Part shown: piece after piece, positions 1-57,424 of the stretch
Position numbering within the stretch: position 1 is the stretch's first letter
Layout of the letters: every line of letters starts with the position of its first letter
Assembly (NCBI GenBank): GCA_018698915.1
Contig: JABIPN010000006.1
Coordinates: forward strand, 1 to 57,424
Source of the DNA: Candidatus Woesearchaeota archaeon
GTDB lineage: Archaea; Nanobdellota; Nanobdellia; UBA10117; ARS21
Direction: 5' to 3'
DNA: 57,424 nt
Notes under the pieces: generated by a model
Databases searched by the model: none
Told to the model about the DNA's origin: nothing
What the model saw: only the letters and a program-made list of their open reading frames with translations
Program-made: the position numbers and the translations under genes

Positions 1-1
1 A

Positions 2-202
2 GAAAATAGAATGGCTCATGCTTCGGAGATAATAAAAGAAATCTCTAGAAATGGACTTAGATATACTGAAGTTCCTGTAGAAATTATATATAGTAAAGAT
101 ACTCTTGAAAACGGTACTGGTTCATATTCAACTGCAATAGGTATTTTGTATAAGATTTTGTTGTGGAAATTTAATATTATTCAAAAGAAGTTTAAATCTT
201 AA
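2..202 (+). CDS. 3' fragment of a CDS entering from upstream of the window; tail resembles the C-terminus of GT2-type glycosyltransferases
   Basis: Frame is open from base 2 (E-N-R precede the listed Met). LRYTEVPVEIIY..G.GS resembles the C-terminal EVP strand region of GT-A/GT2 enzymes. It sits at the head of the glycan island. Confidence 0.3.
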   Translation, partial: ENRMAHASEIIKEISRNGLRYTEVPVEIIYSKDTLENGTGSYSTAIGILYKILLWKFNIIQKKFKS

Positions 203-217
203 GTTGGTAACATTCTT

Positions 218-1696
218 ATGTATCTAGAACGTATGTTGAAAGGGAGTTTGGTATATTTTATTGCACTGGTTTTTGCCAGCGGTTTTGCTTATCTTACTCG
301 ACTTACTTTACTACATAACTTAAGCCAAGCAGAATTTGGATTATTTTATGCAACTTTAACTTTTATTTCCCTCTTCTTAATGTTTCGTAATATTGGTATG
401 TATCATGCGTTTGTAAAATTTATACCTGAATATGTTATTAAAAAACAGTATGGTAAAATTAAATCTGCAATCTTTTTTATATTTATATCTCAGACTTTAT
501 TGTCTGTCATTTTTATTAGTGTAATCTGGTATCTTTCTCCATTTCTTGCTGAATCTTATTTCAAAGATCCAAGTTCTCTTTGGATTCTTAGAATCCTTTC
601 ATTATATTTTTTTACAAGTATTTTATTCAAATTGACTGGTGCATATTTCCGCGGTTTTCAGAATAATTTTGTAGCGGCATTAATAGAACCAGTAAAGAAC
701 CTAATCATATTATTATCGCTTATTTCGTTAAGTTATTTTGGTTTTGGTATATTTAGTGCTGTATGGTCTTATGTTTTAGTTGGAATAGTTATGTTATTTA
801 TTTTCTATTATCCTGCAATTAAAACACATAATTTGATAAATGATAAAATGTCCGATTTTAGAAAAGTTTCTAGTCGGATTATTGCATTTGGTATTCCGGT
901 TTTTAGTGTTGGTCTTGGTGGGAAATTTATAAGTTATTTTGATACTTTAATGTTGACTTACTTTGGAACGCTAGAACAAGTTGGAGTATATAATATTATT
1001 TTACCAACTGCATTATTGTTCATGATTGTTGTTAGTTCAATTTCTTCAGTCTTTATGCCGATGGTTTCAGAATTATGGACTAGAAAAAAATATGATAAAG
1101 TTCGTACTGCTATGCGCCTTTCATATAGATATATATTCTTGTTTGGTCTGCCTTTTCTTCTTAGTTTTGTAATATTTTCCGACGTTATTATTAGATTATT
1201 GTTTGGAGAAGAGTATTTATTTGGTAATATTCCATTTAAGATTTTATTGCTTGGTATAATTTTTAATTTTCTACTTGAAATTAATAAAAGTTATTTGGTT
1301 GGTATTGGTAGACCTAAAAATGTCTTCAATATTGTATTATTTGGTGCAGTTATGAATATTGTTTTGAATTTGATCTTGATTCCCCCACTTAATATTTTGG
1401 GAGCAGCAATTGCAACTAGTGTTAGTTATTTATCAATGTCTGTATATTCAAGTAATTTTGTAAAGGATAGTTTATCTATGAAATTGCCAATTAAATCTTG
1501 GATGATGGCTTGTATTGGTTCTTTAGTATTTCTTGGAGTTATTTATGGAACTAAATCACTATTAACTCAGAATGTTTGGGTTGAAATTTTTGTTGGACTC
1601 AGTATGGGTTATACTGTATATTTAATTATAATGAATTCATTTGGGTTATTAAACTTTCGAGAAATTAAGCACTTAATTAACTCTGCTTTGAAATAG
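218..1696 (+). CDS. Wzx/MOP-family polysaccharide (oligosaccharide-unit) flippase
   Basis: 492-aa highly hydrophobic protein with about 12-14 TM segments and the short-loop pattern of polysaccharide biosynthesis (MOP/Wzx) transporters. It is embedded among glycosyltransferases. Confidence 0.7.
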   Translation: MYLERMLKGSLVYFIALVFASGFAYLTRLTLLHNLSQAEFGLFYATLTFISLFLMFRNIGMYHAFVKFIPEYVIKKQYGKIKSAIFFIFISQTLLSVIFISVIWYLSPFLAESYFKDPSSLWILRILSLYFFTSILFKLTGAYFRGFQNNFVAALIEPVKNLIILLSLISLSYFGFGIFSAVWSYVLVGIVMLFIFYYPAIKTHNLINDKMSDFRKVSSRIIAFGIPVFSVGLGGKFISYFDTLMLTYFGTLEQVGVYNIILPTALLFMIVVSSISSVFMPMVSELWTRKKYDKVRTAMRLSYRYIFLFGLPFLLSFVIFSDVIIRLLFGEEYLFGNIPFKILLLGIIFNFLLEINKSYLVGIGRPKNVFNIVLFGAVMNIVLNLILIPPLNILGAAIATSVSYLSMSVYSSNFVKDSLSMKLPIKSWMMACIGSLVFLGVIYGTKSLLTQNVWVEIFVGLSMGYTVYLIIMNSFGLLNFREIKHLINSALK

Positions 1697-2801
1697 ATTT
1701 GTATAATTTTAAATGTTGATTAGCGATTTTTTTCAATCCGAACTCTTTTGAAAGTTTGAATCCGTTTCTTGTAAGTTTTGATTTTAGTCTTTTATTTGAT
1801 AATAGTAGTAATATGTTTTCTGCAATACTTTTTGGAGATTTAGGCTTTGCAAGTAATGCCGTCTCTTTATGTTTTAATAATACTCTTAATTCTTTTAGAT
1901 CTGATGTTATTACTGGTGTTTTGCATGCCATGCTCTCAAAAATTGATAGTGGGTTTGATTCTGTTGCAATTAAATTTGGGTATGGTAATACAACAATATC
2001 GGCATTGCTAATGTATTTTGGTAAATTTATTTTTTCTTTTGTTGTTATAATTTTTACATTATCCTTTATGTATAAATCACTAATTAATTGGTCATATTTT
2101 TTATCATAATTATTAAATTTTACAGATAGAATAAATTTTACTTTTGGATTTTCTTTTATAACTAAAGGAATTGCATTAATTAAATAATTTATTCCTTTTC
2201 TTTCGGTGAATGGTCCATAGAAGAATACTGTTGGAGTTTTTGTTGTTTTTTTATATGGTTTAAATTTCTTTAAATCTATTGATGACCTAATTAGTCTTAT
2301 TTTTGATTTGTTTAATCCTAGTCTTATTAATTTTTTTCCAACTAATTCATTATTTACGATTACTTTATCTATTAAGTTCATTAATGGTGTAGCAAGATAT
2401 CCCAATCTACTTTTCGATATTGATTTTATTGTGTGTATTTTTTTTGTTTTTGAAAATGGATTGGATAATAATAATCTTATTACATGTAGTGGTGATGCAC
2501 TTATGTTATGTATAATATCAAATTTGATATTTTCTTTTTTTTCAGCATATTTGATTGTTTTTGGTGCAGAAATTAATTGATTTAATCTTGTAAAGAAAAT
2601 TGAGTTATTTAATACAATTGCTTTTCTGTATATTTTTACTGAGTCCATTAATTCAGTTGTTTTTAAATTTCTTGTTTTTTCTCCAATTACAATGGTTTTA
2701 TGATTTCTTGAGTTAAAATATTTTGCAAGTTGTAATGTTGTTAACTTGGTTGCTTCTAGTGTTGATTTCTTAAATGAGTTTGTTATTATTGCTATTTTCA
2801 T
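1677..2801 (-). CDS. GT-B glycosyltransferase (GT4/GT1 family)
   Basis: C-terminal signature VLPYPNLIATESNPLSIFESMACKTPVITSD (E-x7-E motif). 4-nt overlap with the upstream gene at 2798-2801. Confidence 0.7.
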   Translation of the reverse strand: MKIAIITNSFKKSTLEATKLTTLQLAKYFNSRNHKTIVIGEKTRNLKTTELMDSVKIYRKAIVLNNSIFFTRLNQLISAPKTIKYAEKKENIKFDIIHNISASPLHVIRLLLSNPFSKTKKIHTIKSISKSRLGYLATPLMNLIDKVIVNNELVGKKLIRLGLNKSKIRLIRSSIDLKKFKPYKKTTKTPTVFFYGPFTERKGINYLINAIPLVIKENPKVKFILSVKFNNYDKKYDQLISDLYIKDNVKIITTKEKINLPKYISNADIVVLPYPNLIATESNPLSIFESMACKTPVITSDLKELRVLLKHKETALLAKPKSPKSIAENILLLLSNKRLKSKLTRNGFKLSKEFGLKKIANQHLKLYKSISKQS

Positions 2802-4195
2802 AATAACTTGAATTCCTTTTCAAACCCGTCAACTATATTTTTTATATTTTTAGCGTCGTAGAGATATTTATTAAATTTTCTTACAAATAAAGTATGCCCT
2901 TTGTGTGTTGATTCTAATAATGCATTGATAAACTTTAAAATTTCAACATCATTGAATTTCATTTTGAGTGCTTTTTTTATTGAGCTAGGCAAGTCATAGA
3001 AATCCCGAACTTTTATGAACATATTTGAAATATCATAATATACATTTCCTAATAGAATTGTTGGTTTTTTGTATATTAATGCTTCAATTCCAGTATTTGA
3101 GTTAATAGTTATTACTGCTGAAGTATTTTTTAAAATCTCGTGTGTATTCATATAAGTATCAATTAATCTAACATTTTCTATTTTTCTTATTGAATTTAAA
3201 TCTCTTAAATCAAATTCTCCTTCTCCCGTTGGATGTTGTTTTACGTATAATTTATATCCTGCAGGAATATATCTTGAAACTGTTTTAATTAGCTCTAGCT
3301 GATTATAATATTGTGGTGCTCTCAAAAGTATCTGTGCATCTCCGCTACGAGTTAATGGAAAATAAATATATTTTTCATTTTTTGTTGGTTTTTCTGTGAA
3401 AAATTTCGAAATTGGTTTTCTTAAAACACGAAGGGTTTGTTCTTTTCCTATATGGTATAAATTTGCGTAAGGATTTCTAAACTTCTCATATCTCCAATTA
3501 TTATATAGACTTATTATGAATAATCGTAAATCATTTAGTTGTGGTGCAACGAATACTTGATTTCCTGGCGCAACAAGTTTCTTTTTTTTTGTATTAGTCA
3601 AATATTTCTTTGCACGTTTGTATTCACTTGAAGTTAGTTTCCGATTTTTATTTCTGCTCCAATATTTATTTAACGTATGCCATCTTCCTACAGGATCTTT
3701 GACGACTATAAATGTTCCAGGAAACATATTTTGCTTATATGCAAGTTGGGTTGATCCAAAATATGATCCTATAATTCTTGGTACCATATCAATAAATCTT
3801 TCTTGTGCGCCAAAGATTACATCAACTTTATTTTTTTTTAGATAGTTCTCCCAAAATTTGAAATGTTTAACTAAATCTCTTTTAGCTGTTTCTCTTTTTT
3901 TCCAAGTATAATTTTTATCTCCTGTTATAATTAAATTCATATTTGTATCGTATTTCTTTTCGTATTTCTTTAGTTCTTTTTCTATGTTTTTGGGATTGTA
4001 ATTATCGAAATAATCTATAATGTATTCTACTTTTTTTCCTTTTGAACGTAATATTTCTGTTGCTTGTTTTGAATATGAGATTGTTTTTACATTATAACCT
4101 CTATTTTCTAATTCAATTATTAGTGGTAGTTGTCTTTTTGTAAATGTTGTAGAATTTGATGTGAAAAGTATATTTTTTACTTTTTTTCTTGGCAT
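2798..4195 (-). CDS. Capsule-polysaccharide-biosynthesis-type (KpsS/KpsC/LpsZ-like) glycosyltransferase
   Basis: Blocks typical of the Capsule_synth family: YIYFPLTRSGDAQI, VKQHP, VITINSNTGIEALIYKKPTILLGNVYY. Confidence 0.55.
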   Translation of the reverse strand: MPRKKVKNILFTSNSTTFTKRQLPLIIELENRGYNVKTISYSKQATEILRSKGKKVEYIIDYFDNYNPKNIEKELKKYEKKYDTNMNLIITGDKNYTWKKRETAKRDLVKHFKFWENYLKKNKVDVIFGAQERFIDMVPRIIGSYFGSTQLAYKQNMFPGTFIVVKDPVGRWHTLNKYWSRNKNRKLTSSEYKRAKKYLTNTKKKKLVAPGNQVFVAPQLNDLRLFIISLYNNWRYEKFRNPYANLYHIGKEQTLRVLRKPISKFFTEKPTKNEKYIYFPLTRSGDAQILLRAPQYYNQLELIKTVSRYIPAGYKLYVKQHPTGEGEFDLRDLNSIRKIENVRLIDTYMNTHEILKNTSAVITINSNTGIEALIYKKPTILLGNVYYDISNMFIKVRDFYDLPSSIKKALKMKFNDVEILKFINALLESTHKGHTLFVRKFNKYLYDAKNIKNIVDGFEKEFKLL

Positions 4196-4277
4196 AGTGG
4201 TGCTTCCTATTTAGTTTTATAACTATTATGAAACAAAAGATAAAAGCGCTTATTAATGTTTTCAGTTATGTACTGGC

Positions 4278-5567
4278 ATGAATAAAACTAGAACTGTTGC
4301 AATAAATATATTGGACTGTTTGAATAAAAATAAAATAGATTATGCAATTTTGAGAAATTGGGATTTTTTGAAGAATAGTAAAATACACATTGGTAAAGAT
4401 ATTGATATTGTTGTTGATTCAAATAGTGTAGCCAAGATTGATAGATTATTAAGGAGAAAGGGATTTTTTGAAGAAAAATTATCTCCTTTTTCAAAACATA
4501 AAGGTTATGTGAAATATATTTCTGAAGATTCCAAGTTATTGAAATTTCATTTTCATGTTGGAGGTGTTAGTGGTAGGCATATTATTTATTTGGGAGCAGA
4601 ACAAGCTTTGTCTCGAAGATCTGAGGTTGGAAAATATTTCGTACTGTCTAAAGAGGATTTGTTACTGACCTTGATAATTCATTCTCCTGGAAGTGATAGA
4701 TATTCAGCTTTGGCAAATTCTATAAAAAATTTTGATAAGGATTACTTGTTGACTAATCTAGAAAAATTGTTAGGTATTAATCTTAGTCATCGTGTATTTG
4801 CACTGTTCTTAAAAGATTTTAAATTGTTAAAGCGCGCACGTAAAGAAATAAGACGGAAAATATTTCTCATAAATCCAATTAAGGTATATTATGGTTATAT
4901 TATGTCAATTCTTTGGTATATTCCTCGCTTAATTAGAGGTGCACCGCTAATTACGTTTATCGGTATGGATGGTGCAGGTAAAAGTACGGCCACAAAAAAC
5001 ATTATAAATTTATTAAAAACCCATAAGATTTCTTCTGAACTTGTTTATGTTGGTAGGGGTAAAAATAATATTTTGCCAATACAGTTCTTTGGTAGAAAAT
5101 ATAAGAAATATGAACTTCGGAATGATAAATTAATTAAGAATGATCATAACAATTTCAAACGAAGCTTGGTTTATAGTTTTGCAGCGCCAATATATTACTT
5201 AGATTTTATGTTGAGATATTCTAAGATATTTATTCTTCGTAGAACGCGTAAAATAGTTATTACTGATAGATTTGGGACTGATCTCTTGTTGATGAAATAT
5301 GTTCCTTTGTGGTTACGTAGAACTTTATATAACTTAATGCCTAAACCTGATTTGATATTTTATTTATATTCGGATGTTTCTAAATTATATTCTCGTAAAC
5401 CTTTGCATCCAAAGGGTGATCTTGAACGACAGGAAAAATTGTTTAAAAATATTTTGCCAAATTTAACTAATGTTAAGATTATTAGAACTCGAACCGAAAA
5501 TCAAACCGTGAAAGATATTTCTAATGAATTATTTGTATTGTGGTTAAAATATTATAGTAAAATTTAA
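4278..5567 (+). CDS. Two-domain protein: N-terminal nucleotidyltransferase-fold-like domain fused to a thymidylate-kinase-like P-loop kinase
   Basis: C-terminal half has Walker A FIGMDGAGKST, ITDRF and PDLIFYL, the dTMP/NMP-kinase layout. N-terminal ~200 aa carries GKDIDIVV, reminiscent of minimal NTase domains. Confidence 0.45.
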   Translation: MNKTRTVAINILDCLNKNKIDYAILRNWDFLKNSKIHIGKDIDIVVDSNSVAKIDRLLRRKGFFEEKLSPFSKHKGYVKYISEDSKLLKFHFHVGGVSGRHIIYLGAEQALSRRSEVGKYFVLSKEDLLLTLIIHSPGSDRYSALANSIKNFDKDYLLTNLEKLLGINLSHRVFALFLKDFKLLKRARKEIRRKIFLINPIKVYYGYIMSILWYIPRLIRGAPLITFIGMDGAGKSTATKNIINLLKTHKISSELVYVGRGKNNILPIQFFGRKYKKYELRNDKLIKNDHNNFKRSLVYSFAAPIYYLDFMLRYSKIFILRRTRKIVITDRFGTDLLLMKYVPLWLRRTLYNLMPKPDLIFYLYSDVSKLYSRKPLHPKGDLERQEKLFKNILPNLTNVKIIRTRTENQTVKDISNELFVLWLKYYSKI

Positions 5568-6394
5568 TTTGCTTTGTGTAGCTTATAAAATATAATGTGA
5601 ATTATATAATCATATACTCTTCGGATTATTTTGTTATTCAAAAGTTTGTTTTTTGATTTGTTTGGATGTATAACAAAAAAATCAGTATCCATGAAAATAT
5701 TTGAATATCCTTTTTCCTGGAAATTTTCACAAATTACTGCCGTGTCACAATCATATTTGTTTAATCTATTGTTGTATGGTGCGAAAGTTAAACCTTGATA
5801 TATTGGCTTTGCATTGTAAATACAAAAACAACTGAATGTTGAATATAGTTTTAATAATCCTTTCTTGAATGTTGAGGGATACCAATATTCAGTAAATTTA
5901 TTTTTTCTAGTTGCCCATTTATCATAAAAGTGATTATTTGAATTTAGAGATACTGGCGAAACTATATCGAAATTATATTTTGAATTAATAACTTTGTTTA
6001 GTAGTTTTGATATTTGTTTGATGTTGTATCTTATATCTGGTTCTATAAAAATTATATAATCATATTTTTCTCGCTTAATTGCTTGATTTATGCACTTGTT
6101 TCTTGCATTTGCAAGATTAATTAAACGTTCGGCTTTTGCAACACTTCCAAAAAATTTTGTGTTTATGTTTTCAGAAGTTACTGTATGTTTCTTTACAAAT
6201 TTGAAATTTAGTTTCTTCAATAATTCCTTGGTTTTATCTGAAGAGTCATTTTCATAAACGGATACTCCAAAATTAATCTCTTTATTTTGTTGGACAAGTT
6301 GTTTTATTTGTGAATGCCAAGTTCTTATTGCATTTTCCTGATTACGCATTATTGTGCATAGTAGTATATTCTTTGATTGCTTTTTCGATATCAT
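5564..6394 (-). CDS. GT-A (GT2-like) glycosyltransferase
   Basis: VYENDSSDKTKELL (nucleotide-sugar binding), LANARNKCI, FIEPD (DxD-like). Start uncertain: the 53-nt overlap with the upstream gene shrinks to 8 nt if Met16 (6349) is used. Confidence 0.5.
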   Translation of the reverse strand: MISKKQSKNILLCTIMRNQENAIRTWHSQIKQLVQQNKEINFGVSVYENDSSDKTKELLKKLNFKFVKKHTVTSENINTKFFGSVAKAERLINLANARNKCINQAIKREKYDYIIFIEPDIRYNIKQISKLLNKVINSKYNFDIVSPVSLNSNNHFYDKWATRKNKFTEYWYPSTFKKGLLKLYSTFSCFCIYNAKPIYQGLTFAPYNNRLNKYDCDTAVICENFQEKGYSNIFMDTDFFVIHPNKSKNKLLNNKIIRRVYDYIIHIIFYKLHKAN

Positions 6395-7532
6395 CTTCTA
6401 GATTATTCATATGTTCTTGTGTAATTAATTGACTGTTTCCAATATATAATCCGTTGTGATGTACAATATCAGAATTTTTAAGAATTGTTTCATTTTCAAA
6501 CTCCCTTAGAAATGGCTGTCTCAATAAATTTCCTGCAATTATTGGTCTAGTTTCGTATCCTTTTGTTTCTAAATAATTACTGAGATATTCTTTAAGTTTG
6601 GCAGTTTTACAAATAAATGGTAAACAAAAACTACTATTTCCTTCTTCTTGAGGTATATGAAATAATTCCAAGTAATTTAGTAACATTTCGCGGAATTGTT
6701 TGTAGTTTTGTCTTCTTATTTTGATTGAATTATCTAAATCTTTAAGTTGTAATTGTCCAAGAAATGCATATAATTCAGTATTTCTAAAATTATATCCGTC
6801 TGTTAAAAATATAAATTGTGGATGTAGTGTTGGATATTTTTCTTGAGTGCTTTTGAATTGTTCCTTTGGAAGTTCCCTTGCTAGACCATGTGAACGTTTA
6901 ATTTTAATTAGATTGTATAGCTCTTTATCATTTGTACAAACCATGCCACCTTCAACCGTAGTCATGTGATGACCAAAATAGAATGAAAATGTTGATCCTG
7001 CGCCCAACGTTCCTGCTTTATTATCTTTAACTGTTGTGCCGTGAGATTCGCAAACGTCTTCTCCAATAATTATTTCTGGATAATATTTTTTAATTGAGTT
7101 TAGGTTTGCAGGCAAACCCAAAAGATGAGTTACGAATGCAAATTTTATTTCAGAGTGTTTTTGTTTTATTTTTTCTATTGATCCTTCATCAGGTCCAAAG
7201 TTATCTAATGAAATATCATAAAAAATAGGCGTTAAATTATTTTGGATTATTGGTGAAATTGAAGTTACCCATGTATTTGCAGGTACTAACACTTTATCAC
7301 CGTCTTTCAAATTATATCTTTCTTTTATTGCTGCTACCAAAACATAATTTGCAGTGCTTCCCGAAGTTACGAATACTGAATATTTTGTTCCTAGCCATTT
7401 GGACCATTGATCTTCAAATTCTTTTACTTGTGGACCTTGAGTATATCTTGTAGTTGATAGAATGAATTTTGCCAAATCCATTCGTTGATTTTCGGTGATG
7501 ATTTCACCCATTAGTGGCCAATGATATTTCAT
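6342..7532 (-). CDS. DegT/DnrJ/EryC1-family PLP/PMP enzyme of the sugar 3-dehydratase type (ColD-like GDP-4-keto-6-deoxy-D-mannose 3-dehydratase)
   Basis: Fold-type I sugar aminotransferase blocks (FVTSGSTANY, GEDVCESHG). The Schiff-base lysine position is His: SFYFG-H188-HMTTVEGG (codon 6969-6971). ATGA-type overlap with gmd immediately upstream. Confidence 0.7.
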   Translation of the reverse strand: MKYHWPLMGEIITENQRMDLAKFILSTTRYTQGPQVKEFEDQWSKWLGTKYSVFVTSGSTANYVLVAAIKERYNLKDGDKVLVPANTWVTSISPIIQNNLTPIFYDISLDNFGPDEGSIEKIKQKHSEIKFAFVTHLLGLPANLNSIKKYYPEIIIGEDVCESHGTTVKDNKAGTLGAGSTFSFYFGHHMTTVEGGMVCTNDKELYNLIKIKRSHGLARELPKEQFKSTQEKYPTLHPQFIFLTDGYNFRNTELYAFLGQLQLKDLDNSIKIRRQNYKQFREMLLNYLELFHIPQEEGNSSFCLPFICKTAKLKEYLSNYLETKGYETRPIIAGNLLRQPFLREFENETILKNSDIVHHNGLYIGNSQLITQEHMNNLEDDIEKAIKEYTTMHNNA

Positions 7533-8485
7533 TTTTCCAATTTTAGATCATTGTCAACCATTTCTATAATCAAATCTTTAAATGTTTTTTTTGGTTTCCA
7601 ATTTAATATTTTTTCAGCTTTTGAAGCATCTGCGAGCAGTATTTCAACTTCGGCAGGTCTAAAGAATTTTGGATCTACAACTACATAATCTTTGTAATTT
7701 AATCCTATATGATTAAATGCAGTTTCAACCATTGTTCTTACTGAGTTTGAAATTCCTGTTCCGATTACGAAATCTTCAGGTTTATCTTGTTGCATCATTA
7801 ACCACATTGCTTCAACATAATCTCGTGCATGTCCCCAATCTCTCTCTGCATCAAGATTTCCAAGTCTTAATTCTTTCTGCTTTCCATATTTTATACGTGC
7901 AACAGCTTTTGTTACTTTTCTGGTTACAAATTCCTCACCTCTTCTTGGTGATTCATGATTGAATAATATTCCTGATACACAAAACATTCCATAACTTTCA
8001 CGATAATTTTGTGTTATCCAATGAGCAAAACATTTTGCTACACCATAAGGGCTTCGTGGATGTAGTTGTGTTGATTCATCTTGTGGTGTTGTTTTTACTT
8101 TTCCAAACATTTCACTGCTGGATGCTTGATAGTATTTAATCTTTGGATTAACTTGTCTTATTGCTTCAAGAACTCTTAATGCTCCCAGGGCGGTTACATT
8201 TCCAGTATATTCTGGTTGACCCCATGAAGAACCAACAAATGATTGTGCTGCCAGATTGTAGATTTCATCAGGATTAGACTCTTTTATTGCTGCAATAATT
8301 GATGCTTGATCTAATAAATCGCCATTAATTAATTCAATTTTATCAAGAATCTGAGTTATATTTCTTCGCTCTCTTGAACTATTTCTTCGTTCTAGACCAT
8401 AAACTTTGTATCCTTTTTCGAGAAGAAATTCTGCAAGATAAGAACCGTCTTGTCCAGTAATTCCAGTTATAAGTGCTGTTTTCAT
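7529..8485 (-). CDS. gmd: GDP-mannose 4,6-dehydratase
   Basis: TGITGQDGSYLAEFLLEKGY Rossmann N-terminus, SSSEMFG, YGVAKCF catalytic Tyr-x3-Lys, NHESPRRG. 318 aa, colinear with Gmd. Confidence 0.9.
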   Translation of the reverse strand: MKTALITGITGQDGSYLAEFLLEKGYKVYGLERRNSSRERRNITQILDKIELINGDLLDQASIIAAIKESNPDEIYNLAAQSFVGSSWGQPEYTGNVTALGALRVLEAIRQVNPKIKYYQASSSEMFGKVKTTPQDESTQLHPRSPYGVAKCFAHWITQNYRESYGMFCVSGILFNHESPRRGEEFVTRKVTKAVARIKYGKQKELRLGNLDAERDWGHARDYVEAMWLMMQQDKPEDFVIGTGISNSVRTMVETAFNHIGLNYKDYVVVDPKFFRPAEVEILLADASKAEKILNWKPKKTFKDLIIEMVDNDLKLEK

Positions 8486-8577
8486 CTCAGTTGGTGACGC
8501 ATGTGGATTTAAAAGTTTAATTAAACTAAGTTCGATAAAAGATAATTTGCTAAAATTTATAAGTCTTAGATTATTTC

Positions 8578-9462
8578 GTGAATTGTGAGTTATATTTCAA
8601 TATGAAAATTTTGAGCTATTTTCCTGAAAAATCAGGTATAGGTAAGTTTGTTAGAAATTTTGCAGATAGAAATAATATTGAAGTTGTTAATTTGTATGGA
8701 CAATATAGTTGGTTTTTTCGTTTATTACATATTTTTGGTTTATCGCGTGCTGAATTTCCGGCAGATGAATATATACTGGCTGCGCCACTTCTTTCAAGAA
8801 TACAAGGTGTTGATATTTATGGTTGTGTGATTCATGACTATTTTCCCCTTCAATCTCGTAATTTTTTGAAGAGTATATTTTATTCCTGGCTGTATTATCC
8901 TAGTAGTAAAAGTGAGATGTTTTATTGTAATTCTGAATATACTAAAAAACTTGTTCTTGAGTTATATGATGTATCTAAATCAATTGTTAAGGTTGTTAAT
9001 TATGATTTGAATGAAAAATATAAAAAGGGAAATAAAAATAAGAAATTTACCGTATTATCCGTTGGTTCTACAGACAAACGTAAGAATTTATTATTTCAGT
9101 TGAAGATTGTTGGTGATTTGCAACAATATATTGATTTGAAATTTGTTAGAGTTGGTGGATTAAAGTGGTATCATAAAATATATATTAATATTCGTAAAAT
9201 TGATGTTGAACAAAAAATTAACTTGTCTGAGAAACGTTTAATTGGTGAATATCAGAAAGCACACGTATTTATTTTTCCATCAACTGCAGAAGGTCATGGC
9301 TTACCTGCGGATGAAGCAAAAGTTTGTGGTTGTGAAGTATTTGTTGGTGATAATACTGCTTTGAAATATCTGGAATTGCCAAATAAAAATAAATTAAAAT
9401 TGAACCACGATTTATGGGTAAAAACGATTATAGGACATTATTTCAGAAAGTTTAAAAATTAA
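8578..9462 (+). CDS. GT-B glycosyltransferase (GT4/GT1 family)
   Basis: FPSTAEGHGLPADEAKVCGCEVF (E-x7-E). The ORF opens with GTG at 8578 and the first ATG is at 8602. A TATA-like AAAATTTATA lies at 8552-8561. Confidence 0.65.
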   Translation: MNCELYFNMKILSYFPEKSGIGKFVRNFADRNNIEVVNLYGQYSWFFRLLHIFGLSRAEFPADEYILAAPLLSRIQGVDIYGCVIHDYFPLQSRNFLKSIFYSWLYYPSSKSEMFYCNSEYTKKLVLELYDVSKSIVKVVNYDLNEKYKKGNKNKKFTVLSVGSTDKRKNLLFQLKIVGDLQQYIDLKFVRVGGLKWYHKIYINIRKIDVEQKINLSEKRLIGEYQKAHVFIFPSTAEGHGLPADEAKVCGCEVFVGDNTALKYLELPNKNKLKLNHDLWVKTIIGHYFRKFKN

Positions 9463-9478
9463 ATCTTGAGAATTAATT

Positions 9479-10564
9479 ATGAAGAAGTCAATTTTTCTGA
9501 ATTTTGCATATGGATATGGTCCTTTCTTAAGGGCATTAGATATTGCAGCTGAATTTAATAAAATCCTTATCTCAAAGGGTTATGAACCTTTTAACATTGT
9601 TTCACCTTTGGTTTATGGATCTCGACAAATCCAAATTGCAAAGGAGAGCCATCCTGAATTAGAAATAAAATTTGATGTTGATACTGGAGCTGTATTGAAT
9701 AAAATTTTCTATAAAGGTAAGAACTATTCTGAGAATTTAAAATTAATTTCTGAGAATTATTTTAAAGTTGAAAAGGAATTTAATGTTGTGGTTGAAAAAT
9801 TGATTTCTGAAGAAAATGTCGTTATGGAAATTAGTAGAAATCCGCGTATTTTGTCTCCAATTCCTCTATCATATAGTAGTGTTATGGGTTTATTTTCTGA
9901 ATTCTTGCAAAAATCAGTCAACAAAGGTATGTTTTCAGGAAATCATGTTGATAAATGTATTAAAATTGCAAAGCGGATAGAAAATTCACAGACTAAAATA
10001 TTTGTTTCTGAACCAAAAAGTTTAGGTATTGAGGAATTATGTGTTTCAGTTCCGTTTATTGGAACTGATGTTGAGGTTGATCAATCCTCAATTGAAGAAG
10101 GGGTTTATTTTTACAAATCTGGAATTAATGAACTGGATTATTTAAATATTGATTTTGGAAAATTTAAGGTTTATGATTCAGATAAAGATCCTGTTAAAAT
10201 TAAATTTAATAAAAATATTATAGGTATTGTTGCGCGTGCAGGATGGGGAACTATTTCAAATAGTGTAATTTTAAACAAACCGTTGATTGTTTTTCCATAT
10301 TCTGAAGGTGATGATCCTGAGATCTTTTTTAATGTTGAAGTTTTAAAGGACTTAGATATCGCAGCAATATATGATTCTGCTTTAAGTTTTAGTGAAAATT
10401 TGGATATTGCAATTTCAAAATTACCAAATATGTGTTCCTTCAAAAATCAAATATTGATTAAATATGGTATGTTGAATGGGTCGAGATATTGTGCAGAAGT
10501 TATGTTTTTTGATATGCATAATGTCGATCGATTTTTAAGATTTAGTGACAAGGAGGTCTTGTGA
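9479..10564 (+). CDS. GT-B-fold glycosyltransferase-like protein (GT28/MurG/PseG-like C-terminal domain)
   Basis: VARAGWGTISNSVILNKPLIVFPYSEGDDPE resembles the GT28 C-domain. N-terminal FAYGYGPF glycine-rich loop. Weak, motif-level call. Confidence 0.35.
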   Translation: MKKSIFLNFAYGYGPFLRALDIAAEFNKILISKGYEPFNIVSPLVYGSRQIQIAKESHPELEIKFDVDTGAVLNKIFYKGKNYSENLKLISENYFKVEKEFNVVVEKLISEENVVMEISRNPRILSPIPLSYSSVMGLFSEFLQKSVNKGMFSGNHVDKCIKIAKRIENSQTKIFVSEPKSLGIEELCVSVPFIGTDVEVDQSSIEEGVYFYKSGINELDYLNIDFGKFKVYDSDKDPVKIKFNKNIIGIVARAGWGTISNSVILNKPLIVFPYSEGDDPEIFFNVEVLKDLDIAAIYDSALSFSENLDIAISKLPNMCSFKNQILIKYGMLNGSRYCAEVMFFDMHNVDRFLRFSDKEVL

Positions 10565-11319
10565 AAGTTTTAGCTATTATTCCTGCTCGGGGAGGTTCTA
10601 AGGGTGTTCCTCGTAAGAATGTGAAAAAATTGAACGGTATTCCCTTAATAGCTTATGGTATCTGTTCTGCATTGGGCGCAAAAAAAGTAGATCGTGTTGT
10701 TGTTTCTACTGATGATGATGAAATTTCTGAAGTTAGTAAAAAGTATGGTGCAGAAGTTGTTATACGTCCGCGTGAATTAGCTCAAGATTTGAGTCCTGCA
10801 GAGTCGGGAATGCAACATGTAGTAAAAACTCTGGAGAGTGAAGGTTGGATTCCAGATCTAATAATCTTGGTTCAGTGTACTTCTCCTTTTAGATTAAGTA
10901 AGCATATCGATGATGCAATTGATATGTTGATTAATAATAAATTTACTGGAATTGCTTCAGTTTCTGAAACTCCTGGACATTTTCATCCATATAAAATTAA
11001 AGAAGTAAAAAATGATGGAGAATTGGTTTCGATGATTCAAGAAGATGGAATGAAAAACAAAATTATTGAATCACATAAATATAAAGTACGTCAAGATTTA
11101 CCTGGAATTTATTATTGGATGAATGGTGCAGTTTATGTTTCTACATACAATACTTTGATGAATGATGGAGATCGTTATGGTGTTCGCTGCGGTGCTCAAA
11201 TATTAGATGGTACTACTTTAGCAAATATAGACTCTGAAGAAGATTTTGAATTTGCACAGAAATTAATAGATGAGGGAAAAATTCAACTAGATTTTGAATT
11301 AGTTGAAATAAATTCATGA
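10561..11319 (+). CDS. neuA: CMP-nonulosonate (N-acylneuraminate) cytidylyltransferase
   Basis: IIPARGGSKGVPRKNVKKLNGIPLIAY is the CTP_transf_3/NeuA N-terminal signature. GTG start in GTGA overlap with the upstream ORF, ATGA overlap with neuB. Confidence 0.8.
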   Translation: MKVLAIIPARGGSKGVPRKNVKKLNGIPLIAYGICSALGAKKVDRVVVSTDDDEISEVSKKYGAEVVIRPRELAQDLSPAESGMQHVVKTLESEGWIPDLIILVQCTSPFRLSKHIDDAIDMLINNKFTGIASVSETPGHFHPYKIKEVKNDGELVSMIQEDGMKNKIIESHKYKVRQDLPGIYYWMNGAVYVSTYNTLMNDGDRYGVRCGAQILDGTTLANIDSEEDFEFAQKLIDEGKIQLDFELVEINS

Positions 11320-12287
11320 TGGCTACAATAATTGCAGAATTATGTCAAAATCACAATGGTGATAAAAAACTGTTGAGTGAAATGATCTCTGCTGCTGCCG
11401 AGGCAGGAGCAGACTATGTAAAAGTACAATCTATGCTTGCTTCAGAAATTACTTATCGGGAACGATTTGAAGAAGGTGTAGTTGATATTGATGGTGTTAA
11501 ACAATCTATACTTCGTCCATATCAAGCAGAAGTCGATAGATTAGCTCCAATGGATTTAAGTGATGACGACTTTAAATGGTTTATAGATGAATGTAGAAAT
11601 TTTGGTGTGGAACCGATGACTACTATTTTTACTCGTCAAAGAATTCCTTTTCTTTCGAGTTTAGGTATGAAAGCGGTTAAAGTTGCCAGTTATGATTGCA
11701 GTGCACATCAGATGGTTCAGGATTTGAGAGATAATTTTGATCATTTAGTTGTTTCTACAGGTGCAAGTTATAATCATGAAATTGAAAAAACTGTGGAGTT
11801 GCTTAAAGGTACAAGTTATGATTTGCTTCATTGTGTTACTATTTATCCAACACCTATGAACGAATTACATTTGAATCGGATGAATTATCTTAGACAATTT
11901 ACGCCTACTGTTGGTTTCTCAGATCATTCGTTAGTTGAACGAGATGGAATTGATGCTTCAATTTTAGCATTGGGGCAAGGTGCGGATGTTATTGAGCGAC
12001 ATTTTACAATTCAAGATGCCAAATCTTCAAGAGATGGTCCAGTTTCAATTAATTCTGAAGAATTGAAACGTTTAGTTGAATTTGGGAAAAGGAGTCCTGA
12101 GGAAATTATGGATTATGTTCATAAAAATATTCCAAATTGGGAAGTTGGACTTGGTCAAGAACAAAGAGCTATGAGTCCTGAAGAATTACTAAATCGTGAT
12201 TATTATCGTGGACGCTTTGCGAGTATGGTTAATGGTGAACCTGTTTATAATTGGGAGACGAATTGGAAACTCGAAGAACTAGTGTAA
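11316..12287 (+). CDS. neuB: NeuB-family nonulosonic acid (sialic-acid-type) synthase
   Basis: IIAELCQNHNGD..AAEAGADYVKVQ, VSTGA, GFSDHS and ERHFT match the NeuB/PseI/LegI TIM-barrel blocks. The C-terminal SAF/antifreeze-like domain looks short or degenerate. Confidence 0.75.
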   Translation: MMATIIAELCQNHNGDKKLLSEMISAAAEAGADYVKVQSMLASEITYRERFEEGVVDIDGVKQSILRPYQAEVDRLAPMDLSDDDFKWFIDECRNFGVEPMTTIFTRQRIPFLSSLGMKAVKVASYDCSAHQMVQDLRDNFDHLVVSTGASYNHEIEKTVELLKGTSYDLLHCVTIYPTPMNELHLNRMNYLRQFTPTVGFSDHSLVERDGIDASILALGQGADVIERHFTIQDAKSSRDGPVSINSEELKRLVEFGKRSPEEIMDYVHKNIPNWEVGLGQEQRAMSPEELLNRDYYRGRFASMVNGEPVYNWETNWKLEELV

Positions 12288-12949
12288 ATTGTGAAACCTT
12301 GATCTTTGATTGGGATGGTACGTTAGTTAATTCATTAGATATGAAAATTGAAAATGCTGGCGAGTTGTTTAATAATTTCTTTGGCTATTCTTCAGAATTA
12401 GTTGAGAAAGCATATCGGCAACATTCAGGCGTTCCCAGACGCATTCTTTTTGATGCTATCTCAAACTCTGTTGGAAATCGAGATTTGACTGATTTGGAAT
12501 ATTTTGAAATTAGTTGTGCATTTACTGAATTGAATTTGTTTAACTTGAATAAAACTCATTTGTTCCGTGACACAGTTTCTACATTAGATTATTTGAACAC
12601 TTGTGGTTTGAATTTATTTGTTTCTAGTTCTGCAACTCCAGAAGATGTTGTTGCGTCTGCTGAACATCTGGGAATATATGATAAATTTGTCAATGTATTT
12701 GGTTCTGTTAATGGTTTTGGTAAGGGTCAAGAACATATATCATATATTTTAAATAAATATGATTTAAATCGAGAAAATATAGTTATGGTTGGTGATGAAC
12801 GTGCGGATGTGATGCTTGCAAAAATGGCCAATGTTTATAGTGTTGCAAAAAGAGGTTCTTTGGAAGAGAATGAATTAAATGAATTAAATCCTGATTTGAT
12901 TATAAATTCGCTTTCAGAATTGTCAAAATTGGTCAAAACTGAGTCCTGA
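12251..12949 (+). CDS. HAD-superfamily phosphatase (C1-capped)
   Basis: Motif I FDWDGTLV, motif II VSSS, motif IV VGDERAD, with a cap insert between I and II. Start uncertain (ATG 12251 overlaps neuB by 37 nt; in-frame TTG at 12299). Confidence 0.6.
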   Translation: MGDELETRRTSVNCETLIFDWDGTLVNSLDMKIENAGELFNNFFGYSSELVEKAYRQHSGVPRRILFDAISNSVGNRDLTDLEYFEISCAFTELNLFNLNKTHLFRDTVSTLDYLNTCGLNLFVSSSATPEDVVASAEHLGIYDKFVNVFGSVNGFGKGQEHISYILNKYDLNRENIVMVGDERADVMLAKMANVYSVAKRGSLEENELNELNPDLIINSLSELSKLVKTES

Positions 12950-14635
12950 ATAAAATACATTATCTTGTGAAATACTTTCTTTTGTGAAAATGTGCCAAGT
13001 ATCTAAGAATAGTAAAGGTTTGTTGCTAGTCTTTATTAATGAATTTATATCTAGATCCATATATTTTTTATTATTGTTAAGTATTGCAACTATATCTGCA
13101 TCTTTGAAACCTTCTTCTGGTGTTGCGGTATTTATTCCTAATTGTTTTAATTCATCTGAGTTGGCAATCGGATCATAACCATATATATTTTTGAATCCTT
13201 TCTGTTTTAATATGTTGAAAATATCTATTGATGTTGAATCTCGTAAATCTGAAGTTTCTGGTTGACCTTTAAATGCTAAGCCTAATAAGAATATCTTTGG
13301 GTTTGTTTTATTTGTCTTGTTTGAGAATTGTTCAATTTTATTTGCAACATGGTGTGGTAATTTGTCATTAATTTTTCGAGCTGCAAGTGCTAATATTGAC
13401 GTGTCCTTTGAAGCATTTGAATATATGTATGGGTCTTTCCTTAAACATAACCCTCCCACTCCTGGACTTGCAAAGGGAATTTTGTTACGTTTATAACCAT
13501 CATTTGCTGATTTCACAACCCGATCTACATCCATATTGTGTTCAGCACAAATTAGTGCTAGTTCATTTGAGAATGCAAAGCTAATATCTCTAAACGTATT
13601 ATTAATTAATTTTGCCATCTCTGCTTCTTCTAAATTATTTGTTGATACAATGTGTGGTGATAATTTCCTGAAAAAATCAGATATATTGCTAAGACTTGTT
13701 GTGTTATATGCACCAATTATTTGTGGCAAGGAATTTAGTTCTTCTATGGCCTTTCCTTCGATTGTTCGTTCTGGTGCAAATGCGAGATAGAAATCTATAC
13801 CACATATTAATCCTGATTCCTTTTCAAGTATTGGTAAAACAGTATTTCTGCAAGTTCCAACTGGAACTGTTGATCTTAATATTATTGAATCTCCTTTTTT
13901 GATTACTTTTGCGAGTGATTTTGCTGCACTTTCCACCATGTGGAGTTCGGGTTTATTTTCATTATTTACTGGTGTTCCTACTGAGATTATATATATGTCG
14001 GCCATATCTGGAACTAATTTATTAGTGACTTGAAAATTGTTGTGAATGTGTTTAGTTAGTAGTGAATCAATCCCTCGCTCATAAAAGGTTAACTTTCCTT
14101 TCGATAGTTGTTCAATTTTGTGTTTATCGATATCATATCCTATTACTTTGAATCCTTTATCTGCAAGTACCAAACTTAACGTTAATCCCACATATCCTGT
14201 ACCTAAAATACATACTCGTTTTGTTTTTGTGTTTGATAATTTCCAAATATCATAAAAAGATATTATGTCTTGAGGTGTTCCGTCTTCGTTTATAAGTAAT
14301 ATTTGATTTACTTTTTTACTTCTTATTCTTCCTTCTTTATTTGCTAACTCTATTTGTGAAATTATTTCTGCAGACATATTTTTAATATTTTCAGAATTTT
14401 TCAGATGTACTGGATTGGTAATCATGATGTTTTCAACAGGATCGTTCAATGTTTTACCTTTTAGTAATGCACGCCTTATATCTCCATCAGTTACTACACC
14501 TAACAATTTATTATTTTTACCTGTAATAATTACAATTCCTGTTGGTAATTTTTTTGGTCCGGCAGAAGTCATTACGATCATGGCTTCTTTTATTGTTGTA
14601 TTTTTGTCAATAGTTATCTCGGAAATATTTGACAT
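12923..14635 (-). CDS. CBS-pair domain fused to a UDP-sugar 6-dehydrogenase-family enzyme (WecC/UDP-ManNAc or UDP-GlcNAc dehydrogenase-like)
   Basis: N-terminal ~140 aa CBS pair (GVVTDGDIRRALL). Then the GTGYVGLTLSLVLADKG Rossmann, catalytic Cys motif GVGGLCLRKD, and C-terminal LGLAFKGQPETSDLRDS UDP-binding domain. Confidence 0.75.
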   Translation of the reverse strand: MSNISEITIDKNTTIKEAMIVMTSAGPKKLPTGIVIITGKNNKLLGVVTDGDIRRALLKGKTLNDPVENIMITNPVHLKNSENIKNMSAEIISQIELANKEGRIRSKKVNQILLINEDGTPQDIISFYDIWKLSNTKTKRVCILGTGYVGLTLSLVLADKGFKVIGYDIDKHKIEQLSKGKLTFYERGIDSLLTKHIHNNFQVTNKLVPDMADIYIISVGTPVNNENKPELHMVESAAKSLAKVIKKGDSIILRSTVPVGTCRNTVLPILEKESGLICGIDFYLAFAPERTIEGKAIEELNSLPQIIGAYNTTSLSNISDFFRKLSPHIVSTNNLEEAEMAKLINNTFRDISFAFSNELALICAEHNMDVDRVVKSANDGYKRNKIPFASPGVGGLCLRKDPYIYSNASKDTSILALAARKINDKLPHHVANKIEQFSNKTNKTNPKIFLLGLAFKGQPETSDLRDSTSIDIFNILKQKGFKNIYGYDPIANSDELKQLGINTATPEEGFKDADIVAILNNNKKYMDLDINSLIKTSNKPLLFLDTWHIFTKESISQDNVFYSGLSFDQF

Positions 14636-14679
14636 AGTTCGATTTTGTATATTGTTTTATATTGTTTGTGGAACTGAAT

Positions 14680-16104
14680 TCAGTTGTTGTCCGTAGAATT
14701 AATTATTTTGTTTATTACGTCAGTGGTTGACTTTCCTTCAACCAGTTTTACTATCTTTACTTCTCCACCATATTTGTGAACTGTTTTTGTTTCTGGTAAA
14801 TCTTCGGCGTTGTAATCTCCACCTTTAACATGAATGTTTGGTTGAAGTTGGTTGAGTAATTCTTCTGGTGTGTCTTCGTCAAATAGCACAACATAATCTA
14901 CTGTAGCTAAGTTTGCTACTATCTCTGCACGTTCTTTTTGATTATTGATTGGTCTATTATCTCCTTTGCGTCGTTTTGTTGAACTGTCAGCATTTATTGC
15001 TAAAATTAAAATATCTCCGAAAGATTTTGCTTTGTTGAGTAGCCGTATGTGTCCAACATGTAATATATCATATATTCCGTTTGTTGTGACTATTTTATTT
15101 CCTTTAGCTTTTAGTTTCTGAACAATTTGTAATAGTTCTTCTCTTGTTTTTATTTTTGAATTAATACCCTTGAACGAAGATTTTAACTCAGTTAAAGTGA
15201 GTGTTGCAGTTCCGAATTTACCGACCACAATGCCTGCCGCTTGATTGGCAATTTGTGTTGCTTCGTATAATTCTGCTTTCGATGCTAATGCGAGAGTTAA
15301 GATTGCAATAAATGTGTCTCCTGCTCCCGAAACATCATATACTTCACGTGCTTTTGCAGGTAAATGATTGTATTCGTTATTTTCTTTATTATAGGATGAT
15401 GTTCCGTTTGGCCCTTGTGTGATTATTACATTAGTATTGTATTTCTCTGATATTATTTTTGACAGTGTTTCAGGATTTGAGTTTGAGTTCGTTATTTCTT
15501 GCGCCTCTTTTGTGTTTGGAGTAACTACAAATACATTTTTGAATAAATTTATTGTATTTGGTTTAGGATCTACAATAATCAATATATTTAATTTTTTCAG
15601 TTCTTCAACTAATTCTTTTGTAATCATTCCTTTGTCATAATCCGATAATAGAATCATATCAAATTGATTTGATTTTATGAATTCAATAATCTTTGTAACG
15701 TGTTTTGATTTCAAAGGTTTTGGATCTTCGAAATCTACTCTCAACGCTTGCTGGTTCTGTGCAACTAAGCGAGTTTTCTTTATTGTTGTGAAATCGTTTC
15801 TCTCGATTAGAAATGTGTTTATGTTTGCTTTCTTGAACAGCTCTAGCATTGGCTCTTTAAATTTATCATTTCCAACTTGTCCAATTACTGTGCACTTTGC
15901 TCCTAGTGCTGCAACGTTGTTTGCAGTGTTTGCTGCGCCACCGAGTCGGTGTTCTCTGTTGTTGTTTGAAACGTTGAGTACTGGCACGGGTGCTTCAGGA
16001 TTGATTCGGTTTATGTTTCCGAACAAGTATTCATCAAGAATTAAATCTCCGATTACAAGTATATGTTTCTTTGGGAATTCCTGAATGGTTTCAATTAGTT
16101 TCAT
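14680..16104 (-). CDS. hldE: Bifunctional D-beta-D-heptose 7-phosphate kinase / D-beta-D-heptose 1-phosphate adenylyltransferase
   Basis: N-terminal pfkB/ribokinase-like domain (GGAANTANN, DVSGAGDTF). C-terminal cytidylyltransferase-like domain (TNGIYDILHVGHIRLL). 474 aa, RfaE/HldE architecture. Confidence 0.85.
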   Translation of the reverse strand: MKLIETIQEFPKKHILVIGDLILDEYLFGNINRINPEAPVPVLNVSNNNREHRLGGAANTANNVAALGAKCTVIGQVGNDKFKEPMLELFKKANINTFLIERNDFTTIKKTRLVAQNQQALRVDFEDPKPLKSKHVTKIIEFIKSNQFDMILLSDYDKGMITKELVEELKKLNILIIVDPKPNTINLFKNVFVVTPNTKEAQEITNSNSNPETLSKIISEKYNTNVIITQGPNGTSSYNKENNEYNHLPAKAREVYDVSGAGDTFIAILTLALASKAELYEATQIANQAAGIVVGKFGTATLTLTELKSSFKGINSKIKTREELLQIVQKLKAKGNKIVTTNGIYDILHVGHIRLLNKAKSFGDILILAINADSSTKRRKGDNRPINNQKERAEIVANLATVDYVVLFDEDTPEELLNQLQPNIHVKGGDYNAEDLPETKTVHKYGGEVKIVKLVEGKSTTDVINKIINSTDNN

Positions 16105-16681
16105 TTACTTTGTAGATTACGTGATCAATTAACTCACACCAAATATGTATTATGTTGATGTGAGCTTCCTGTATTCGTGCGGTTGTGTTTGATGGAATAA
16201 TTAAATTTGAATCTAAATTTAGTTCACTCATTGTTCCGCCAGACCTTCCATTGAGACAGATTGTTTTTAATCCTCTTTCCTTTGCGATTTCGAATGCTTT
16301 GTGGACATTCTTTGAGTTTCCAGAGGTTGTGATTCCGACCAATACATCTCCTGGTTTTCCCAATCCTTCAACTTGTCTTGAGAAAACATAGTCATAGCCA
16401 TAATCGTTTGATGCTGCAGTTACTGCTGATACGTTAGAAGAGAGTGCAATCGCCGGAATGCTTGGTCTCTCTTTGTTGTAGCGAATTACTAACTCTGCTG
16501 CGAAGTGTTGTGCATCTGCTGCTGAACCTCCATTTCCACAAGTTATTATTTTGTTTCCATTTTTCACAGCCTCGAGAATTAGTTCTCCCGCCTCGACTAT
16601 TTGATTTAGATATTTACCGTCCAATAGTTTTTGTTTTGTTTCAATTGATTCCTCTATAAATTCTCTTGCTATATTTTTCAT
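16091..16681 (-). CDS. gmhA: Sedoheptulose-7-phosphate (phosphoheptose) isomerase
   Basis: SIS domain: ITCGNGGSAADAQHFAAELV, GITTSGNSKN. 196 aa. Overlaps hldE (14 nt) and the GT9 gene (4 nt). Confidence 0.85.
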   Translation of the reverse strand: MKNIAREFIEESIETKQKLLDGKYLNQIVEAGELILEAVKNGNKIITCGNGGSAADAQHFAAELVIRYNKERPSIPAIALSSNVSAVTAASNDYGYDYVFSRQVEGLGKPGDVLVGITTSGNSKNVHKAFEIAKERGLKTICLNGRSGGTMSELNLDSNLIIPSNTTARIQEAHINIIHIWCELIDHVIYKVNETN

Positions 16682-17829
16682 CTTTTGGTTCTCCTTTTTT
16701 GTTTGTATATTAACTTTTCAGCGTTTCGAAATACCTCATTAACAGTGATTTTCTCCATCCAGTTTTGTGTGGGTCGTTTGAAACTTCCTAAATGTGGATT
16801 AATAACTGGTGTTTCTTTTGATTTGTAAAGTGAGAGGTTGTTTTTCCCGTATGGTGCATATCTTACTGGTGTATTCGGTCCAAACAGTCCAATCGTTTCG
16901 GTTCCTTGTGCTGCTGCAATGTGTAGCGGTCCAGTATCGTTTGAAATGTAAATGTTACACTTTTCTGTGAGTTTGAATAGTTGTTTTAGTGAGAATTTTC
17001 CTGCGAGATTGTAAACGAACTCTTTTTGTTCCATTTGATTGATTATTCTTTCAATGTAGTTTCGTTGGTTTTGTATGTCCGGCATTAGAATGATTGCATT
17101 GTGTTTTTTGATTAGTTTGTCTGCAAGTTGTGCAAATTTATGTGGTGACCATCGTCGCCAGGTTGCAGTACCTGCACTTGTTACTGTCATTCCAATTATT
17201 GGTCTGTGTTTTGGAAGTTTATTGAAAAAGTTGTTTACTTTTCTTTTGTCTGATTTTGAGTATTTTAATGTTATTAGTTTATCTGGTACTTTTGGTTTTA
17301 TTTCTAGAGGTTTGAGTAAATTTAGAAATGTGTTGACTGCATGAATTTTGTCGTTGTAATAGACAAGTTGGTCATATAACTTTGCCCGTGGACCGTGTGA
17401 AAATCCAATTGTTTTCTGTGAAAGATAGTTTGATAGTAATGCTGAGAGTTTTAGATAAGGTTCTAAGTCAAATGCTAAGTCATATTTCTTATATTGTTTT
17501 GTGAGCGTTAGTATGTTGTGTAGTTCAAGTAACTCTATGTTGTCAATGAAGGGTTGATTCTCATATACTGCTTTGTTTTGATTCCGGCATAAAATTGTAA
17601 CTTTTGTATTTGGATAGTTTTGTTTGAATTGTTTAATTAATGGTAAAGTTAGTACTGATTCACCAATGGCCCATAGTTTTGTGAATAGAACTTCTTCCGG
17701 AACTGCGTTCCTTCGTCTCTTCAAAAGTGAGAGTGCATTGATTAGTGGAGTTCCAATTGTTTTGTCTATTCCTCGTTGTAAACTAAGCATTTTGTATTTT
17801 ATTTGCTGCATCAAGCAAATCCTCTGCAA
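16678..17829 (-). CDS. GT9-family glycosyltransferase (ADP-heptose-dependent heptosyltransferase-like)
   Basis: ISNDTGPLHIAAAQGTETIGLFGP is the GT9 (WaaC/WaaF-type) C-terminal signature. It sits inside the heptose operon. Start may be Met14 (17790), reducing the overlap with gmhB. Confidence 0.75.
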   Translation of the reverse strand: MQRICLMQQIKYKMLSLQRGIDKTIGTPLINALSLLKRRRNAVPEEVLFTKLWAIGESVLTLPLIKQFKQNYPNTKVTILCRNQNKAVYENQPFIDNIELLELHNILTLTKQYKKYDLAFDLEPYLKLSALLSNYLSQKTIGFSHGPRAKLYDQLVYYNDKIHAVNTFLNLLKPLEIKPKVPDKLITLKYSKSDKRKVNNFFNKLPKHRPIIGMTVTSAGTATWRRWSPHKFAQLADKLIKKHNAIILMPDIQNQRNYIERIINQMEQKEFVYNLAGKFSLKQLFKLTEKCNIYISNDTGPLHIAAAQGTETIGLFGPNTPVRYAPYGKNNLSLYKSKETPVINPHLGSFKRPTQNWMEKITVNEVFRNAEKLIYKQKRRTKR

Positions 17830-18310
17830 TAAATGTTGGATTTGAGTTGGATTCTGGATCTTTCTCGGAGCTTCCTGTTGTTACGAGCACAGATTTTAGT
17901 CCAGCGTTGTTTGCAAGTTCAATGTCTGAAGATCTGTCACCGATAACATATGAGTTAGCCTTATCAAAGTCGGGTGTGAAATAGGGTTCAATTAGTTTTG
18001 TTTTGGGTTTTCTACAGTCGCATTCTTTTTGTGGAGTGTGTGGACAGAATAGAACTTTGTCTATGTTGATATTTTCTTGTTTCAATTCATTAATTAAGTG
18101 ATTGTTGAATTCATGCATTTGATCTTCAGTATAGTATCCTCTTCCGATTCCTGATTGATTTGTTACAATTATTAGTTTGTATCCTTGCGATTGTAGCTTT
18201 TTTAGACCGTTACTTGTGTTTGGTAGAAGGTTGTAATCTCCCACTTTGTTTGTGTATCCGTCGTCCTTATTTAACGTTCCATCTCGGTCTAGAAATATAA
18301 TTTTATTCAT
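17783..18310 (-). CDS. gmhB: D,D-heptose 1,7-bisphosphate phosphatase (HAD-IIIA)
   Basis: FLDRDGTLN, VTNQSGIGRG, Zn-site CPH..C.CRKPK, GDRSSD. 175 aa. Confidence 0.8.
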   Translation of the reverse strand: MNKIIFLDRDGTLNKDDGYTNKVGDYNLLPNTSNGLKKLQSQGYKLIIVTNQSGIGRGYYTEDQMHEFNNHLINELKQENINIDKVLFCPHTPQKECDCRKPKTKLIEPYFTPDFDKANSYVIGDRSSDIELANNAGLKSVLVTTGSSEKDPESNSNPTFIAEDLLDAANKIQNA

Positions 18311-18329
18311 GGACTGACTTGGTAAGTGG

Positions 18330-18337
18330 TTTAAAAA
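18330..18337 (-). promoter_or_regulatory. TATA-like box for the gmhB-GT9-gmhA-hldE operon
   Basis: TTTTTAAA on the minus strand, 20-27 nt upstream of the gmhB ATG (18310). Same spacing as at many other starts in this window. Confidence 0.4.
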
Positions 18338-18354
18338 TGTTTATGAAACAAGAA

Positions 18355-18693
18355 TCAGCAGTCTTCACACCAAATTCTGTTGGCAATTATTTCAAACTCT
18401 CCGCGATAAATATCTACTTTTCCTTGGATTTTTAGTTTGGTTCCGTTCGTTTGGTAGTTGTCGAAGAGAATTACTGGAATTGTTTCCATATTTGTTTTTA
18501 ATTTTATAAATGTGAATGACTCTTTTGGAGTAATCTTTTCTAATTCTCCCTTTACAATTACTTCCTCTCCAAAATGATTTTCTATTGAATCGTTTATTTG
18601 TGGTGCTGTTGAAAATTCAGCTGCGATAAACATTGTAAAAATTCCTAAAAATATCCAAATTAATGATAATTTTGTGATTGTTGTTTCATTCAT
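18355..18693 (-). CDS. Membrane-anchored OB-fold protein (function unknown)
   Basis: N-terminal TM helix (LSLIWIFLGIFTMFIAA) followed by a beta-rich OB-like domain (VIVKGELEKI, KIQGKVDIYRGEFEI). Confidence 0.45.
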   Translation of the reverse strand: MNETTITKLSLIWIFLGIFTMFIAAEFSTAPQINDSIENHFGEEVIVKGELEKITPKESFTFIKLKTNMETIPVILFDNYQTNGTKLKIQGKVDIYRGEFEIIANRIWCEDC

Positions 18694-18798
18694 AATAAAA
18701 TAAACTGTTTTTCGCTTTTAGTTAGTAAGTGACAATAATCTTCGTCGTCATTTCTCGAGCATCGAAAAGTATTTATTAAGATTTTACATTTTAAAGGC

Positions 18799-19059
18799 AT
18801 GGTTGCACAGAAATCTAGATCAAATGAGTTGATGGGTAAGACTGTTGTTTCAAAATCTGGAAGGAAATTTGGTGTTTTAGGTGATTTAATATTTGAATCT
18901 CGGACAGGTGAACTTATTTATTTGAGTGTTAAAGGTCCTACTGCCTATTGTTTAAGTTTGGACTTAGAAAAGTCTAAAGAGGGCGCTCATTTAATCCCGT
19001 ATAGTGCTGTTATCTCTTCTGGGGATTTTGTTATTGTTGCTGAAGACGATATAATGTAA
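18799..19059 (+). CDS. PRC-barrel domain protein
   Basis: LMGKTVVSKSGRKFGVLGDLIFESRTGELIYLSV fits the PRC-barrel pattern. 86 aa. Confidence 0.6.
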   Translation: MVAQKSRSNELMGKTVVSKSGRKFGVLGDLIFESRTGELIYLSVKGPTAYCLSLDLEKSKEGAHLIPYSAVISSGDFVIVAEDDIM

Positions 19060-19119
19060 AAGTAAAGGCCTATATTTTTGACCTGTGTTTAATTAATATG
19101 TTTGAGTTCTGATTTAATT

Positions 19120-20322
19120 ATGTTTGAAGTTATCCTTAGTGTTGTTATTGGTTGTTTGTTAGGTGTTGTGACTGGATTAATCCCTGGGCTACATACTAAT
19201 ACTATTGCTTTAATGTTGATGAGTGTTTTATTGAGTGGTTGGTTTAGCTTAAGTGAGACTTTGTTTGTGTCGGGTGCCGTATGTATGTTAGTTGTTCATT
19301 CATTTGTTGATTATATTCCAAGTATATTTTTGGGTGCACCAAATTCAGATACTGCGCTTAGTGTATTGCCCGGACATCGGTTGTTATTGAAAGGTGAGGG
19401 ATATATCGCGCTTCGTGAAACTGTTGTTGGTGGTATAAATTCATTTTTGATTGGAATTCCGTTCTTAATTCTTTTTGGGTGGTTTATACAAAATTGGTTA
19501 GATTTTATTAAATTGTTTGTTGCGCCCGTTTTGTTAATCCTTACTACTTGGTTAATTTTAAGTGAGTCTTCATTAAAGAAAATATATTGGGCAATGCTAA
19601 TTTTTATTTTTGCAGGTGTATTGGGTTTGCTTACTTTGAATACTAGTATTGTAAAAGATCCATTATTTCCTTTATTGAGTGGATTCTTTGGAATTAGTAT
19701 ACTTTTGTTTAGTATGGGTGAAAAAAGTCATGTTCCAGATCAGAAAATTAGTGAAAGCTTTAAATTATTTAGTAGAGAAAACACATTCTTAGGATTTATT
19801 AGTTTGTTTGCAAGTAGTTTGATGGTTTTGTTTCCTAGTTTGGGTCCGACACAGAGTGCTACAGTTGCTCAAGCAGTCATGAAAAATAGTTCACAGAAAA
19901 AATTTCTTAATGTTATGGGTGGAATTAATACTTTAGACGTACTTTTCACACTTGTTATGTTGTATTTGGTTGGCTCAGCACGAAGTGGAGTTCTTGTTGC
20001 AGTTCAACAATTATTTGAAGTTACTTTTGATATATTTTTGGTTATGTTAATCTCTTTAGTTATTGGGTTGGGTTTCGGAACAATGGCTTGTTTGTATATT
20101 GGAAAACGAGTTGGAAAAATGGTTTCAAAAATTAATTACAAATTAGTTTCAATTAGTGTTATAATATTTTTGTGTTGTATGGTATTTATTATCTCGGGAA
20201 GTTGGGGGTTATTTCTTATGAGTGTTTCTACATCAATTGGATTGGTTTCACAAATTATGGGTGTTAAAAAAGTTCATGCTATGGGTGTTTTAACTATACC
20301 TACAATTCTTAATTTTAGTTAG
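19120..20322 (+). CDS. Polytopic membrane protein, TctA/DUF112-like
   Basis: About 10 TM segments. GLIPGLHTNTIALML resembles the TctA-family N-terminal motif. The ORF opens at TTG 19102; ATG 19120 is preceded by TATA-like TTTAATTA at 19088-19095. Confidence 0.5.
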   Translation: MFEVILSVVIGCLLGVVTGLIPGLHTNTIALMLMSVLLSGWFSLSETLFVSGAVCMLVVHSFVDYIPSIFLGAPNSDTALSVLPGHRLLLKGEGYIALRETVVGGINSFLIGIPFLILFGWFIQNWLDFIKLFVAPVLLILTTWLILSESSLKKIYWAMLIFIFAGVLGLLTLNTSIVKDPLFPLLSGFFGISILLFSMGEKSHVPDQKISESFKLFSRENTFLGFISLFASSLMVLFPSLGPTQSATVAQAVMKNSSQKKFLNVMGGINTLDVLFTLVMLYLVGSARSGVLVAVQQLFEVTFDIFLVMLISLVIGLGFGTMACLYIGKRVGKMVSKINYKLVSISVIIFLCCMVFIISGSWGLFLMSVSTSIGLVSQIMGVKKVHAMGVLTIPTILNFS

Positions 20323-20846
20323 ATATCAAAACTTATTGAATTTCTTCTCTGTTTATCAATTAGTTCAGTTCCTTCTTTTGTTAAATAATATTTCTTTGGT
20401 CTTGCACCAGTCCCATTAATAAATCCTCGATATTCTAGTTCAAGTAATTTATTTCTTATTGTTCGTTCTGATTTCTCCAATCCGTATGCTAGCTTTAGTT
20501 GCGTTGGCGATACTGCAAAGAATGTTGAATCTGCCTTTCCTTGTTGTAATAGGATCAAATATTGTAAATCAGACAAATTGAATAATGTTGGTTTAATTGT
20601 AGCAATTGGTTGCCGATGATTTTGTGTTGGTGCGTGTTGTTTTGGAAATTCGTTTGGAAATTCGTTTTTCCAATTACCTCTACTTTCCATTATTTTTTCC
20701 AATAGTTTTTCGTTGTTTTCTTGTAGTTTTTGCACTTTTTGTTCTAGTTTTTTTATAATTGAGTCTCGGTCGTAAATCCTTGATTTAAGTTGTTCTAGGT
20801 CACTTTTGTGATCATTTAGAATATTTCGAACAGACTTCGGAATCAT
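20319..20846 (-). CDS. Coiled-coil plus C-terminal winged-helix DNA-binding protein (unknown family)
   Basis: Heptad-rich N-terminus (LEQLKSRIYDRDSIIKKLEQKVQKLQENNEKLLEKI), Q/P-rich linker, C-terminal wH-like SERTIRNKLLELEYRGFINGTGARPKKYYLTKEG. Confidence 0.5.
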   Translation of the reverse strand: MIPKSVRNILNDHKSDLEQLKSRIYDRDSIIKKLEQKVQKLQENNEKLLEKIMESRGNWKNEFPNEFPKQHAPTQNHRQPIATIKPTLFNLSDLQYLILLQQGKADSTFFAVSPTQLKLAYGLEKSERTIRNKLLELEYRGFINGTGARPKKYYLTKEGTELIDKQRRNSISFDI

Positions 20847-20867
20847 TATTCTATTAACTCATTATTG

Positions 20868-20875
20868 TATAAAAA
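20868..20875 (-). promoter_or_regulatory. TATA-like box of the coiled-coil/wH gene
   Basis: TTTTTATA on the minus strand, 22-29 nt upstream of the ATG at 20846. Confidence 0.4.
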
Positions 20876-20884
20876 GATTTATTG

Positions 20885-20927
20885 TTTGAAAAATCTTTCC
20901 AGTGTTTTTTCCACAATTTTCCAATTG
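20885..20927. repeat. Copy 1 of a ~40-bp direct repeat made of TTTCCA half-sites
   Basis: tttgaaaaatctttccagtgttttttccacaattttccaattg aligns with 21027-21066 at roughly 85% identity with two small gaps. Confidence 0.8.
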
Positions 20928-20941
20928 ATTACCCTAAAGAT

Positions 20942-20963
20942 ACCCCTTCATTTCCAATGGAAC
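20942..20963 (-). other. Origin-recognition-box (ORB)-like element, full dyad plus G-string
   Basis: The minus strand reads GTTCCATTGGAAATGAAGGGGT. This is the TTCCA-n-TGGAA dyad followed by GAAAT..GGGGT, the pattern reported for Orc1/Cdc6 binding sites in archaeal origins. Confidence 0.55.
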
Positions 20964-21026
20964 TTATTTTAAATATGTATACATTGAGCCTATCAGTTTA
21001 ATTTTGTCCAGTTTGTTTGGAAAAGT

Positions 21027-21066
21027 TTTGGAAAAATCTTTCCAATGTTTTCCACTAATTTCCAAT
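21027..21066. repeat. Copy 2 of the ~40-bp TTTCCA direct repeat
   Basis: tttggaaaaatctttccaatgttttccactaatttccaatg. It overlaps the last codons of the Cas4-like ORF. A further TTTCCA follows at 21068-21073. Confidence 0.8.
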
Positions 21067-21795
21067 GTTTTCCAGAGAAGTTTGGACCTTTATTTGATTG
21101 TTTTTGTCCGTATCTTTCTTATTAAAACAAATATCATAGAATTCGCAATAATTGCATAAGTAAGACTCCTCTCTAGTAGGAGGTGTTTTTGTTTTTAGTG
21201 CATTTGAAAGAACGGTGCCTCTTGCTTCCAAATAACCACTCATATTTCTTTTTTCTACTTCAAATACTTTTATTTTACTTAGTGAGAAATAAACAATAAC
21301 TAATTTCTTTACTTCTTTTTGTTTTGATTCAGAAAGCATTGAGAAGTAAGATTGTACTTGCATAGTATGGGCAAGTTTTGGTGATTTAGGAATGCGCTCA
21401 ATTGTTTTGAACTCATACATTACATTATCTGAAAATACATCAATGAATCCTATTGCTGAAAAATTTACAAAGGGGAGTTCCAAGAATACTTCCTGTTCAT
21501 CTTCAGGAATATGATCTTGAAAGAAATTATGAATTGCGTGTCCTCTTGAAAAAATCCACAGCTTTTCTAACGAAATTGGCACTTCCTCCACCAACCCATA
21601 ATAGGAATTTCTTAAACAATGTGAAGTTAATCGCGTTACACCAAATCTTGGTTTTTTGTTTGGATCTTTCTTTTTTCTTGGTTTTTGTCCCGCAAGTAAT
21701 GCTGCAAGAACTACTCTTGGGTAGTTTTCGAACTCAGAGTTTTTTACTTCAGCGATATCTCTTACTACACCATCAGGACATAATATTTTAGTCAT
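21055..21795 (-). CDS. Cas4/Dna2-type PD-(D/E)XK nuclease with a 4-Cys Fe-S cluster (no CRISPR context)
   Basis: N-terminal Cys (TSHCLRNSYY), GHAIHNF, IGFIDVF (Asp), YEFKT (E-x-K), QVQSYF (QxxxY), C-terminal CNYCEFYDIC (C-x2-C-x5-C). 8-nt overlap with the PolD large-subunit gene. Confidence 0.7.
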   Translation of the reverse strand: MTKILCPDGVVRDIAEVKNSEFENYPRVVLAALLAGQKPRKKKDPNKKPRFGVTRLTSHCLRNSYYGLVEEVPISLEKLWIFSRGHAIHNFFQDHIPEDEQEVFLELPFVNFSAIGFIDVFSDNVMYEFKTIERIPKSPKLAHTMQVQSYFSMLSESKQKEVKKLVIVYFSLSKIKVFEVEKRNMSGYLEARGTVLSNALKTKTPPTREESYLCNYCEFYDICFNKKDTDKNNQIKVQTSLENIGN

Positions 21796-24700
21796 TGATA
21801 AAATCTCCCAGTCCTATTTGTTTTGTTGCATCTCGTCCAAAAACAGATTCTATTCGGCTATTGAATAAATTTATGGATTCTCTTAAGTATTCACTTGTTC
21901 CTTCAATTTTAATTAGTTGTAGGGTTGGTTCAAGATATTTCTTAACTGAACCTTCACTTATTGTGTAAATTACTTTTTGTTTTCCACAATTTAAACATTT
22001 TCCTGCTAGAGGTATTCTTCGATATTTTTCATTACAAGCAACGCATCTAAATCGTTGCATTGTAAATTTACGCATGTTTCCTTTAAGATCTCGAATAAAA
22101 TGTCCAGTTATTATTAATTCTCCAACTTTGTTGAGATCTACCGCCCTTATTTTTCTTGCGAGTTCTATTTGTCCTTCCATCTTCTCAACCATCGTAGGTA
22201 AATATTTGTAAGCTGATACATTTACTCCCTTATTCATATTTGATACTGAGTGTGTGAATCCATGATTTTGATATTGTTCTTCCTTATCGACTACGTCTCC
22301 AATTGATTTTACTTTTGAATCCCACGGATATTTCATTTCTAATGCTGCATTATAGAAATCTAACGAGTATTCCCAGGCTATGTTTAAATCATAAACTTCA
22401 TCATCAACTTCTTTTGAATTTAGTATTGTTGAAATAACTAATGGTGCATCCATACTTCTTGCGCCTCTTCGATCTGGAAGAAAGTCTCGTGAAAAATTAA
22501 GAAATGCGTCTAATACTAACATTATTGCAGTTTCTTCACCATCTAAATCTCTTCGCTGTGCAGCATGCCACATTGGATGTGCTAAAATTGCAGCTATATT
22601 TGAAAATCCGATAATTCTTCCTACAATTCCCGCAGAAGTATGTGGTGCTAGACCTATAACTAGTTGTCCTATTAGATCTGATTCAATAGCGATATTGTAG
22701 TGTGCAGAGATATTGTAGAGATTTACTAATGACTCATCAACAAAATCTGCAACGCGTTTTAAAACTGCTCCTGCAGATTCAATACCTAATGAGCTTTCGC
22801 TCGGTAATATTATATCTTGAGGAAATATTTCTACAAGTTGAGTTTTTTCAGTTAGTTGTTGTCCTTTGAAATCGTGCGTATATCCTAATTTATGTGCTTT
22901 TTTTATCGATAGACCAATTTCCTCAGGTGTGAAGTGTGTTGTTCCTAGTTCTGTTGCATCATACCTGACAGTTCCATCCTTATTAACCCTCAAAGAATGT
23001 TTTGCTCGGAGTACTCCTTTGACTGGATGTTCAACATAACGAAACTTGTTCATTGTTTCTCTTACACCTTTTATTAATTTTGGAAATTCACCTTCCCAAT
23101 TAGATCTTATGTTTTTTGATAATTTGGGTAATTCATACTTTCTTCTTTCATATGCAACACACTTTGGAGTTTCAGGTGAAGTGTATTTTTTCTTCGTAAA
23201 ATAATCAATATATTGTTGTTGCGTGTTTAGAGAATTACAGTGTTCACATTTTGTGAATATTGTTCTTTTTTCACAGTCAAGACATTTTATTATTGGAAAC
23301 TCTGCGGTAATGTGTCCTTTCTTTATTGATTCATTGAAAGATCTTAATCTTCCTCCTTCTGCTCCGACAGGGAATAAAAAATTTGGTGAACCTTTCATAT
23401 CTCTCATTTTTGCCTTCTCAGGTCTACCCATTCGTGCACCAATTCCAGTACCGAATTTTGGTCTGATTTGTATATCTTTGTTGAAAAACAATTTCAAAAT
23501 TGTTTTATTTAATTCTGTTAATATTATTTTGTTTTCTTTTATTTGGTGTGGGCATCCAATTAACTCCAATAATCTTTTTTCTGGTTGGTTTGCATTCATA
23601 TCTGTTGAGATATAATTTTTTAGTAGAATTATTTGTTTATTATCTAATGCATCAAAATAGAATGTGAAATTTGGGTGTATTGGTATTTTGAACTCTTGAG
23701 ATAATCTTAGCGCTGTTTCAAAATTAATAGTTGGAGGAATAAATTTATTGATAAAATCTTCAGTTAGATTGTGTTTTTTGTTTGGGTTGTTTTTTATTGC
23801 CTCTTTCAGTTCCAACAGCCACCATTCAGGACAATATCCTGGAGGTACTAGAAAATGCCCGTTTTCTGTGAATTCGCCTGGTGAGATTAACAAATCTCCT
23901 AAGTATAGGATCTCATCAACGTCTTTTGATATTTCTTTTGCTTCTTCTTCCGTTTCAAGTTTTACAACGGATCCGTCTTTTAGTTTAACAATTGGACCTT
24001 CTATTGAATCACAAGAAGTTAATGATGTTGATTTTCCTGGGCGTTCGACTCTTAGTTGTGTTCCAACTGCTAGAAAATTATCTAGTACTTGCATGGTGAT
24101 TGGAGATATTGCCCAAGATCCGTGACCTGTTAATCTTGATCTCCCATATCTCAATCTAAATCCTCCTTGTCGAAGTGGATGTGTGAATACGGGACGTCCT
24201 GCTACAATTTCAGCAATATATGCATAATTCGGTTTTAGTTTTGATTCTGATCCATCCTCGATTTCTTCTTTTGATGTTTTGGCGTGAATTCGCTTCTTTA
24301 TATCTTGATAATCATTTAACCATTGCCAATCCAATCCGAAATCTTTTCCCCATTCATTTAATTTCTTCATTACTTTGGCACCTTTGAGCGGTAGACCATC
24401 AGTGAGCATTAGTGCCATGCCCCCTCTAATTCTGTCGGTTGTTATTCGTTCCAGTCCTTTGTAATTTGATACTTGTAGTTGTGAGGTTGGATCTCCATCA
24501 ATTTCTACAGGTAAATTAGAAACAATAAATTCTATTTCTTCAATGGTTGGTTTGTATTGTTTTCTTTCTACGCGTTCATAATAATCTGTTACTTCTGTAT
24601 ACATTCGTTTTAATTCTTTATCAGTAGGATCGTATTTTTCAATTCCCTGTTGTATTCTAACATAATCTGCAATCACTGTTGTGACTGCCATTGCTGTTGC

Positions 24701-25183
24701 ACCGCCACCCCTGATTGGTCCAGCATAACATAGAGCCAAATATTTTTTTCCGTCTTTTCTGTCTTTTATTTTTACATCAATTAATCCTTCAAGTGGTGCA
24801 GATACTACTCCTTGTGTTATGTATGCGAATCCTGTTCTTACACCAATGCTTATTGCGGTTTGTTTATCTTCAAATTTGCATATTTTTTCTGAAGCAATTT
24901 CGTTCGCCAATACCAGTGCAACTCTCCAATCTCCAAAACCATATTCTTTTTCTAATTCGCTAATTCTTTGTACAACGCCGCTTCCAATTAAATTTGGCGA
25001 AATTGAACCCATAATTGCTTCAACTCTTTCTGCTACAGATGCAGCTATGGGAATGTCACAATTTAGTTGTGGGTCGATTCCGGTTTTTCTGGCAGTGTTT
25101 GCAATATCATGCAATTCTAAAGTTTCGGATTTTAATTCTGAGAAATACTTCTTAATTTGTGTTGAAGCAATAATGTCTGACAT
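21788..25183 (-). CDS. DNA polymerase II (PolD) large catalytic subunit DP2
   Basis: 1131 aa, colinear with archaeal DP2. Cys-rich Zn modules CLDCEKRTIFTKCEHC and CVACNEKYRRIPLAGKCLNC. Length shows no intein. Confidence 0.93.
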   Translation of the reverse strand: MSDIIASTQIKKYFSELKSETLELHDIANTARKTGIDPQLNCDIPIAASVAERVEAIMGSISPNLIGSGVVQRISELEKEYGFGDWRVALVLANEIASEKICKFEDKQTAISIGVRTGFAYITQGVVSAPLEGLIDVKIKDRKDGKKYLALCYAGPIRGGGATAMAVTTVIADYVRIQQGIEKYDPTDKELKRMYTEVTDYYERVERKQYKPTIEEIEFIVSNLPVEIDGDPTSQLQVSNYKGLERITTDRIRGGMALMLTDGLPLKGAKVMKKLNEWGKDFGLDWQWLNDYQDIKKRIHAKTSKEEIEDGSESKLKPNYAYIAEIVAGRPVFTHPLRQGGFRLRYGRSRLTGHGSWAISPITMQVLDNFLAVGTQLRVERPGKSTSLTSCDSIEGPIVKLKDGSVVKLETEEEAKEISKDVDEILYLGDLLISPGEFTENGHFLVPPGYCPEWWLLELKEAIKNNPNKKHNLTEDFINKFIPPTINFETALRLSQEFKIPIHPNFTFYFDALDNKQIILLKNYISTDMNANQPEKRLLELIGCPHQIKENKIILTELNKTILKLFFNKDIQIRPKFGTGIGARMGRPEKAKMRDMKGSPNFLFPVGAEGGRLRSFNESIKKGHITAEFPIIKCLDCEKRTIFTKCEHCNSLNTQQQYIDYFTKKKYTSPETPKCVAYERRKYELPKLSKNIRSNWEGEFPKLIKGVRETMNKFRYVEHPVKGVLRAKHSLRVNKDGTVRYDATELGTTHFTPEEIGLSIKKAHKLGYTHDFKGQQLTEKTQLVEIFPQDIILPSESSLGIESAGAVLKRVADFVDESLVNLYNISAHYNIAIESDLIGQLVIGLAPHTSAGIVGRIIGFSNIAAILAHPMWHAAQRRDLDGEETAIMLVLDAFLNFSRDFLPDRRGARSMDAPLVISTILNSKEVDDEVYDLNIAWEYSLDFYNAALEMKYPWDSKVKSIGDVVDKEEQYQNHGFTHSVSNMNKGVNVSAYKYLPTMVEKMEGQIELARKIRAVDLNKVGELIITGHFIRDLKGNMRKFTMQRFRCVACNEKYRRIPLAGKCLNCGKQKVIYTISEGSVKKYLEPTLQLIKIEGTSEYLRESINLFNSRIESVFGRDATKQIGLGDFIND

Positions 25184-25204
25184 ACTAAATTCATTATGAT
25201 GATG

Positions 25205-25212
25205 TTTAAATA
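25205..25212. promoter_or_regulatory. Single quasi-symmetric TATA element shared by two divergent genes
   Basis: TTTAAATA lies 22-29 nt from the DP2 ATG (25183, minus) and 20-27 nt from the ATG at 25232 (plus). Confidence 0.45.
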
Positions 25213-25231
25213 TGATTGTGTGAAAAAGTAT

Positions 25232-25570
25232 ATGATGAAAACGCGTGGAAGAGGTCGTCCTGCATTTAGTCCAATACGGAATAATTTAGTTGAATTGTTG
25301 TTTTTTGTTGGTGAAGGTTATGGTTATGAATTATATAAAAAATATATACAGGTTTTTCATAAAACAACTATGCGATCGGTTTATTATCACTTGAATAAGG
25401 GTGTTGAATTGGGTGTTTTTAAAATTGAAAAAATTGAAAATATTCCAGGATCTTATTCCTGGGGTGAAGGTGTTCGGAGAGTTGTATTTACTCTCGGAGA
25501 AAATGCTGAACCTAAAAAAGATACTCGAGTTTTAAAACGATTGAAGATTGTTGAAAAAAATAACCCCTGA
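25232..25570 (+). CDS. Small winged-helix (PadR/ArsR-like) DNA-binding protein
   Basis: YGYELYKKYIQVFHKTTMRSVYYHLNKGVELGVFK. The ORF opens at 25196, but Met13 (25232) gives canonical TATA spacing and a 48-bp divergent intergenic region. Confidence 0.5.
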   Translation: MMKTRGRGRPAFSPIRNNLVELLFFVGEGYGYELYKKYIQVFHKTTMRSVYYHLNKGVELGVFKIEKIENIPGSYSWGEGVRRVVFTLGENAEPKKDTRVLKRLKIVEKNNP

Positions 25571-25718
25571 GCCCTTGATTTCTACTGGAGATTTCATTTT
25601 TATATTAAATTTCATTTTTTCTCTTCTTTCTTTTCTATATTGAAAATAATAATATAATAATAAACAAATTTGATAAAAATATAAACAATAAAATAAGTTC
25701 TATAAGAAATAAAGGGGT
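25570..25718. other. Predicted chromosomal replication origin (two inverted ORB-like boxes flanking an AT-rich unwinding element)
   Basis: 25570-25591 reads TCTCCAGTAGAAATCAAGGGCT on the minus strand. 25697-25718 reads GTTCTATAAGAAATAAAGGGGT on the plus strand. Between them is ~105 bp at about 10% G+C by hand count. The orc1/cdc6 ATG lies 120 bp downstream. Confidence 0.6.
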
Positions 25719-25837
25719 AGGAGGTATTCAAAACAATCATACGTCAAAAGTACAAGCCTTAAGTATAGTGCTTTTATAAAAATATTAGCGTGTCAAGAGG
25801 ATAAATTATTTTAAGGTACATTTCTTATGGAAAGTTT

Positions 25838-27118
25838 ATGACGGATAATCAAACATCTCTTGATAAAAAATTCAAATCAGAAGAAGACAAAAAAAATACT
25901 TCTGAAACTAAGCGAGAAAGAGATGAACTTGACGATTTATTTGACGATTTTGTATCTAAAGAATCTTTATTCAAGGATAAGGATGTTTTATCTTTGCGTC
26001 ACGTTCCAAATACAATACCTCATCGTCAAAAACAAATCAAAAAACTAGGCATGATTTTAGCACCAGCTTTACGAAATGATCGACCTTCAAATATTTTTAT
26101 ATATGGTAAAACTGGAACTGGAAAAACACTTTGCACACTCCACACATTGAATCGGATTGTTGAACGAGTTAAAGATAGCGATGTTAATCTAACGTTTGCA
26201 TATCTCAACTGCAAATTAAAAAAAGTTGCAGATACTGAATATAGAATAATTGCTGCACTTGCTAAAAATTTAGGTGAAAAAGTTCCAGCAACAGGATTAC
26301 CCACAGATGAAGTATACAATATTTTTTTGAAAAAATTAGATGAAACTGAACAAGTTGTAATCTTAGTTTTAGATGAAATAGATAGACTTGTACAGAAAAC
26401 AGGTGACGAAATTCTTTACACCTTAACTAGAATTAATTCTGAACTTAAACGAGCAAAATTATGTTTAATTGGAATTTCAAATGATGTACGTTTTATTGAG
26501 AATATAGATCCGCGAGTAAAGAGTTCATTAAGTGAAGAAGAATTAATTTTTCCACCATACAATGCTCTTGAATTAAAAGATATTCTAAGTGAAAGATCGG
26601 AATTAGCGTTTACAAAAGACGTAATTAACAGCGGAGTTCTTGCAAAGTGTGCAGCATATGCAGCAAAGGAACACGGTGATGCTCGTCGTGCGTTAGATCT
26701 ATTAAGAGTTGCGGGCGAAGTTGCAGAACGCGCAGCAGCAGATAGTGTTGAAATGGAACATATACGTGAGGCAGAAGATAAAATTGAGAAAAATAGAATC
26801 TTAGAATTAGTTAAGACATTACCAAACCAATCCAAAATTTTGATATATTCAATATTTTTTCTAAACAAACAAAAACATAAACTTGAAACTGGAGAGATTT
26901 ATGAAGCATATGCTGATTTATGCAAAGTTAATGATACTTCAATTTTAACCCAAAGAAGAATATCTGACTTAATTTCAGAATTAGATATGTTGGGTTTAAT
27001 TAATGCAAGAGTAATAAGTAAAGGCAGACACGGGAGAACTCGAGAAATATATTCCACAATACCTTCAGATTTAACTGAAATAATGAGTTCGGAATTGAGA
27101 GTTGAATTAATGTTATGA
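25838..27118 (+). CDS. cdc6: Orc1/Cdc6 replication initiator
   Basis: AAA+ Walker A IYGKTGTGKT, Walker B VLDEID, sensor regions, C-terminal winged helix. ATGA overlap with the PolD small subunit gene. Confidence 0.92.
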   Translation: MTDNQTSLDKKFKSEEDKKNTSETKRERDELDDLFDDFVSKESLFKDKDVLSLRHVPNTIPHRQKQIKKLGMILAPALRNDRPSNIFIYGKTGTGKTLCTLHTLNRIVERVKDSDVNLTFAYLNCKLKKVADTEYRIIAALAKNLGEKVPATGLPTDEVYNIFLKKLDETEQVVILVLDEIDRLVQKTGDEILYTLTRINSELKRAKLCLIGISNDVRFIENIDPRVKSSLSEEELIFPPYNALELKDILSERSELAFTKDVINSGVLAKCAAYAAKEHGDARRALDLLRVAGEVAERAAADSVEMEHIREAEDKIEKNRILELVKTLPNQSKILIYSIFFLNKQKHKLETGEIYEAYADLCKVNDTSILTQRRISDLISELDMLGLINARVISKGRHGRTREIYSTIPSDLTEIMSSELRVELML

Positions 27119-28485
27119 GTAATCAAGAAATTGTAAAGAAATTATTAGATAAAGGAATCCTACCCACAGCTGAAAATATAGCTCAAGAATCCACAAATGT
27201 AACAATTGTAAAACCGCGAATTGATGATTTAAGAGCAAGAGTAAAGATTGTAAAAGAATTTGATTATAAACAGAAAAAAATCACAGCAGATGATTTCACC
27301 ACACACTACAGAGAAAGATACAAAACAATGAGGACTATATTATTTAATCGACCTGAAGCTGCATCAGCAGTATCCATTGATCGCGTAAAAGATATGCTTT
27401 CAGATGAAGATCAAGTTATTATTGGAATCGTTTCAGATGTAGCTAGAATGTATACTGGAACTGTCAAACTTATTGTGGAGGATTTAACTAGTCAGATTAC
27501 AGTCATCATATCCTCAAAAAATAATGATTTGATTGAAGAAGCTAAGTTTTTGACCTTAGATGAAGTCTTAATATTCAAAGGTCGTGTTAGAAAGGGAGTT
27601 ATGTTCTTACACGCCATCATACGACCAGATGTTCCACAGAAGAAAGAAACATTTAGTCCCGAAGAAGTTTATTCAGTCTTCTCCGGAGATATACATGTAG
27701 GTTCAAATCTATTTTTACCAAAGCAATTTTCAAATTTTATTGATTGGTTGAGTGGAAAAGTAGGAACTGAACGACAACGAGAAATTGCAAGAAAGACCAA
27801 ATATTTTTACATTCCAGGAGATCTTGTTGATGGAATTGGTATTTATCCTGGACAAGAAAAAGAACTAAAGATTACTAATTTAAGAAGTCAGTATGAAGAA
27901 TTATCAAAATTTTTATCTAGAGTTCCTGATGACAAACAAATAATAATTTGTCCAGGAAATCATGACTCTGGTGTCCGATTGGAGGAACCTCAGCCACGCA
28001 TGCAAGATTATGCAGAATCAATACTCGAACTTCCAAACGTAACAATGGTAACAAACCCGTCTTACACAAATATTCACTCAATGGATAATTATTCTGGACA
28101 AGATGTTTTAATGTATCATGGATATTCCTTTGACAGATTAATTGATCAAGTTGAAGGTTTGAGATTGGCAGGTGGTTATGAAAAAGCAGATGAAATTCAC
28201 AAGTTTTTATTGAAAAGAAGGCATTTGAGCCCATCACATAATTTGAATCTAACAATCCCTATGAAACAAGACTCACACATCATTTCACAAATTCCAGATA
28301 TAATGGTTTCAGGACATATTCATAAAGCAAATATTGGAAATTATAAAAACACAATTTCAATTTCTGGAAGTTGTTGGCAAGCAGTAACTGATTTTCAACT
28401 CAAATTTGGACACGTACCAGATCCTGGAATGATTCCAATCATAAATCTAAAAACACGAAAAGGTAGTATGCTCAGTTTCAAATAA
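27115..28485 (+). CDS. DNA polymerase II (PolD) small exonuclease subunit DP1
   Basis: OB-fold region followed by calcineurin-like phosphoesterase motifs GDIHVGS, IPGDLVDGIG, PGNHD, SGHIH. Confidence 0.9.
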   Translation: MSNQEIVKKLLDKGILPTAENIAQESTNVTIVKPRIDDLRARVKIVKEFDYKQKKITADDFTTHYRERYKTMRTILFNRPEAASAVSIDRVKDMLSDEDQVIIGIVSDVARMYTGTVKLIVEDLTSQITVIISSKNNDLIEEAKFLTLDEVLIFKGRVRKGVMFLHAIIRPDVPQKKETFSPEEVYSVFSGDIHVGSNLFLPKQFSNFIDWLSGKVGTERQREIARKTKYFYIPGDLVDGIGIYPGQEKELKITNLRSQYEELSKFLSRVPDDKQIIICPGNHDSGVRLEEPQPRMQDYAESILELPNVTMVTNPSYTNIHSMDNYSGQDVLMYHGYSFDRLIDQVEGLRLAGGYEKADEIHKFLLKRRHLSPSHNLNLTIPMKQDSHIISQIPDIMVSGHIHKANIGNYKNTISISGSCWQAVTDFQLKFGHVPDPGMIPIINLKTRKGSMLSFK

Positions 28486-28515
28486 TTATTTATACTTTGT
28501 TTAATTTAGAATAGT

Positions 28516-29334
28516 ATGTTTTCATTATTCGGCTTTATAATTCATATTTTCACCTTCGCTTCAGTTCAAATTTTAGGAATATTAACTGGAATAGCCGCAA
28601 TAAGCAAACTCGAAGCAATAGACGTTGTGGCTACAGAAACATCCCTAATCGGAGTATTTTTTTCATTCGCAATAGCCTTCACACTACTATTTTTTATTTT
28701 CAGATATTCTCGAAAAGTAAATCTATTCAAATATTTTTTTTATTTACTAATAATTATTGGAAGCAAGGTTGTTTTTGAGACTTATTTTACAAATATACTT
28801 GCAAATATATTTACAATAAGTTTACTGGCACTATTTATTTTCAGCAGAAGTATAATTACTCACAATTTAGCACTAATAATAACTATTGCAGGAGTAGGAG
28901 TCACACTCGGACTAAGCTTTAGTCTTTCTACAGTATTCTTATTGCTTGGATTGTTTTCAATATATGATATTTTAGCAGTATATCGAAGTTCACATATGGT
29001 TAATATGTTTAAAGGAATGGTAAACAAAGGAGTAATTCTTGCAGTAATTATTCCCAACACCTTTAAAAAAATCACAGCAAAGTCTACTGAGTTTGAACCA
29101 GGAAAAGGTTTACTAATTCTCGGAACAGGAGATTTAGCATTTCCTCTATTGTTGGCAATCAGCGCCTTGAAATTTTCAATTATTAGCTCATGGTTTATAG
29201 CAGGAGGTGCAGTGATTGGAGCGGCAGTAGTATATTATTTATTAAATACTCAGAAATCAACGCGAGCAATGCCAGCACTTCCTCCAATTGCACTATTTAG
29301 TGTCTTAGGTTTTTTTGTAAGTTTGATGATTTAG
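28516..29334 (+). CDS. Presenilin/signal-peptide-peptidase-type intramembrane aspartyl protease homologue
   Basis: Polytopic membrane protein with the YD (SIYDILAVY), GxGD (LGTGDLAFP) and PAL (MPALPPI) motifs in the canonical order. Confidence 0.75.
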   Translation: MFSLFGFIIHIFTFASVQILGILTGIAAISKLEAIDVVATETSLIGVFFSFAIAFTLLFFIFRYSRKVNLFKYFFYLLIIIGSKVVFETYFTNILANIFTISLLALFIFSRSIITHNLALIITIAGVGVTLGLSFSLSTVFLLLGLFSIYDILAVYRSSHMVNMFKGMVNKGVILAVIIPNTFKKITAKSTEFEPGKGLLILGTGDLAFPLLLAISALKFSIISSWFIAGGAVIGAAVVYYLLNTQKSTRAMPALPPIALFSVLGFFVSLMI

Positions 29335-29981
29335 TGTTCACCTTCTAAATCCAAAATTTCACGCATCATTTTTGCCTTTTTTGGACCGAGCTTATCAACT
29401 TTAGTTAAATCTTTTTCAACTGCATTAAGCAATTTAATTGGTGATTTGAATTCTTTCAATAAATTTTTGGCAAGTTTTGGACCAATTAAGGGCAGACCCT
29501 CTATCAAAAATTGTTGCTGTTCTTCACGAGTCCATGCTCGTTTTGAACCTCGAAGTGAAATATCTTTATTCTTTTCAAGTTGTTCTCGCCGCACTAATGA
29601 AACTAATAAATTTACAGTTTCTTCAGAATCATGTGAAAATAAGAATGGAATTTGATAATCAAGAGTTAGAGAAATCATTGCAGCACGAATTGCATTGGGA
29701 TGCACATTACGAACTCCAAATATATCTCTCACTTCTCCTTCAATAATATAAAGTGGTTTTTCGAAGTTTTCTCGCAATTCCTTTGCTTGTGAAAATAATC
29801 GACCATCAACAAGCGAATTCACAAAGTCAGGAACTTTCTTCAATTCCACAACACATTCATCAGAAATTATAAAATCTCCAACTTCCAATGTCTTTGTTTC
29901 AATTATAAGATCTCGCTCATATAACAACCGTGGTAATTGCCCTTTATTCTCACGATGATCCATAATTATTTTAAGATTCAT
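29331..29981 (-). CDS. ERCC4 (XPF/Hef-type) nuclease domain plus (HhH)2, encoded as a separate ORF
   Basis: LEVGDFII...VVELKKVPD corresponds to GDx(n)ERKx3D with Arg replaced by Leu. C-terminal HhH pair (GLPLIGPKLAKNLL, VDKLGPKKAKMM). ATG at 29981 (TTG at 29987) overlaps the helicase ORF by 11 nt. Confidence 0.8.
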   Translation of the reverse strand: MNLKIIMDHRENKGQLPRLLYERDLIIETKTLEVGDFIISDECVVELKKVPDFVNSLVDGRLFSQAKELRENFEKPLYIIEGEVRDIFGVRNVHPNAIRAAMISLTLDYQIPFLFSHDSEETVNLLVSLVRREQLEKNKDISLRGSKRAWTREEQQQFLIEGLPLIGPKLAKNLLKEFKSPIKLLNAVEKDLTKVDKLGPKKAKMMREILDLEGEH

Positions 29982-31422
29982 TTTCAAGGAGTTCTTTCAT
30001 TCGACGTTCTTTATGATATGAAACCCAATAGTATTTTTCGTCAATCGTATCCCTTGTTATTAACATATATACTTTACCAATGTTTATTCTTCCAATCCTT
30101 CCGCGTCGTTGAATAGTTCTCAATGCTGAAGGAACAGGTTCAAAGAAAATTCCAATATCTGCATTTTCAATGTGAAGTCCTTCCTCACTTACTGATGTTG
30201 CCACAAGAACATTAAATTCACCATCTTTGAATTTCTCCAAAGTTTCAATTTGTTTTTTCTGAGTCATACCTTCTTTCTGACCCACGAAAGCCTTTGCCCT
30301 ACTTCGAGTATTTAGATTAATTTGCTCAGTAATTATTTCAACTGTTTTTCTTAACTGGGAGAATATTATTATTTTTTCATCATCCTTTTTTGTAAGTTCT
30401 AATATTTTCCCAATTTTTGGATGTTCAATACCTTCTTCAACAATATTTTGAGCACTAATTCTTGCTCGTTTAAAGTCCCAGTCATCTAATATTTTTTTAG
30501 AAGCCTTTGTTGATTTTGAATCCTTCTCTATTTTATCCATTGCAGCAATAAAGGTTTTGAGACTTTGTGTTTCAAGAGTTTCAATCAAGTGCAAAAGTTT
30601 AATCAAGACAGTTAATTCTGAAACTATAAAATAAGTTTCTGGACCCTTTTCAGTCTGGGCAAATAGTGCGCGCTGCGCTTTAAGAAGTTCAAGTTTTCTT
30701 AAATCTTCAATTTCTTTACTTTTCAATGCTTGACGCGAATGCAAAATTGTAACATGTTTTCTCAATAATTTTTGAAGAAATGCTTTAATTTTTTTATACT
30801 CTTCAGGCAAATCAATCATTACTCGCTCAATTTTCTTTTCTTTTAAATATTTTTTTAGCTGCGGATTTTCTTCACTCAATAATTCAAAATTATCAATCTT
30901 TAAATTCTCCTTAATTAATTCAAGTCGTTCTTTGTCAGAAGCAGGACTGGCAGAAAGTGCAAGAATTTGACTAGTTTTTCCAAATTGTTTTGCAAGCCAA
31001 ACATATGCATATTCTCCTACAGCCCGATGTGCTTCATCAAAAACCACAAGCGAAATATCTTCAGGTTTAAAATAACGTTTAATTAGGTCTGATTCAATTG
31101 TTTGAGGTGTTGCACAAATTATTTTTGAAGTTTTCCAGAGTTCTTTTCTTCGGATTGGAGGAATTGCACCAGTTAAATGTATAATTTTTTCTTCAGGTTG
31201 AAAATATTCTTTAAATGATTTTTCATGTTGTACCGTTAAAGGTTTAGTTGGAGCCATAATCAAAATTTTTCCTTTATCTATGTTAAGCGCAGCTAATGCA
31301 ATTGCAATAATTGTTTTTCCAGCACCTGTCGGTAAAACTACAAATGAATTTTTCCCAACAATTTTTCCCAAAATCTGTTCTTGATAATTTCTAAGTTTCA
31401 ATTTATTTTTTAGAAACAACAT
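29971..31422 (-). CDS. Hef/FANCM-type SF2 helicase domain, encoded as a separate ORF
   Basis: LPTGAGKT (motif I), VFDEAH (motif II), LSASP (III), VATSVSEEGLHI, QRRGRIGR (VI). Confidence 0.8.
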   Translation of the reverse strand: MLFLKNKLKLRNYQEQILGKIVGKNSFVVLPTGAGKTIIAIALAALNIDKGKILIMAPTKPLTVQHEKSFKEYFQPEEKIIHLTGAIPPIRRKELWKTSKIICATPQTIESDLIKRYFKPEDISLVVFDEAHRAVGEYAYVWLAKQFGKTSQILALSASPASDKERLELIKENLKIDNFELLSEENPQLKKYLKEKKIERVMIDLPEEYKKIKAFLQKLLRKHVTILHSRQALKSKEIEDLRKLELLKAQRALFAQTEKGPETYFIVSELTVLIKLLHLIETLETQSLKTFIAAMDKIEKDSKSTKASKKILDDWDFKRARISAQNIVEEGIEHPKIGKILELTKKDDEKIIIFSQLRKTVEIITEQINLNTRSRAKAFVGQKEGMTQKKQIETLEKFKDGEFNVLVATSVSEEGLHIENADIGIFFEPVPSALRTIQRRGRIGRINIGKVYMLITRDTIDEKYYWVSYHKERRMKELLENES

Positions 31423-31446
31423 AACTACTGTTTATAATTTCAGTTT

Positions 31447-32118
31447 TTATTTATTTGTATTAGTAAGTTTTTTTACGAATTTTTGCATTTTTTCTTTATG
31501 CCCAGCACCAATCACAATTAATAGTTTTGAATCAGGATATTGAACTGTAATCAATTTAATTTGGTTTTGCATATATTTGTCACGTTCAGAAACAAGAACT
31601 CTATAAAAATTTGGAAATTTATGACTCAATTCACTAATCAATTTATGAACTAATTTATCCTTTGGAACTTTTTGTAAATCAAAATTTACTTTTCCGCTGC
31701 CAAAACTGCCAAAAATTAAGTAAAATACTAATTTTAGTTTTTCAGGAACTGGAACTGTTTTTGATAGACGTCTAAGAGTTATACCAATATCTCTATCAAT
31801 TAATGCGCGCTTGGCACCAATATTTTTCGCTTCAATAATTGCAGTTTTCATATCAATACCTGGCTGTTGACCTGTCCGTTTTCCAAGAATTTTTTGAGAC
31901 ATTGAACCGATCAAATAAAATATAAATCCAAAAAATCCTAATTTTGAAGCAGTTTTCAGATTCATCCTTCTACGTTTTTGGTTCATTAGACCCATATATC
32001 TTTGAGCATCCAATTCAATTGCAACAATATCGGGTTTAAATTCAATCATAGCTTTCTTTATTTCGGAAACACTTTGTTTTGAAATATGAGATGTTCCAAT
32101 TATTTTTATTTTAACCAT
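31447..32118 (-). CDS. TraB/PrgY/GumN-family protein
   Basis: IIGTSHISKQSV and PDIVAIELD N-terminal motifs, central hydrophobic hairpin, IGAGH near the C-terminus. Confidence 0.7.
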   Translation of the reverse strand: MVKIKIIGTSHISKQSVSEIKKAMIEFKPDIVAIELDAQRYMGLMNQKRRRMNLKTASKLGFFGFIFYLIGSMSQKILGKRTGQQPGIDMKTAIIEAKNIGAKRALIDRDIGITLRRLSKTVPVPEKLKLVFYLIFGSFGSGKVNFDLQKVPKDKLVHKLISELSHKFPNFYRVLVSERDKYMQNQIKLITVQYPDSKLLIVIGAGHKEKMQKFVKKLTNTNK

Positions 32119-32166
32119 ATTCTAATTATTAGAAATGCTTTTATTTAAAAACACTATTGAATTGAT

Positions 32167-32427
32167 ATGTTAAATACAAAAAACTTAAACAGCGTTCAAG
32201 GATTATCAGTCTATACTGATGCTGGTGAATTTTTTGGAATAATTGAAGAAGCAATTTTACATACCAATAAAGTAGATTCTTGGAAAGTAAAAGCAACAAC
32301 AAGATCATATTTGTCTCGTGCAATGCCTGGCGCAAAAGGAGTGATTCTACCTCACCATCACATTAAAGCAATTGGTGATGTTGTTATAATTTCAAGAGCT
32401 GCAGCCCCAATAATGACTGAAGAGTAA
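32167..32427 (+). CDS. PRC-barrel domain protein (second paralogue)
   Basis: LNSVQGLSVYTDAGEFFGIIEEAILHTNKVDSWKV. 86 aa, the same size as the ORF at 18799. Confidence 0.6.
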   Translation: MLNTKNLNSVQGLSVYTDAGEFFGIIEEAILHTNKVDSWKVKATTRSYLSRAMPGAKGVILPHHHIKAIGDVVIISRAAAPIMTEE

Positions 32428-32474
32428 TTTTGTCACTCTGATATCTTTTTAAGTTTTGAGGCTATCGTTAGTTG

Positions 32475-34337
32475 ATGGATTTTAAGAACACATCTAAGAT
32501 TAAAGTTCCTACAAAGTTAATTGATCAAATTATTGGTCAGACTCGCGCAGTGTCAATAATTAGTAAGGCTGCAAAACAAGGACGTCATGTTCTTTTAATT
32601 GGTGATCCAGGTACTGGAAAATCTATGCTAGGTCAAGCACTGTCTGAATTGGTTCCGCGAAAGGAACTAAGAGATATTTTAATTCTTCCAAATCAAAAAG
32701 ATGAAAACAATCCAAAAGTTCATTCTCTACCTTCTGGTCGTGGACAAGAAATAGTTGAACGTACTAAACAGCGTATGAATGTTGGTGGAAGAAAAAGTAC
32801 AATCATTTTTCTAGCTTTAGCAATTTTTACTGCATTGTTTCCGTGGTGGATTAGAAAAACTCACGGAGATATTATGGCAGCAGCATCACTTATTTCTGGA
32901 ATGATGTTTCTAATGTTATATGGTGCAATGATGGGGATGGGAATGAGAAAAAGACAAACTCTTGGACCAAAACTTTTAGTGGATACAGCCAAATTAAAGA
33001 CTGCACCATTTATTGATGCAACTGGTGCTCATTCAGGATCATTACTTGGTGATGTTCGACACGATCCATTTCAATCCGGCGGTTTGGGAACTCCAGCACA
33101 TATGAGAGTTGAACCTGGAATGATTCACCGAGCAAACAAAGGAGTATTATTCATTGATGAGGTTGCAACAATGGATATGAAAACTCAGCAAGATTTATTG
33201 ACTGCAATGCAAGATCGAAAATATTCAATTACTGGACAGTCTGAGCGAAGTGCTGGAGCAATGGTTCGTACCGATCCTGTTCCTTGTAATTTTATTTTGG
33301 TTGGAGCAGGAAATAAAGATACAATCCGAAGAATGCATCCTGCATTAAGATCTAGAATTAGAGGATATGGTTATGAGGTTGTCATGGAAAATTTTATTGA
33401 TGATAATCCAAAAAACAGAGAATATTATTACAAATTTGTAGCCCAAGAAATATTGAAAGATGGGAAGATTCCACATTTTTCAAAAGGCGCGTGTGATGAA
33501 ATAATTAGAATTTCACGGCGGATGTCTGGACGTAAAAATAAATTAAGTATAAAGTTTAGAGAACTTGGTGGAATAATTAGAAGCGCAGGTGATTTGGCAG
33601 TTGAAGAAAAGACCAAATTAGTTAACACAGAGCAAGTTATTCGGGCTTTGAAAATTTCAAAGACTTTGGAACAACAAATTGCAGATAAACATATTGAGCA
33701 TATTTTGGATTACCGAGTCGTTCAAAAAGAAGGGACTCAAGTTGGAAGAGTTAATGGTTTGGCAGTTATTGCAGATTCAGGAATTGTACTTCCAATTGCA
33801 AGCGAGGCTGCAAAAGGCGGAAAGCGTAGGGAAATTATTGCAACCGGAAGTCTTGGGAAAATTGCCAAAGAAGCAATTGATAATGTTAGTGCAATAATCA
33901 TGAAACATTTTGGAGAGTCCATTAAGGACAAATACGATATATATGTTCAATTTATTCAAACCTTTGAAGGAATCGAAGGAGATTCAGCAAGCGTTTCAGT
34001 TGCAACATCAATAATTTCCGCATTAAAGAATATTCCAATTAGACAAGAGATTGCAATGACGGGAAGTTTATCCGTAAGAGGAGAAGTTTTACCCGTAGGT
34101 GGCGTTACTCCTAAGATTGAAGCAGCAATTGAAGCAGGATTAAAAGAAGTTATCATTCCTGAAAGAAATAAGAAAGATATTGTCTTGAGTTCTAAATTAC
34201 GAAATAAGATTAAAATTCATTATGCAAATAACTTAGTTGATGTTCTTGAAGTTGCGTTTGACAAGCGAAAAGGTAAAAAAGTTATTAAGGCACTTAGTTC
34301 AAATGGAACTAAATCCAAAAAAACTAAAAAGAATTGA
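32475..34337 (+). CDS. lon: Archaeal membrane-bound Lon protease (LonB)
   Basis: Walker A GDPGTGKS. Two TM helices are inserted in the AAA+ module ([30 protein letters not shown]). Protease domain with GDSASVS serine. TTG at 32472 precedes the ATG. Confidence 0.9.
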
Positions 34338-34458
34338 GGCTGTTTTGCCTAATTCTGATTTCAAGACTGTTGAAGATTTTGTGAATCATTCTGTTGAGTT
34401 ACTTTTATTTGCAGAAGAGAACAGAGATAAGTTCAATAAGATGCTCGGACCAGATTGA
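34303..34458 (+). CDS. Possible small ribbon-helix-helix-like protein overlapping the lon 3' end
   Basis: [35 protein letters not shown] has a strand-helix-helix look. Overlaps the Lys-rich tail of lon by 35 nt in another frame. No clear TATA. Confidence 0.25.
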
Positions 34459-34494
34459 CACAACTGTTTTAAATTTAATTTGACTAATTTTATT

Positions 34495-35940
34495 ATGAAG
34501 ATAAATTTACGTAAGGGTGAAGTCTATGATTCTAAAGGTAGTATTTTACTTTTTATGACTGAAGAACAGATAAAGAATTTGGATGGAAAATTAATTGATT
34601 TAATAGATGCTTCAATTCATGCAGAAGATTTTAAAGGAAAAAAGAATGAGAAATTAATCATTCCAATTGTTGGCAGAAGTTTCAATCGAATGGTATTAAT
34701 CGGTTTGGGAAAGCGAGATAAATTAAATAATGAAATTTTCAGAGGTGCAGCACATACAGCTTTACAGTTATTTTCTGGTTTGAAAGTTAAAGAATTCTCA
34801 ACATTCGCAGAATATGATGTTGATATTGTTCGAGCACTTTCTGACGGATTTAGATTATCCAATTATTCTTTTGATAAATATAAAACTGAGAAAGATGATA
34901 AGTTTATCAGAATTGAAAAAATTGATATGTATGTTCATGATATTAAATCAGAATTTGAACGTGCAATTAATTTTTCTGAAATAAGTTGTGATGCTACAAA
35001 CTTTGTAAGAGATTTACAAACTGAAGATGCAGATACTGTAAATCCAGAATATTTGGCGGATTTAGCAAAAAGTATGTCTACTAAATATAAATTACATTTA
35101 GATTTACTTGGGCGTTCAGCACTAAAACGAAATGGTCTGGGACTTCTTTTAGGTGTTGGACAAGGAAGTAGGTTTGAACCGCACTTAATAATTCTTGAAT
35201 ACAAAGGAGATCCAAGTTCTAAGGAGAAAATTGCCCTTGTTGGTAAGGGAGTAACTTATGATACTGGTGGTTTGAATATAAAAATTAGAGCTATGCAAGA
35301 AATGAATATGGATATGTCTGGTGCAGCAGTTGTGCTTGGAATTATTCGTGCTGCTGCTGAATTAAAATTAAAGAAAAATATAATTGTAGTTGCGCCAGTT
35401 GTTGAAAATGCAGTTGGAGTTAATTCATATAAGCCTGGAGCAATTTTAGATTCTTATTTAGGAAAGACAGTAGAGATTGGAAATACTGATGCTGAAGGAA
35501 GACTTGCGCTGGCAGATGCACTTGCTTATGTTGTAAAAAATTATAAACCAACACAAATTGTAGATTTTGCTACACTTACTGGATCAGTTGTTGCAGCATT
35601 GGGAAATGATTATGCTGGATTATTTTCAACTGATGAAAAAGTAGATAAAATAATTTCGTCTGGAAATTATGTTGGTGAAACTGTTTGGAGAATGCCACTA
35701 CCTGAAGATTATAATGAATTTTTGAAATCTCAGCGAGCGGATTTGAATAATATTTCGAGTGTTCCGGAAGCAGGTTCTATAACTGCAGCATTATTTTTGA
35801 AGAACTTTGTAGGAGATACGCCTTGGACACATATTGATATTGCAGGATCTGCTATGCGAAATAAAAGTAAAAATTACTGGCCAAAATACGGAACAGGATT
35901 CGGAGTCCGGCTCATACTAGAATGGCTGAGAAAGAATTAA
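34495..35940 (+). CDS. pepA: M17 leucyl aminopeptidase
   Basis: VGKGVTYDTGGLNIK and NTDAEGRLALADAL signatures. ATG 34495 is preceded by TTTTAAAT at 34467-34474. The ORF opens at TTG 34480. Confidence 0.85.
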   Translation: MKINLRKGEVYDSKGSILLFMTEEQIKNLDGKLIDLIDASIHAEDFKGKKNEKLIIPIVGRSFNRMVLIGLGKRDKLNNEIFRGAAHTALQLFSGLKVKEFSTFAEYDVDIVRALSDGFRLSNYSFDKYKTEKDDKFIRIEKIDMYVHDIKSEFERAINFSEISCDATNFVRDLQTEDADTVNPEYLADLAKSMSTKYKLHLDLLGRSALKRNGLGLLLGVGQGSRFEPHLIILEYKGDPSSKEKIALVGKGVTYDTGGLNIKIRAMQEMNMDMSGAAVVLGIIRAAAELKLKKNIIVVAPVVENAVGVNSYKPGAILDSYLGKTVEIGNTDAEGRLALADALAYVVKNYKPTQIVDFATLTGSVVAALGNDYAGLFSTDEKVDKIISSGNYVGETVWRMPLPEDYNEFLKSQRADLNNISSVPEAGSITAALFLKNFVGDTPWTHIDIAGSAMRNKSKNYWPKYGTGFGVRLILEWLRKN

Positions 35941-35993
35941 TGTTTATTAAGTTATGTCGTAATCCTTAAAAGTCTGCAAGCTTATGTTTCATT

Positions 35994-37265
35994 ATGTTAG
36001 ATATCAAGTTATTTCGTGAAAAACCAGATCTAATTCGAGGTTCTGAGAAGATGCGATTCAAAGATCCAAAAGTTGTAGATCAAGTTATCAAGATAGACAA
36101 TCAATGGCGGAAGACGATTCACGGAATGGAAAAACTCAAAGCTGAACGTAATAAAGTTTCCAAAGAAATTAGTGCTTTGAAGAAGTCTGGAAAATCAGTA
36201 GTATCAAAAATTAAAGATATGCAGCAAGTTGCACAGAAAATTAAAGATATGCAAATCAAAGCTGATGGACTAATTGTTAAACGAGATAAAATAAGATACA
36301 TGGTTGGAAATATTCTTCACAAAGCTGTTCCAATTTCTGAGACTGAAGCCGGGAATAAATTAATTAGAAAGAAAGGTAGAATCCCAAAGTTCAGATTTCC
36401 TGTAAAACATCAAGTTGATTTATTGTTGGACTTGGACTTGGCAGATTTTGATAAAGCTTCAAAAGTTTCTGGTGCGAGATTCTATTATTTGAAGAATGAA
36501 TTAGTAATACTCAATTTTGCAATTCTTAGATATGCAATAGATACGTTAGTTAAAGAAGGATTCATACCAATGTGGACTCCAGTTTTAATGAGACATGAAC
36601 CAATGAAGGCGGCAGCCGAGTTGGCAGATTTTGAAGAGCAACTTTATAAAATTCAAGACGAAGATTTGTATTTAATTGCAACCTCCGAACAAACTTTAGC
36701 AACCTTTCATATGAATGACGTATTTAATTGGAAAGATTTACCTAAAGCTTATACTGCCTATTCTTCATGTTTCAGAAAAGAAGCAGGAAGTCACGGAAAA
36801 GATACAAAAGGAATTTTTAGAGTTCATCAATTTGATAAAATTGAACAATATGTTTTCTGTCATCCTGATGAAAGTTGGAAATGGCATGAAAAGATGATTA
36901 AGATTTCGGAAGATATAATGAAAGGATTAGAAATTCCTTACCAAGTTGTTAATGTTGCATCAGGAGAGATGAATGATAATGGTGCAAAGAAGTATGATAT
37001 TGAAGGATGGTTCCCTGCACAAAATAAATATCGGGAATTATGTTCGGGAACGAATGTTACTGATTATCAAGCTAGAAAAGTTAATGTAAAGTTTGATGAT
37101 AGAGATGGACGACGTAAAATTGTACACACATTGAATTGTACAGCAGTAGCAAGTGAACGAACAATGGCTTGTTTACTTGAAAATCAACAACAGAAAGACG
37201 GTTCGGTTAAAATTCCAAGAGCACTTTGGAAGTATACTGGATTCAAAATAATTAAATCAAAATGA
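35994..37265 (+). CDS. serS: Seryl-tRNA synthetase
   Basis: N-terminal coiled-coil arm. Class II motifs including FRKEAGSHGKDTKGIFRVHQFDKIEQ and GTNVTDYQARK. 423 aa. Confidence 0.92.
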   Translation: MLDIKLFREKPDLIRGSEKMRFKDPKVVDQVIKIDNQWRKTIHGMEKLKAERNKVSKEISALKKSGKSVVSKIKDMQQVAQKIKDMQIKADGLIVKRDKIRYMVGNILHKAVPISETEAGNKLIRKKGRIPKFRFPVKHQVDLLLDLDLADFDKASKVSGARFYYLKNELVILNFAILRYAIDTLVKEGFIPMWTPVLMRHEPMKAAAELADFEEQLYKIQDEDLYLIATSEQTLATFHMNDVFNWKDLPKAYTAYSSCFRKEAGSHGKDTKGIFRVHQFDKIEQYVFCHPDESWKWHEKMIKISEDIMKGLEIPYQVVNVASGEMNDNGAKKYDIEGWFPAQNKYRELCSGTNVTDYQARKVNVKFDDRDGRRKIVHTLNCTAVASERTMACLLENQQQKDGSVKIPRALWKYTGFKIIKSK

Positions 37266-37906
37266 AAATTCTAGCATTTACAGACTTCCATGGTGATGAA
37301 AAAATTATCGCTAAAATTCTTAAGAAGATTAAAAAAGAAGATCCAGATATATTAGTTTGTCCGGGAGATTTTACTGTTTTTGGGAAGAATCTCAATAAAA
37401 TAATGTCTAATTTTTTGGTAGGAAAACCTTTTGTATTTATTCCTGGAAATCATGAAGATGGTGAAAAGTCAGTGTATCTTTTTGCTAAAAATCCCGAAGC
37501 GTTATTAGTACATCAAACTGGAATTGTTGTTAGAGGTATTTTGTTTGTTGGAAGTGGAGGAGGAATTTATGGTAGAAATGAACCAACACTTGATATTTCA
37601 AAACGTTTGTTAGCTCAAAAGATTAAAAATTTTAAGAAAGATAATCCAAAAGGGAAAGTTGTATTCATTACACACCGTCCAGCATATGGAACTAAATGCG
37701 ATTTTATGACTGAGATTCAAGAATATGTTGGTGCAACAAATATTACTGAATTTATTAAGAAAAATCCAATTGATTTACATATTTGCGGGCACATTCATGA
37801 ATGTTTCAATACTCGAGATAAGATTGGAGATACAATTACAGTAAATCCAGGTCCAGAAGGAACGATTATTAATATCAATAATAAAGTAACGGTTGCTAGA
37901 AAATAA
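37262..37906 (+). CDS. Calcineurin-like metallophosphoesterase
   Basis: FTDFHGD, PGDF, PGNHED and CGHIHE motifs. ATGA overlap with serS. Confidence 0.75.
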   Translation: MKILAFTDFHGDEKIIAKILKKIKKEDPDILVCPGDFTVFGKNLNKIMSNFLVGKPFVFIPGNHEDGEKSVYLFAKNPEALLVHQTGIVVRGILFVGSGGGIYGRNEPTLDISKRLLAQKIKNFKKDNPKGKVVFITHRPAYGTKCDFMTEIQEYVGATNITEFIKKNPIDLHICGHIHECFNTRDKIGDTITVNPGPEGTIININNKVTVARK

Positions 37907-37949
37907 TTCATTTAGTAGATTTTAAAACTATACATTTAATGATAAATTT

Positions 37950-39983
37950 ATGGTTGAATTAATCATATCTGAAAAACCTTCTGCAGCAGAGAAGATTGCA
38001 GCATGTTTCGGAAAACCAACATTGAAGCGTCTCAATGGTGTGAAATATTGGGAAGCAGATAACGGCAGAATTTTGATTGGTTCAGCAGTAGGACATTTAT
38101 TTGGATTGAAGAAAACTGAAAGATTTTATCCAGTTTTTAATCTTGAGTGGCAACCATCTTATTCAGGAAGAGGAGCTTCATTTCAGAGACCTTATTTTCA
38201 AACATTGAAAAGTCTTGGGAAAAAAGCAAACACAGTTACAGTTGCAACAGACTATGACCTTGAAGGCGAAGTTATTGGCCTTAATATCGTTAGAGAATTA
38301 TTGGGATTGAAAGATGCAAACCGAATGAAGTTTTCTACACTTACTTCTACTGAATTACAAGAAGCATACAAGAATAAAGCTAAGACTTTGAATTGGGGAC
38401 AAGCGAATGCAGGTGTTGTTCGTCATACTCTTGATTGGTACTATGGAATTAATTTATCTCAAATAATATCTAAATCTCTTTCAGTAGTTTTGAATAGATA
38501 TCAACCGCTGAGCATCGGACGAGTCCAAGGTCCATCTTTGGCTATACTTGCTGAGCGTGAAATTGAAATTAAGAAGTTTAAACCAGAACCTTTTTGGCAG
38601 ATTTTTGCAAATTTATGGTTAAATTCACAGAAGTTTCAAGCAGTTCACGAGAAAGATAAGTTTTGGAAGAAATTAGATGCCGATAAAATATTTGCAAAAG
38701 TTAAAGATAAACCAGGACGAATATCTGAGATTAATAAACGTAAACAAAAAGTAGTGGTTCCAGTCCCTTTTGATTTAACTTCCTTACAAATTGAAGCTTA
38801 TCGAATTTTCAAGTATAGTCCTGCAATGACTTTGAAGATTGCTCAAACTCTTTATACTAAAGCATTAATTTCATACCCTAGAACTTCAAGTCAGAAGTTA
38901 CCAAAAGCATTAAACTTTAAGAAAATAATTTCTAAACTAGGAACAAATCCAAATTATCATGAAATAGCGAAAGAAGTTTTAGCCACTCGTTTGATTCCAA
39001 AAGAAGGACGAAAGTCTGATCCTGCTCATCCTGCCATTCACCCAACAGGTGAGCGATCAGGAACACTTGAAGATCCAGTTCGGAAAGTTTACGATTTAAT
39101 TGTACGTAGATTCTTTTCTGTATTTGGTCAAGATGGCGAACGTGAAACTACCACTGTTAAATTAGCTATTGAAAAAGAAATTTTCAAGTTTGCAGGAACA
39201 ATAACAACAAAAGTTGCTTGGCAGAAATGGTATGGTCAGTACGCTCGAAGAAAAGAGAATGAATTGCCTCAACTAACCGTGGGTAATATTTTGAAACAGA
39301 ATGCTGAGTTAGCAGCAAAGGAAACTCAACCACCGCCGAGATATAATGTTGCTTCGCTGATTAAATTGTTGGAGAAACAAAATTTAGGAACTAAAGCAAC
39401 ACGTTCGCAGATTATTGAAACTTTGGTTAAGCGGAATTATATACAAAGTAATCCTATGGAAGTTACTGATTTCGGAATGAAAGTTTTCAATGTTTTCAAA
39501 AAACATGCACCTGAAGTTTTGAGTTCTAAGTTGACACGTAACTTTGAAAAAGGAATGGACGAAATTCGTGAAGGAAAAGTTAAACCTGAAGCTGTTATTC
39601 AAGTCGGAAAAGATTCAGTTACAAAACTTTATGCTCAGTTGAAAGAAAGTTCTGAGGCAATTGGTAAGGCACTCTCAGCTAGTTTTGTTGAAACCACGAA
39701 GAAACAAGTTACTTTGTTTAAATGTGTGAAGTGTAAGAAAAATGATCTGGTTGTTCGGAGATCTCGCGCTTCAAAGAAAAGATTCATCGCTTGTGCAGGT
39801 TATCCCAAGTGTAAATTCACTTGGCCTTTACCTCAGAAAGGAATTTTGAGTGTAGTAAAAAATAAAAAGTGTGAGCACTGTAGTATACAGATGTTGCAAG
39901 TGCGATCAGGAAAGAAACCTTGGTTATTTTGTCCAAATCCCGATTGTGAAGGTAAGAAGAAAGATGGATCCGAAAACAGTTGA
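37950..39983 (+). CDS. topA: Type IA DNA topoisomerase
   Basis: Toprim (IISEKPS, ATDYDLEGEVIG), active-site Tyr block ISYPRTSSQ, C-terminal Cys4 zinc ribbons (CVKCKK..CAGYPKC, CEHCS..CPNPDC). Confidence 0.9.
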   Translation: MVELIISEKPSAAEKIAACFGKPTLKRLNGVKYWEADNGRILIGSAVGHLFGLKKTERFYPVFNLEWQPSYSGRGASFQRPYFQTLKSLGKKANTVTVATDYDLEGEVIGLNIVRELLGLKDANRMKFSTLTSTELQEAYKNKAKTLNWGQANAGVVRHTLDWYYGINLSQIISKSLSVVLNRYQPLSIGRVQGPSLAILAEREIEIKKFKPEPFWQIFANLWLNSQKFQAVHEKDKFWKKLDADKIFAKVKDKPGRISEINKRKQKVVVPVPFDLTSLQIEAYRIFKYSPAMTLKIAQTLYTKALISYPRTSSQKLPKALNFKKIISKLGTNPNYHEIAKEVLATRLIPKEGRKSDPAHPAIHPTGERSGTLEDPVRKVYDLIVRRFFSVFGQDGERETTTVKLAIEKEIFKFAGTITTKVAWQKWYGQYARRKENELPQLTVGNILKQNAELAAKETQPPPRYNVASLIKLLEKQNLGTKATRSQIIETLVKRNYIQSNPMEVTDFGMKVFNVFKKHAPEVLSSKLTRNFEKGMDEIREGKVKPEAVIQVGKDSVTKLYAQLKESSEAIGKALSASFVETTKKQVTLFKCVKCKKNDLVVRRSRASKKRFIACAGYPKCKFTWPLPQKGILSVVKNKKCEHCSIQMLQVRSGKKPWLFCPNPDCEGKKKDGSENS

Positions 39984-40107
39984 ACAAGATTTGAAAGAAT
40001 TAGATGAAAAAGAATTATTGTCTAATTGGAAAAATCATAAGTTGAGTAAGTTTTGGTATGTTGCAGCGTTTTTAGTTTTTATTGTAATCTTCTATTATAT
40101 GTTTTAG
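39964..40107 (+). CDS. Possible small single-pass membrane protein
   Basis: MDPKTVEQDLKELDEKELLSNWKNHKLSKFWYVAAFLVFIVIFYYMF fills the otherwise empty 120-nt convergent gap. Start uncertain and no clear TATA. Confidence 0.25.
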   Translation: MDPKTVEQDLKELDEKELLSNWKNHKLSKFWYVAAFLVFIVIFYYMF

Positions 40108-40799
40108 AATAAACTAAGTTTTCTTCGTTCATTAGATTCTTCAATATTTTTCTGAGTAATTTTAAATTGAATTTCTTTTCTCGGAATTGAACGATGCTTT
40201 AGAAGTTTTAGAATTCGACCAGTTTCTTTGAGTTCTAATTTGATAATACATTTTGATGTATATTTCATCAAATCTCCACCAACCATCTTGATATCATTTT
40301 TTCTTGTGAAATCTGCATAGACTTGATTTGTTAGAAGAATCGGAATTGTTAATTTATGTGATATTTTTCGGAGAGTACTTAGTTGTCGTGCCATTTCTTT
40401 ATTTACTTCGTAAGCTTCCCGTTCTCCAAGTTCTAATCGGTAAAGCATAGATATAGAATCAACCACAATAAGTTTTGGTTTATGTTCTTCTGCAAATTTC
40501 TCAAGATTTCTGAATAATTCTGTTTGCTCATCAAAAGTAGTTGGTTTGAATATTATTAGATTATTCAATCTTCGCTCATGAGTTTCAGGAAACATTTGTT
40601 TCACTCGATCTATTGAGAATCCACCTTCAGTATCAATGAATATAATTTTACTATCTTGCGCATTGAAAAGTGCGGCAAGAATTGCGATGTTTGTTTTTCC
40701 AGATCCACTTGGTCCATAAATTGTTGTAGTCACTTCTTTTTCTAATCCGCCTTCTAAAATATTATCAATAAGTTTAGACCCCGTACTACATCGTTCCAT
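40104..40799 (-). CDS. radB: RadB (RecA/RadA paralogue lacking the N-terminal HhH domain)
   Basis: Walker A YGPSGSGKTN, Walker B LIVVDSI, 231 aa. Confidence 0.8.
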   Translation of the reverse strand: MERCSTGSKLIDNILEGGLEKEVTTTIYGPSGSGKTNIAILAALFNAQDSKIIFIDTEGGFSIDRVKQMFPETHERRLNNLIIFKPTTFDEQTELFRNLEKFAEEHKPKLIVVDSISMLYRLELGEREAYEVNKEMARQLSTLRKISHKLTIPILLTNQVYADFTRKNDIKMVGGDLMKYTSKCIIKLELKETGRILKLLKHRSIPRKEIQFKITQKNIEESNERRKLSLF

Positions 40800-40837
40800 T
40801 TCATAATGTTTTTATATAGACATTTAAGATATTGTAT

Positions 40838-41077
40838 ATGACAGCATCTAATCATAAGAAGGCTTACATGAAAAAATATAATCAGAAGTCTGAAGTTAAA
40901 TCCAGAAAAGCAGAATACATGCGTAAGACTAGAGCAAAGTCTGATCAGATAGCTGCAGAGAGATTAGTTAATATGTTGTTAGAACAAGGTTTTGAAGACT
41001 GGGCATTTGATGTTGCTCAAGAACGAGCCCCACAAATGTTAATTACTGCTAAAAATCGAGTAAGAAAGAGAAAGTAA
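40838..41077 (+). CDS. Small very basic protein, unknown function
   Basis: 79 aa, Lys/Arg-rich at both ends. TTTATATA at 40811-40818 lies 20-27 nt upstream of the ATG. Confidence 0.4.
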   Translation: MTASNHKKAYMKKYNQKSEVKSRKAEYMRKTRAKSDQIAAERLVNMLLEQGFEDWAFDVAQERAPQMLITAKNRVRKRK

Positions 41078-41110
41078 AGAGCATCCACTCAATCCCCTTT
41101 TAAAATTTAA

Positions 41111-43411
<2,301 letters not shown>

Positions 43412-43450
43412 TTTGGATAAGTTTAAATATGTCCCATAGCAATTTTAGGT

Positions 43451-43744
43451 ATGGCAGTTTATGTTGCATTGATGTATTCACAACAGCGTTCAAAAATGAC
43501 CACGCCGATGGCCGATGGTGATTTACAAAATAATTTAAATTCTAAATTAAATGTTGATGGAAAGGATATTTCAAGAGTTACAGTTAGTAGCTCCAAAGGC
43601 GGAGGTCTGGCATTTTCTGGTTCAGCAGAAACAGTTACAGTTGTTGTTGTTATTGACGCGTCAAAGGAATTAGAATTGAGGAAACAAATAGACCCAATAC
43701 TCATATCTCATAAATTTAATTATCTCAGAACTGATAAAAGTTAA
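43451..43744 (+). CDS. Hypothetical protein
   Basis: 97-aa ORF in the CDC48/MetAP convergent gap. TTTAAATA at 43422-43429 lies 22-29 nt upstream of the ATG. No recognisable motif. Confidence 0.4.
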   Translation: MAVYVALMYSQQRSKMTTPMADGDLQNNLNSKLNVDGKDISRVTVSSSKGGGLAFSGSAETVTVVVVIDASKELELRKQIDPILISHKFNYLRTDKS

Positions 43745-44631
43745 CCCAAAATAATTGGTTTATCATCAATAATTATTGTGTGTTCAAATTGAGCTACGTA
43801 TGAACCTTTTTCTTCTAGTAAAACTGTATGATCATATAAAATTCCCATTCTTGCAAAATTTTTTAGTGCCAATTTAGTTTTCAATTCTCCAAATTTCTTC
43901 TCAACCTCTCTTTCTGAGAAAGGAAGGGTTTTGTATTTTTCAATAATATATTTCAAAACATCTTTATGTAGTCTTACAGGTTTTGTTTCCTTTAGTTCAT
44001 AGATCCCTGAGCTTGGACCTTCACGTATTGCGCCACGTCCATTAGTCACAAAAGGTTCTATTGCAATTACATCACCCTTCTTTAGTTTGTCATTGCCTTT
44101 GGTATCATAATTTGGAATACTGTATCCAACATGTACTTCATATTGACCAACTCCGTGCCCAGATAAGTTTTTGATTACTTTGAATCCTCCATCAATTGTT
44201 GTTTTTTCAATTTGCGCACCGATTTCTGAAGTCTTAACCCCAGGCTTCAGAATCTTTATTGCGTTATTAAGTGCATCTCTTGCTGTTTTTATCATCTTAT
44301 CATGCTTGTTTGTAGCAATGCCAACCGAAATTGCGCTATCTACAATGTATCCATCCACCTGTACGCCCACATCTAATTTTAATAAATCGCCTTTCTTTAA
44401 CACGTTTTTATCTTTTGAAGATGCACAATAATGAGCTGCAACATCATTCACTGAGATGTTTGCTGGAAAGGCAAGTTCTGCACCCAACTCTCGAGTTTTA
44501 GCTTCAATTTTTTCAGATAATTCTAAATAAGACATACCTGGTTTTGCGAGAGATTTTCCATAGGCCTTAACTTTTTTAGAAACTTCACTAGCTTTTTTGT
44601 ACTTTGCCAGAATTTCTTTACTTAACTCCAT
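43741..44631 (-). CDS. map: Type II (archaeal/eukaryotic) methionine aminopeptidase
   Basis: Pita-bread fold blocks: FPANISVNDVAAHY, DVGVQVDGYIVDSA, LSGHGVGQYEVH, AIEPF, AQFEHT. The ATG at 44631 forms a TAATG overlap with the polB stop (TTG alternative at 44640). Confidence 0.88.
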   Translation of the reverse strand: MELSKEILAKYKKASEVSKKVKAYGKSLAKPGMSYLELSEKIEAKTRELGAELAFPANISVNDVAAHYCASSKDKNVLKKGDLLKLDVGVQVDGYIVDSAISVGIATNKHDKMIKTARDALNNAIKILKPGVKTSEIGAQIEKTTIDGGFKVIKNLSGHGVGQYEVHVGYSIPNYDTKGNDKLKKGDVIAIEPFVTNGRGAIREGPSSGIYELKETKPVRLHKDVLKYIIEKYKTLPFSEREVEKKFGELKTKLALKNFARMGILYDHTVLLEEKGSYVAQFEHTIIIDDKPIILG

Positions 44632-46961
44632 TATAACCAATTGTCCAAACCAGTATTAAGATTTTTGATTTGTTCCTCTGAATAACCAAACAGTTCCAGT
44701 ATTTTATATGTTGCGCCAATTACTTGGTTGTTGATGTAATAATCTTCATCAATTTCCTCAAGACTAGTAGTTTCAGGTAATTTTACTCGATCACGTATTC
44801 TTTTTGAAGTTCCAGCAGCAACTATATATTTTACAATTGTTCCAGCACCTACATTTATTCCTTTTTGAGCTAATAATTCACCTGCGGCAACTTGAGGTCC
44901 TCGTGTTTTGTATTCATGTAATTGTTTTGTTAATTTATTTGAAATTATTAAATCCTCAATATCAATTTTTCTGTTTCTAATATTTCCAATTACATTTTGT
45001 ATTTTTTCCAATGCAGGTTTTCCATCAGCTTCAGTCAAAATTATATTGAGCACACTTGTTTGTGCATCTCTTGCAAGTTTAGACCAATCACCCCTTCGAG
45101 CTTCAAGTCCTTTTATTATCATTTTATCATTTTTATCGAGTAAAGCATATCTTTTTTTTGCTCCAGAACCAGAACCTTTCTTTTCTAAGAATACTCCCGA
45201 TTTGAATAATCCTTCCTCTTCAAGTTCCATTGGTTTTGGAAGAATTTTATTTGCTTCATTTTTGAATTTATCTATAGAATCAGAATCAATTAAGAATACG
45301 GAATCGGTATCTCCATAAATAACTTTAATGTTATGTTTTTCCGCTAAATCTATCGTATCGTGAATATATTTCCTACCCATCGCAGTTATTGATCTTGCAC
45401 AATCTAAAGAATACCATCTTGCTCCAAAGAACGCTAAATAACCGTAGAATGAATTTGCTAAAATTTTCAATCCATAAGCTTCTGCATCCAATGTTTTGTA
45501 TTCGTCTGAATCTTTCTTATGATTTTTTAGTGCTTTTTTAACTTCGAATCGCCGAGTAATTATTCTTTCAATAAGTTCAGGCAGAAATCCTTGTTTTGAT
45601 TTATCAAAGAATACTGTTTTGCCTGGGAGATTAATTCTTTCTTCATCTGTTCCTTCAGATTTAATTGTATATTTATCGATATTATGCGCGATTAAAATTG
45701 TCGGATACAAACTACGAAAGTCAAATACTCTAATATTTTTGTAAACCCCTGGAGTTGGTTGATATACAAATGCGCCTTCTGCCTGTGTAGCCCGCCGTTT
45801 TATAATTTTATCATTTGAAGGTCGATTTTCAATCACGCGGTCTTGCTCAATTGCACTTTTGATAATAAACTGTTCAACAAGTCTACCATATCTCATTCGA
45901 GTCACATCAAATAAGGGAAGGCCAGTAAATCTTGAAAATTGTAACGCGATTGGTAGTATTTTTTCTGCAAGCAAGTATGTTAATTTAGAATCCAATAAAT
46001 TATATTCTGAAAACTTATTCATATTTTCATCACTATCATCTAACCAAGCCTCATGAGGAAGCACTCCGAGTTCTAATTTCTTCTGACCGAGCATTTCTTC
46101 GGCAACATTATCTAAAGATAGAGAATTTGTTTTCAATCTTGGAGCCAAGACGTTTCTAATAAAAATGTAAGTATCCAAATGAGTTATTCCTTTTATTTTT
46201 ACAGGTTTATCATTTCTTGCTCCCTGAGTATAAATCATGTCTTCATCGAAAGGTTTCAATTTAAGTTTTATTTCATTTTTTGAAGCTCGTTCCTTTATGA
46301 ACCACATATCAAATCTATCTGAATTGTAACCAGTAATTATATCAGGTTCAAATTTATTTATTGTCTCTTGGAAATCTTTCAAAAGTTCTTTTTCTGATGC
46401 AACAGATTTAATGTAATCATGTTCTTTTTTGAAATCACGAATTATTGTCACCTTTTCAAGGTTTTTACTATAATATGAAATTGATACAATCTCATCAATT
46501 AAAGGATCAGGAAAGTTTCCATCACTTGTTGTTTCAATATCAAATGCAAGAATTTTTGGATTAAAGTTTTCATATAGTTTAATTTTGTTGTCAAGAATTG
46601 AACGGAAAATATAAGGAATATCTGCCTCAAATACTTCAGAAACACTTTCAAATTCTTTGATTTTTTCTCTTATTACTGGAACTTCTCTTGGAAATTTAAC
46701 TGTAACTTTTAGAAATTCTGTGTTTTTATTTTGAAAATTTTTTGCCACAACCTCAACGTTTTGAGCCTTTGTTTTCCCTCCTTTAAATTCATAATTCAAA
46801 TCAAGAATATCCTTTTTTGCTTGTTTCAAATCGGCCGGAAGTACTAAAAAATAAGGTTCAGAAGTTTTAATTTCTTCAATATGTTTTTTCCCATGTTCAG
46901 ACTTAACCAGAGTTAGATGCCGCTGGCTGTCCTCAGAATAAACAATATCGATTACTGTCAT
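44631..46961 (-). CDS. Family B DNA polymerase
   Basis: Exo I FDIETT, motif A DFRSLYPTI, motif C YGDTDS. 776 aa, no intein. Confidence 0.92.
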   Translation of the reverse strand: MTVIDIVYSEDSQRHLTLVKSEHGKKHIEEIKTSEPYFLVLPADLKQAKKDILDLNYEFKGGKTKAQNVEVVAKNFQNKNTEFLKVTVKFPREVPVIREKIKEFESVSEVFEADIPYIFRSILDNKIKLYENFNPKILAFDIETTSDGNFPDPLIDEIVSISYYSKNLEKVTIIRDFKKEHDYIKSVASEKELLKDFQETINKFEPDIITGYNSDRFDMWFIKERASKNEIKLKLKPFDEDMIYTQGARNDKPVKIKGITHLDTYIFIRNVLAPRLKTNSLSLDNVAEEMLGQKKLELGVLPHEAWLDDSDENMNKFSEYNLLDSKLTYLLAEKILPIALQFSRFTGLPLFDVTRMRYGRLVEQFIIKSAIEQDRVIENRPSNDKIIKRRATQAEGAFVYQPTPGVYKNIRVFDFRSLYPTILIAHNIDKYTIKSEGTDEERINLPGKTVFFDKSKQGFLPELIERIITRRFEVKKALKNHKKDSDEYKTLDAEAYGLKILANSFYGYLAFFGARWYSLDCARSITAMGRKYIHDTIDLAEKHNIKVIYGDTDSVFLIDSDSIDKFKNEANKILPKPMELEEEGLFKSGVFLEKKGSGSGAKKRYALLDKNDKMIIKGLEARRGDWSKLARDAQTSVLNIILTEADGKPALEKIQNVIGNIRNRKIDIEDLIISNKLTKQLHEYKTRGPQVAAGELLAQKGINVGAGTIVKYIVAAGTSKRIRDRVKLPETTSLEEIDEDYYINNQVIGATYKILELFGYSEEQIKNLNTGLDNWL

Positions 46962-47353
46962 TACTCTTCTTCGCCTTTGATTTGATCAAAGAATCTTCGC
47001 ATATCTCGTTGAACTTGATCCGCATCAACCTTTAATTTTTCAAGGCTTAAATGCAATCTTTCTTCATCCTTTACAAGATTTGCAATTTGATCAAAAGGAC
47101 CTGTTGCTCTTTGAAAGTCTGACATTCCGATGGATCCGTATGGAGAATTATTCATCTCTCTTGAAAGTTTTGCTACCAAATTTCCCAACCAAATATTTAA
47201 TGCATCTTTAACTTCAGATCTTATTTGTTTTCCATCAGTAGTTGATCTACGCATCAATCGTACAACTCTTGCTCTTGGAAAAGGAAAACTTGAATCTTCT
47301 TCATTTTCATTAATATTTTGTTCTTCATGTGGTTTAGCTTTGTTAGTTTCCAT
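46961..47353 (-). CDS. Histone-fold protein with acidic N-terminus and C-terminal coiled-coil extension
   Basis: FPRARVVRLMRR-STTDGKQIR-SEVKDALNIWLGNLVAKLSREMNNS-PYGSIGMS-DFQRA fits the alpha1-L1-alpha2-L2-alpha3 layout of archaeal histones and NF-Y/Dpb-type folds. TAATG overlap with the polB start. Confidence 0.6.
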   Translation of the reverse strand: METNKAKPHEEQNINENEEDSSFPFPRARVVRLMRRSTTDGKQIRSEVKDALNIWLGNLVAKLSREMNNSPYGSIGMSDFQRATGPFDQIANLVKDEERLHLSLEKLKVDADQVQRDMRRFFDQIKGEEE

Positions 47354-47373
47354 AATATTGTTAGTTGTAAAAG

Positions 47374-47381
47374 CTTTAAAA
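47374..47381 (-). promoter_or_regulatory. TATA-like box for the histone-fold/polB/map operon
   Basis: TTTTAAAG on the minus strand, 21-28 nt upstream of the ATG at 47353. Confidence 0.4.
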
Positions 47382-47398
47382 CTTAAGGATTTCGCTTA

Positions 47399-47788
47399 TT
47401 AATCAGATAATTCAATATCGTCTTCGTATTGCGATTCTACCAGTCCTTCATTCTCATTTTCCTCATCGTCGTCAAAACTGTAACCGAACTCTTCTTCGAT
47501 GATTTTATTGCAAATTTGATAGACTCCAAATTTTAATAATTCAGCAGTTGGTTCATTTCGAATTGCTTCAGAAACTGCAGAAACAAGAGTCATTGTGTTT
47601 TCAGATAATGGATAACTGCTTCCTCTTTGTCCATTTATGTATTGAGAAACTGCAGAGATTTGTGAATCCATTAATTCTGCTATATCTTTTTGTGAAAATC
47701 CATTAGAATTCAGAGATTTTGCAATTTCGGCTTTAACTGAAGATATTGCTGTACGAGCTATAAACTCATGAGGATAAACAATAGGCAT
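47399..47788 (-). CDS. XRE-type helix-turn-helix protein with acidic C-terminal tail
   Basis: GFSQKDIAELMDSQISAVSQYINGQRG (HTH_3-like). The tail is DDDEENENEGLVESQYEDDIELSD. Confidence 0.6.
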   Translation of the reverse strand: MPIVYPHEFIARTAISSVKAEIAKSLNSNGFSQKDIAELMDSQISAVSQYINGQRGSSYPLSENTMTLVSAVSEAIRNEPTAELLKFGVYQICNKIIEEEFGYSFDDDEENENEGLVESQYEDDIELSD

Positions 47789-47828
47789 AATCTGGGAAGA
47801 GCATAATTAATTAAAAGCATTTTGATGA

Positions 47829-48053
47829 TTAAGAAAAGTTTTTTAGGAAAATCTTTGTGAAAAATCCACTAACTAAAAGCAAACCAAGACCCACAGATAT
47901 TGCCTGACCAGGAGTCATGTTAAGTTCACCCCAACGACCTATACCACTCCACAATAAGATGAAACCCATTCCTGCGATAAATGCCAATAAGAAGTGACGA
48001 ATAATTTTCATATGTTTAAACAGAGTCGTATGCCTAACTTTTCTTTTTATCAT
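47829..48053 (-). CDS. Small two-TM membrane protein
   Basis: 74 aa with a basic N-terminus and two hydrophobic helices (FLLAFIAGMGFILLW, AISVGLGLLLVSGFF). Confidence 0.4.
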   Translation of the reverse strand: MIKRKVRHTTLFKHMKIIRHFLLAFIAGMGFILLWSGIGRWGELNMTPGQAISVGLGLLLVSGFFTKIFLKNFS

Positions 48054-48097
48054 ATTATTTATTTAACTGCTTCAAATAAAAAGTCTTGTTTTCGAAG

Positions 48098-48171
48098 AGC
48101 GCGGGGAGGGATTTGAACCCCCGAATGACGGGATTGCAACCCGTCGCCTTACCGGACTTGGCCACCCGCGC
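48098..48171 (-). tRNA. tRNA-Cys (anticodon GCA)
   Basis: Hand-folded cloverleaf: acceptor GCGCGGG/CCCGCGC, anticodon stem ACGGG/CCCGT with loop TTGCAAT, T-arm GGGGG-TTCAAAT-CCCTC, 5-nt variable loop, discriminator U73. 74 nt, no encoded CCA, no intron. Confidence 0.9.
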
Positions 48172-48194
48172 GTTAGTTTTAAGCTCTGATTTTC

Positions 48195-48202
48195 ATTTAA
48201 AA
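48195..48202 (-). promoter_or_regulatory. TATA box of tRNA-Cys
   Basis: TTTTAAAT on the minus strand, 24-31 nt upstream of tRNA position +1. Confidence 0.5.
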
Positions 48203-48260
48203 CCCTTTCTGAGCCTGATTTTCAGATTAAATTTATATACTTTTACTGTGATTTTTGAGA

Positions 48261-48428
48261 ATGGCAAAAAAGAATAATACAATGAATTATTGGTATTCCA
48301 TTTATGGTTTGCTTCTTATTGCAGTTGGTTGGATGTCCTTTCGAGGTGGCTGGTCAATTGAAGAGGCTTTTGGTGGATTATTGATGTTATGGGGTTTGAA
48401 GAAACTCTTCATGGGTCGCAATTGTTGA
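48261..48428 (+). CDS. Possible 55-aa two-TM membrane protein (below the ORF-track cutoff)
   Basis: MAKKNNTMNYWYSIYGLLLIAVGWMSFRGGWSIEEAFGGLLMLWGLKKLFMGRNC. TTTATATA at 48232-48239 lies 22-29 nt upstream of the ATG. Confidence 0.35.
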   Translation: MAKKNNTMNYWYSIYGLLLIAVGWMSFRGGWSIEEAFGGLLMLWGLKKLFMGRNC

Positions 48429-48437
48429 TTTGCGACT

Positions 48438-49829
48438 CTATTTCTTTTTGAGAATATAGCTTTTGATAGTATCTTCTAGTTCGAAGCCTTTAGCTTTAAT
48501 CAACTTTCGTATTTTATCTGCAGTTTTGAAATCTTTCTTCAATCTAGCCTTTAGTCTTTTTTCTGCAAGCTGTTTTATTGAAAATGGAATTCTATCAGGT
48601 TTCAAGTTTTTCAAATTAAATCCAAAAATTTCATCAAATCTCAACAATAAGTAAATTTTTTCATTATCGGGAATTTTTTTGTCATTAATAACTTTCCAAG
48701 TTATTGCCAGAGATGTTGGAAGATTCAGATCATCATTAATTGCAGTTTCAAATTGAGTATAATATTTTTCCCCATTTTTACTTGCTTTCAAAGACCCTCG
48801 CGTTTTTGATCTTAAGTCCAAATAAGAAGAATATAATTTTTTTCTTGAATTCTTAGCTGAAGTCATTGCTGTTTTACTAAATATCATTTGTTTTCGATAA
48901 TGTGTTCCCAATGAAAGGTATCTGAAGTCTAAAGGTTCAAATCCTGCCTCCTTCAGTTTCGATAAAGTAATAAAATCACCTGAAGATCTTGCCATTTTTC
49001 CTTTATTTTTATCAATTAAAAATGCACCATGTAACCAATAATTAACCCAAGGTTTTCTATCAAGTGCAGCCTCAGACTGAGCAATTTCATTGTTGTGATG
49101 GATATGTTTTAGGTCTTCACCACCCGTATGGATATCAATAGGAGCTCCCAGGAATTTATTGGCCATTGCAGAACATTCAATATGCCAACCAGGATATCCA
49201 TAACCCCACGGTGAATTCCACTTCATTTCTTGATCTTGGAATTTTGATTTTGTGAACCACAGAATGAAATCATTCCGATTCTTTTTGTTAGGATCTTTTT
49301 TGACTCTAGACTTTGATTTAGTATTCAATCCACCCAACTTATTATTTGAATATTTTGAAGTGTCGAAGTAAATATTACCATCTGCAGAATAAGTATAATC
49401 TCGTTTTTCTAATTTTTTTATCATATTTATTTGTGCACGCAAATTTTCAGTTGCAAGAGTAAATTTATTTGGAGTTTCAATATTCAAATCAGTCAAATCA
49501 TTTTTGAATGCCTTAGTGTAGAAACGTGCGATATCCCATACTGATTTTCCTTCTTTCATTGCAGCCTTTACCATCTTATCTTCACCAGCATCTGCATCAG
49601 AAGATAAATGTCCAATATCAGTTATATTCATTATATGTTTAACTTTGAATTTATTGAATTTGAGTGCGCGTTTTAAGAAATCACTCATTAGAAATGTCCG
49701 ATGATTTCCTATATGAATATAGTTGTATACTGTTGGACCACATGAATAAATTTTAACTTTTCCTCGCACTATTGGTTTGAAAGTTTCTTTCTTTTTTGTT
49801 AAGGAATTATATACTTTTAGACTCATCAA
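48438..49829 (-). CDS. cysS: Cysteinyl-tRNA synthetase
   Basis: HIGH motif (HIGNHRT), KMSKS-type motif (GKMARSSG), Zn-binding Cys/His (CGPT, HIECS). 463 aa. Confidence 0.92.
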
Positions 49830-49878
49830 TTAAAGAGAAATTGAGAAGTCTTAAAAGTTTTGATTAATATCAATAATT

Positions 49879-50448
49879 ATGGCTCAAACTCAACAAGATG
49901 TTTTGAATGCAAGCAAGGAACAGTGTATTTTTTGCAAGATAATATCGGGAGATATATCTGCTGCCAAAATTTATGAAGATGATAAAGTATTTGCATTTCT
50001 TGATATAAATCCAGTCAATGCAGGGCATACGTTAGTTGTCCCAAAAGATCATTATATTGTTCTTCCTCAACTTCCTGATGATTTAGCTATGCATCTCATT
50101 AAAGTTGTCAAATATTTATCTGGAGCAATTTTTGAAATGACTGGAGCACACGGAATAAATATTTATCAAAATAATGGTGCTGCTGCAGGGCAAGAAGTTC
50201 CTCATGTTCATTTCCATATAATTCCTCGACGTCAAGATGATAACGCGATGAGTCCCTGGAATAGAAGTAAAATTGATCCTGAGCAATTGAAGCAAATTGC
50301 TGAAGAAATGGGAAAAAATTTGAAACCAATTAGTAGCTCAACAGTAAAATTAAGTTCTAATACTTCAGTTTCTAAAAAAACTTCCAAACCTAAAAGAAAA
50401 GGTAAACCGGTAAAAGTTAAACGAAGAAATTCAACTAATAGTCCCTAA
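49879..50448 (+). CDS. HIT-family nucleotide hydrolase/transferase with a Lys/Ser-rich C-terminal tail
   Basis: CIFCKII N-terminal motif, histidine triad HVHFHIIPR, ~45-aa basic tail (KKTSKPKRKGKPVKVKRR). Confidence 0.85.
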   Translation: MAQTQQDVLNASKEQCIFCKIISGDISAAKIYEDDKVFAFLDINPVNAGHTLVVPKDHYIVLPQLPDDLAMHLIKVVKYLSGAIFEMTGAHGINIYQNNGAAAGQEVPHVHFHIIPRRQDDNAMSPWNRSKIDPEQLKQIAEEMGKNLKPISSSTVKLSSNTSVSKKTSKPKRKGKPVKVKRRNSTNSP

Positions 50449-50758
50449 AGAAATGATATACGTCGTGATGCATTTTTGCTGAGTCTAATGCACGATTAAC
50501 TTCACCTTTGTGTAAATGTGCTCTCACAACATTACAGTTACTACAACTTAATGCACTATGTGATTTATCATTCATACTTTCCAAATAACTATAAGTTTGA
50601 CTAATTACTTGGCTTAAATTATCAATATGTGCATGTTTTTCTTTCTCTAAATCATGATTTCGAGTAGATACGACACCCATACTCATAAGAGCCCAAACAA
50701 TCACAAAAAAACCTGCTACACCAATTAGAATGTAATGAGATGCTTCTAAGACTACCAT
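50435..50758 (-). CDS. Hypothetical single-pass membrane protein (His/Cys-containing ectodomain)
   Basis: N-terminal TM (ILIGVAGFFVIVWALMSMGVV), then a helical His-rich region with CSNC. Confidence 0.4.
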   Translation of the reverse strand: MVVLEASHYILIGVAGFFVIVWALMSMGVVSTRNHDLEKEKHAHIDNLSQVISQTYSYLESMNDKSHSALSCSNCNVVRAHLHKGEVNRALDSAKMHHDVYHFFRDY

Positions 50759-50783
50759 TAATAACTGGATGCGCTACTCCTTT

Positions 50784-51614
50784 TTATATTTTACTTATAA
50801 TGAAAGGTATTATTTGAAAGATAATATCTCCCACGTAACCTGAAATGATTATTGAAAATAAAAAAGAAGGTCCAAACGCAATCCCAGTCTTAATTTCGAT
50901 TTGTTTTTTATATTCTTTCTGTATTTTCTTAATATCTTCTTCAAAAACGCCTGTTTTTCTAACTTTGTAAATCAATTTATTTCCAATTTTAAGATCTTTA
51001 GTTAACCAATCACCTTCAGTTAATTGAGATGGTTTGATTTTTTTGATGAATAAGTGTTTTTGAATTATTATTGCGAGATAAGTAAGAGATATGCCGATTG
51101 CAAAGATTGGTAAGATGAACAATGAAGGATTTTTAATTATTACTGGAATTATAATAGTGATTAGTGAAATCATTAGCAAACTTTTCACCCTTGGTGCAAT
51201 TTTAATTAACTTATTCCAATTTTTGACAGTCAAATAAGTCATAATTAATATTGAATAAACTCCACCAAGTAAGAATAAATTTACAGTAAATGTTAAAATA
51301 AACGGAATTGGAGTTGTATGATAAGTTGGCAACATTGCAGCTACACCTACCAAAAGTTTTGCATCGCCTCCACCCCACTGCCCACTAACGAAGAGTAGTG
51401 TTGCAATTATTAGTGCAAGAATTAATGAAATTCCAAGTGCATAAATTGGACCAAAAGATTTACTGGTTGTAGCAAGAAGTACTTGTGCCGAGATTCCGAA
51501 AATAATTAGGAAATAAGAAATTGAATCAGGAATTTCAAAAGTTTTAAGATCTGATATTGTTGCAAGCAATATTGCTAAAGTGGTTATTCCTAATAGAAAA
51601 AATTGTTCTTGCAT
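50784..51614 (-). CDS. A24-family prepilin/preflagellin (archaellin) peptidase
   Basis: First Asp block FEIPD, second catalytic block GQWGGGDAKLL. Polytopic membrane protein. Confidence 0.75.
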   Translation of the reverse strand: MQEQFFLLGITTLAILLATISDLKTFEIPDSISYFLIIFGISAQVLLATTSKSFGPIYALGISLILALIIATLLFVSGQWGGGDAKLLVGVAAMLPTYHTTPIPFILTFTVNLFLLGGVYSILIMTYLTVKNWNKLIKIAPRVKSLLMISLITIIIPVIIKNPSLFILPIFAIGISLTYLAIIIQKHLFIKKIKPSQLTEGDWLTKDLKIGNKLIYKVRKTGVFEEDIKKIQKEYKKQIEIKTGIAFGPSFLFSIIISGYVGDIIFQIIPFIISKI

Positions 51615-51650
51615 AAATATTCATATTACCTAACTTTATTATATTTTGGC

Positions 51651-52646
51651 TTATGCAGATTCAATACCTTTTGCAGTTATCTTGAATATTGCTTCACCTT
51701 CAGGTAAACAAGGAGAATCTACTAATCTTGCAATTCTTTTTCCGGCCTTTCCCCGTCTTAAATATATTCTGAATTGAGATGCATGTCCAAGAATGTGTCC
51801 ACCAATTGCTGCAGTAGGATTTCCAAAGAATACATCAGGTCTTGATTGAACTTGATTTGTTATGTATATTGCTAAATTATGTTTGTCTGCTAAACGTTGA
51901 AGTGAATGCAGGTGCCTATTCAGTTTTTGTTGTCGGACTGCCAAAGTTCCTCGTCCAGCATATTCTGAACGGAATAAACTCATCAAAGAGTCTACAATTA
52001 CTAGTTTGATATTTTTACCTTGTCTGTGAATTAATTCATCGACTTTATCAACTAAAAGCATTTGATGATCTGAAGTATAAGCTCTTGCAACCATAATTCT
52101 ATCCAATATTTTTTTAGGATTCAATCCTCTGGCTTCCGCCATTTGAGTTATTCGTTCAGGTCTAAAAGTATTTTCAGTATCAATGAATACAACGTCAGCA
52201 TTCAGACCACCTTTCTTTTTAGGTAATTGTACATTGACTGCCAATTGCATTGCAATTTGAGATTTTCCCGAACCAAATGCACCATATGTTTCACTAATAC
52301 TTTGAGTTTCAATACCTCCTCCGAGAAGTTCATCTAACTCTGGAGCACCAGTTGTTAATCTTTCAATAGTTGTACGTTTTTTTACTAATTCCGAACCTGT
52401 TGAAAAGCCCATATCCATAGCATTCCGTGCAGCAATTTGTGCTTTCATTGCCCCAGCCTGAGTCATTCCAGAAGAATCTGCAATTTGTGCAACTGGCGCA
52501 ACTGCAATAGACATTATTGTATCATACCCTGCTTCCCTAAGTTTATCTGCAGTTGTTGGTCCAACACCTGGAAGATCTTCAAGTTCTTTAGGAACTTCTT
52601 CTTCAAGTTCTTCCTTTTCAACAAGTTTTTCTTTTTCCTTTACCAT
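51651..52646 (-). CDS. radA: RadA recombinase
   Basis: N-terminal HhH ([20 protein letters not shown]), Walker [10 protein letters not shown], Walker B LVIVDSL. 331 aa. Confidence 0.93.
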
Positions 52647-53647
52647 TATTTCTTCCCGAGCATTTGCTCTACAATTTTCTTTGGGTCTAAGTTATTATTT
52701 ACTGAATTAACTGAAAGTTCAGTGCGATCATAAGCTTTATTTTCTCTAATTGTTCCCTGAATTTCAATTACACTTCCTAAAAATTCTACTGCAATTTCTT
52801 CAATTGGTTTAGCTAAAATTATTTCACTAAGTTCATCAGCGTTCATTCCAACTAATTCTTCTCCACTCGATCCAAAACACGTCGCTCTAATGTTTCCCTT
52901 ACCATCATCAATTACAAAATTGAAAATTAAGGTTTTATTTGCTTTAACATCACCATGAGTTGAACATTTGAATTTATCGCCATCTGGACTGACCTTTTTT
53001 CTACATTCAGGACAGGCATCATAGAATCTAGGTTCTGCTACATTTACAACAGTTCCTCTAATGTTTACAGGATTACCTAAAATTGGTTTATCGAGAGATG
53101 TATCTTCTGCTTTCTGTTCCTTTGCTTCTGAGATTTTTACATCCAATTCATCTTGATTTATCAGAATTTGACTGCGCGAAGTTAATTGCATTTCTTTTCC
53201 AGAATACTTATTTTCTTTTATACTTGAACCTTTGATTCTAACAACATCACCAAGATTTAATCTTGATTCTTTAACTAAATCTGCTCTTTTATCCCAAAGA
53301 GTTGTTCTAATTTGTCCAGTTTCATCTGCTAACATAATTGGAACAAAATCAATCGTCCTTCCGTCTCTTTTGAAATTTCTAGTCTCAAAGATTTGCGCGA
53401 CTTTTGCTACAAGTTCAACACCACTCATTCCTGGATGCATTTCTTTAATTTTCAGAACCTTAGTTGCTGGATCTTCAAATAATTTTACATTTAATTCTGA
53501 TGCAATAATATATGCTGCTCCTTCTTCAGACACAAGATCCTTTAGTGAATCCATTTTTTCTTTTATTTTTTCTTTGACTTCGTCTTCGGATAATCCAGCT
53601 TGTCCTGCAATTTTTTTAATAATCTCATCGATAGGTACATGAATCAT
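52646..53647 (-). CDS. Replication protein A-type ssDNA-binding protein (two OB folds, one with a zinc ribbon)
   Basis: OB1 ([16 protein letters not shown]...[12 protein letters not shown]), OB2 interrupted by CPECRKK..x..CSTHG. 1-nt stop/start overlap with radA. Confidence 0.8.
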
Positions 53648-53707
53648 TTTACAGTTCCACCTACTTTAGTTTTAAGCTTTTATTTACTAAATTGGTGGTG
53701 ACAGAAT

Positions 53708-55048
53708 TTATATTGTTTTATTTTGATTAACGTCACCTTTTTCCTTTACAGCTTCAATTAGTGATTTTAACATAGCATTAGGAATTGCCTTAGGATTTGA
53801 ACCTCCGTGCCATGAATTTCTTGGCCGGATTTGCACTTGCATAATTTTTTCATTCGTATCGTCTAAAATTATTGCAGAACCTCCAACTCTTGGCAACGAA
53901 TCAAGATTTTTTTGCAAATCTGTTGCAAGATATGACTGCATAACTTCATTAAGTGCTTTAAGATCCATATTTGAAGTTAGACGATGAGAAATTACTGTGT
54001 CTGATTGAGTCATTACATCTGTATCAATCTTTCCTGGTTGCTGAGTTGCTAAAATTAATGATATTCCTGGCTGCCTACCTTCCTTTAATATTCGTCTAAG
54101 TGCTCCACTCGCTAAAGTTGATCCCTCGCGAGGTAAGAATTCATGAGCTTCATCAATTAATATCCATAAGAGTGGTGCCTTTTTTTCTCCAAATTCACCA
54201 CTTATTTCTTTAAGCTCTTCTTTTCTTCGTTCAGACATTCTAGATCTTATTACATAATTACATATGTGAGATATTATTAATGAACGAATCATGTCTCCAT
54301 CATCTGATTCTGCATAAGGTGATAGATCAATTATGGCAGTCTGTCCACCATCCGTAAGTTCAATAAGATTGGTACCTGCTTCATCAAAAATCCCCCATTT
54401 TTTTATTGCCCTCAATTTACTCAAAATTAGTTTCGCATCATTTTCGTCTGCATCTTTATCATTTTTGATTGATTTCATTAACTGATTTAATGAAAAATTT
54501 GGAGTATCTTCTTTTATTATTGCAATTGCACGTTCGAGAAGCAAACTTGCCATACTAAGTTCATCAATTTTAAAAATTTCAGACCATTCTTTTGCACTCA
54601 TAGTGTTTGGTTTTATTGCCAGAGGTTTGTCTGCAGGAAATCCTTCTCTTTGGTATTCATCGAATTTTCCAATCGGGCTATAAACAGTTATGTCTGCAGC
54701 CTTCGGTTCTAATTTCCATTCACTCAATAGTTTCGCATCACGAAGGTTTGGATTTTTCATACTCCAATAAATTCCCATCGTGTCAAAAATTATTGTAGAA
54801 ATGTTTTGTTTGATTTCAGGTTCTAAGTCTGCAATTCCTTCAGCTATAACGCCTAAAGTGTAAGATTTACCTGAGCCTCTTTTTCCGGCGATTAGAATTG
54901 CATGAGGTTTGTTAATATCTAAATGAATTGGATTTGCAAGAGATAAAGCACGTTCCATTTGAACATAATGTTTTCCTAGAAGAATTGTTCCTTTAGTTCC
55001 TAGCAATCTTTGATCTTTTGGTGAACGTCCAATTATGATTTCATACAT
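53708..55048 (-). CDS. HerA/FtsK-superfamily (DUF87-type) P-loop ATPase
   Basis: Walker A IAGKRGSGKSYT near residue 55, Walker B ILIDEAHEFLP, ILATQQPGKIDTDVMTQSDTVISHRL block. It lacks the long HAS-barrel N-terminus of canonical HerA. Confidence 0.65.
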   Translation of the reverse strand: MYEIIIGRSPKDQRLLGTKGTILLGKHYVQMERALSLANPIHLDINKPHAILIAGKRGSGKSYTLGVIAEGIADLEPEIKQNISTIIFDTMGIYWSMKNPNLRDAKLLSEWKLEPKAADITVYSPIGKFDEYQREGFPADKPLAIKPNTMSAKEWSEIFKIDELSMASLLLERAIAIIKEDTPNFSLNQLMKSIKNDKDADENDAKLILSKLRAIKKWGIFDEAGTNLIELTDGGQTAIIDLSPYAESDDGDMIRSLIISHICNYVIRSRMSERRKEELKEISGEFGEKKAPLLWILIDEAHEFLPREGSTLASGALRRILKEGRQPGISLILATQQPGKIDTDVMTQSDTVISHRLTSNMDLKALNEVMQSYLATDLQKNLDSLPRVGGSAIILDDTNEKIMQVQIRPRNSWHGGSNPKAIPNAMLKSLIEAVKEKGDVNQNKTI

Positions 55049-55082
55049 GTTTATTATTTGTTTTTATTTAATAAAAGGTTAG

Positions 55083-55164
55083 CGCCAACGGCAGGATTCG
55101 AACCTGCAACTCCAAAGGAACTCGCTTTCGAGGCGAGCGCAATACCAGATTATGCGACGTTGGC
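55083..55164 (-). tRNA. tRNA-Ser (anticodon CGA)
   Basis: Acceptor GCCAACG/CGTTGGC, anticodon stem CTCGC/GCGAG with loop CTCGAAA, 13-nt long variable arm (TTCCTTTGGAGTT), T-arm GCAGG-TTCGAAT-CCTGC, discriminator G73. 82 nt, no CCA, no intron. Confidence 0.88.
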
Positions 55165-55187
55165 TTACAAATCCGTCTAAAATTTAG

Positions 55188-55195
55188 TTTATTAA
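55188..55195 (-). promoter_or_regulatory. TATA box of tRNA-Ser
   Basis: TTAATAAA on the minus strand, 24-31 nt upstream of tRNA +1. Identical spacing to the tRNA-Cys promoter. Confidence 0.5.
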
Positions 55196-55206
55196 CCTTT
55201 TGAATC

Positions 55207-55596
55207 CTATAGCAAAATTATGGCTAAAGCCATTCCGCCCATAATTATATCTTCAATCAAAGTAAATTTTGTCAGATTTATGTTTAATTTGTGACCAAGT
55301 TTTCCCAAGCAAGCACACTGAACCTTCTTATGTGTCTTTAATGATTTTATTACTCCAGCCACACCAATTATCATCAGTACCAATAAAATTCCTGCCACAA
55401 TTTTTACATTCCAAGAAGCCAAGAAAGTTCCACCAATTAATAATTCAAGTATAGGATATGAATATGCGTAAGAATTACTTCGCATCGCTATTAAATCATA
55501 TTTTGAGAAATTCTCTGCGAATTTTTTCCAGTCAAAAACCTTGAGTAGTCCGACTGCAATCAAAAACCAACCCATAATTTGCGTCATTAATAACAT
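55207..55596 (-). CDS. MauE/DoxX-like four-TM membrane protein
   Basis: Four hydrophobic helices plus a CACLGK motif like the MauE CxC(F/L)G block. Confidence 0.45.
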   Translation of the reverse strand: MLLMTQIMGWFLIAVGLLKVFDWKKFAENFSKYDLIAMRSNSYAYSYPILELLIGGTFLASWNVKIVAGILLVLMIIGVAGVIKSLKTHKKVQCACLGKLGHKLNINLTKFTLIEDIIMGGMALAIILL

Positions 55597-55665
55597 GAAT
55601 ATGTTTGATGCCCAATCTATTAAACATTTGCTACATTTTTTAAGTTTTGATTATTGTGGAAAGTT

Positions 55666-56529
55666 ATGAAGAAGATAGGAATAGTGGGAAACGGTTATGT
55701 TGGCGGCGCAATTGCTCATGGCTTTTCACCAGCATCTACAGGAAATTGTATAATAAAAGTTAATGATAAGTTACCTGAAAGATCATTAAATACTTTGGAA
55801 GAAACAGTAAATGATAGTGATTTTATTTTCGTATCAGTTCCAACACCAATGACTAAAGAAGGTTCAATAAGTCTAAAATATGTTGATCAAGTTTTCAAGG
55901 AAATAAATGAAGTCAATAAACAAACTGATAATATTATTATTTTGAAATCGACAGTCATTCCTGGAACAACTGAGAAATTACAAGCGAAGTTTCCTGAATT
56001 AAATATAGTATTTAATCCAGAATTTTTAACTGAGCGTTCTTCAAGATTAGATTTTATAAATCAAAGTAGAATTATTCTTGGCGGAGATAAAGAACATACT
56101 ACAAAAGTTGCAAAATTATACACAGATCGATTCAAGTATTGTAAGGTCATTGAAACAGATCACAAGACTTCAGAGGTTGTTAAGTATTTTAGCAATATCT
56201 TCTTTTCAGTAAAAGTATCATTCGCAAATGAGATGAAACTTATTTGTGAAAAGATTGGAGCAGATTGGGACACTGCACTTGAAGGATTTGTTGCAGATGG
56301 TAGAATTGCTGATTCACATTTGAATGTTCCTGGACTGGACGGTAAGAGAGGTTTTGGTGGAAGTTGTTTTCCAAAAGATATCAATGCTTTCATGGCATTT
56401 TCAAAAGAGATTGGAGTAAATACTCATACAATAAATGGCGCGTGGGAAACAAATCTAGAAGTTAGACCTGAACAAGATTGGAACAAACTTAAAGGTAGAG
56501 CAATCGAAGAGGATTCAAATGAAAGTTAG
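55666..56529 (+). CDS. UDP-glucose/GDP-mannose dehydrogenase-family protein lacking the C-terminal nucleotide-sugar-binding domain
   Basis: IGIVGNGYVGGAIAHGF Rossmann, NPEFLTE, catalytic GFGGSCFPKD, but the protein ends ~55 aa later (288 aa from ATG 55666). The ORF opens at TTG 55654. Confidence 0.6.
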   Translation: MKKIGIVGNGYVGGAIAHGFSPASTGNCIIKVNDKLPERSLNTLEETVNDSDFIFVSVPTPMTKEGSISLKYVDQVFKEINEVNKQTDNIIILKSTVIPGTTEKLQAKFPELNIVFNPEFLTERSSRLDFINQSRIILGGDKEHTTKVAKLYTDRFKYCKVIETDHKTSEVVKYFSNIFFSVKVSFANEMKLICEKIGADWDTALEGFVADGRIADSHLNVPGLDGKRGFGGSCFPKDINAFMAFSKEIGVNTHTINGAWETNLEVRPEQDWNKLKGRAIEEDSNES

Positions 56530-57361
56530 AAAGGCTATAATTCCGGCAGCAGGTCAAGGAACTAGATTATTGCCTGCAACTAAGACTCAACCAAAAGAAA
56601 TGTTACCGATTTATGATACTCCTGTTATTCAATTAGTAGTTGAAGAAGCAGTCAAGTCAGGAATAACTGAAATTTTAATAATTACGGGTGAAAATAAACA
56701 TTCATTGGAAAAACATTTTGATATTATAAATACGGAAAATGGAAAACTTAAGGAATTCAATAAATTGTTAGAAAAAGTAGACATTACATTTAAGCGTCAG
56801 AGCAATCCTCGAGGTTTAGGTGATGCAATATTGCGTGCGAAGAATTTTGCGCACGGGGAGCCCTGTGCTATTTTGCTTGGAGACGATTTCTATCTTAATT
56901 GTGAAACTCCTGCAACAAAACAATTGATTGATATCTATGAAAATTTGGAGTATCCGGCAACAATTGTAGGTGTTGAGATTTTGTCTAAAGAAAAAATGAC
57001 TAAGAAAGGAATGGTTATTGTAAAAGGTGAATCTAATGAGGTTGAAAATATAATTGAGAAACCAAATATTGATTCTGTTGTTTCTGATTTAGCAATCAGC
57101 GGTAGATATATTGTTGCACCCGAAATTTTTGAAAAACTTGAGAAGGTTACAGAGAGTTCTCGTGGTGAAATTGAATTAACTGATGGACTTGCTGACCTGT
57201 TAAAAGATAATTTAAAAATATATTCTCATTTGATTAATGGCACCAGAATTGATGTTGGTAATCCTACAGAATATTTAATTGCAAATTTAAAATATGCAAT
57301 GTTAGATGAATCTGTTAAGAAAGAAGTTATCAAAGTTATCAAATCTGAATTAGACAATTAG
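56519..57361 (+). CDS. galU: UTP--glucose-1-phosphate uridylyltransferase
   Basis: KAIIPAAGQGTRLLPATKTQPKEMLPI N-terminal signature, GLGDAIL, LLGDD. 11-nt overlap with the preceding gene. Confidence 0.85.
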   Translation: MKVRKAIIPAAGQGTRLLPATKTQPKEMLPIYDTPVIQLVVEEAVKSGITEILIITGENKHSLEKHFDIINTENGKLKEFNKLLEKVDITFKRQSNPRGLGDAILRAKNFAHGEPCAILLGDDFYLNCETPATKQLIDIYENLEYPATIVGVEILSKEKMTKKGMVIVKGESNEVENIIEKPNIDSVVSDLAISGRYIVAPEIFEKLEKVTESSRGEIELTDGLADLLKDNLKIYSHLINGTRIDVGNPTEYLIANLKYAMLDESVKKEVIKVIKSELDN

Positions 57362-57424
57362 TTTTTTTCAATTGTTTCTGAACCAACAATTATTTTTTTA
57401 CCTAGTTTTTCATCAAGTCCTTTG
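57358..57424 (-). CDS. 3' end of an unidentified CDS entering from beyond the window
   Basis: The minus-strand frame is open from the window edge and reads ...KGLDEKLGKKIIVGSETIEKN-stop. Too short to name. Confidence 0.2.
   Translation of the reverse strand, partial: KGLDEKLGKKIIVGSETIEKN

What the first reader, a model, noticed from the sequence alone, without database searches (positions are those of the whole stretch)
14680..18310. ADP-heptose pathway plus a GT9 heptosyltransferase as one tightly overlapped operon in an archaeon
gmhB, a GT9 glycosyltransferase, gmhA and bifunctional hldE follow each other on the minus strand with 4- to 47-nt overlaps, behind one TATA box (18330-18337). 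This is the bacterial route to ADP-D-glycero-beta-D-manno-heptose. No HldD epimerase is present here, so the D,D-heptose form is expected. That route normally feeds the LPS inner core through GT9 enzymes, and an archaeon has no lipid A/Kdo acceptor. The acceptor must therefore be something else: an S-layer or pilin protein, or a lipid-linked glycan. One precedent is the bacterial autotransporter heptosyltransferases, which are related to LPS heptosyltransferases and O-heptosylate proteins. The module looks like a bacterial acquisition.
Basis: partly seen in the sequence, partly recalled or inferred. Interest (0 to 1): 0.65.

Follow-up and report, generated by a model that had tools for sequence, protein, structure and literature searches.

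The report
Archaeal heptose operon in N-glycosylation island
A marine DPANN archaeon carries a four-gene operon that makes the bacterial-type sugar ADP-heptose and includes its own heptose-transferring enzyme, sitting at the end of a gene island that begins with the protein N-glycosylation enzyme AglB, which suggests the heptose ends up on the cell's surface glycoproteins rather than on lipopolysaccharide.

Summary
gmhB (17783-18310), a GT9 glycosyltransferase (16678-17790), gmhA (16091-16681) and fused hldE (14680-16104) overlap head-to-tail on the minus strand. They sit behind a TATA/BRE block that is 22/22 identical in relatives. The window is archaeal (PolD, Orc1, LonB; SerRS closest to Nanoarchaeota). 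No HldD lies in the window or in 10 kb beyond either edge.

- This is not an isolated bacterial import. Both GT9 and HldE have their closest named relatives in DPANN archaea only, and the GT9s form a DPANN clade (33-45% identity, against <=30% for bacteria).
- The GT9 resembles LPS heptosyltransferases (3TOV, WaaF, WaaC), not the autotransporter enzymes (TibC).
- The acceptor can be narrowed. In 16 of 30 DPANN genome loci the order is AglB-GT2-DUF2304-GT9, usually followed by heptose genes. In the window's own genome AglB lies 5.3 kb left of the window, at the start of the same ~26-kb glycan island.

Best explanation: heptose is added to a lipid-linked glycan destined for AglB.

Prior art exists for ADP-heptose genes in archaea (Yelton 2013; Tang 2024; M. 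maripaludis 2025). The GT9-AglB link was not found in the papers searched. Interest is moderate.

The parts
18329..18350 (-). Putative BRE/TATA promoter of the heptose operon (TGTTTCATAAACATTTTTAAAC; TATA-like TTTTTAAA at 18337-18330)
   Evidence: Sequence read. The block is 22/22 identical in L001/L002 while the downstream spacer has diverged. It ends 19 nt before the ATG, like the TTTWAA elements upstream of other first genes in the window. Function is inferred, not shown.
17783..18310 (-). [quoted passage not shown]
   Evidence: NF006506 scores 169 bits (cut-off 178). The beta-type model scores higher than the alpha-type model NF050049 (114.5 bits). It is 35% identical to E. coli GmhB, with the DxDGT and Zn-Cys motifs aligned.
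16678..17790 (-). GT9 glycosyltransferase, DPANN clade (370 aa from ATG 17790; alternative starts ATG 17811 and TTG 17829)
   Evidence: PF01075 scores 110 bits, but the protein is below the HepI/II/III equivalog cut-offs. The AF2 model has pLDDT 94. Best folds are 3TOV, WaaF and WaaC. Donor-site residues are conserved. There are 614 relatives at E<=1e-10, and all named ones are DPANN.
16091..16681 (-). gmhA: sedoheptulose-7-phosphate isomerase (SIS domain)
   Evidence: TIGR00441 scores 214.6 bits, above the cut-off of 209.45. It is 44% identical to E. coli GmhA.
14680..16104 (-). hldE: fused heptose-7-P kinase (PfkB) and heptose-1-P adenylyltransferase; the C-terminal motif is LVEGKSTT
   Evidence: NF008454 scores 449 bits, and domain II scores 195.5, above its cut-off of 181.5. 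It is 37% identical to E. coli HldE over 474 aa, with the GAGD and HxGH motifs aligned. The STTR5 position holds Lys, not Arg.
12923..14635 (-). CBS-pair fused to an NDP-sugar 6-dehydrogenase, immediately downstream of hldE; probably its own transcription unit
   Evidence: TIGR03026 scores 358 bits. A conserved block GTTCCACAAAyAATATAAA lies about 22 nt upstream, and no oligo-T run follows hldE. The adjacency is conserved in L001/L002.
218..12949 (.). Rest of the surface-glycan island inside the window: Wzx/MOP flippase, GT4, KpsC-like protein, GT2, DegT aminotransferase, Gmd, GT1, CMP-ulosonate cytidylyltransferase, NeuB-like synthase, HAD phosphatase. The island continues left of position 1 to AglB, at window coordinates about -7837 to -5333
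   Evidence: Pfam and NCBIfam results. Locus L089 (GCA_018661765.1, JABJHQ010000023.1) is 100% identical to the window over 11,696 nt. To the left it carries STT3/AglB, two SDRs, an AglJ-like GT2, a GtrA-like protein and a PpgS-like GT2.

Best explanation
The four genes form one transcription unit. [quoted passage not shown] The product is handed directly to the co-encoded GT9 enzyme.

The GT9 is a soluble or peripheral GT-B enzyme of the LPS-heptosyltransferase type. It most likely adds heptose, on the cytoplasmic face of the membrane, to a dolichyl-phosphate-linked oligosaccharide built by the neighbouring glycosyltransferases. That glycan is then flipped (a Wzx-like flippase lies at 218-1696) and transferred by AglB to surface proteins such as S-layer proteins or type IV pilin-like proteins.

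Status of each step:
- Shown by sequence: the identity of the pathway enzymes, the GT9 fold and donor-site residues, the operon structure, and the linkage to AglB.
- Inferred: the donor actually used, the lipid-linked acceptor, the D,D configuration of the heptose, and the final protein targets.
For: Pathway identity.

GT9 fold and residues:
- The AF2 model has pLDDT 94.
- Foldseek top hits are 3TOV, WaaF and WaaC.
- WaaC D13, K192, D261, T262, G263 and H266 align to E44, R212, D285, T286, G287 and H290. The last five are invariant or nearly so in the clade.

Operon: gene overlaps plus a conserved promoter block.

Linkage across DPANN:
- The GT9 lies within 8 kb of at least one heptose gene in 16/30 DPANN/CPR genome loci and in 5/5 loci L001-L005, against 10/49 bacterial loci.
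- 16/30 loci (14 of the 20 with at least 4 kb of upstream sequence), plus L003, show AglB-GT2-DUF2304-GT9 on one strand. None of the 49 bacterial loci does.
- L003 also has an S-layer gene next to AglB.

In the window's own genome, AglB, two Dol-P-sugar-synthase-like GT2s and a GtrA-like protein lie immediately left of the window, in the same island. A prepilin peptidase gene (50784-51614) shows that pilin-like substrates exist.

Chemical precedent: a heptose occurs in the Thermoplasma N-glycan (PMC11407970, PMC12448462). Earlier genomic hypotheses point the same way (PMC3750248).
Against: - There is no biochemistry for any DPANN GT9.
- In the window itself the GT9 is about 22 kb from AglB, not adjacent to it.
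- The island also holds a Wzx-type flippase and a KpsC-like gene, which would fit a polysaccharide that is not protein-linked.
- No initiating phosphoglycosyltransferase was seen in the island.
- The catalytic Asp of WaaC is Glu here, and WaaC E222 is Gln in the window protein.
- GT9 scores are below every HepI/II/III equivalog cut-off.
- The heptose in Thermoplasma is a galacto- isomer, not a manno- isomer.
- The DPANN clade has only moderate NJ bootstrap support: 49% exact, about 71% if one extra contig is allowed.
Confidence: 0.55

Rival explanations
1. The heptose goes into a surface polymer that is not attached to protein by AglB, such as a capsule-like polysaccharide, lipoglycan or glycolipid. 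It would be assembled on a lipid carrier and exported through the Wzx-type flippase.
For: The window part of the island has a MOP/Wzx flippase, a KpsC-like Capsule_synth protein (PF05159; weak hit to KpsC 6MGD) and a CMP-ulosonate module. These are typical of bacterial capsule or O-antigen loci. The GT9 is not adjacent to AglB in this lineage.
Against: AglB bounds the same island. The orthologous GT9s in most other DPANN sit directly beside AglB. The capsule-like genes accompany the GT9 only in this lineage.
Confidence: 0.25
2. The GT9 heptosylates a protein directly (O-heptosylation), like the bacterial autotransporter heptosyltransferases TibC/AAH, as the first reader suggested as a precedent.
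For: GT9 relatives with protein acceptors do exist (TibC, 4RAP/4RB4). TibC appears in the fold search at E~1e-7.
Against: No sequence hit to TibC at E<0.01. The TM-score is 0.57 against 0.67-0.78 for LPS-type enzymes. The window protein has no Cys cluster. There is no adjacent substrate gene. Linkage to AglB and Dol-P GT2 genes points to lipid-linked assembly.
Confidence: 0.05
3. ADP-heptose is made for another purpose (a free metabolite, or a precursor of a modified sugar or natural product), and the GT9 uses a different donor.
For: The CAZy GT9 family is not exclusively made of heptosyltransferases (own knowledge). The GT9 falls below the equivalog cut-offs. It carries D13E and E222Q substitutions relative to WaaC.
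Against: The GT9 is translationally coupled inside the heptose operon (4- and 8-nt overlaps). GT9-heptose linkage recurs in many different gene orders across DPANN phyla. The heptose-contacting D285-T-G and H290 are invariant.
Confidence: 0.08
4. The module is a recent bacterial transfer, an assembly chimera or bin contamination.
For: The four genes have the four highest GC3 values of the 45 window genes. The enzymes are of bacterial type.
Against: The arrangement, flanked by archaeal core genes, recurs on two dozen independent contigs from different samples and sources. The nearest relatives are DPANN. The GC3 signal is absent in L001. Identity to relatives tracks SerRS.
Confidence: 0.02

Closest known systems
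[quoted passage not shown]
   Same: The enzyme families and reaction order are the same. HldE is fused with PfkB-type kinase and cytidylyltransferase-like domains. Identity is 35-44% over full length. The GT9 has the same GT-B fold and conserved donor-site residues.
   Different: No HldD is present locally. The GT9 is only 18-25% identical to WaaC/F/Q and below all HepI/II/III cut-offs. Its catalytic base is Glu, not Asp. The host is an archaeon with no Kdo2-lipid A acceptor. The genes form one operon inside an AglB island, instead of being scattered or placed in a waa cluster.
3TOV, GT9 protein of Veillonella parvula (structural-genomics entry, function unassigned)
   Same: It is the best match by both sequence and structure: E=3.6e-21 by sequence, and TM 0.75-0.83 at 22% identity by structure.
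   Different: It is a bacterial protein from a diderm Firmicute, it is uncharacterised, and it gives no acceptor information.
Previously noted archaeal ADP-heptose gene clusters: 'Iplasma' (Yelton 2013, PMC3750248), M. maripaludis KA1/JJ (PMC12667266), and the archaeal heptose biosynthetic enzymes assayed by Tang et al. 2024 (via PMC11461863, PMC11573728)
   Same: These are archaeal genomes encoding the ADP-heptose route inside glycan-biosynthesis regions, with S-layer glycosylation proposed as the role. KA1 also pairs a sialic-acid-like module with the heptose module, as this window does.
   Different: None of the texts read mentions a heptosyltransferase, GT9 or linkage to AglB. The commentary states that the role of heptose in archaea 'remains elusive'. 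Here the transferase is inside the operon and belongs to a DPANN-wide clade.
Bacterial autotransporter heptosyltransferases (TibC/AAH, BAHT family)
   Same: They are GT9-related, use ADP-heptose, and have a non-LPS acceptor.
   Different: They are much more distant (TM 0.57; no sequence hit). BAHTs are iron-binding dodecamers acting on proteins (entry titles of 4RAP/4RB4). The window protein lacks the Cys cluster.
Thermoplasma/Cuniculiplasma N-glycan containing D-glycero-D-galacto-heptose
   Same: It shows chemically that an AglB-type archaeal N-glycan can carry a heptose (PMC11407970, PMC12448462).
   Different: The heptose isomer is different, the phylum is different, and the biosynthetic genes are not defined in the papers read.
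GDP-D-glycero-alpha-D-manno-heptose route for S-layer glycans of Gram-positive bacteria (GmhA, HddA, GmhB, HddC; Aneurinibacillus thermoaerophilus; own knowledge, cited in PMC3750248)
   Same: Heptose is destined for an S-layer glycoprotein rather than for LPS.
   Different: That route uses a GHMP kinase and a guanylyltransferase and proceeds via the alpha-anomer. The window has the PfkB/ADP beta-type enzymes.

Membership tests
[quoted passage not shown] | SIS-domain sedoheptulose-7-P isomerase GmhA | tested here: met
   TIGR00441 scores 214.6 bits, above the cut-off of 209.45. 44% identity to E. coli GmhA.
[quoted passage not shown] | PfkB-type heptose-7-P kinase domain (beta-anomer route), not a GHMP kinase | tested here: met
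   PF00294 scores 149 bits. TIGR02198 scores 323.6 bits, slightly under its equivalog cut-off of 345 but three times the next family (ribokinase, 104 bits). The GAGD motif aligns with E. coli.
[quoted passage not shown] | Heptose-1-P adenylyltransferase domain with the HxGH and xSTT motifs | tested here: met
   TIGR02199 scores 195.5 bits, above the cut-off of 181.5. LHVGH and LVEGKSTT are aligned.
[quoted passage not shown] | HAD-IIIA heptose-1,7-bisphosphate 7-phosphatase GmhB | tested here: inconclusive
   NF006506 scores 169.1 bits against a cut-off of 178, and TIGR00213 scores 134.3 against 149.6. The motifs are conserved and identity to E. coli GmhB is 35%. The histidinol-phosphatase domain family also scores well.
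[quoted passage not shown] | HldD 6-epimerase (needed for the L,D form) | tested here: not met
   None is found in the window or in 10 kb on either side. The rest of the genome could not be searched. HldD is present inside the cluster in L009, L010, L016, L019, L020, L029 and L030.
[quoted passage not shown] | STTR5 motif (F/L)XXGRSTT, which marks NTP-promiscuous enzymes (CDP/UDP-heptose) | tested here: not met
   The window has LVEGKSTT, with Lys rather than Arg. Lys is found in 61 of 82 matched DPANN homologues and Arg in 4. The effect of Lys is unknown.
CAZy GT9 heptosyltransferases | Glyco_transf_9 domain and GT-B fold | tested here: met
   PF01075 scores 110 bits against a cut-off of 22. 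Foldseek gives TM 0.67-0.83 to 3TOV, WaaF and WaaC.
CAZy GT9 heptosyltransferases | ADP-heptose-site residues of WaaC (K192, D261, T262, G263, H266; residue roles recalled from the WaaC structure papers) | tested here: met
   They align to R212, D285, T286, G287 and H290. R212, D285, G287 and H290 are invariant across 35 clade members.
CAZy GT9 heptosyltransferases | Catalytic base Asp13 (WaaC numbering) | tested here: inconclusive
   It is replaced by Glu44. Within the clade the position is E in 27, D in 3 and S in 3. In bacteria it is D in 35, S in 6 and E in 5. The change is conservative but untested.
LPS heptosyltransferase I / II / III equivalogs (WaaC, WaaF, WaaQ) | Score above the NCBIfam equivalog cut-off | tested here: not met
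   HepIII scores 102.9 against 170.2, HepII 93.3 against 134.6, and HepI 72.9 against 185.3. Identity to the E. coli enzymes is 18-25%.
LPS heptosyltransferase I / II / III equivalogs (WaaC, WaaF, WaaQ) | Kdo2-lipid A or heptosyl-Kdo acceptor | not testable with these tools
   The host is an archaeon, and archaea are not known to make lipid A (established knowledge). The whole genome was not available to search for lpx/kds genes.
Autotransporter heptosyltransferases (BAHT: TibC/AAH) | Closer to TibC/AAH than to LPS enzymes; Cys-bound iron site; adjacent autotransporter substrate | tested here: not met
   No sequence hit. TM is 0.57 against 0.67-0.78 for LPS-type enzymes. The window protein has no Cys cluster. 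No such neighbouring gene is present.
Archaeal Agl (AglB-dependent N-glycosylation) gene island | Physical clustering with aglB and dolichyl-phosphate glycosyltransferases | tested here: met
   In the window's own genome an AglB (Pfam STT3) lies about 22 kb from the GT9 in one contiguous glycan island that also holds AglJ-like and PpgS-like GT2s. Direct AglB-GT2-DUF2304-GT9 adjacency is seen in 16/30 DPANN loci.
Archaeal Agl (AglB-dependent N-glycosylation) gene island | Heptose present in the Asn-linked glycan; lipid-linked acceptor for the GT9 | not testable with these tools
   This needs glycoproteomics or enzymology.

The most novel reading that the evidence does not exclude
DPANN archaea as a group have recruited an LPS-inner-core-type heptosyltransferase into the AglB pathway, so that manno-heptose is a regular building block of their N-glycans and S-layers. 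In this marine lineage, the co-located KpsC-like transferase and CMP-ulosonate module would build an inner-core-like heptose-ulosonic acid motif on a dolichol carrier. That would be an archaeal analogue of the Hep-Kdo unit of LPS, displayed on surface proteins that mediate contact with host cells.
Probability: 0.12. Interest if true: 0.8.

Novelty: new variant of a known kind. Interest (0 to 1): 0.5.

Why it matters
Tang et al. (2024) showed that archaea make ADP-heptose. The authors' own commentary says the reason is unknown (PMC11573728).

This locus, together with the conserved AglB-GT2-DUF2304-GT9 arrangement in Woese-/Nanoarchaeota, gives a concrete and testable answer. A dedicated GT9 clade would feed heptose into N-linked surface glycans.

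If correct:
- It extends the GT9 family to a third acceptor class, dolichol-linked glycans, alongside lipid A-Kdo and autotransporter proteins.
- It predicts a diagnostic sugar in the otherwise uncharacterised cell surfaces of DPANN episymbionts.
- It identifies abundant environmental archaea as sources of an ALPK1-type immune agonist.

Tried and rejected
1. HldD candidates.
- The Gmd at 7529-8485 is a true GDP-mannose 4,6-dehydratase.
- The two SDRs left of the window are generic. Their HldD scores are 77 and 127 bits against a cut-off of 274.6, and they score higher as dTDP-glucose dehydratase.

2. Composition as evidence of transfer.
- Bulk GC is unremarkable.
- GC3 of the four genes is the highest in the window, but this is not reproduced in the syntenic relative L001. 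I do not use it as evidence.

3. First NJ tree. It was invalid because the distance correction overflowed to NaN. It was repeated with a cap. An earlier Biopython version timed out.

4. Link between the GT9 and the ulosonic-acid/KpsC-like genes across DPANN. None was found outside the window's own lineage.

5. Naming the organism.
- Cluster look-ups gave no taxon.
- The assembly accession is not in the paper library.
- SerRS places it nearest to 'Nanoarchaeota' at 61%.

6. The 4-Cys cluster as a DPANN or BAHT-like feature. It is common in bacterial GT9s (41/49) and absent from the window protein, so it is uninformative here.

7. Rfam and tRNA scans found only tRNA-Cys and tRNA-Ser, far from the operon.

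8. The sigma-70 promoter/terminator scanner was not used, because it does not model archaeal promoters.

Full report
**1. Observation**

The ORF list shows four consecutive minus-strand ORFs:
- 17783-18310 (175 aa)
- 16678-17829 (383 aa from a TTG start)
- 16091-16681 (196 aa)
- 14680-16104 (474 aa)

Pfam and NCBIfam identify them as follows.
- GmhB: NF006506, 169 bits, cut-off 178.
- A GT9 glycosyltransferase: PF01075, 110 bits.
- GmhA: TIGR00441, 214.6 bits, above the cut-off of 209.45.
- A fused HldE: NF008454, 449 bits. The adenylyltransferase domain TIGR02199 scores 195.5, above its cut-off of 181.5. The kinase domain TIGR02198 scores 323.6, against a cut-off of 345.

Pairwise identity to the E. 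coli K-12 enzymes is 37% (HldE, full length), 44% (GmhA) and 35% (GmhB). The GAGD, HxGH, xSTT, DxDGT and Cys-Zn motifs are all aligned.

The overlaps are 4 nt (GT9/gmhA) and 14 nt (gmhA/hldE). Most homologues are 369-370 aa and align from the ATG at 17790, giving an 8-nt overlap. An ATG at 17811 preceded by GAGGA is a second possibility.

TTTTTAAA lies at 18337-18330 and ends 19 nt upstream of the gmhB ATG. The 22-nt block 18350-18329 is identical in two relatives whose proteins are only 72-82% identical, while the spacer to the ATG has diverged. TTTWAA-type elements at the same distance precede many first genes in the window. This fits an archaeal BRE/TATA promoter driving a leaderless transcript.

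The next gene downstream is a CBS-fused NDP-sugar dehydrogenase at 12923-14635. It has its own conserved ATATAAA block, so the heptose unit is probably four genes. No oligo-T terminator follows hldE, however.

**2. Organism**

The window encodes PolD DP2 and a DP1-like subunit, Orc1/Cdc6, LonB, Cdc48, PolB, RadA, RPA and HerA. It is archaeal. SerRS has its best named hit in 'Nanoarchaeota' at 61%. Closer relatives (64-95%) exist only as unnamed marine metagenome contigs. The window is 100% identical to part of a 113-kb contig of assembly GCA_018661765.1.

**3. The GT9 enzyme**

A search of 5.8 billion proteins found 614 relatives at E<=1e-10. The top 120 are all about 360-390 aa, and every one that carries a name is from Woese-, Aenigm-, Nano- or Undinarchaeota.

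In a scan of one genome per GTDB species:
- The best 30 loci are DPANN MAGs plus two CPR Peribacteria, at 33-45% identity. A few MAG titles look wrong.
- Ordinary bacteria (Poribacteria, Planctomycetota, Omnitrophota, Nitrospirota and others) start at <=30% identity.

A neighbour-joining tree recovers the 35-tip DPANN(+CPR) group. Bootstrap support is 49% for exactly that set and a further 22% when one extra contig joins it. E. coli WaaC, WaaF and WaaQ fall among the bacterial sequences. This is a crude tree and should be repeated with likelihood methods.

Against solved structures:
- By sequence, the protein matches 3TOV (E=3.6e-21), WaaF (1e-12) and WaaC (~3e-3), with no TibC hit.
- An AlphaFold model built from 37 homologues has pLDDT 94 and pTM 0.92.
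- Its Foldseek ranking is 3TOV (TM 0.75-0.83), WaaF (0.70), WaaC (0.67), and only then TibC (0.57, E~1e-7).

In the alignment with WaaC:
- The catalytic Asp13 corresponds to Glu44 (Glu in most clade members).
- Lys192 corresponds to an invariant Arg212.
- Asp261-Thr-Gly and His266 correspond to the invariant Asp285-Thr-Gly287 and His290.
- WaaC Glu222 is Gln in the window protein, though it is Glu in most of the clade.

The protein is below the HepI, HepII and HepIII equivalog cut-offs. It is therefore a bona fide GT9 with an intact donor site, of the LPS-enzyme type, but it is not an orthologue of any characterised heptosyltransferase.

**4. Context, the most informative result**

Close relatives (L001, L002) are fully syntenic with the window, from PolD through the operon to the NeuB module.

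In distant DPANN genomes the GT9 still travels with heptose genes, in many different orders:
- Fused hldE in L003.
- Split kinase and nucleotidyltransferase in L004, L005 and L008-L010.
- At least one heptose gene lies within 8 kb in 16 of 30 DPANN/CPR loci and in all of L001-L005, against 10 of 49 bacterial loci.

The link to AglB is also strong:
- 16 of those 30 loci, plus L003, have the same-strand order STT3/AglB - GT2 - DUF2304 - GT9. That is 14 of the 20 loci with at least 4 kb of upstream sequence.
- None of the 49 bacterial loci has this order.
- L003 adds an S-layer gene and a UbiA prenyltransferase beside AglB.
- L009 reads geranylgeranyl reductase - AglB - GT2 - DUF2304 - GT9 - carbamoyltransferase - gmhA - hldD - kinase - gmhB - nucleotidyltransferase.

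The window itself has no STT3, no GT2 of that type and no DUF2304. Looking up the window's leftmost protein recovered the flanking DNA of the same genome. About 5.3 kb left of window position 1 lies an 834-aa STT3/AglB. It is followed by an unknown 599-aa protein, two SDRs, an AglJ/Dol-P-hexose-transferase-like GT2, a GtrA-like protein and a PpgS-like GT2. The window then begins with its Wzx flippase.

The heptose operon is thus the right-hand end of a contiguous ~26-kb glycosylation island whose left-hand end is AglB. To the right of the operon come unrelated genes (OB-fold, PRC, TctA, PolD).

**5. Epimerase and nucleotide specificity**

No HldD is present in the window or within 10 kb of either edge. 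Clear HldD homologues (32-36% identical to E. coli HldD) sit inside the heptose cluster of seven other DPANN loci. D,D-heptose is therefore the default prediction for this lineage, pending a whole-genome search.

The HldE C-terminal motif is LVEGKSTT. The Arg that defines the NTP-promiscuous STTR5 class (PMC11573728) is Lys here, and also in 61 of 82 matched DPANN homologues. ADP-heptose is the safe prediction. The effect of Lys is unknown.

**6. Origin**

The enzymes are of bacterial type, and the pathway is far more widespread in bacteria. A bacterial origin at some depth is therefore plausible (inference).

Nothing points to a recent event:
- The nearest relatives of both GT9 and HldE are DPANN.
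- On one relative's 79.9-kb contig, SerRS, HldE and GT9 are 87%, 83% and 83% identical to the window.
- Synteny with archaeal core genes is conserved on about two dozen independent contigs.
- The GC3 excess of the four genes disappears in L001.

The two CPR Peribacteria sequences nested in the DPANN clade suggest exchange between these two groups of small-celled symbionts.

**7. Mechanism proposed**

[quoted passage not shown] The GT9 then transfers the heptose.

LPS heptosyltransferases act at the cytoplasmic face on a lipid-anchored glycan. The archaeal counterpart of that substrate is a dolichyl-(pyro)phosphate oligosaccharide. The linkage to AglB, to Dol-P-sugar-synthase-like GT2s and to a flippase fits that model.

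Shown here: gene identities, fold, conserved donor site, operon structure and linkage. Inferred: donor use, acceptor, configuration and final targets.

I put the full model at about 0.55. The main rival is a non-protein-linked surface polymer, suggested by the Wzx, KpsC-like and CMP-ulosonate genes of this lineage, at about 0.25. Those genes do not accompany the GT9 in other DPANN.

**8. What is already known**

- Functional ADP-heptose enzymes in archaea were demonstrated by Tang et al. 2024. I read this work through two commentaries. One of them states that the reason archaea make manno-heptose is elusive and recommends neighbour-gene analysis.
- Yelton et al. 2013 noted a complete ADP-L,D-heptose cluster in 'Iplasma' and proposed S-layer glycosylation.
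- A 2025 study notes ADP-heptose operons, next to a sialic-acid-like module, in variable glycan regions of M. maripaludis KA1 and JJ.
- The Thermoplasma/Cuniculiplasma N-glycan contains D-glycero-D-galacto-heptose.

None of these texts mentions a heptosyltransferase or GT9. Searches for DPANN or Woesearchaeota together with heptose or heptosyltransferase found nothing relevant. The library does not cover subscription journals, so absence there is not proof of absence.

**9. Verdict**

It can also be sharpened: an LPS-type GT9 of a DPANN-wide clade that is embedded in, or adjacent to, the AglB N-glycosylation locus.

The pathway in archaea is known. The dedicated transferase and its AglB linkage look like a new variant of a known kind. 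Interest is moderate (0.5), because this turns an openly stated question into specific experiments but rests entirely on genomic inference.

Noticed in passing
L009:3279-6662: The AglB/STT3 of this Woesearchaeota-type locus is fused to a C-terminal parvulin-type PPIase (Rotamase domains, 1127 aa). This would combine an oligosaccharyltransferase with a folding catalyst in one protein.
   Followed up: no
window 16678-17790 (GT9 residues ~326-344) and alignment of L001-L085: A four-Cys cluster (C..SPC..C..C) near the C-terminus is present in 41/49 bacterial and 18/35 DPANN GT9s. It is lost in the window protein, in its close relatives and in E. coli WaaC/F/Q. It is probably an ancestral structural metal site that is dispensable.
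   Followed up: partly
window 14680-16104 (HldE C-terminus) and P0121-P0240: The position that defines the NTP-promiscuous STTR5 motif is Lys in the window and in 61 of 82 matched DPANN HldE homologues, and Arg in only 4. Whether Lys also permits CDP- or UDP-heptose synthesis is unknown.
   Followed up: partly
window 2798-4195 and 10561-12949: A KpsC-like Capsule_synth protein (weak hit to the beta-Kdo transferase KpsC, 6MGD) lies in the same island as a PseF/KdsB-like cytidylyltransferase, a short NeuB-like synthase and an overlapping HAD phosphatase. Together they form a CMP-ulosonic-acid module next to the heptose operon. The pairing is specific to this lineage among the DPANN loci examined, but it echoes the sialic-like plus ADP-heptose pairing described for M. 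maripaludis KA1.
   Followed up: partly
window 12923-14635: An NDP-sugar 6-dehydrogenase carries an N-terminal CBS pair. This is an unusual regulatory-domain fusion, conserved next to hldE in L001/L002.
   Followed up: no
L057:1-9047: A Nanoarchaeota MAG has an HldE 59-69% identical to the window's, followed by an HldD 48% identical to E. coli HldD and a divergent GT9 (28%) that lies outside the DPANN clade. This looks like a second, differently sourced heptose module in DPANN.
   Followed up: no
L032, L033: GT9 genes of two CPR Peribacteria MAGs nest inside the DPANN GT9 clade and sit next to gmhA and kinase genes. This hints at gene exchange between CPR bacteria and DPANN archaea.
   Followed up: partly
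window 14680-18310: The four operon genes have the four highest GC3 values of the 45 window genes (0.26-0.30 against a mean of 0.206). The same genes in the syntenic relative L001 do not stand out, apart from gmhB.
   Followed up: yes
L009, L017, L020, L021, L011, L024: The record titles call these MAG contigs 'Methanosarcinales' or 'Bacteroidales'. Yet they carry DPANN-clade GT9 genes, and three of them (L009, L020, L021) carry an archaeal AglB locus of Woesearchaeota type. These are likely taxonomic mislabels or mis-binned contigs.
   Followed up: no
window 25183-25838: Orc1/Cdc6 (25838-27118) lies beside the divergently oriented PolD DP2 and upstream of a DP1-like gene. The intergenic stretch could hold a replication origin. 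It was not examined.
   Followed up: no
window 4278-5567 and 9479-10564: Two conserved proteins of unknown function lie inside the glycan island. One has a C-terminal thymidylate-kinase-like P-loop domain, and the other has no family hit at all.
   Followed up: no
window 50784-51614: A type IV prepilin/preflagellin peptidase (Peptidase_A24) is present, so pilin-like surface proteins, which are typical AglB substrates, are made by this organism.
   Followed up: no

What the first reader, a model, noticed from the sequence alone, without database searches (positions are those of the whole stretch)
20885..21080. Best consensus ORB in the window sits inside a dense TTTCCA half-site array, 4.7 kb away from orc1
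The minus strand of 20942-20963 reads GTTCCATTGGAAATGAAGGGGT. That is a near-perfect dyad plus G-string, closer to the textbook ORB than either box next to orc1 (18/22 and 16/22 identity to them). It is bracketed by two ~40-bp direct repeats (20885-20927 and 21027-21066, ~85% identical). Together with neighbouring sequence these give 8 same-orientation TTTCCA hexamers, 2 inverted TTGGAAAA copies and the ORB dyad half-site TGGAAC within ~190 bp. I would expect well under one copy by chance at this base composition. A 10-bp palindrome ATGTATACAT (20975-20984) lies in the AT-rich centre. The region therefore looks like one of three things: a second origin, an iteron-type element, or an Orc1-controlled operator. 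It lies between the promoter of a coiled-coil/winged-helix gene and the 3' end of the PolD-DP2/Cas4-like operon. The last six codons of the Cas4-like ORF are literally built from repeat copy 2.
Basis: partly seen in the sequence, partly recalled or inferred. Interest (0 to 1): 0.75.

Follow-up and report, generated by a model that had tools for sequence, protein, structure and literature searches.

The report
Initiator box inside repeat array
Upstream of a small DNA-binding-protein gene in a marine DPANN archaeon lies a conserved control region: one binding box for the replication initiator Orc1 inside two blocks of evenly spaced TGGAAA repeats; it is most likely a regulatory satellite of the nearby replication origin, not a second origin.

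Summary
Window 20942-20963 (-) is a full origin recognition box (ORB), one of only three in 57 kb. It sits among 10 TTTCCA/TGGAAA hexamers spaced 10-12 bp apart (about 0.34 expected per 200 bp).

The source is a marine Nanoarchaeota/Woesearchaeota (DPANN) genome. The true origin is next to orc1: two inverted ORBs flank 25593-25696, the least stable duplex in the window. The array centre has no such unwinding element.

Eight lineages carry the adjacent coiled-coil/winged-helix gene (CC-wH; protein identity down to 30%). All of them have one or two ORBs on that gene's strand. In six lineages an ORB starts 115-119 nt before the ATG. All but one also have GGAAA-type repeats. Three lineages lacking CC-wH have neither element after DP2-Cas4.

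The repeats lack the TTCC half of a mini-ORB. A cluster of them recurs inside the CC-wH coding sequence, with exact shared words of 19-24 nt that differ between lineages. The best structural and sequence match of CC-wH is TubR, which binds split blocks of direct repeats upstream of its own gene.

Best reading: an operator with two binding proteins. Orc1 binds the ORB and CC-wH binds the repeats. This is an origin-linked regulatory module. Protein binding is inferred, not shown.

The parts
20942..20963 (-). Distal origin recognition box (ORB): GTTCCATTGGAAATGAAGGGGT, made of a dyad plus a G-string. The G-string points toward the CC-wH gene. The box starts 116 nt before the CC-wH ATG.
   Evidence: It is one of three ORB-like elements in the window. 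It belongs to a 31-nt inverted repeat (87%) with 25689-25719 (I1). An ORB is conserved at this site in all 8 lineages that carry CC-wH.
20896..20923 (-). Promoter-proximal repeat block. On the gene strand it reads as three TGGAAA units at -77, -67 and -55 from the CC-wH ATG. Relatives have four units plus an inverted TTTCCA at -45, giving a TGGAAA-N3-4-TTTCCA palindrome next to the TATA box. In this window the inverted partner has decayed to TTGAAA on the + strand (20886-20891).
   Evidence: A TGGAA/CGGAA site at -54 to -56 is present in all 8 lineages.
20964..21012 (.). Moderately AT-rich spacer (75.5% AT) holding the palindrome ATGTATACAT at 20975-20984. It is not a convincing unwinding element.
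   Evidence: 84th-96th percentile of duplex instability; poorly conserved. Relatives L019 and L016 have no comparable spacer.
21018..21034 (+). Two inverted units (TGGAAA on the + strand at 21018 and 21029). The second forms the palindrome TGGAAA-AATC-TTTCCA (21029-21044) with the first unit of the distal block.
21039..21074 (-). Distal repeat block: four units spaced exactly 10 bp apart, with spacers alternating acat/ttag (a 20-bp super-period). It overlaps the last six codons and the stop codon of the Cas4-like ORF.
20866..20878 (-). Likely TATA box of the CC-wH gene (ctttttatac on the gene strand), about 26 nt before the ATG. This spacing implies a leaderless or nearly leaderless mRNA.
   Evidence: Read from the sequence. 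The columns are invariant in four lineages. The promoter function is inferred, not tested.
20319..20846 (-). CC-wH gene (175 aa). It has an N-terminal long helix (residues 3-55), a disordered linker (58-85) and a C-terminal winged helix (92-170). The recognition helix SERTIRNKL is almost invariant across the family.
20643..20701 (-). Repeat cluster inside the CC-wH coding sequence. On the gene strand it reads as three TGGAAA units followed by two TTTCCA units, the same layout as the upstream blocks.
   Evidence: The cluster is conserved in six lineages. In L007, L009 and L011 it shares exact words of 24, 19 and 21 nt with the upstream array.
21055..21795 (-). Cas4-like PD-(D/E)XK nuclease gene. 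Its start overlaps the end of PolD DP2, and its 3' end is built from the repeat block.
25566..25718 (.). Canonical origin next to orc1, given for comparison. It has ORB-L (25566-25592, -), the unwinding element 25593-25696 (89% AT, least stable stretch in the window) and ORB-R (25697-25718, +). A G-string-less ORB core, TTCCATAAGAAAT, lies at 25820-25832 (-), between the orc1 TATA box and the ATG.

Best explanation
The region is the upstream control region of the coiled-coil/winged-helix (CC-wH) gene, and it is built to bind two proteins.

1. A genuine ORB binds the genome's single Orc1/Cdc6. It is a sequence paralogue of the ORB that faces orc1 at the true origin, and it has the same polarity toward its downstream gene.
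2. Two blocks of TGGAAA units on one face of the helix, each ending in a TGGAAA-N3-4-TTTCCA palindrome, plus a third cluster inside the coding sequence, bind CC-wH itself. CC-wH is a small winged-helix protein that probably dimerises through its coiled coil. Two tethered winged helices would read a 20-bp pair of units.

CC-wH thereby autoregulates its gene and may loop the promoter. Orc1 at about -116 ties expression of the gene, or assembly of the complex, to the state of the initiator.

The element is a satellite of the origin region 4.7 kb away, not an independent origin.

Shown: the sequence anatomy, its conservation, its co-occurrence with the CC-wH gene, and the absence of an unwinding element.
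Inferred: which protein binds which motif, and the regulatory outcome.
For: ORB identity:
- It is one of only three ORB-like sites in 57 kb. The other two are the inverted pair at orc1.
- It forms a 31-nt inverted repeat (87%) with ORB-R.
- It matches the Pyrococcus ORB1 core at 16/17 positions.

Conservation and register:
- All 8 lineages with CC-wH have an ORB on the gene strand.
- The ORB starts at -115 to -119 in six lineages. A second copy lies at -156/-157 in three.
- orc1's own ORB-R has the same polarity, 138-142 nt before the orc1 ATG.

Not an origin:
- The orc1-side unwinding element is the least stable stretch of the window at 40, 60 and 100 bp.
- The array centre ranks in the 77th-96th percentile.

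The repeats go with CC-wH:
- Three lineages with orc1, DP2 and Cas4 but no CC-wH have ORBs only next to orc1, and nothing after Cas4.
- The orc1-side origin has no hexamer array.
- The units lack the TTCC half that Pyrococcus Cdc6 needs in a mini-ORB (versus).
- The true G-string-less ORB core of this lineage, at the orc1 leader, is TTCCATAAGAAAT.
- A TGGAA/CGGAA site at -54 to -56 persists in all lineages while ORB cores drift (for example CATAAGAAAT, CATCGGAAAC). The CC-wH recognition helix is invariant.
- A repeat cluster recurs inside the CC-wH coding sequence. It shares lineage-specific exact words of 19-24 nt with the upstream array, against a control maximum of 12-16.
- That cluster uses TTGGAA for Leu-Glu, a spelling found in only 3 of 36 Leu-Glu pairs elsewhere in the window.

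Fold:
- The best structural match is TubR (Foldseek E 6e-4, 30% identity over 81 columns), followed by MarR-family repressors and AspA.
- TubR is also the top sequence-profile hit (E 1e-3).
- TubR binds split blocks of direct repeats upstream of its own gene and represses it (PMC6009700).

Orc1 is single-copy across the phylum (preprint 10.64898/2026.05.13.725050).
Against: - No binding experiment exists for either protein.
- The unit TGGAAAT is also the right half of the ORB dyad. In two clades the units resemble the local ORB core (CTATCGGAAAT in L011 and L018). Cooperative Orc1 binding to the array therefore cannot be excluded.
- Pyrococcus has an ORB/mini-ORB cluster inside a coding sequence (dp1), so repeats inside a gene do not discriminate between the two proteins.
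- The TubR and MarR matches are marginal and are typical of any winged helix.
- L019 has CC-wH and two ORBs but almost no hexamers.
- The shared words between coding sequence and array could come from gene conversion rather than from selection for binding.
- Only three CC-wH-less lineages were sampled.
Confidence: 0.55

Rival explanations
1. The whole element is a second Orc1-binding cluster of an extended origin region, made of one ORB plus degenerate half-site mini-ORBs. This resembles the second ORB/mini-ORB cluster inside dp1 of Thermococcales, which Cdc6/Orc1 occupies in vivo. The two clusters would bracket the small-wH/DP2/Cas4 block and build a higher-order Orc1 complex. CC-wH would be only a neighbouring, Orc1-regulated gene.
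For: - In Thermococcales, two ORB clusters flank replication genes within 5 kb and both are bound by Cdc6/Orc1 (PMC1904270).
- The hexamer equals the ORB half-site.
- In L011 and L018 the units and the local ORB core share CTATCGGAAAT.
- M. thermautotrophicus Cdc6-1 binds arrays of mini-ORBs cooperatively (cited).
Against: - The units lack the TTCC motif that is essential in Pyrococcus.
- A 10-bp head-to-tail spacing is too tight for four full-length Orc1 molecules on one face of the helix. This is inferred from the roughly 20-30 bp footprints seen in published Orc1-DNA structures, recalled from memory.
- The bona fide origin of the same genome has no such array.
- The module is absent where CC-wH is absent, although orc1 is present.
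Confidence: 0.25
2. It is an independent second replication origin (oriC2) fired by the same Orc1.
For: - A full ORB lies next to a moderately AT-rich 49-bp spacer.
- Oppositely oriented repeat units lie on the far side of that spacer.
- Archaea with several origins are known.
Against: - There is no strong unwinding element.
- There is a single ORB, or ORBs in direct orientation, never an inverted pair.
- The spacer is not conserved and is missing in L019 and L016.
- The ORB keeps a fixed register to a start codon.
- Multi-origin archaea normally pair each origin with its own initiator gene, whereas Orc1 is single-copy in this phylum.
- It lies only 4.7 kb from a canonical origin.
Confidence: 0.08
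3. It is a chromosomal, origin-proximal centromere-like site. CC-wH would be a TubR-like centromere-binding protein that coats the split repeat blocks to form a segregation or origin-organising complex. Autoregulation would be a side effect.
For: - TubR is the top structural and sequence match.
- The anatomy matches tubC: split blocks of direct repeats upstream of the binding protein's own gene.
- It lies next to the origin, as bacterial parS sites do.
Against: - No TubZ, ParA or ParM-type motor gene lies beside it, among the window ORFs run through Pfam, or in the Pfam tables of the related loci. About 22 ORFs in the window were not scanned.
- The similarity is marginal and generic for winged helices.
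- The family is tiny (28 representatives) and is absent from sister lineages, which must segregate their chromosomes without it.
Confidence: 0.1

Closest known systems
Second ORB/mini-ORB cluster in the dp1 gene of Thermococcales (Matsunaga et al. 2007, PMC1904270)
   Same: - An extra cluster of one ORB plus short repeats lies a few kb from the canonical origin, among orc1 and PolD genes.
- It is conserved across relatives.
- Part of the repeat set lies inside a coding sequence.
   Different: - In Thermococcales the short repeats are full 13-bp mini-ORBs (TTCC...GAA) and Cdc6 binding was shown in vivo.
- Here the repeats are bare half-sites in 10-bp phased blocks.
- Here the cluster sits in a promoter at a fixed register.
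- Here it co-occurs with a lineage-specific winged-helix gene.
- Binding is untested.
tubC/TubR centromere-operator of type III partition systems (PMC6009700; PDB 4asn)
   Same: - A small winged-helix protein is the best structural and sequence match.
- Split blocks of direct repeats lie upstream of the protein's own gene and cover the promoter.
   Different: - There is no TubZ motor.
- The context is chromosomal and archaeal.
- CC-wH has an N-terminal coiled coil that TubR lacks.
- An initiator box is embedded between the blocks.
- Repeat period and sequence are unrelated.
Canonical archaeal oriC (inverted ORBs flanking an unwinding element, next to orc1/cdc6)
   Same: It has the same ORB sequence class and lies in the same genomic neighbourhood.
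   Different: It has no inverted ORB pair and no strong unwinding element. The true example of this kind sits at 25566-25718 in the same window.
MarR-type autoregulated repressors and their palindromic operators
   Same: - The winged-helix fold matches.
- The TGGAAA-N3-4-TTTCCA palindrome abuts the TATA box.
   Different: - MarR proteins dimerise through helices that flank the winged helix, not through a separate N-terminal coiled coil.
- MarR operators are single palindromes, not phased arrays.
- No Pfam or NCBIfam family reaches its threshold.

Membership tests
Archaeal origin recognition box (ORB) | A dyad of the type TTCCA-N-TGGAAA followed a few bases later by a G-string (GGGG[T]) | tested here: met
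   The site reads GTTCCATTGGAAATGAAGGGGT. It matches the Pyrococcus ORB1 core at 16/17 positions. It is one of three matches to TTCYANNRGAAAYNNNGGGG in the window, and the other two lie at the orc1 origin.
Archaeal origin recognition box (ORB) | Bound by Orc1/Cdc6 | not testable with these tools
   This needs a gel-shift assay, footprinting or ChIP. It is inferred only from sequence and from the presence of a single Orc1 gene.
Mini-ORB (13-bp Orc1 site, as defined in Pyrococcus and Methanothermobacter) | Contains both conserved core motifs, TTCC and GAA, in dyad register | tested here: not met
   The array units read ...acatTGGAAAttagTGGAAA..., with no TTCC to the left of any unit. PMC1904270 reports that both motifs are needed for Cdc6 binding.
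Replication origin (archaeal oriC) | A markedly AT-rich duplex unwinding element | tested here: not met
   The centre 20964-21012 is 75.5% AT and ranks in the 84th-96th percentile of instability. The orc1-side element is 89% AT and ranks first in the window.
Replication origin (archaeal oriC) | ORBs in inverted orientation on both sides of the unwinding element | tested here: not met
   There is one ORB in the window clade and two direct ORBs in L011, L016, L018 and L019.
Replication origin (archaeal oriC) | Replication starts there | not testable with these tools
   This needs initiation-site mapping. The two candidate sites are 4.7 kb apart, too close for skew or coverage methods to separate.
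Iteron / centromere-type repeat array (tubC, parC class) | Several direct repeats at about one helical turn, split into blocks, upstream of the gene of the protein that binds them | tested here: met
   Spacings are 10-12 bp. There are two blocks of 3-4 units, with a further inverted unit in most lineages. They lie directly upstream of the CC-wH gene in 7 of 8 lineages.
Iteron / centromere-type repeat array (tubC, parC class) | A partner motor NTPase (TubZ, ParM or ParA) encoded alongside | tested here: not met
   No such gene lies next to CC-wH, among the roughly 30 window ORFs run through Pfam, or in the precomputed Pfam tables of the related loci. ORFs at 218-12949 and 53708-57361 were not scanned.
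TubR family | Significant sequence or structural similarity to TubR | tested here: inconclusive
   TubR is the top hit by both methods, but only marginally: Foldseek E 6e-4 with target-normalised TM-score 0.66, and profile search E 1e-3 at 22 bits. MarR and Csa3 winged helices score nearly as well.

The most novel reading that the evidence does not exclude
CC-wH is a lineage-specific, TubR-like origin-organising protein. It co-assembles with Orc1 on a split repeat array that has an ORB embedded in it. The resulting origin-proximal nucleoprotein complex would couple initiator occupancy to chromosome organisation or segregation, or would license or limit firing of the neighbouring origin, in a group of ultra-small DPANN archaea. 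The element would then be a working part of replication or segregation control rather than a simple promoter.
Probability: 0.15. Interest if true: 0.75.

Novelty: new variant of a known kind. Interest (0 to 1): 0.5.

Why it matters
Nothing is known experimentally about replication control in DPANN archaea. A search of the paper library for 'DPANN' together with 'origin recognition box' found no paper. The 2026 study of 208 complete Nanobdellota genomes uses orc1 only to rotate the genomes and never mentions ORBs.

This locus offers three things:
- a clear canonical origin;
- a conserved extra Orc1 box outside the origin, at a fixed promoter register;
- a candidate partner protein with a predicted binding site.

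All three can be tested with two recombinant proteins and a 200-bp DNA fragment.

If Orc1 regulates CC-wH, this would be a clean case of an archaeal initiator acting as a transcription factor on a gene linked to replication. If CC-wH and Orc1 bind together, it would point to an origin-associated factor specific to this lineage.

Tried and rejected
1. Metagenome-wide DNA pattern scan for four phased TGGAAA units. None encodes CC-wH, Cas4 or TctA. The scan says nothing about dispersal, and the pattern should have included the lineage-specific spacers.

2. The 153-bp shorter form (L008, L021, L022), which lacks the ORB and the centre, looked like a natural deletion. However, it has no differences from the long form over 2.7 kb of flanks, and other contigs break at the repeat. 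It is probably an assembly collapse across a perfect direct repeat of about 41 bp, so I did not use it as evidence.

3. IMG/VR scan for CC-wH relatives: none found.

4. Second Orc1 paralogue in the window: none found.

5. Common ancestry of the CC-wH winged helix and the Orc1 winged helix: no support (hhalign probability 0.25%).

6. Relationship between CC-wH and the small ORF at 25196-25570: none.

7. Rfam: only two tRNAs in the window and nothing at the element.

8. GC skew follows gene orientation and cannot separate two sites 4.7 kb apart.

9. Overall identity of the intergenic region (67-70%) is no higher than that of the flanking genes. Conservation is concentrated in the motif columns: 83-90% invariant against 43% elsewhere. 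That test is partly circular, because the motif columns were defined by the motif being present.

10. My first ORB regular expression was mis-specified. It was corrected.
Full report
**Observation.**
- The minus strand of 20942-20963 reads GTTCCATTGGAAATGAAGGGGT. It is unique in the window even with three mismatches allowed.
- It is 18/22 identical to the box at 25697-25718 and 16/22 to the box at 25570-25591 when aligned in register. It matches the core of Pyrococcus furiosus ORB1 at 16/17 positions (oligonucleotide printed in PMC1904270).
- Ten TTTCCA/TGGAAA hexamers lie in 20896-21074, eight on the + strand and two on the - strand. The window average is 0.34 per 200 bp (P about 4e-12), and the next densest 200-bp stretch holds five.
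- Successive units are 10-12 bp apart.
- The two flanking direct repeats are 82% identical over 44 aligned columns. The palindrome ATGTATACAT is at 20975-20984. The Cas4-like ORF ends ...SLENIGN-stop on two repeat units.

**Context.**
- The gene order is: CC-wH 20319-20846 (-), the array, Cas4-like 21055-21795 (-), PolD DP2 21788-25183 (-), a small ORF 25196-25570 (+), a 267-bp intergenic region, orc1 25838-27118 (+), and PolD DP1 27115-28485 (+).
- The rest of the window is rich in replication and repair genes: XPF and a Hef-like helicase, a topoisomerase, RadB, Cdc48, PolB, RadA and RPA.
- Relatives of the CC-wH protein come from marine metagenomes. Sources name them as a DHVE6-group archaeon, Woesearchaeota or Nanoarchaeota, so the source is a DPANN archaeon.

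**The true origin is next to orc1.**
- A degenerate ORB pattern finds exactly three sites in 57 kb: the distal one and an inverted pair at 25571-25590 (-) and 25698-25717 (+).
- That pair flanks 25593-25696, which is 89% AT. By nearest-neighbour energy it is the least stable duplex stretch of the whole window at 40, 60 and 100 bp.
- This layout is conserved in the relatives.
- A further ORB core without a G-string, TTCCATAAGAAAT, lies at 25820-25832 between the orc1 TATA box and the ATG. It is conserved and is probably an autoregulatory site.
- The centre of the distal element is only 75.5% AT, ranks in the 84th-96th percentile, and is poorly conserved.

**Comparative anatomy.** I recovered the locus from lineages whose CC-wH proteins are 75%, 63%, 43%, 41%, 38% and 30% identical to the window's.
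- In the window clade (window, L007, L009, L013, L014) the design is nearly superimposable. Read on the gene strand it runs in this order: four TGGAAA units, two or three inverted TTTCCA units, a spacer of about 60 bp, the ORB (CTCCAnTGGAAATAAAGGGGT), four TGGAAA units, one inverted TTTCCA, the TATA box, and the ATG.
- In L011 and L018 the unit is CTATYGGAAAT and there are two ORBs.
- L016 and L019 have two identical direct ORBs and fewer hexamers. L019 has almost none.
- A systematic scan shows the ORB is always on the CC-wH gene strand, with its G-string toward the gene.
- The ORB starts at -115 to -119 from the ATG in six lineages. A second copy lies at -156/-157 in three lineages.
- orc1's own ORB-R has the same polarity, 138-142 nt before the orc1 ATG. 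In the window the two are a 31-nt inverted repeat of each other (87%).
- A TGGAA/CGGAA site at -54 to -56 is present in every lineage. It usually has an inverted partner at -45, forming a TGGAAA-N3-4-TTTCCA palindrome next to the TATA box.

**Co-occurrence.**
- Three lineages keep orc1, DP2 and the Cas4-like gene but have another gene in place of CC-wH (L147, L148, L149). They have ORBs only next to orc1, and neither an ORB nor hexamers after Cas4.
- So the module travels with the CC-wH gene: the ORB in 8 of 8 lineages and the repeats in 7 of 8, against 0 of 3 without the gene.
- Within each locus of about 16 kb, and within the 57-kb window, the only other hexamer cluster lies inside the CC-wH coding sequence.

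**Which protein binds the hexamers?** Several lines point to CC-wH rather than Orc1.
- The units lack the TTCC half that defines a mini-ORB and is required for Pyrococcus Cdc6 binding.
- The genuine origin of the same genome has no such array.
- The lineage's own G-string-less ORB core, at the orc1 leader, is a full dyad.
- Head-to-tail units every 10 bp leave little room for a 45-kDa AAA+ protein at each unit (inference).
- ORB cores drift between lineages, while the TGGAA/CGGAA site at -54 to -56 persists and the CC-wH recognition helix (SERTIRNKL) stays almost invariant.
- The cluster inside the coding sequence is conserved in six lineages. It shares exact words with the upstream array that differ between lineages: 24 nt in L007, 19 nt in L009, and 21 nt in L011 (CTATTGGAAATTATCGGAAAT). 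Control comparisons reach at most 12-16 nt.
- That cluster uses the Leu-Glu spelling TTGGAA, which is rare in this genome (3 of 36 Leu-Glu pairs).

**The CC-wH protein.**
- The model (mean pLDDT 75) has a 53-residue N-terminal helix, a disordered linker and a C-terminal winged helix.
- Its best PDB match is TubR of pBM400, both by fold and by sequence profile. MarR-family repressors and AspA follow.
- TubR binds split blocks of direct repeats upstream of its own gene and represses it (PMC6009700).
- These matches are marginal, and no curated family reaches its threshold.
- The family is very small: 28 representatives among 1.84 billion proteins.

**Caveats.**
- The hexamer is also half of the ORB dyad.
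- In two clades the units resemble the local ORB core.
- Thermococcales provide a precedent for a second Orc1-bound ORB/mini-ORB cluster a few kb from oriC, partly inside a gene.
- Cooperative Orc1 binding to the array therefore remains a serious rival. No binding has been measured for either protein.

**Conclusion.**
- The element is best read as a composite operator upstream of the CC-wH gene, with an Orc1 box at a fixed register inside an array of CC-wH repeats. It is a satellite of the adjacent origin, not a second origin (confidence 0.55).
- Rivals: a pure Orc1 cluster of an extended origin (0.25), a centromere-like site (0.10), and an independent origin (0.08).
- It is a new variant of known kinds (ORB clusters outside oriC; autoregulated repeat operators of winged-helix proteins), in a phylum where origin biology is unexplored.

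Noticed in passing
window 25196-25570 (+): A small ORF (124 aa) with no Pfam or NCBIfam match lies between DP2 and the origin. Unannotated ORFs of 102-124 aa occupy the same position in L007, L009, L011, L016, L019 and L148, but their homology to it was not tested. Its last codons and stop codon (AAC CCC TGA) are formed by the G-string of ORB-L, mirroring the way the Cas4-like tail is built from the repeat block. It is unrelated to CC-wH.
   Followed up: partly
window 20643-20701 (inside the CC-wH coding sequence); L007 8151-8174; L011 8220-8240: The coding sequence for the conserved peptide LLEKxLEIxGNWKNE carries the same TGGAAA/TTTCCA layout as the upstream array. In L007, L009 and L011 it shares exact words of 24, 19 and 21 nt with that array, and the words differ between lineages. 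Either the protein's own gene holds binding sites, or the array and this piece of coding sequence exchange sequence by gene conversion.
   Followed up: partly
window 21055-21795 (-), overlapping DP2 at 21788-21795: A Cas4/PD-(D/E)XK nuclease gene overlaps the end of PolD DP2 and follows DP2 in all but one of the loci examined. No CRISPR context was seen in the neighbouring genes. In the exception (the P0079 contig) it stays with a 157-aa ORF at the CC-wH position (no DNA held, identity untested) and with TctA, while DP2 is not adjacent. This suggests a nuclease linked to replication or repair rather than a CRISPR adaptation protein.
   Followed up: partly
L008, L021, L022 versus L007, L020, L023, L024: Contigs of one population exist in a long form and a form 153 bp shorter. 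The short form lacks the ORB and the spacer and is joined exactly at the roughly 41-bp perfect direct repeat. The flanks show no differences over 2.7 kb, and other contigs (L025, L026) break at the repeat. It is probably an assembly collapse, but real heterogeneity is not excluded.
   Followed up: partly
window 25820-25832 (-): An ORB core without a G-string, TTCCATAAGAAAT, lies between the orc1 TATA box (about 25773-25782) and the orc1 ATG. It is conserved in L007, L009 and L016 and is a likely site of Orc1 autorepression.
   Followed up: partly
window 12923-18310 (-): A cluster that looks like ADP-heptose synthesis and transfer: a HAD/PNK3P phosphatase (GmhB-like, Pfam), a family 9 glycosyltransferase, a SIS isomerase and a PfkB plus cytidylyltransferase fusion (HldE-like). 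A UDP-glucose dehydrogenase-like gene follows. All but the phosphatase are annotated by synteny with L001 and L007. This is unusual cargo for a tiny DPANN genome.
   Followed up: no
window 20100-20117 (inside the 3' end of the TctA gene): Two more TGGAAA units lie 12 bp apart, about 200 bp beyond the CC-wH stop codon. A single unit is found at the matching place in L009 and L013, and none in L007.
   Followed up: partly
L018 (GCA_053535715.1) and the P0079 contig: Gene order around the origin differs between clades. In L018, DP1, DP2 and Cas4 are colinear, preceded by a truncated ORF that may be orc1 (not confirmed), and the array and CC-wH lie more than 6 kb from that ORF. In the window clade, DP2-Cas4 is inverted relative to orc1-DP1, and the 4.7-kb block is bracketed by the inverted ORBs at 20941-20971 and 25689-25719. 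This would fit an inversion between ORBs.
   Followed up: no
window 29331-31422 (-): The XPF nuclease (ERCC4 plus HhH, 218 aa) and a Hef-type helicase (483 aa) are separate, overlapping ORFs here. In the P0079 contig they are fused into one 745-aa protein.
   Followed up: no

What the first reader, a model, noticed from the sequence alone, without database searches (positions are those of the whole stretch)
21055..25183. Fe-S Cas4/Dna2-type nuclease translationally coupled to the PolD catalytic subunit
The 246-aa ORF has the full PD-(D/E)XK set (GHAIH, IDVF, E-x-K, QxxxY) plus the 1+3 cysteine Fe-S arrangement seen in Cas4, AddB and the Dna2 nuclease domain. Its start overlaps the DP2 stop by 8 nt, and there is no CRISPR or cas context anywhere in the window. 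A 5'-flap or end-processing nuclease co-expressed with the replicative polymerase beside origin-like DNA suggests a replication or Okazaki-maturation role rather than adaptation. I am not aware of this being a described partnership.
Basis: partly seen in the sequence, partly recalled or inferred. Interest (0 to 1): 0.6.

Follow-up and report, generated by a model that had tools for sequence, protein, structure and literature searches.

The report
Solo Cas4 nuclease coupled to PolD
A tiny marine DPANN archaeon, and most of its order, encodes a CRISPR-independent Cas4-type iron-sulfur nuclease immediately after the gene for its replicative DNA polymerase, which hints at a replication or repair role that remains unproven.

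Summary
ORF 21055-21795(-) encodes a 246-aa Cas4-family PD-(D/E)XK nuclease with every catalytic motif and the C...CX2CX5C cysteines invariant across orthologs. Its ATG overlaps the PolD DP2 stop by 8 nt.

- **Family:** Pfam Cas_Cas4 is above cut-off and the NCBIfam cas4 equivalog is below it. The AF2 model's best match is Cas4 SSO0001, followed by human EXO5, type I-C Cas4 and MGME1.
- **CRISPR independence:** The 524-kb, 88%-complete genome has no Cas1 and no CRISPR array. A same-genus relative carries a type V-A locus with its own canonical Cas4 and still keeps this gene.
- **Conservation:** Orthologs occur in 32 of 38 order-level relatives. DP2->cas4L adjacency holds in 23 of 26 named Woese/Pacearchaeota loci, with a -20 to +6 nt junction in 19 of 26.
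- **Limits:** None of 60 solo-Cas4 loci from other orders of the class has DP2 nearby, and one genus has separated the two genes. About 27% of same-strand gene pairs in this genome overlap, and an unrelated transporter gene is also syntenic.
- **C-terminal motif:** Variable tails end in a conserved QxxL motif, a PIP-box first half. A few orthologs have LxxFF; the window's QTSLENIG has no aromatic residues.

Solo-Cas4 in DPANN is already published. The PolD operon link appears undescribed. A replisome-linked 5'-end or flap nuclease is the best reading, but it is inferred.

The parts
21055..21795 (-). cas4L: 246-aa solo Cas4-family Fe-S PD-(D/E)XK nuclease gene (stop codon 21055-21057)
   Evidence: ORF. 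Pfam PF01930 38.1 bits above cut-off; TIGR00372 45.5 bits, below its cut-off of 65. PHROG 1706 92 bits. AF2 pLDDT 80.8; Foldseek top match 4IC1 SSO0001 at E 1e-8. Orthologs at 44-80% identity in 32 of 38 order-level relatives.
21646..21795 (-). N-terminal ~50-aa extension (residues 1-50), absent from canonical Cas4. C6 is invariant, followed by the basic linker KPRKKKDPNKKPR
   Evidence: Alignment A1: distant orthologs carry CP.G...CxxCxxC (zinc-ribbon-like), while the window's family keeps only C6. The SSO0001 alignment begins later. Modelled at pLDDT 73-85.
21124..21645 (-). Nuclease core (residues 51-224): C60, GHAIH 85-89, D119, E128-x-K130, Q146/Y150, C214-x2-C217-x5-C223
   Evidence: These residues are all invariant in A1. 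They align with SSO0001 motifs EIK, QLQIY and CKYCIFSVIC.
21058..21123 (-). Disordered C-terminal tail (residues 225-246), ending QTSLENIGN
   Evidence: pLDDT below 50 for residues 226-246. Tail length and sequence vary among orthologs.
21061..21084 (-). Q238-T-S-L-E-N-I-G245: a PIP-like QxxL motif without aromatic residues. The LENIGN codons belong to the TGGAAA repeat array
   Evidence: 25 of 36 distinct long tails have Qxx[LIMV] starting in the last 9 residues, against a shuffled mean of 2.1 and maximum of 7. DNA reading.
21788..21795 (-). 8-nt overlap ATGACTAA between the cas4L start and the DP2 stop
   Evidence: The junction gap is -20 to +6 nt in 19 of 26 distinct related loci.
21805..21809 (-). 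GGGAG, a Shine-Dalgarno-like stretch 9 nt before the cas4L ATG, inside the DP2 PIP-box codons
   Evidence: Read from the sequence. GGAGG-like strings occur at the same place in relatives. Function is inferred.
21788..25183 (-). PolD large catalytic subunit DP2 (1131 aa)
   Evidence: PolC_DP2_N, PolC_DP2_central and PolC_DP2_cat at E 3e-81 to 4e-104.
21797..21820 (-). DP2 C-terminal canonical PIP box Q-I-G-L-G-D-F-I
   Evidence: Sequence. Conserved as KQxxLxx[FW][FILM] in all related DP2 C-termini. Own-genome Fen1 ends QSGLGEFL.
20885..21080 (.). TTTCCA/TGGAAA hexamer array with an ORB-like dyad (TTCCATTGGAAA at 20951-20962, plus GGGG) between cas4L and the next gene, overlapping the cas4L 3' end
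   Evidence: 10 hexamers in 220 nt against a window mean of 0.36. The same position holds 13-14 hexamers in same-genus loci and 5-7 in three others. The dyad alone is not above chance.
20319..20846 (-). 175-aa coiled-coil plus winged-helix protein, conserved downstream of cas4L
   Evidence: Detected downstream of cas4L in 12 of 26 named loci and 15 of 19 relatives' loci, including all six loci where DP2 is absent. The wHTH is weakly Csa3/CasR-like (TIGR01884 27.5 bits, PADLOC CasR 25.9 bits).
25196..28485 (+). Divergent partner cluster: 124-aa ORF, Orc1/Cdc6 (25838-27118) and PolD small subunit DP1 (27115-28485)
   Evidence: Pfam. The arrangement DP1<-Cdc6<-orf124 | DP2->cas4L is conserved in the loci whose flanks reach far enough.

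Best explanation
cas4L is a vertically inherited, CRISPR-independent ('solo') Cas4-family nuclease. It has a PD-(D/E)XK active site (D119, E128, K130) and a four-cysteine Fe-S module, preceded by a lineage-specific N-terminal mini-domain and followed by a disordered tail. In one order of Nanoarchaeia (NCBI labels Woesearchaeota/Pacearchaeota) it is the second gene of a DP2-cas4L operon inside the replication gene island (DP1-Cdc6 | DP2-cas4L-[repeat array]-wHTH). It is most likely made together with the PolD catalytic subunit.

The most likely mechanism is inferred from characterised relatives: SSO0001 Cas4, EXO5, MGME1 and the Dna2 nuclease domain. The enzyme would thread free 5' single-stranded DNA ends and degrade or clip them. 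It would act on 5' flaps or 5' ends created at replication forks, in lagging-strand maturation alongside Fen1 or in processing and restart of broken or stalled forks. In many orthologs a terminal QxxL(xxFF) peptide could tether it to PCNA.

Shown here: family and fold, intact catalytic and cluster residues, independence from CRISPR, order-wide conservation, tight operon-like junction with DP2, and a conserved C-terminal linear motif. Inferred: co-transcription, nuclease polarity, PCNA binding, and any role in replication.
For: - **Family and fold:**. Foldseek order is SSO0001 Cas4 (E 1e-8), human EXO5 (1e-5), type I-C Cas4, RecE, AdnAB, MGME1.
- **Core gene:** orthologs in 32 of 38 order-level relatives with genomes of 0.3-1.2 Mb. 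Cas1 occurs in only 2 of those 38.
- **Independent of CRISPR:** same-genus G001 has a complete Cas12a-Cas4-Cas1-Cas2-array locus with its own Cas4 at 218 bits, in addition to the DP2-linked gene.
- **Adjacency:** 16 of 19 relatives' loci and 23 of 26 named loci, the two sets overlapping in part, spanning at least four GTDB families (f1, f3, f7, f8).
- **Junction:** -20 to +6 nt in 19 of 26 distinct loci.
- **Replication and recombination context:** Orc1/Cdc6, DP1, DP2, PolB, RadA, RadB and RPA all lie in the same 57-kb window.
- **C-terminal motif:** QxxL is enriched 12-fold over shuffles. Full hydrophobic halves occur in P0038 (QKTLATIF), P0032 (SSLKKFF), P0034/P0035 (GLKNFF) and P0028 (NLNNFF). 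Bona fide PIP boxes in the same genome are also C-terminal.
Against: - No expression or biochemical data exist.
- Overlapping neighbours are common in this compact genome: 27% overlap and 37% lie within 6 nt.
- Synteny of this region is generally conserved, including an unrelated TctA transporter gene, so conserved order need not mean partnership.
- The adjacency is restricted to one order (0 of 60 solo-Cas4 loci elsewhere in the class).
- It has been broken in one genus without loss of the gene.
- The window protein's motif QTSLENIG lacks the aromatic pair.
- 23 of 59 distinct tails are shorter than 15 residues, and the typical short tails (FNRDK.., FDKKVDFID) carry no such motif.
- Fen1 is present, so no gap in Okazaki maturation demands this enzyme.
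Confidence: 0.5

Rival explanations
1. It is a general DNA repair or recombination nuclease (for example end resection for RadA-mediated repair) with no specific tie to PolD. The DP2 adjacency would reflect genome compaction and slow rearrangement of the origin-proximal region.
For: Overlaps are common. The unrelated TctA gene is also syntenic. The adjacency is order-restricted and was lost in one genus. The published view is that solo-Cas4 in small genomes has an 'uncharacterized defense or repair' function (PMC5704561). RadA, RPA, a HerA-like ATPase and Rad50 are present.
Against: A simple 'replacement of NurA' version is rejected. NurA is found in 22 of 38 order relatives, nearly all of which also carry cas4L. 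DP2->cas4L is the best-kept same-strand junction of the locus apart from Cdc6-DP1, and it stays tight across 44-80% protein divergence. The PIP-like terminus points to a clamp-associated process.
Confidence: 0.3
2. It is a CRISPR-independent defence or anti-mobile-element nuclease, or a relic of an ancient adaptation module kept together with a Csa3-like regulator.
For: The closest profile is a viral one (PHROG 1706, 92 bits). There is weak similarity to rudivirus Cas4. The conserved downstream gene has a Csa3/CasR-like winged helix. The cas4L-wHTH pair persists where DP2 has moved away.
Against: It is single-copy and vertically conserved, sits among core replication genes rather than in a defence island, and has no other defence genes beside it. 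The wHTH similarity is weak (about 26 bits). Published analysis found that solo-cas4 evolves like ordinary housekeeping genes (PMC5704561).
Confidence: 0.13
3. It is a bona fide adaptation Cas4 serving a CRISPR-Cas locus elsewhere in the genome, possibly in the unassembled 12%.
For: The genome is only 88% complete. A same-genus relative has a type V-A locus.
Against: There is no Cas1 and no array in the own genome. Cas1 occurs in 2 of 38 relatives against cas4L in 32 of 38. The relative's V-A locus has its own Cas4. The score is below the NCBIfam cas4 equivalog cut-off.
Confidence: 0.02

Closest known systems
Archaeal solo-Cas4 (COG1468/PF01930; structural example SSO0001, PDB 4IC1), as surveyed in Hudaiberdiev et al. 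2017 (PMC5704561)
   Same: It has the same RecB-type motifs, the same C...CX2CX5C cluster ligands and the same fold. It is encoded outside any cas locus in a DPANN genome lacking CRISPR-Cas, exactly the class that paper describes.
   Different: It is a divergent branch (38 bits to Pfam, below the NCBIfam equivalog cut-off). It has an extra ~50-aa N-terminal mini-domain and a tail with a terminal QxxL motif. It has a conserved operon position after PolD DP2. The word 'polymerase' does not occur in that paper.
Eukaryotic EXO5 (human EXO5, PDB 7LW7-7LWA)
   Same: It is a single-domain Fe-S PD-(D/E)XK nuclease and the second-best structural match (E 1e-5, TMq 0.44-0.46). By established knowledge EXO5 loads on 5' ssDNA ends and acts in fork restart and mitochondrial genome maintenance, which is the kind of role proposed here.
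   Different: Only 14-15% identity. No sequence-level membership was shown. EXO5 is not genomically linked to a polymerase.
Dna2 nuclease domain / AddB / RecB nuclease domains
   Same: They share a homologous nuclease core with an Fe-S cluster spanning the active site. Dna2 processes long 5' flaps alongside Fen1 (established knowledge).
   Different: There is no helicase domain. The whole protein is 246 aa. NCBI's label 'Dna2/Cas4 domain-containing protein' refers only to the domain.
MGME1 (mitochondrial genome maintenance exonuclease 1)
   Same: It is a PD-(D/E)XK ssDNA nuclease working with a replicative polymerase on 5' flaps (established knowledge) and is a structural match (E 2e-3, TMq about 0.43).
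   Different: MGME1 has no Fe-S cluster (my knowledge). It is eukaryotic and the relationship is distant.
Thermococcales origin-proximal replication operon (Cdc6/Orc1-DP1-DP2-RadB in Pyrococcus; recalled from memory, not checked here)
   Same: It is an oriC-proximal cluster of Orc1/Cdc6 and both PolD subunits with one extra genome-maintenance gene following DP2.
   Different: There the extra gene is the RadA paralog RadB and all genes are co-directional. Here DP2 is divergent from Cdc6-DP1 and the extra gene is a Cas4-type nuclease.

Membership tests
Cas4 family (Pfam PF01930 / COG1468) | Profile score above the curated threshold | tested here: met
   PF01930 scores 38.1 bits against a cut-off of 22.7. 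Whole-genome scan gives 38.7 bits.
Cas4 family (Pfam PF01930 / COG1468) | RecB-type PD-(D/E)XK motifs (D, ExK, QxxxY) | tested here: met
   D119, E128, K130, Q146 and Y150 are invariant in 30 sequences and align to SSO0001.
Cas4 family (Pfam PF01930 / COG1468) | Four Cys (1 N-terminal plus CX2CX5C) that ligate an Fe-S cluster | tested here: met
   C60, C214, C217 and C223 are invariant. Presence of the cluster itself cannot be tested in silico.
Cas4 family (Pfam PF01930 / COG1468) | Cas4 fold | tested here: met
   AF2 pLDDT 80.8. Foldseek 4IC1 at E 1e-8, TMt 0.58-0.61.
CRISPR-associated Cas4 (NCBIfam TIGR00372 equivalog; CAS-Cas4) | Score above the equivalog cut-off | tested here: not met
   45.5 bits against a cut-off of 65.
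CRISPR-associated Cas4 (NCBIfam TIGR00372 equivalog; CAS-Cas4) | Encoded with cas1/cas2 or next to a CRISPR array | tested here: not met
   No Cas1 and no array. The neighbours are DP2 and a wHTH gene.
Dna2 | Nuclease domain fused to an SF1B helicase domain | tested here: not met
   The 246-aa protein has only Cas_Cas4/PDDEXK_1 matches.
AddB/RecB-type helicase-nucleases | Nuclease domain at the C-terminus of a helicase(-like) polypeptide | tested here: not met
   It is a single-domain protein. Longer homologs found in the 1.8-billion-protein library have N-terminal parts with no Pfam match.
EXO5 family | Fold and Fe-S arrangement like EXO5; sequence-profile membership | tested here: inconclusive
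   Foldseek E 1e-5, TMq 0.44-0.46, rmsd 9-11 A. No EXO5 profile appeared among the Pfam hits.
PCNA-interacting (PIP-box) proteins | Terminal Q-x-x-[LIM]-x-x-[FWY]-[FWY] | tested here: not met
   The window protein ends QTSLENIGN, with no aromatics. The first half QxxL is conserved in 25 of 36 long tails. Full hydrophobic halves occur in about 5 orthologs. Own-genome DP2 and Fen1 have canonical boxes.
PCNA-interacting (PIP-box) proteins | Physical binding to PCNA | not testable with these tools
   No complex prediction or binding assay was available. PCNA is present in the genome.
Operon / translational coupling with DP2 | Same strand, start overlapping or abutting the upstream stop, conserved in relatives | tested here: met
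   8-nt overlap. The gap is -20 to +6 nt in 19 of 26 loci. The baseline is high, however: 27% of same-strand pairs overlap.
Operon / translational coupling with DP2 | A single transcript spanning both genes | not testable with these tools
No TATA-like box at about -26 of the cas4L ATG was visible in the sequence.

The most novel reading that the evidence does not exclude
cas4L is a dedicated replisome accessory of PolD in Woese/Pacearchaeota. It would be a clamp-tethered Fe-S 5'-flap or 5'-end nuclease made stoichiometrically with DP2 and working beside Fen1. That would make it a minimal archaeal counterpart of the Dna2/EXO5 nuclease function, and would give the widespread but unexplained DPANN solo-Cas4 genes a housekeeping role in replication.
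Probability: 0.25. Interest if true: 0.7.

Novelty: new variant of a known kind. Interest (0 to 1): 0.42.

Why it matters
Solo-Cas4 genes occur in most archaea and are over-represented in the smallest genomes (DPANN, CPR) that lack CRISPR. Their function has been open since at least 2017 (PMC5704561). A lineage in which the gene sits in an operon with the replicative polymerase, and often ends in a clamp-binding-like peptide, yields a concrete hypothesis. The hypothesis is that the protein processes 5' ends at the replication fork. It can be tested with PCNA and PolD binding assays and with flap and 5'-end nuclease assays with and without PCNA. It also bears on the relationship between the Cas4 used in CRISPR adaptation and the housekeeping nucleases of the Dna2/EXO5/AddB type. 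If the link is only positional, the finding reduces to one more solo-Cas4 in a compact genome.

Tried and rejected
1. **NurA substitute:** rejected. NurA Pfam is not found in the own genus (0 of 5 genomes) but is present in 22 of 38 order relatives, nearly all of which also carry cas4L.
2. **Serving a distant CRISPR locus:** rejected.
3. **Adjacency beyond the order:** 60 Cas4-family loci from other families of the class were fetched and none has DP2 within 5 kb. They form two other solo-Cas4 groups without any well-conserved neighbour.
4. **Domain fusions as Rosetta-stone evidence:** a profile search of 1.84 billion representatives gave 1480 homologs. A few are longer proteins, but their extra parts have no Pfam match, and the ten clusters looked up, two of these longer proteins among them, carry no informative names.
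5. **Phage and virus relatives:** only weak hits at 26-31% identity to rudivirus Cas4.
6. **ORB dyad significance:** the TTCCANTGGAAA match is no more than chance by count. Only the hexamer density stands out.
7. **Literature:** no held paper combines Cas4 with PolD/DP2 in DPANN, or Cas4 with a PIP box or Okazaki maturation in archaea.
9. **Internal archaeal promoter before cas4L:** none was obvious by eye. This was not a formal test.

Full report
**1. What is there**

The window is contig C31 of a 523,628-bp assembly in 35 contigs, 88% complete. Source names on near-identical proteins and loci place it in Nanoarchaeia (Woesearchaeota/Pacearchaeota labels) from marine metagenomes.

- On the minus strand, ORF 21788-25183 encodes a complete PolD large subunit DP2. 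It is 1131 aa, with the N, central and catalytic DP2 domains at E 3e-81 to 4e-104.
- ORF 21055-21795 encodes the 246-aa protein of the finding.
- The two overlap by 8 nt (ATGACTAA).
- The DP2 C-terminus KQIGLGDFIND is a canonical PIP box. The cas4L start codon and a GGGAG stretch 9 nt upstream of it lie inside those codons.
- Divergent from DP2 are a 124-aa ORF, Orc1/Cdc6 and the PolD small subunit DP1.
- Downstream of cas4L come a 208-bp non-coding stretch, a 175-aa coiled-coil/winged-helix gene and a convergent TctA transporter gene.

**2. Identity of the protein**

- Pfam Cas_Cas4 (38.1 bits, cut-off 22.7) and PDDEXK_1 are above threshold. The NCBIfam cas4 equivalog is below threshold (45.5 against 65).
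- PADLOC Cas4 models score 37-45 bits. The best profile anywhere is a viral one, PHROG 1706, at 92 bits.
- In an alignment of 30 homologs at 41-93% identity, the invariant residues are G85, H86, A87, H89, D119, E128, K130, Q146, Y150, C60, C214, C217 and C223.
- A profile search of PDB sequences finds only SSO0001 Cas4 (4IC1, E 5e-4). The EIK, QxxxY and CxxCxxxxxC blocks are aligned.
- The AlphaFold2 model has mean pLDDT 80.8, with the core at 90 or above and the tail 226-246 below 50. Foldseek matches are SSO0001 (E 1e-8), human EXO5 (1e-5), a DinG-fused nuclease, type I-C Cas4, RecE, ACE1, AdnAB and MGME1.
- The protein differs from canonical Cas4 in two ways. It has a roughly 50-residue N-terminal extension, zinc-ribbon-like (CP.G...CxxCxxC) in distant orthologs and reduced to the invariant C6 in the window's family. 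It also has a variable C-terminal tail.

**3. CRISPR independence**

- The own genome has no Cas1 match and no CRISPR-like repeat array. The only regular repeat is a 3-copy, 60-nt-period tandem on contig C1.
- The only other Cas4-domain ORF is a 485-aa protein on contig C2.
- Among 38 order-level relatives, Cas1 is found in 2 while the cas4L ortholog is found in 32.
- One of those two is a same-genus genome. It has a 6.8-kb contig with Cas12a-Cas4-Cas1-Cas2 and an array. That Cas4 scores 218 bits to the type V-A Cas4 model. The same genome also has the DP2-linked gene.

**4. Conservation of the partnership**

- In loci from genome handles, DP2 lies directly upstream on the same strand in 16 of 19 relatives.
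- In 26 independently retrieved, named loci it does so in 23. The fuller arrangement DP1<-Cdc6<-orf124 | DP2->cas4L->wHTH <-TctA is visible in several of the loci whose flanks are long enough.
- The distance between the DP2 stop and the cas4L start is -20 to +6 nt in 19 of 26 distinct loci and 35-624 nt in 7.
- The six exceptions (three in each set, partly the same genomes) include all three genomes sampled from genus g12. There cas4L follows divergently oriented genes but keeps the wHTH gene downstream.
- Outside the order, I fetched 60 Cas4-family loci from many other families of the class. None has DP2 within 5 kb. They fall into two other solo-Cas4 groups with no well-conserved neighbour.

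**5. How much the adjacency means**

A crude gene call on the whole genome shows that 27% of same-strand neighbours overlap and 37% lie within 6 nt. The 8-nt overlap on its own is therefore unremarkable. The region's synteny also includes the functionally unrelated TctA gene.

The argument for a functional link therefore rests on three points:
- A tight same-strand junction persists across 44-80% protein divergence.
- The locus is devoted to replication.
- There is a conserved C-terminal motif, described next.

**6. C-terminal motif**

- Own-genome clamp clients end in canonical PIP boxes: DP2 QIGLGDFI, Fen1 QSGLGEFL, and PolB NTGLDNWL with N replacing the leading Q.
- Among 59 distinct cas4L tails, 36 are 15 residues or longer. 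Of these, 25 have Qxx[LIMV] starting within the last nine residues. Shuffling each tail gives a mean of 2.1 and never more than 7 in 2000 trials. After thinning to tails less than 50% identical, 20 of 29 keep the motif.
- The preceding tail is unconserved and low-complexity. This is the signature of a short linear motif on a flexible tether.
- A few orthologs have the complete hydrophobic half: QKTLATIF, SSLKKFF, GLKNFF, NLNNFF.
- Most stop right after QxxL. The window protein reads QTSLENIGN without aromatics, and many lineages have lost the tail.
- In the window, the LENIGN codons are themselves copies of the TGGAAA hexamer that forms the downstream array. That part of the tail may therefore be shaped by DNA-level constraints.
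- PCNA binding is plausible for some orthologs, doubtful for the window protein, and untested for all.

**7. Functional alternatives tested**

- Fen1, PCNA, PolB, RadA, RadB, RPA, two HerA-like ATPases and Rad50 are present.
- NurA is not detected in the own genus but is present in 22 of 38 order relatives that mostly also carry cas4L. cas4L is thus not a general NurA replacement.
- No informative domain fusions exist among 1480 homologs in 1.84 billion representatives.
- Similarity to viral Cas4 is remote.

**8. Literature**

- Hudaiberdiev et al. [quoted passage not shown] They also report that some encode two, that solo-cas4 is vertically inherited, and that the function is an uncharacterised defence or repair role. 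The word 'polymerase' does not occur in that paper.
- A 2024 Nanobdellota paper repeats the open question.
- Searches combining Cas4 with DP2/PolD/DPANN, or with PCNA, PIP box or Okazaki, returned nothing relevant.
- The protein class is therefore known. The PolD operon link and the terminal motif appear undescribed in the held library.

**9. Verdict**

- The best reading, at about 0.5, is a CRISPR-independent Cas4-type 5'-end or flap nuclease co-expressed with PolD and acting at replication forks or in replication-coupled repair.
- The main rival, at about 0.3, is a general repair nuclease whose position is incidental.
- Novelty is a new variant of a known kind.
- Interest is moderate. It offers a testable handle on the open question of solo-Cas4 function, but rests on comparative-genomic inference only.

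Noticed in passing
window 20885-21080: This is the densest TTTCCA/TGGAAA hexamer array of the window: 10 in 220 nt against a mean of 0.36. It contains an ORB-like dyad TTCCATTGGAAA plus a G-string at about 20942-20964. It starts inside the last codons of cas4L. The same position holds 13-14 hexamers in two same-genus loci (L023, L024) and 5-7 in L027, L031 and L035. It is a candidate origin or binding-site array, and the dyad alone is not above chance.
   Followed up: partly
window 20319-20846 (-): A 175-aa coiled-coil plus winged-helix protein is conserved downstream of cas4L, even in the genus where DP2 has moved away. Its wHTH weakly resembles the Csa3/CasR regulator domain (26-27 bits). 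A Cas4-plus-Csa3-like pair could be a relic of an adaptation module or a coincidence.
   Followed up: partly
L002 691-2148 (own genome contig C2): There is a second Cas4-domain protein of 485 aa, with the nuclease domain in the first third and a long C-terminal extension. Similar 477-486-aa ORFs occur in relatives (G003, G005). [quoted passage not shown]
   Followed up: no
L112 (G001 contig C10, 6834 bp): A same-genus relative has a complete compact type V-A CRISPR-Cas locus: Cas12a (1344 aa), Cas4, Cas1, Cas2 and an array of about 8 repeats with a period of about 63 nt. It sits on a short contig of a 0.5-Mb DPANN MAG, so misbinning cannot be excluded.
   Followed up: partly
L045 2425-3848: DP2 in this relative is interrupted by about 1.4 kb between residues about 887 and 879 of the query alignment. 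This probably marks an intein in the catalytic domain. Here cas4L lies 624 nt after DP2.
   Followed up: no
window 51651-55048 (-): A HerA-like ATPase (446 aa), an RPA-like OB-fold protein (333 aa) and RadA (331 aa) form a tightly packed same-strand cluster. The RPA stop and RadA start abut at 52646. No NurA or Mre11 lies beside the HerA-like gene.
   Followed up: partly
alignment A1, columns 1-50 (window 21646-21795): The N-terminal extension of the cas4L clade carries 3-4 cysteines (CP.G...CxxCxxC) in distant orthologs but only the invariant C6 in the window's family. This suggests a zinc ribbon that has decayed while the fold is kept.
   Followed up: no
own genome contig C1 16343-16500: There are three copies of a roughly 43-nt repeat with a 60-nt period. 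It was the only regular repeat found in the CRISPR scan. The spacing is too tight for CRISPR, so it is probably a coding tandem repeat.
   Followed up: no

What the first reader, a model, noticed from the sequence alone, without database searches (positions are those of the whole stretch)
25570..25837. oriC-like architecture upstream of orc1/cdc6: inverted ORB-like boxes around a ~10% GC unwinding element
The 267-bp gap upstream of orc1/cdc6 holds two 22-mers that share a pattern. 25591->25570 reads TCTCCAGTAGAAATCAAGGGCT and 25697->25718 reads GTTCTATAAGAAATAAAGGGGT. Both fit the archaeal origin recognition box layout: a TTCCA-n-TGGAA-type dyad, then GAAAT, then a G-string. They are inverted relative to each other. 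They flank ~105 bp that I count at about 10% G+C. That stretch has a T-rich left half and an A-rich right half, plus a tandem ATTTCATTTTT repeat at about 25591 and 25609. The gene context matches the classic Pyrococcus origin locus: cdc6 is ATGA-coupled to PolD DP1. Here PolD DP2 is divergent rather than co-directional. Genes left of this point run mostly on the minus strand, and the genes immediately right of it (to 29.3 kb) on the plus strand.
Basis: partly seen in the sequence, partly recalled or inferred. Interest (0 to 1): 0.6.

Follow-up and report, generated by a model that had tools for sequence, protein, structure and literature searches.

The report
Replication origin of a Woesearchaeote
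The gap in front of the orc1 gene of this tiny marine DPANN archaeon is very probably its chromosomal replication origin, built in the ordinary archaeal way. The one unusual point is that the genome's strong strand bias flips exactly there with the "inverted" polarity so far described for haloarchaea.

Summary
Two inverted 22-mers (25570-25591 on the minus strand, 25697-25718 on the plus strand) flank 105 bp of 10.5% G+C. Only one other 105-bp window in the 524-kb assembly is that AT-rich.

- **Uniqueness.** A matrix built from these two boxes and the third (20942-20963) scores 29-32.5 on them. Nothing else in the genome scores above 17.4.
- **Match to known boxes.** The boxes match the Cdc6-bound ORB1 of Pyrococcus furiosus at up to 22 of 34 positions.
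- **The initiator.** The adjacent gene encodes an Orc1-1-class protein.
- **Conservation.** In 80 related Woesearchaeota loci such boxes are 45-fold enriched in the 500 bp upstream of orc1. They usually sit in the same outward-facing inverted layout around a spacer of about 14% G+C.
- **Strand bias.** Strand-corrected third-codon skew changes sign in this gap more sharply than at any of the 247 gene boundaries scanned in the assembly. The same flip occurs in five other genomes of the family and in a 919-kb single-contig relative. The leading strand would be C/A-rich, as reported for haloarchaea.

Further conserved parts are a central near-palindrome, a mini-ORB over the orc1 promoter, and a satellite ORB 4.6 kb away.

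Verdict: a real origin, a new member of a known kind. In-vivo firing is untested because read depth was too low.

The parts
25570..25591 (-). ORB1 (left origin recognition box): TCTCCAGTAGAAATCAAGGGCT. The G-run points away from the AT-rich spacer. A second G-run (CAGGGG) follows, reaching back to 25560 and overlapping the stop codon of the upstream ORF.
   Evidence: matrix score 29.9. 22 of 34 positions match P. furiosus ORB1 without gaps. Conserved in 8 relatives of two genera.
25592..25696 (.). Duplex unwinding element: 105 bp at 10.5% G+C, with a T-rich left half and an A-rich right half.
   Evidence: In relatives the spacer between inverted boxes has a median of 13.9% G+C, against 34.8% for the whole loci.
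25632..25645 (.). Central near-palindrome TTTCTATATTGAAA, at the point where the spacer flips from T-rich to A-rich. It may bind an accessory factor, or mark where melting starts.
   Evidence: Invariant block CTATATTGA.AATAA in alignment A1. Exact TTTCnATATnGAAA lies within 600 bp upstream of orc1 in 19 of 62 relatives, against 4 copies in 777 kb elsewhere.
25697..25718 (+). ORB2 (right origin recognition box): GTTCTATAAGAAATAAAGGGGT, followed by the conserved extension AGGAGG (to 25724).
   Evidence: matrix score 29.0. GGGTAGG.GG is conserved in alignment A1. Forms a 31-nt, 87% complementary inverted repeat with the distal box.
25800..25816 (+). Probable BRE/TATA of orc1 (GATAAATTATTTTAAGG). 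It is centred about 28 nt before the ATG, which implies a leaderless mRNA.
   Evidence: Conserved as GATAAA.TATTTTAAGG in 9 sequences. That it acts as the promoter is inferred from position only.
25820..25834 (-). Mini-ORB (minus strand CTTTCCATAAGAAAT) between the TATA box and the orc1 start codon. Probably an Orc1 autoregulation site.
   Evidence: core pattern hit at 25820-25831. TTTC..ATGGAA is invariant in 9 sequences of two genera.
25838..27118 (+). orc1/cdc6, an Orc1-1-class initiator (AAA+ domain, lid, C-terminal winged helix).
   Evidence: Pfam Cdc6_C, Cdc6_lid and AAA_22. PDB 2qby_A at 8.6e-104 and 2v1u_A at 1.2e-100.
27115..28485 (+). PolD small subunit DP1, overlapping orc1 by ATGA.
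21788..25183 (-). PolD large subunit DP2, on the opposite strand upstream of the origin.
   Evidence: The same gene order is seen in L034.
25196..25570 (+). Conserved small ORF (124 aa, no Pfam hit) whose stop codon abuts ORB1.
   Evidence: Its coding sequence is conserved in relatives (first alignment blocks).
20942..20963 (-). Satellite ORB3, GTTCCATTGGAAATGAAGGGGT. It is the best match to the consensus and lies 4.6 kb from the origin, upstream of the promoter of a 175-aa coiled-coil gene.
   Evidence: score 32.5. 16 of 17 core positions equal P. furiosus ORB1. One or two copies at -4.75 to -4.9 kb in five relatives of two genera.
20885..21066 (.). Two blocks of TTTCCA half-site repeats (20885-20925 and 21028-21066) bracketing ORB3.
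   Evidence: repeat families D10, D18. Conserved within the genus, reduced in the sister genus.

Best explanation
This is the chromosomal replication origin (oriC) of a marine Woesearchaeote, of the Orc1-1 / ORB-DUE-ORB type.

**Inferred mechanism.**
1. Monomers of the Orc1 encoded next door bind the two inverted boxes (ORB1 and ORB2).
2. In the ATP-bound form they recruit MCM onto the 105-bp, 10% G+C spacer between the boxes.
3. The duplex opens around the central near-palindrome TTTCTATATTGAAA.
4. Forks leave in both directions.

**Accessory sites (also inferred).** A third, shorter box lies between the orc1 TATA box and its start codon. It lets Orc1 repress its own leaderless transcript. 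A satellite ORB 4.6 kb away, beyond DP2, is a further Orc1 site. It more likely regulates or organises the locus than fires itself.

**Shown here:** the sequence anatomy, its uniqueness in the genome, its conservation, the class of the initiator, and a sign change of strand composition centred on the gap.

**Not shown here:** Orc1 binding, MCM loading, firing in vivo, and autoregulation.
For: 1. **Anatomy.** Inverted ORBs with outward G-runs flank one of the two most AT-rich 105-bp windows of the assembly.
2. **Uniqueness.** The three boxes score 29-32.5 on their own matrix. The best other site in 524 kb scores 17.4.
3. **Match to proven sites.** The boxes match experimentally Cdc6-bound P. 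furiosus ORB1 at 22, 20 and 17 of 34 positions. The core GTTCCAnTGGAAATGAA is nearly identical.
4. **Initiator class.** The adjacent Orc1 is closest to the two Orc1-1 proteins crystallised on ORB DNA.
5. **Conservation.** In 80 Woesearchaeota loci there are 3.54 boxes per kb in the 500 bp upstream of orc1, against 0.079 per kb elsewhere, a 45-fold difference. 31 of 62 eligible loci show the minus/plus pair; only 3 show solely the opposite order. Non-coding blocks are conserved across two genera.
6. **Strand asymmetry in this genome.** At four-fold degenerate sites, corrected for gene strand:
   - left of the gap: r_GC +0.19 [0.10, 0.28], r_AT -0.37 [-0.42, -0.34];
   - right of the gap (25.8-32.1 kb): r_GC -0.31 [-0.50, -0.10], r_AT +0.17 [0.05, 0.29].

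   This is the largest change among the 247 gene boundaries scanned. No other contig of 13 kb or more changes sign.
7. **Strand asymmetry in relatives.** The same flip at the homologous gap occurs in G001, G003, G005, G007 and G009. In G014, a 919-kb single contig, the largest jump of r_AT and drop of r_GC lie at 630-640 kb. Its only ORB cluster (636.8-637.1 kb) and its only orc1 lie there too.
8. **Polarity has a precedent.** Experimentally mapped haloarchaeal origins show the same inverted GC-skew polarity, with a C-rich leading strand (PMC1868953).
9. **rRNA orientation.** 23S rRNA genes on the same contig point away from the site in G005, G019 and G046.
Against: - There is no in-vivo evidence. 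The four runs that hold this genome give only contig-level depth of 7-12x, which is flat within noise.
- By the bacterial rule the polarity of the switch would mark a terminus.
- In this genus the reversed sign lasts only 6.5 kb to the right. The asymmetry is then about zero for the remaining 25 kb, which a simple symmetric bidirectional origin does not predict.
- In other families of the order the strong asymmetry runs through the homologous module unchanged (G011, G023). In G019 it has the opposite polarity.
- One 23S gene (G045) points toward the site.
- In Thermococcus kodakarensis a canonical oriC and Cdc6 are dispensable. I saw this only in the title and abstract of PMC5663688 listed; I did not read the paper.
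- The assembly is 88% complete, so further ORB clusters could be missing.
Confidence: 0.8

Rival explanations
1. The module is an Orc1-binding regulatory region and not the place where replication mainly starts. Under this reading Orc1 auto-represses itself and controls the polD and neighbouring genes. Replication would start elsewhere or by recombination, as in Thermococcus kodakarensis.
For: - A mini-ORB sits on the orc1 promoter and a satellite ORB sits upstream of another promoter.
- In G011 and G023 the strand asymmetry passes through the homologous module without changing.
- Earlier notes of this scan report the same for other Woesearchaeota (unchecked leads).
Against: - In this genome and five family members the asymmetry changes sign exactly here and nowhere else in the contigs examined.
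- A pure operator needs neither a 105-bp 10% G+C spacer nor a conserved central element.
Confidence: 0.1
2. The gap is a fork-convergence (termination) site. If the bacterial rule holds (leading strand G/T-rich), forks arrive at 25.6 kb from both sides, perhaps stalled by ORB-bound Orc1, and the origin lies elsewhere.
For: G/T-rich strands run toward the site on both flanks.
Against: - Inverted polarity is documented at mapped archaeal origins.
- No second ORB cluster or origin-like region exists in the assembly. The Orc1 paralogue has only an ~80-bp promoter gap beside it.
- At 32.1-32.5 kb, where a divergent point would then lie in this genus, there is only a 48-bp promoter gap and ordinary genes.
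- rRNA genes point away from the site in 3 of 4 cases.
Confidence: 0.06
3. It is a chance resemblance in an AT-rich promoter gap, or an unannotated RNA gene.
For: Intergenic DNA in a 32% G+C genome is AT-rich, and two 22-mers sharing 15 of 22 positions is weak evidence on its own.
Against: - The motif is unique in the genome.
- It is 45-fold enriched at the homologous place in 80 loci.
- No Rfam match at E up to 1 in 20700-26000.
Confidence: 0.01

Closest known systems
Pyrococcus abyssi / P. furiosus oriC (Thermococcales oriC-cdc6-dp1-dp2 island; PMC1904270)
   Same: - Inverted long ORBs plus mini-ORBs lie upstream of cdc6, which is followed by dp1.
- The box core is nearly identical: GTTCCAGTGGAAATGAA in Pyrococcus, GTTCCATTGGAAATGAA here.
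- A second ORB cluster a few kb away is also bound by Cdc6 in Pyrococcus.
- ORB clusters occur nowhere else in the genome.
   Different: - Here the G-run follows the core directly. In Pyrococcus an ACTCT spacer comes first.
- DP2 is on the other side and the other strand.
- The satellite cluster lies beyond DP2, not inside dp1.
- There is a single compact spacer, not the larger Pyrococcus origin region with two AT-rich stretches and many mini-ORBs.
- The skew polarity is inverted.
Sulfolobus / Saccharolobus oriC1 (ORB3-DUE-ORB2 next to orc1-1; PMC12141716)
   Same: - Two inverted ORBs, each bound by an Orc1-1 monomer, flank an AT-rich DUE. The module is about 130 bp there and 149 bp here.
- A short conserved motif sits midway in the DUE.
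- The initiator gene is adjacent.
- The Orc1 here is closest to Orc1-1.
   Different: - The central motif differs in sequence: ATTATACAAAC (the ucm) there, TTTCTATATTGAAA here.
- No UBP homologue was looked for.
- Sulfolobus has three origins with three initiators. Here only one ORB origin was found.
Haloarchaeal origins with inverted GC skew (Haloferax volcanii oriC1 and relatives; PMC1868953)
   Same: - Origins next to orc1 with ORB-type repeats and a DUE coincide with peaks, not minima, of G/C disparity, so the leading strand is C-rich.
- rrn operons point away from the origins.
   Different: - Haloarchaea have GC-rich multi-replicon genomes with many orc1 paralogues and several origins.
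- Here the genome is about 0.6 Mb at 32% G+C, with one main Orc1.
- The asymmetry here is much stronger. That comparison rests on my judgement and was not measured on haloarchaea.
ORB-rich negative regulatory region beside Haloarcula hispanica oriC2 (as summarised in PMC5333045)
   Same: An extra cluster of initiator boxes beside, but outside, the core origin that modulates it.
   Different: The function of the satellite ORB here is untested. It sits 4.6 kb away, in another gene's upstream region.

Membership tests
Archaeal Orc1-1-type oriC (ORB-DUE-ORB) | Adjacent gene for an Orc1/Cdc6 initiator of the Orc1-1 class | tested here: met
   Pfam Cdc6_C, Cdc6_lid and AAA_22. Best PDB relatives are 2qby_A (Orc1-1, 8.6e-104) and 2v1u_A (1.2e-100), against Orc1-3 at 1.1e-46.
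Archaeal Orc1-1-type oriC (ORB-DUE-ORB) | Two or more ORB elements with a TTCCA...GAAA dyad core and a G-run | tested here: met
   Three full boxes and one mini-ORB. 22, 20 and 17 of 34 positions match P. furiosus ORB1.
Archaeal Orc1-1-type oriC (ORB-DUE-ORB) | Boxes in inverted orientation flanking an AT-rich unwinding element | tested here: met
   The minus/plus pair lies 105 bp apart. The spacer has 10.5% G+C and is one of the two lowest 105-bp windows in 524 kb.
Archaeal Orc1-1-type oriC (ORB-DUE-ORB) | Box clusters confined to the origin region of the genome | tested here: met
   No other site scores above 17.4, against 29 or more for the boxes. The same holds in the 919-kb relative G014. 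Caveat: the assembly is 88% complete.
Archaeal Orc1-1-type oriC (ORB-DUE-ORB) | Conservation of the non-coding architecture in relatives | tested here: met
   45-fold enrichment upstream of orc1 in 80 loci, and 31 of 62 eligible loci with the same pair layout. Conserved blocks in alignment A1.
Archaeal Orc1-1-type oriC (ORB-DUE-ORB) | Change of strand-composition asymmetry at the site | tested here: met
   The largest change among the 247 boundaries scanned, and the only sign change in any contig of 13 kb or more. Repeated in G001, G003, G005, G007, G009 and G014. The polarity is inverted, as in haloarchaea.
Archaeal Orc1-1-type oriC (ORB-DUE-ORB) | Specific binding of the cognate Orc1 to the boxes | not testable with these tools
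   Needs EMSA, footprinting or ChIP.
Archaeal Orc1-1-type oriC (ORB-DUE-ORB) | Initiation in vivo (marker-frequency peak, initiation-point mapping, ARS activity) | tested here: inconclusive
   Four marine runs hold the locus, but only as assembler contigs at 7-12x word depth. The profile is flat within noise.
ucm/UBP accessory element of Sulfolobales origins | The 11-bp ucm sequence (ATTATACAAAC) midway in the DUE | tested here: not met
   The central conserved element here is TTTCTATATTGAAA. It is analogous in position only, so I do not file it as a ucm.
ucm/UBP accessory element of Sulfolobales origins | Presence of a UBP homologue that binds the motif | not tested
   No search for UBP was made.

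The most novel reading that the evidence does not exclude
Within one archaeal order, the same conserved Orc1/ORB/DUE module relates to replication-strand bias in three different ways.

- In this family it is a sharp switch with a C/A-rich leading strand (haloarchaeal-type inversion).
- In G019 it is a switch of bacterial polarity.
- In G011 and G023 the bias runs straight through it.

In this genus the rightward arm also keeps the reversed bias for only 6.5 kb before the bias vanishes.

If these patterns reflect present-day fork movement, Woesearchaeales differ between lineages in which strand accumulates C-to-T changes. They would also differ in how far each fork travels, up to strongly asymmetric or nearly one-way replication from a canonical bidirectional-looking origin.
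Probability: 0.2. Interest if true: 0.65.

Novelty: new member of a known kind. Interest (0 to 1): 0.4.

Why it matters
DPANN archaea are uncultured or grow only in co-culture, so their replication origins are known only by prediction. This locus gives a well-supported origin for a Woesearchaeal family. It defines an order-wide box consensus (tTTCCAtAaGAAATaAAGGGGT), a conserved central DUE motif and a satellite box. Any of these can be used to annotate origins, orient contigs and set the zero point for growth-rate (peak-to-trough) estimates in marine metagenomes.

The strong strand bias flips here with inverted polarity, but does not flip in sister families. That makes this family the natural reference case for working out how these very small genomes are actually copied.

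Tried and rejected
- **Raw cumulative GC skew on the 57-kb contig.** It is dominated by coding-strand effects and shows no clean extremum. I replaced it with third-position and four-fold skew corrected for gene strand.
- **Whole-sequence and gene-orientation curves of the 919-kb relative G014.** They show a broad trough at 600-705 kb that contains the locus but does not pinpoint it. The strand-corrected measure does pinpoint it.
- **Marker frequency from public runs.** Only Logan contigs at 7-12x depth were available, which is not informative.
- **Using the ribosomal-protein operon strand to fix the polarity.** This is confounded. Nearly all genes there lie on one strand, and codon usage of highly expressed genes mimics the signal.
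- **Looking for a second origin.**
  - The Orc1 paralogue on C7 (and at G005 C1:111-112 kb) has only an ~80-bp divergent promoter gap, with no repeats or AT tract.
  - C29:9866-10220 is as AT-rich as the DUE but has no ORB.
  - 32.1-32.5 kb, where the asymmetry changes again, has no origin-like feature.
- **Pooled ±7 kb skew regression over 44 loci.** It is too noisy and too dependent on the shared gene set to give an order-wide polarity. The counts were 11 plus-to-minus switches, 4 minus-to-plus, and 18 with the same non-zero sign on both sides.
- **An RNA gene in the gap.** No Rfam match.

Full report
**What the window is.**
The window is one whole contig (C31) of a 523,628-base, 35-contig, about 88% complete assembly with roughly 33% G+C. 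Related contigs found with the Orc1 protein are titled Candidatus Woesearchaeota, Nanoarchaeota or Nanobdellota. They come from marine, vent and groundwater metagenomes. The organism is therefore a small-genome DPANN archaeon of the Woesearchaeales.

**Checking the observation.**
- The two 22-mers are at the stated coordinates and read as stated.
- They are inverted, with their G-runs pointing away from each other.
- The 105 bp between them has 10.5% G+C. Only one other place in the assembly has a 105-bp window that low.
- The spacer is T-rich on the left (32 T, 8 A) and A-rich on the right (38 A, 16 T). It flips at a near-palindrome, TTTCTATATTGAAA, at 25632-25645.
- The gene context is as described. 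DP2 is 21788-25183 on the minus strand. A 124-aa ORF with no Pfam match is 25196-25570. orc1 is 25838-27118 and overlaps DP1 (27115-28485) by ATGA. A signal-peptide peptidase follows, then a split Hef on the other strand.

**Is it more than chance?**
- Searching the whole assembly with each box and up to five mismatches finds only the boxes themselves and one more site, 20942-20963 on the minus strand: GTTCCATTGGAAATGAAGGGGT.
- A degenerate pattern covering core and G-run occurs three times in 524 kb, all here.
- With a matrix built from the three boxes, they score 29.0-32.5. The best other site scores 17.4.
- The longest inverted repeat in the region is a 31-nt, 87% match between ORB2 and the distal box.

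**Comparison with proven Orc1 sites.**
The P. furiosus ORB1 oligonucleotide bound by purified Cdc6 (PMC1904270) reads GTTCCAGTGGAAATGAAACTCTGGGGGG on its other strand.
- The distal box shares 16 of the first 17 positions with it.
- Over 34 ungapped positions the three boxes share 22, 20 and 17.
- The adjacent protein is closest to the two Orc1-1-class proteins solved on ORB DNA: 2qby_A at 8.6e-104 and 2v1u_A at 1.2e-100. It is far less similar to Orc1-3 or ORC2.

**Conservation.**
- In 30 genomes of the genus, family and order, nearly all have a pair of such boxes directly upstream of orc1.
- In 80 further loci with 7-kb flanks, hits scoring 15 or more number 125 in the 500 bp before the orc1 match (3.54 per kb). 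There are 71 in the remaining 899 kb (0.079 per kb).
- Of 62 loci with enough upstream sequence, 31 have a minus-strand box followed by a plus-strand box. Only 3 have solely the opposite order.
- The spacer has a median length of 168 bp and a median of 13.9% G+C, against 34.8% for the loci.
- The consensus of the 125 boxes is tTTCCAtAaGAAATaAAGGGGT. It is partly shaped by the matrix used to find them.

An alignment of the gap from nine genomes of two genera (Orc1 72-83% identical) shows six conserved non-coding blocks:
1. ORB1.
2. The centre of the spacer, CTATATTGA.AATAA.
3. ORB2 with a GGGTAGG.GG extension.
4. A BRE/TATA-like GATAAA.TATTTTAAGG, about 28 nt before the ATG.
5. TTTC..ATGGAA, immediately before the ATG.
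6. The ATG itself.

Block 5 is a mini-ORB on the minus strand. Its position between the TATA box and a leaderless start suggests autoregulation. That is an inference.

The central near-palindrome is found exactly within 600 bp upstream of orc1 in 19 of 62 relatives. Only 4 copies occur in 777 kb elsewhere. It takes the position of the Sulfolobus ucm, which is essential for oriC1 firing. Its sequence is different, so I treat it as analogous in position and not as a member of that motif.

**The distal box.**
- ORB3 lies in the 208-bp gap between a Cas4-like nuclease gene and a 175-aa coiled-coil gene.
- It is bracketed by two blocks of TTTCCA repeats.
- One or two ORBs sit at the same place (-4.75 to -4.9 kb) in five relatives of two genera.
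- Gene order around it is the same in the one relative I checked, L034.
- There is no comparably AT-rich tract beside it.
- The nearest precedent is the second Cdc6-bound ORB cluster of Thermococcales. Another is the ORB-rich region that restrains Haloarcula oriC2.
- I read it as a satellite Orc1 site of the origin, not a second origin.

**Strand composition in this genome.**
Raw skew on the contig is dominated by coding-strand effects. I therefore measured third-position and four-fold-site skew per gene and separated the coding-strand term from the DNA-strand term.
- This genome has a very strong DNA-strand asymmetry. Every contig of 13 kb or more has one uniform sign along its whole length, except this one.
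- On C31 all 23 genes left of the gap have T over A on the plus strand. Nearly all also have G over C, whichever strand they are coded on.
- From orc1 onwards the sign reverses.
- At four-fold sites, r_GC goes from +0.19 [0.10, 0.28] to -0.31 [-0.50, -0.10]. r_AT goes from -0.37 [-0.42, -0.34] to +0.17 [0.05, 0.29].
- Among the 247 gene boundaries scanned in the assembly, the 25570|25838 gap shows the largest change.

**Strand composition in relatives.**
- The same flip at the homologous gap is seen in G001 and G003 (same genus). It is also seen in G005, G007 and G009 (sister genus), where the reversed sign persists for 17 to about 90 kb.
- In the single-contig 919-kb relative G014, the largest genome-wide jump in r_AT and drop in r_GC lie at 630-640 kb. 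Its only ORB cluster (636.8-637.1 kb) and only orc1 lie there too.

**Polarity.**
The G/T-rich strands run toward the site, so forks leaving it would have C/A-rich leading strands. By the bacterial rule that marks a terminus. However, Norais et al. report exactly this inverted polarity at haloarchaeal origins, including origins they mapped experimentally, and conclude that the leading strand there is C-rich (PMC1868953).

As a weak independent check, 23S rRNA genes on the same contig as the ORB locus point away from it in G005, G019 and G046, and toward it in G045. I also found no alternative origin-like locus:
- The Orc1 paralogue has only an ~80-bp promoter gap shared with a DHH/RecJ-like gene.
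- The other very AT-rich region (C29) has no ORB.
- The second change point on this contig (32.1-32.5 kb) has nothing origin-like.

**What remains unexplained.**
- In this genus the reversed sign lasts only six genes (25.8-32.1 kb). After that the asymmetry is about zero for 25 kb.
- In the sister genus the reversed sign persists.
- Elsewhere in the order the homologous module shows bacterial-type polarity (G019) or no switch at all (G011, G023).
- Earlier notes of this scan report "no switch" for several other Woesearchaeota. My data reproduce that for two genomes, but show that this family is different.
- Marker-frequency analysis, the decisive test, was not possible. The four runs that hold the genome are available only as contigs at 7-12x depth.

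**Verdict.**
This is an Orc1-1-type ORB-DUE-ORB origin. It is ordinary in kind and new as a documented member for this lineage. It has a conserved central motif, a promoter mini-ORB and a satellite ORB. It also coincides with a sharp strand-bias switch of haloarchaeal-type inverted polarity. Binding, unwinding and firing are inferred, not shown.

Noticed in passing
G000 contig C29:9866-10220 (outside the window): This is the only other 105-bp stretch of 10.5% G+C or less in the assembly. It is a 355-bp intergenic region with three copies of TTTCAATATT(G), the same core as the near-palindrome at the centre of the DUE. It has no ORB.
   Followed up: partly
G000 contig C7:262-1296 (-) and C7:1376-2449 (+); G005 C1:111213-112244: A second Orc1/Cdc6 paralogue (28% identical to the main one) is paired head-to-head, about 80 bp apart, with a DHH/RecJ-like gene. 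I identified that gene by reading the translation only. In G005 the same pair lies 34 kb from the main orc1. There is no AT-rich repeat region beside it.
   Followed up: partly
window 32118-32472 and 32472-57361: The strand asymmetry changes again at the TraB-like / PRC-barrel / LonB junction. It is near zero for the remaining 25 kb (four-fold r_GC -0.05, r_AT -0.05), unlike every other contig of the assembly. The same is seen in G001 and G003, but not in the sister genus.
   Followed up: partly
window 25231-25623 and 32135-32160; 33143-33491: Assembler unitigs of four independent marine runs all break at the AT-rich origin gap and at 32.14-32.16 kb. One run (X4) spans the origin without differences. 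A dense patch of strain variants lies at 33.1-33.5 kb, inside the LonB gene.
   Followed up: no
window 25714-25724 and 25560-25570: Both origin boxes carry a second G-run beyond the 22-mer: GGGGTAGGAGG after ORB2, and CAGGGG after ORB1 (overlapping the stop codon of the small ORF). This recalls the long 34-bp ORBs of Pyrococcus. The ORB2 extension is conserved across two genera.
   Followed up: partly
G014:C1 about 210-245 kb (relative, 919-kb contig): A second strand-asymmetry switch of the same type as the one at the orc1/ORB locus has no Orc1 gene or ORB nearby. The ribosomal protein L2 gene lies at 212.8 kb on the plus strand.
   Followed up: no
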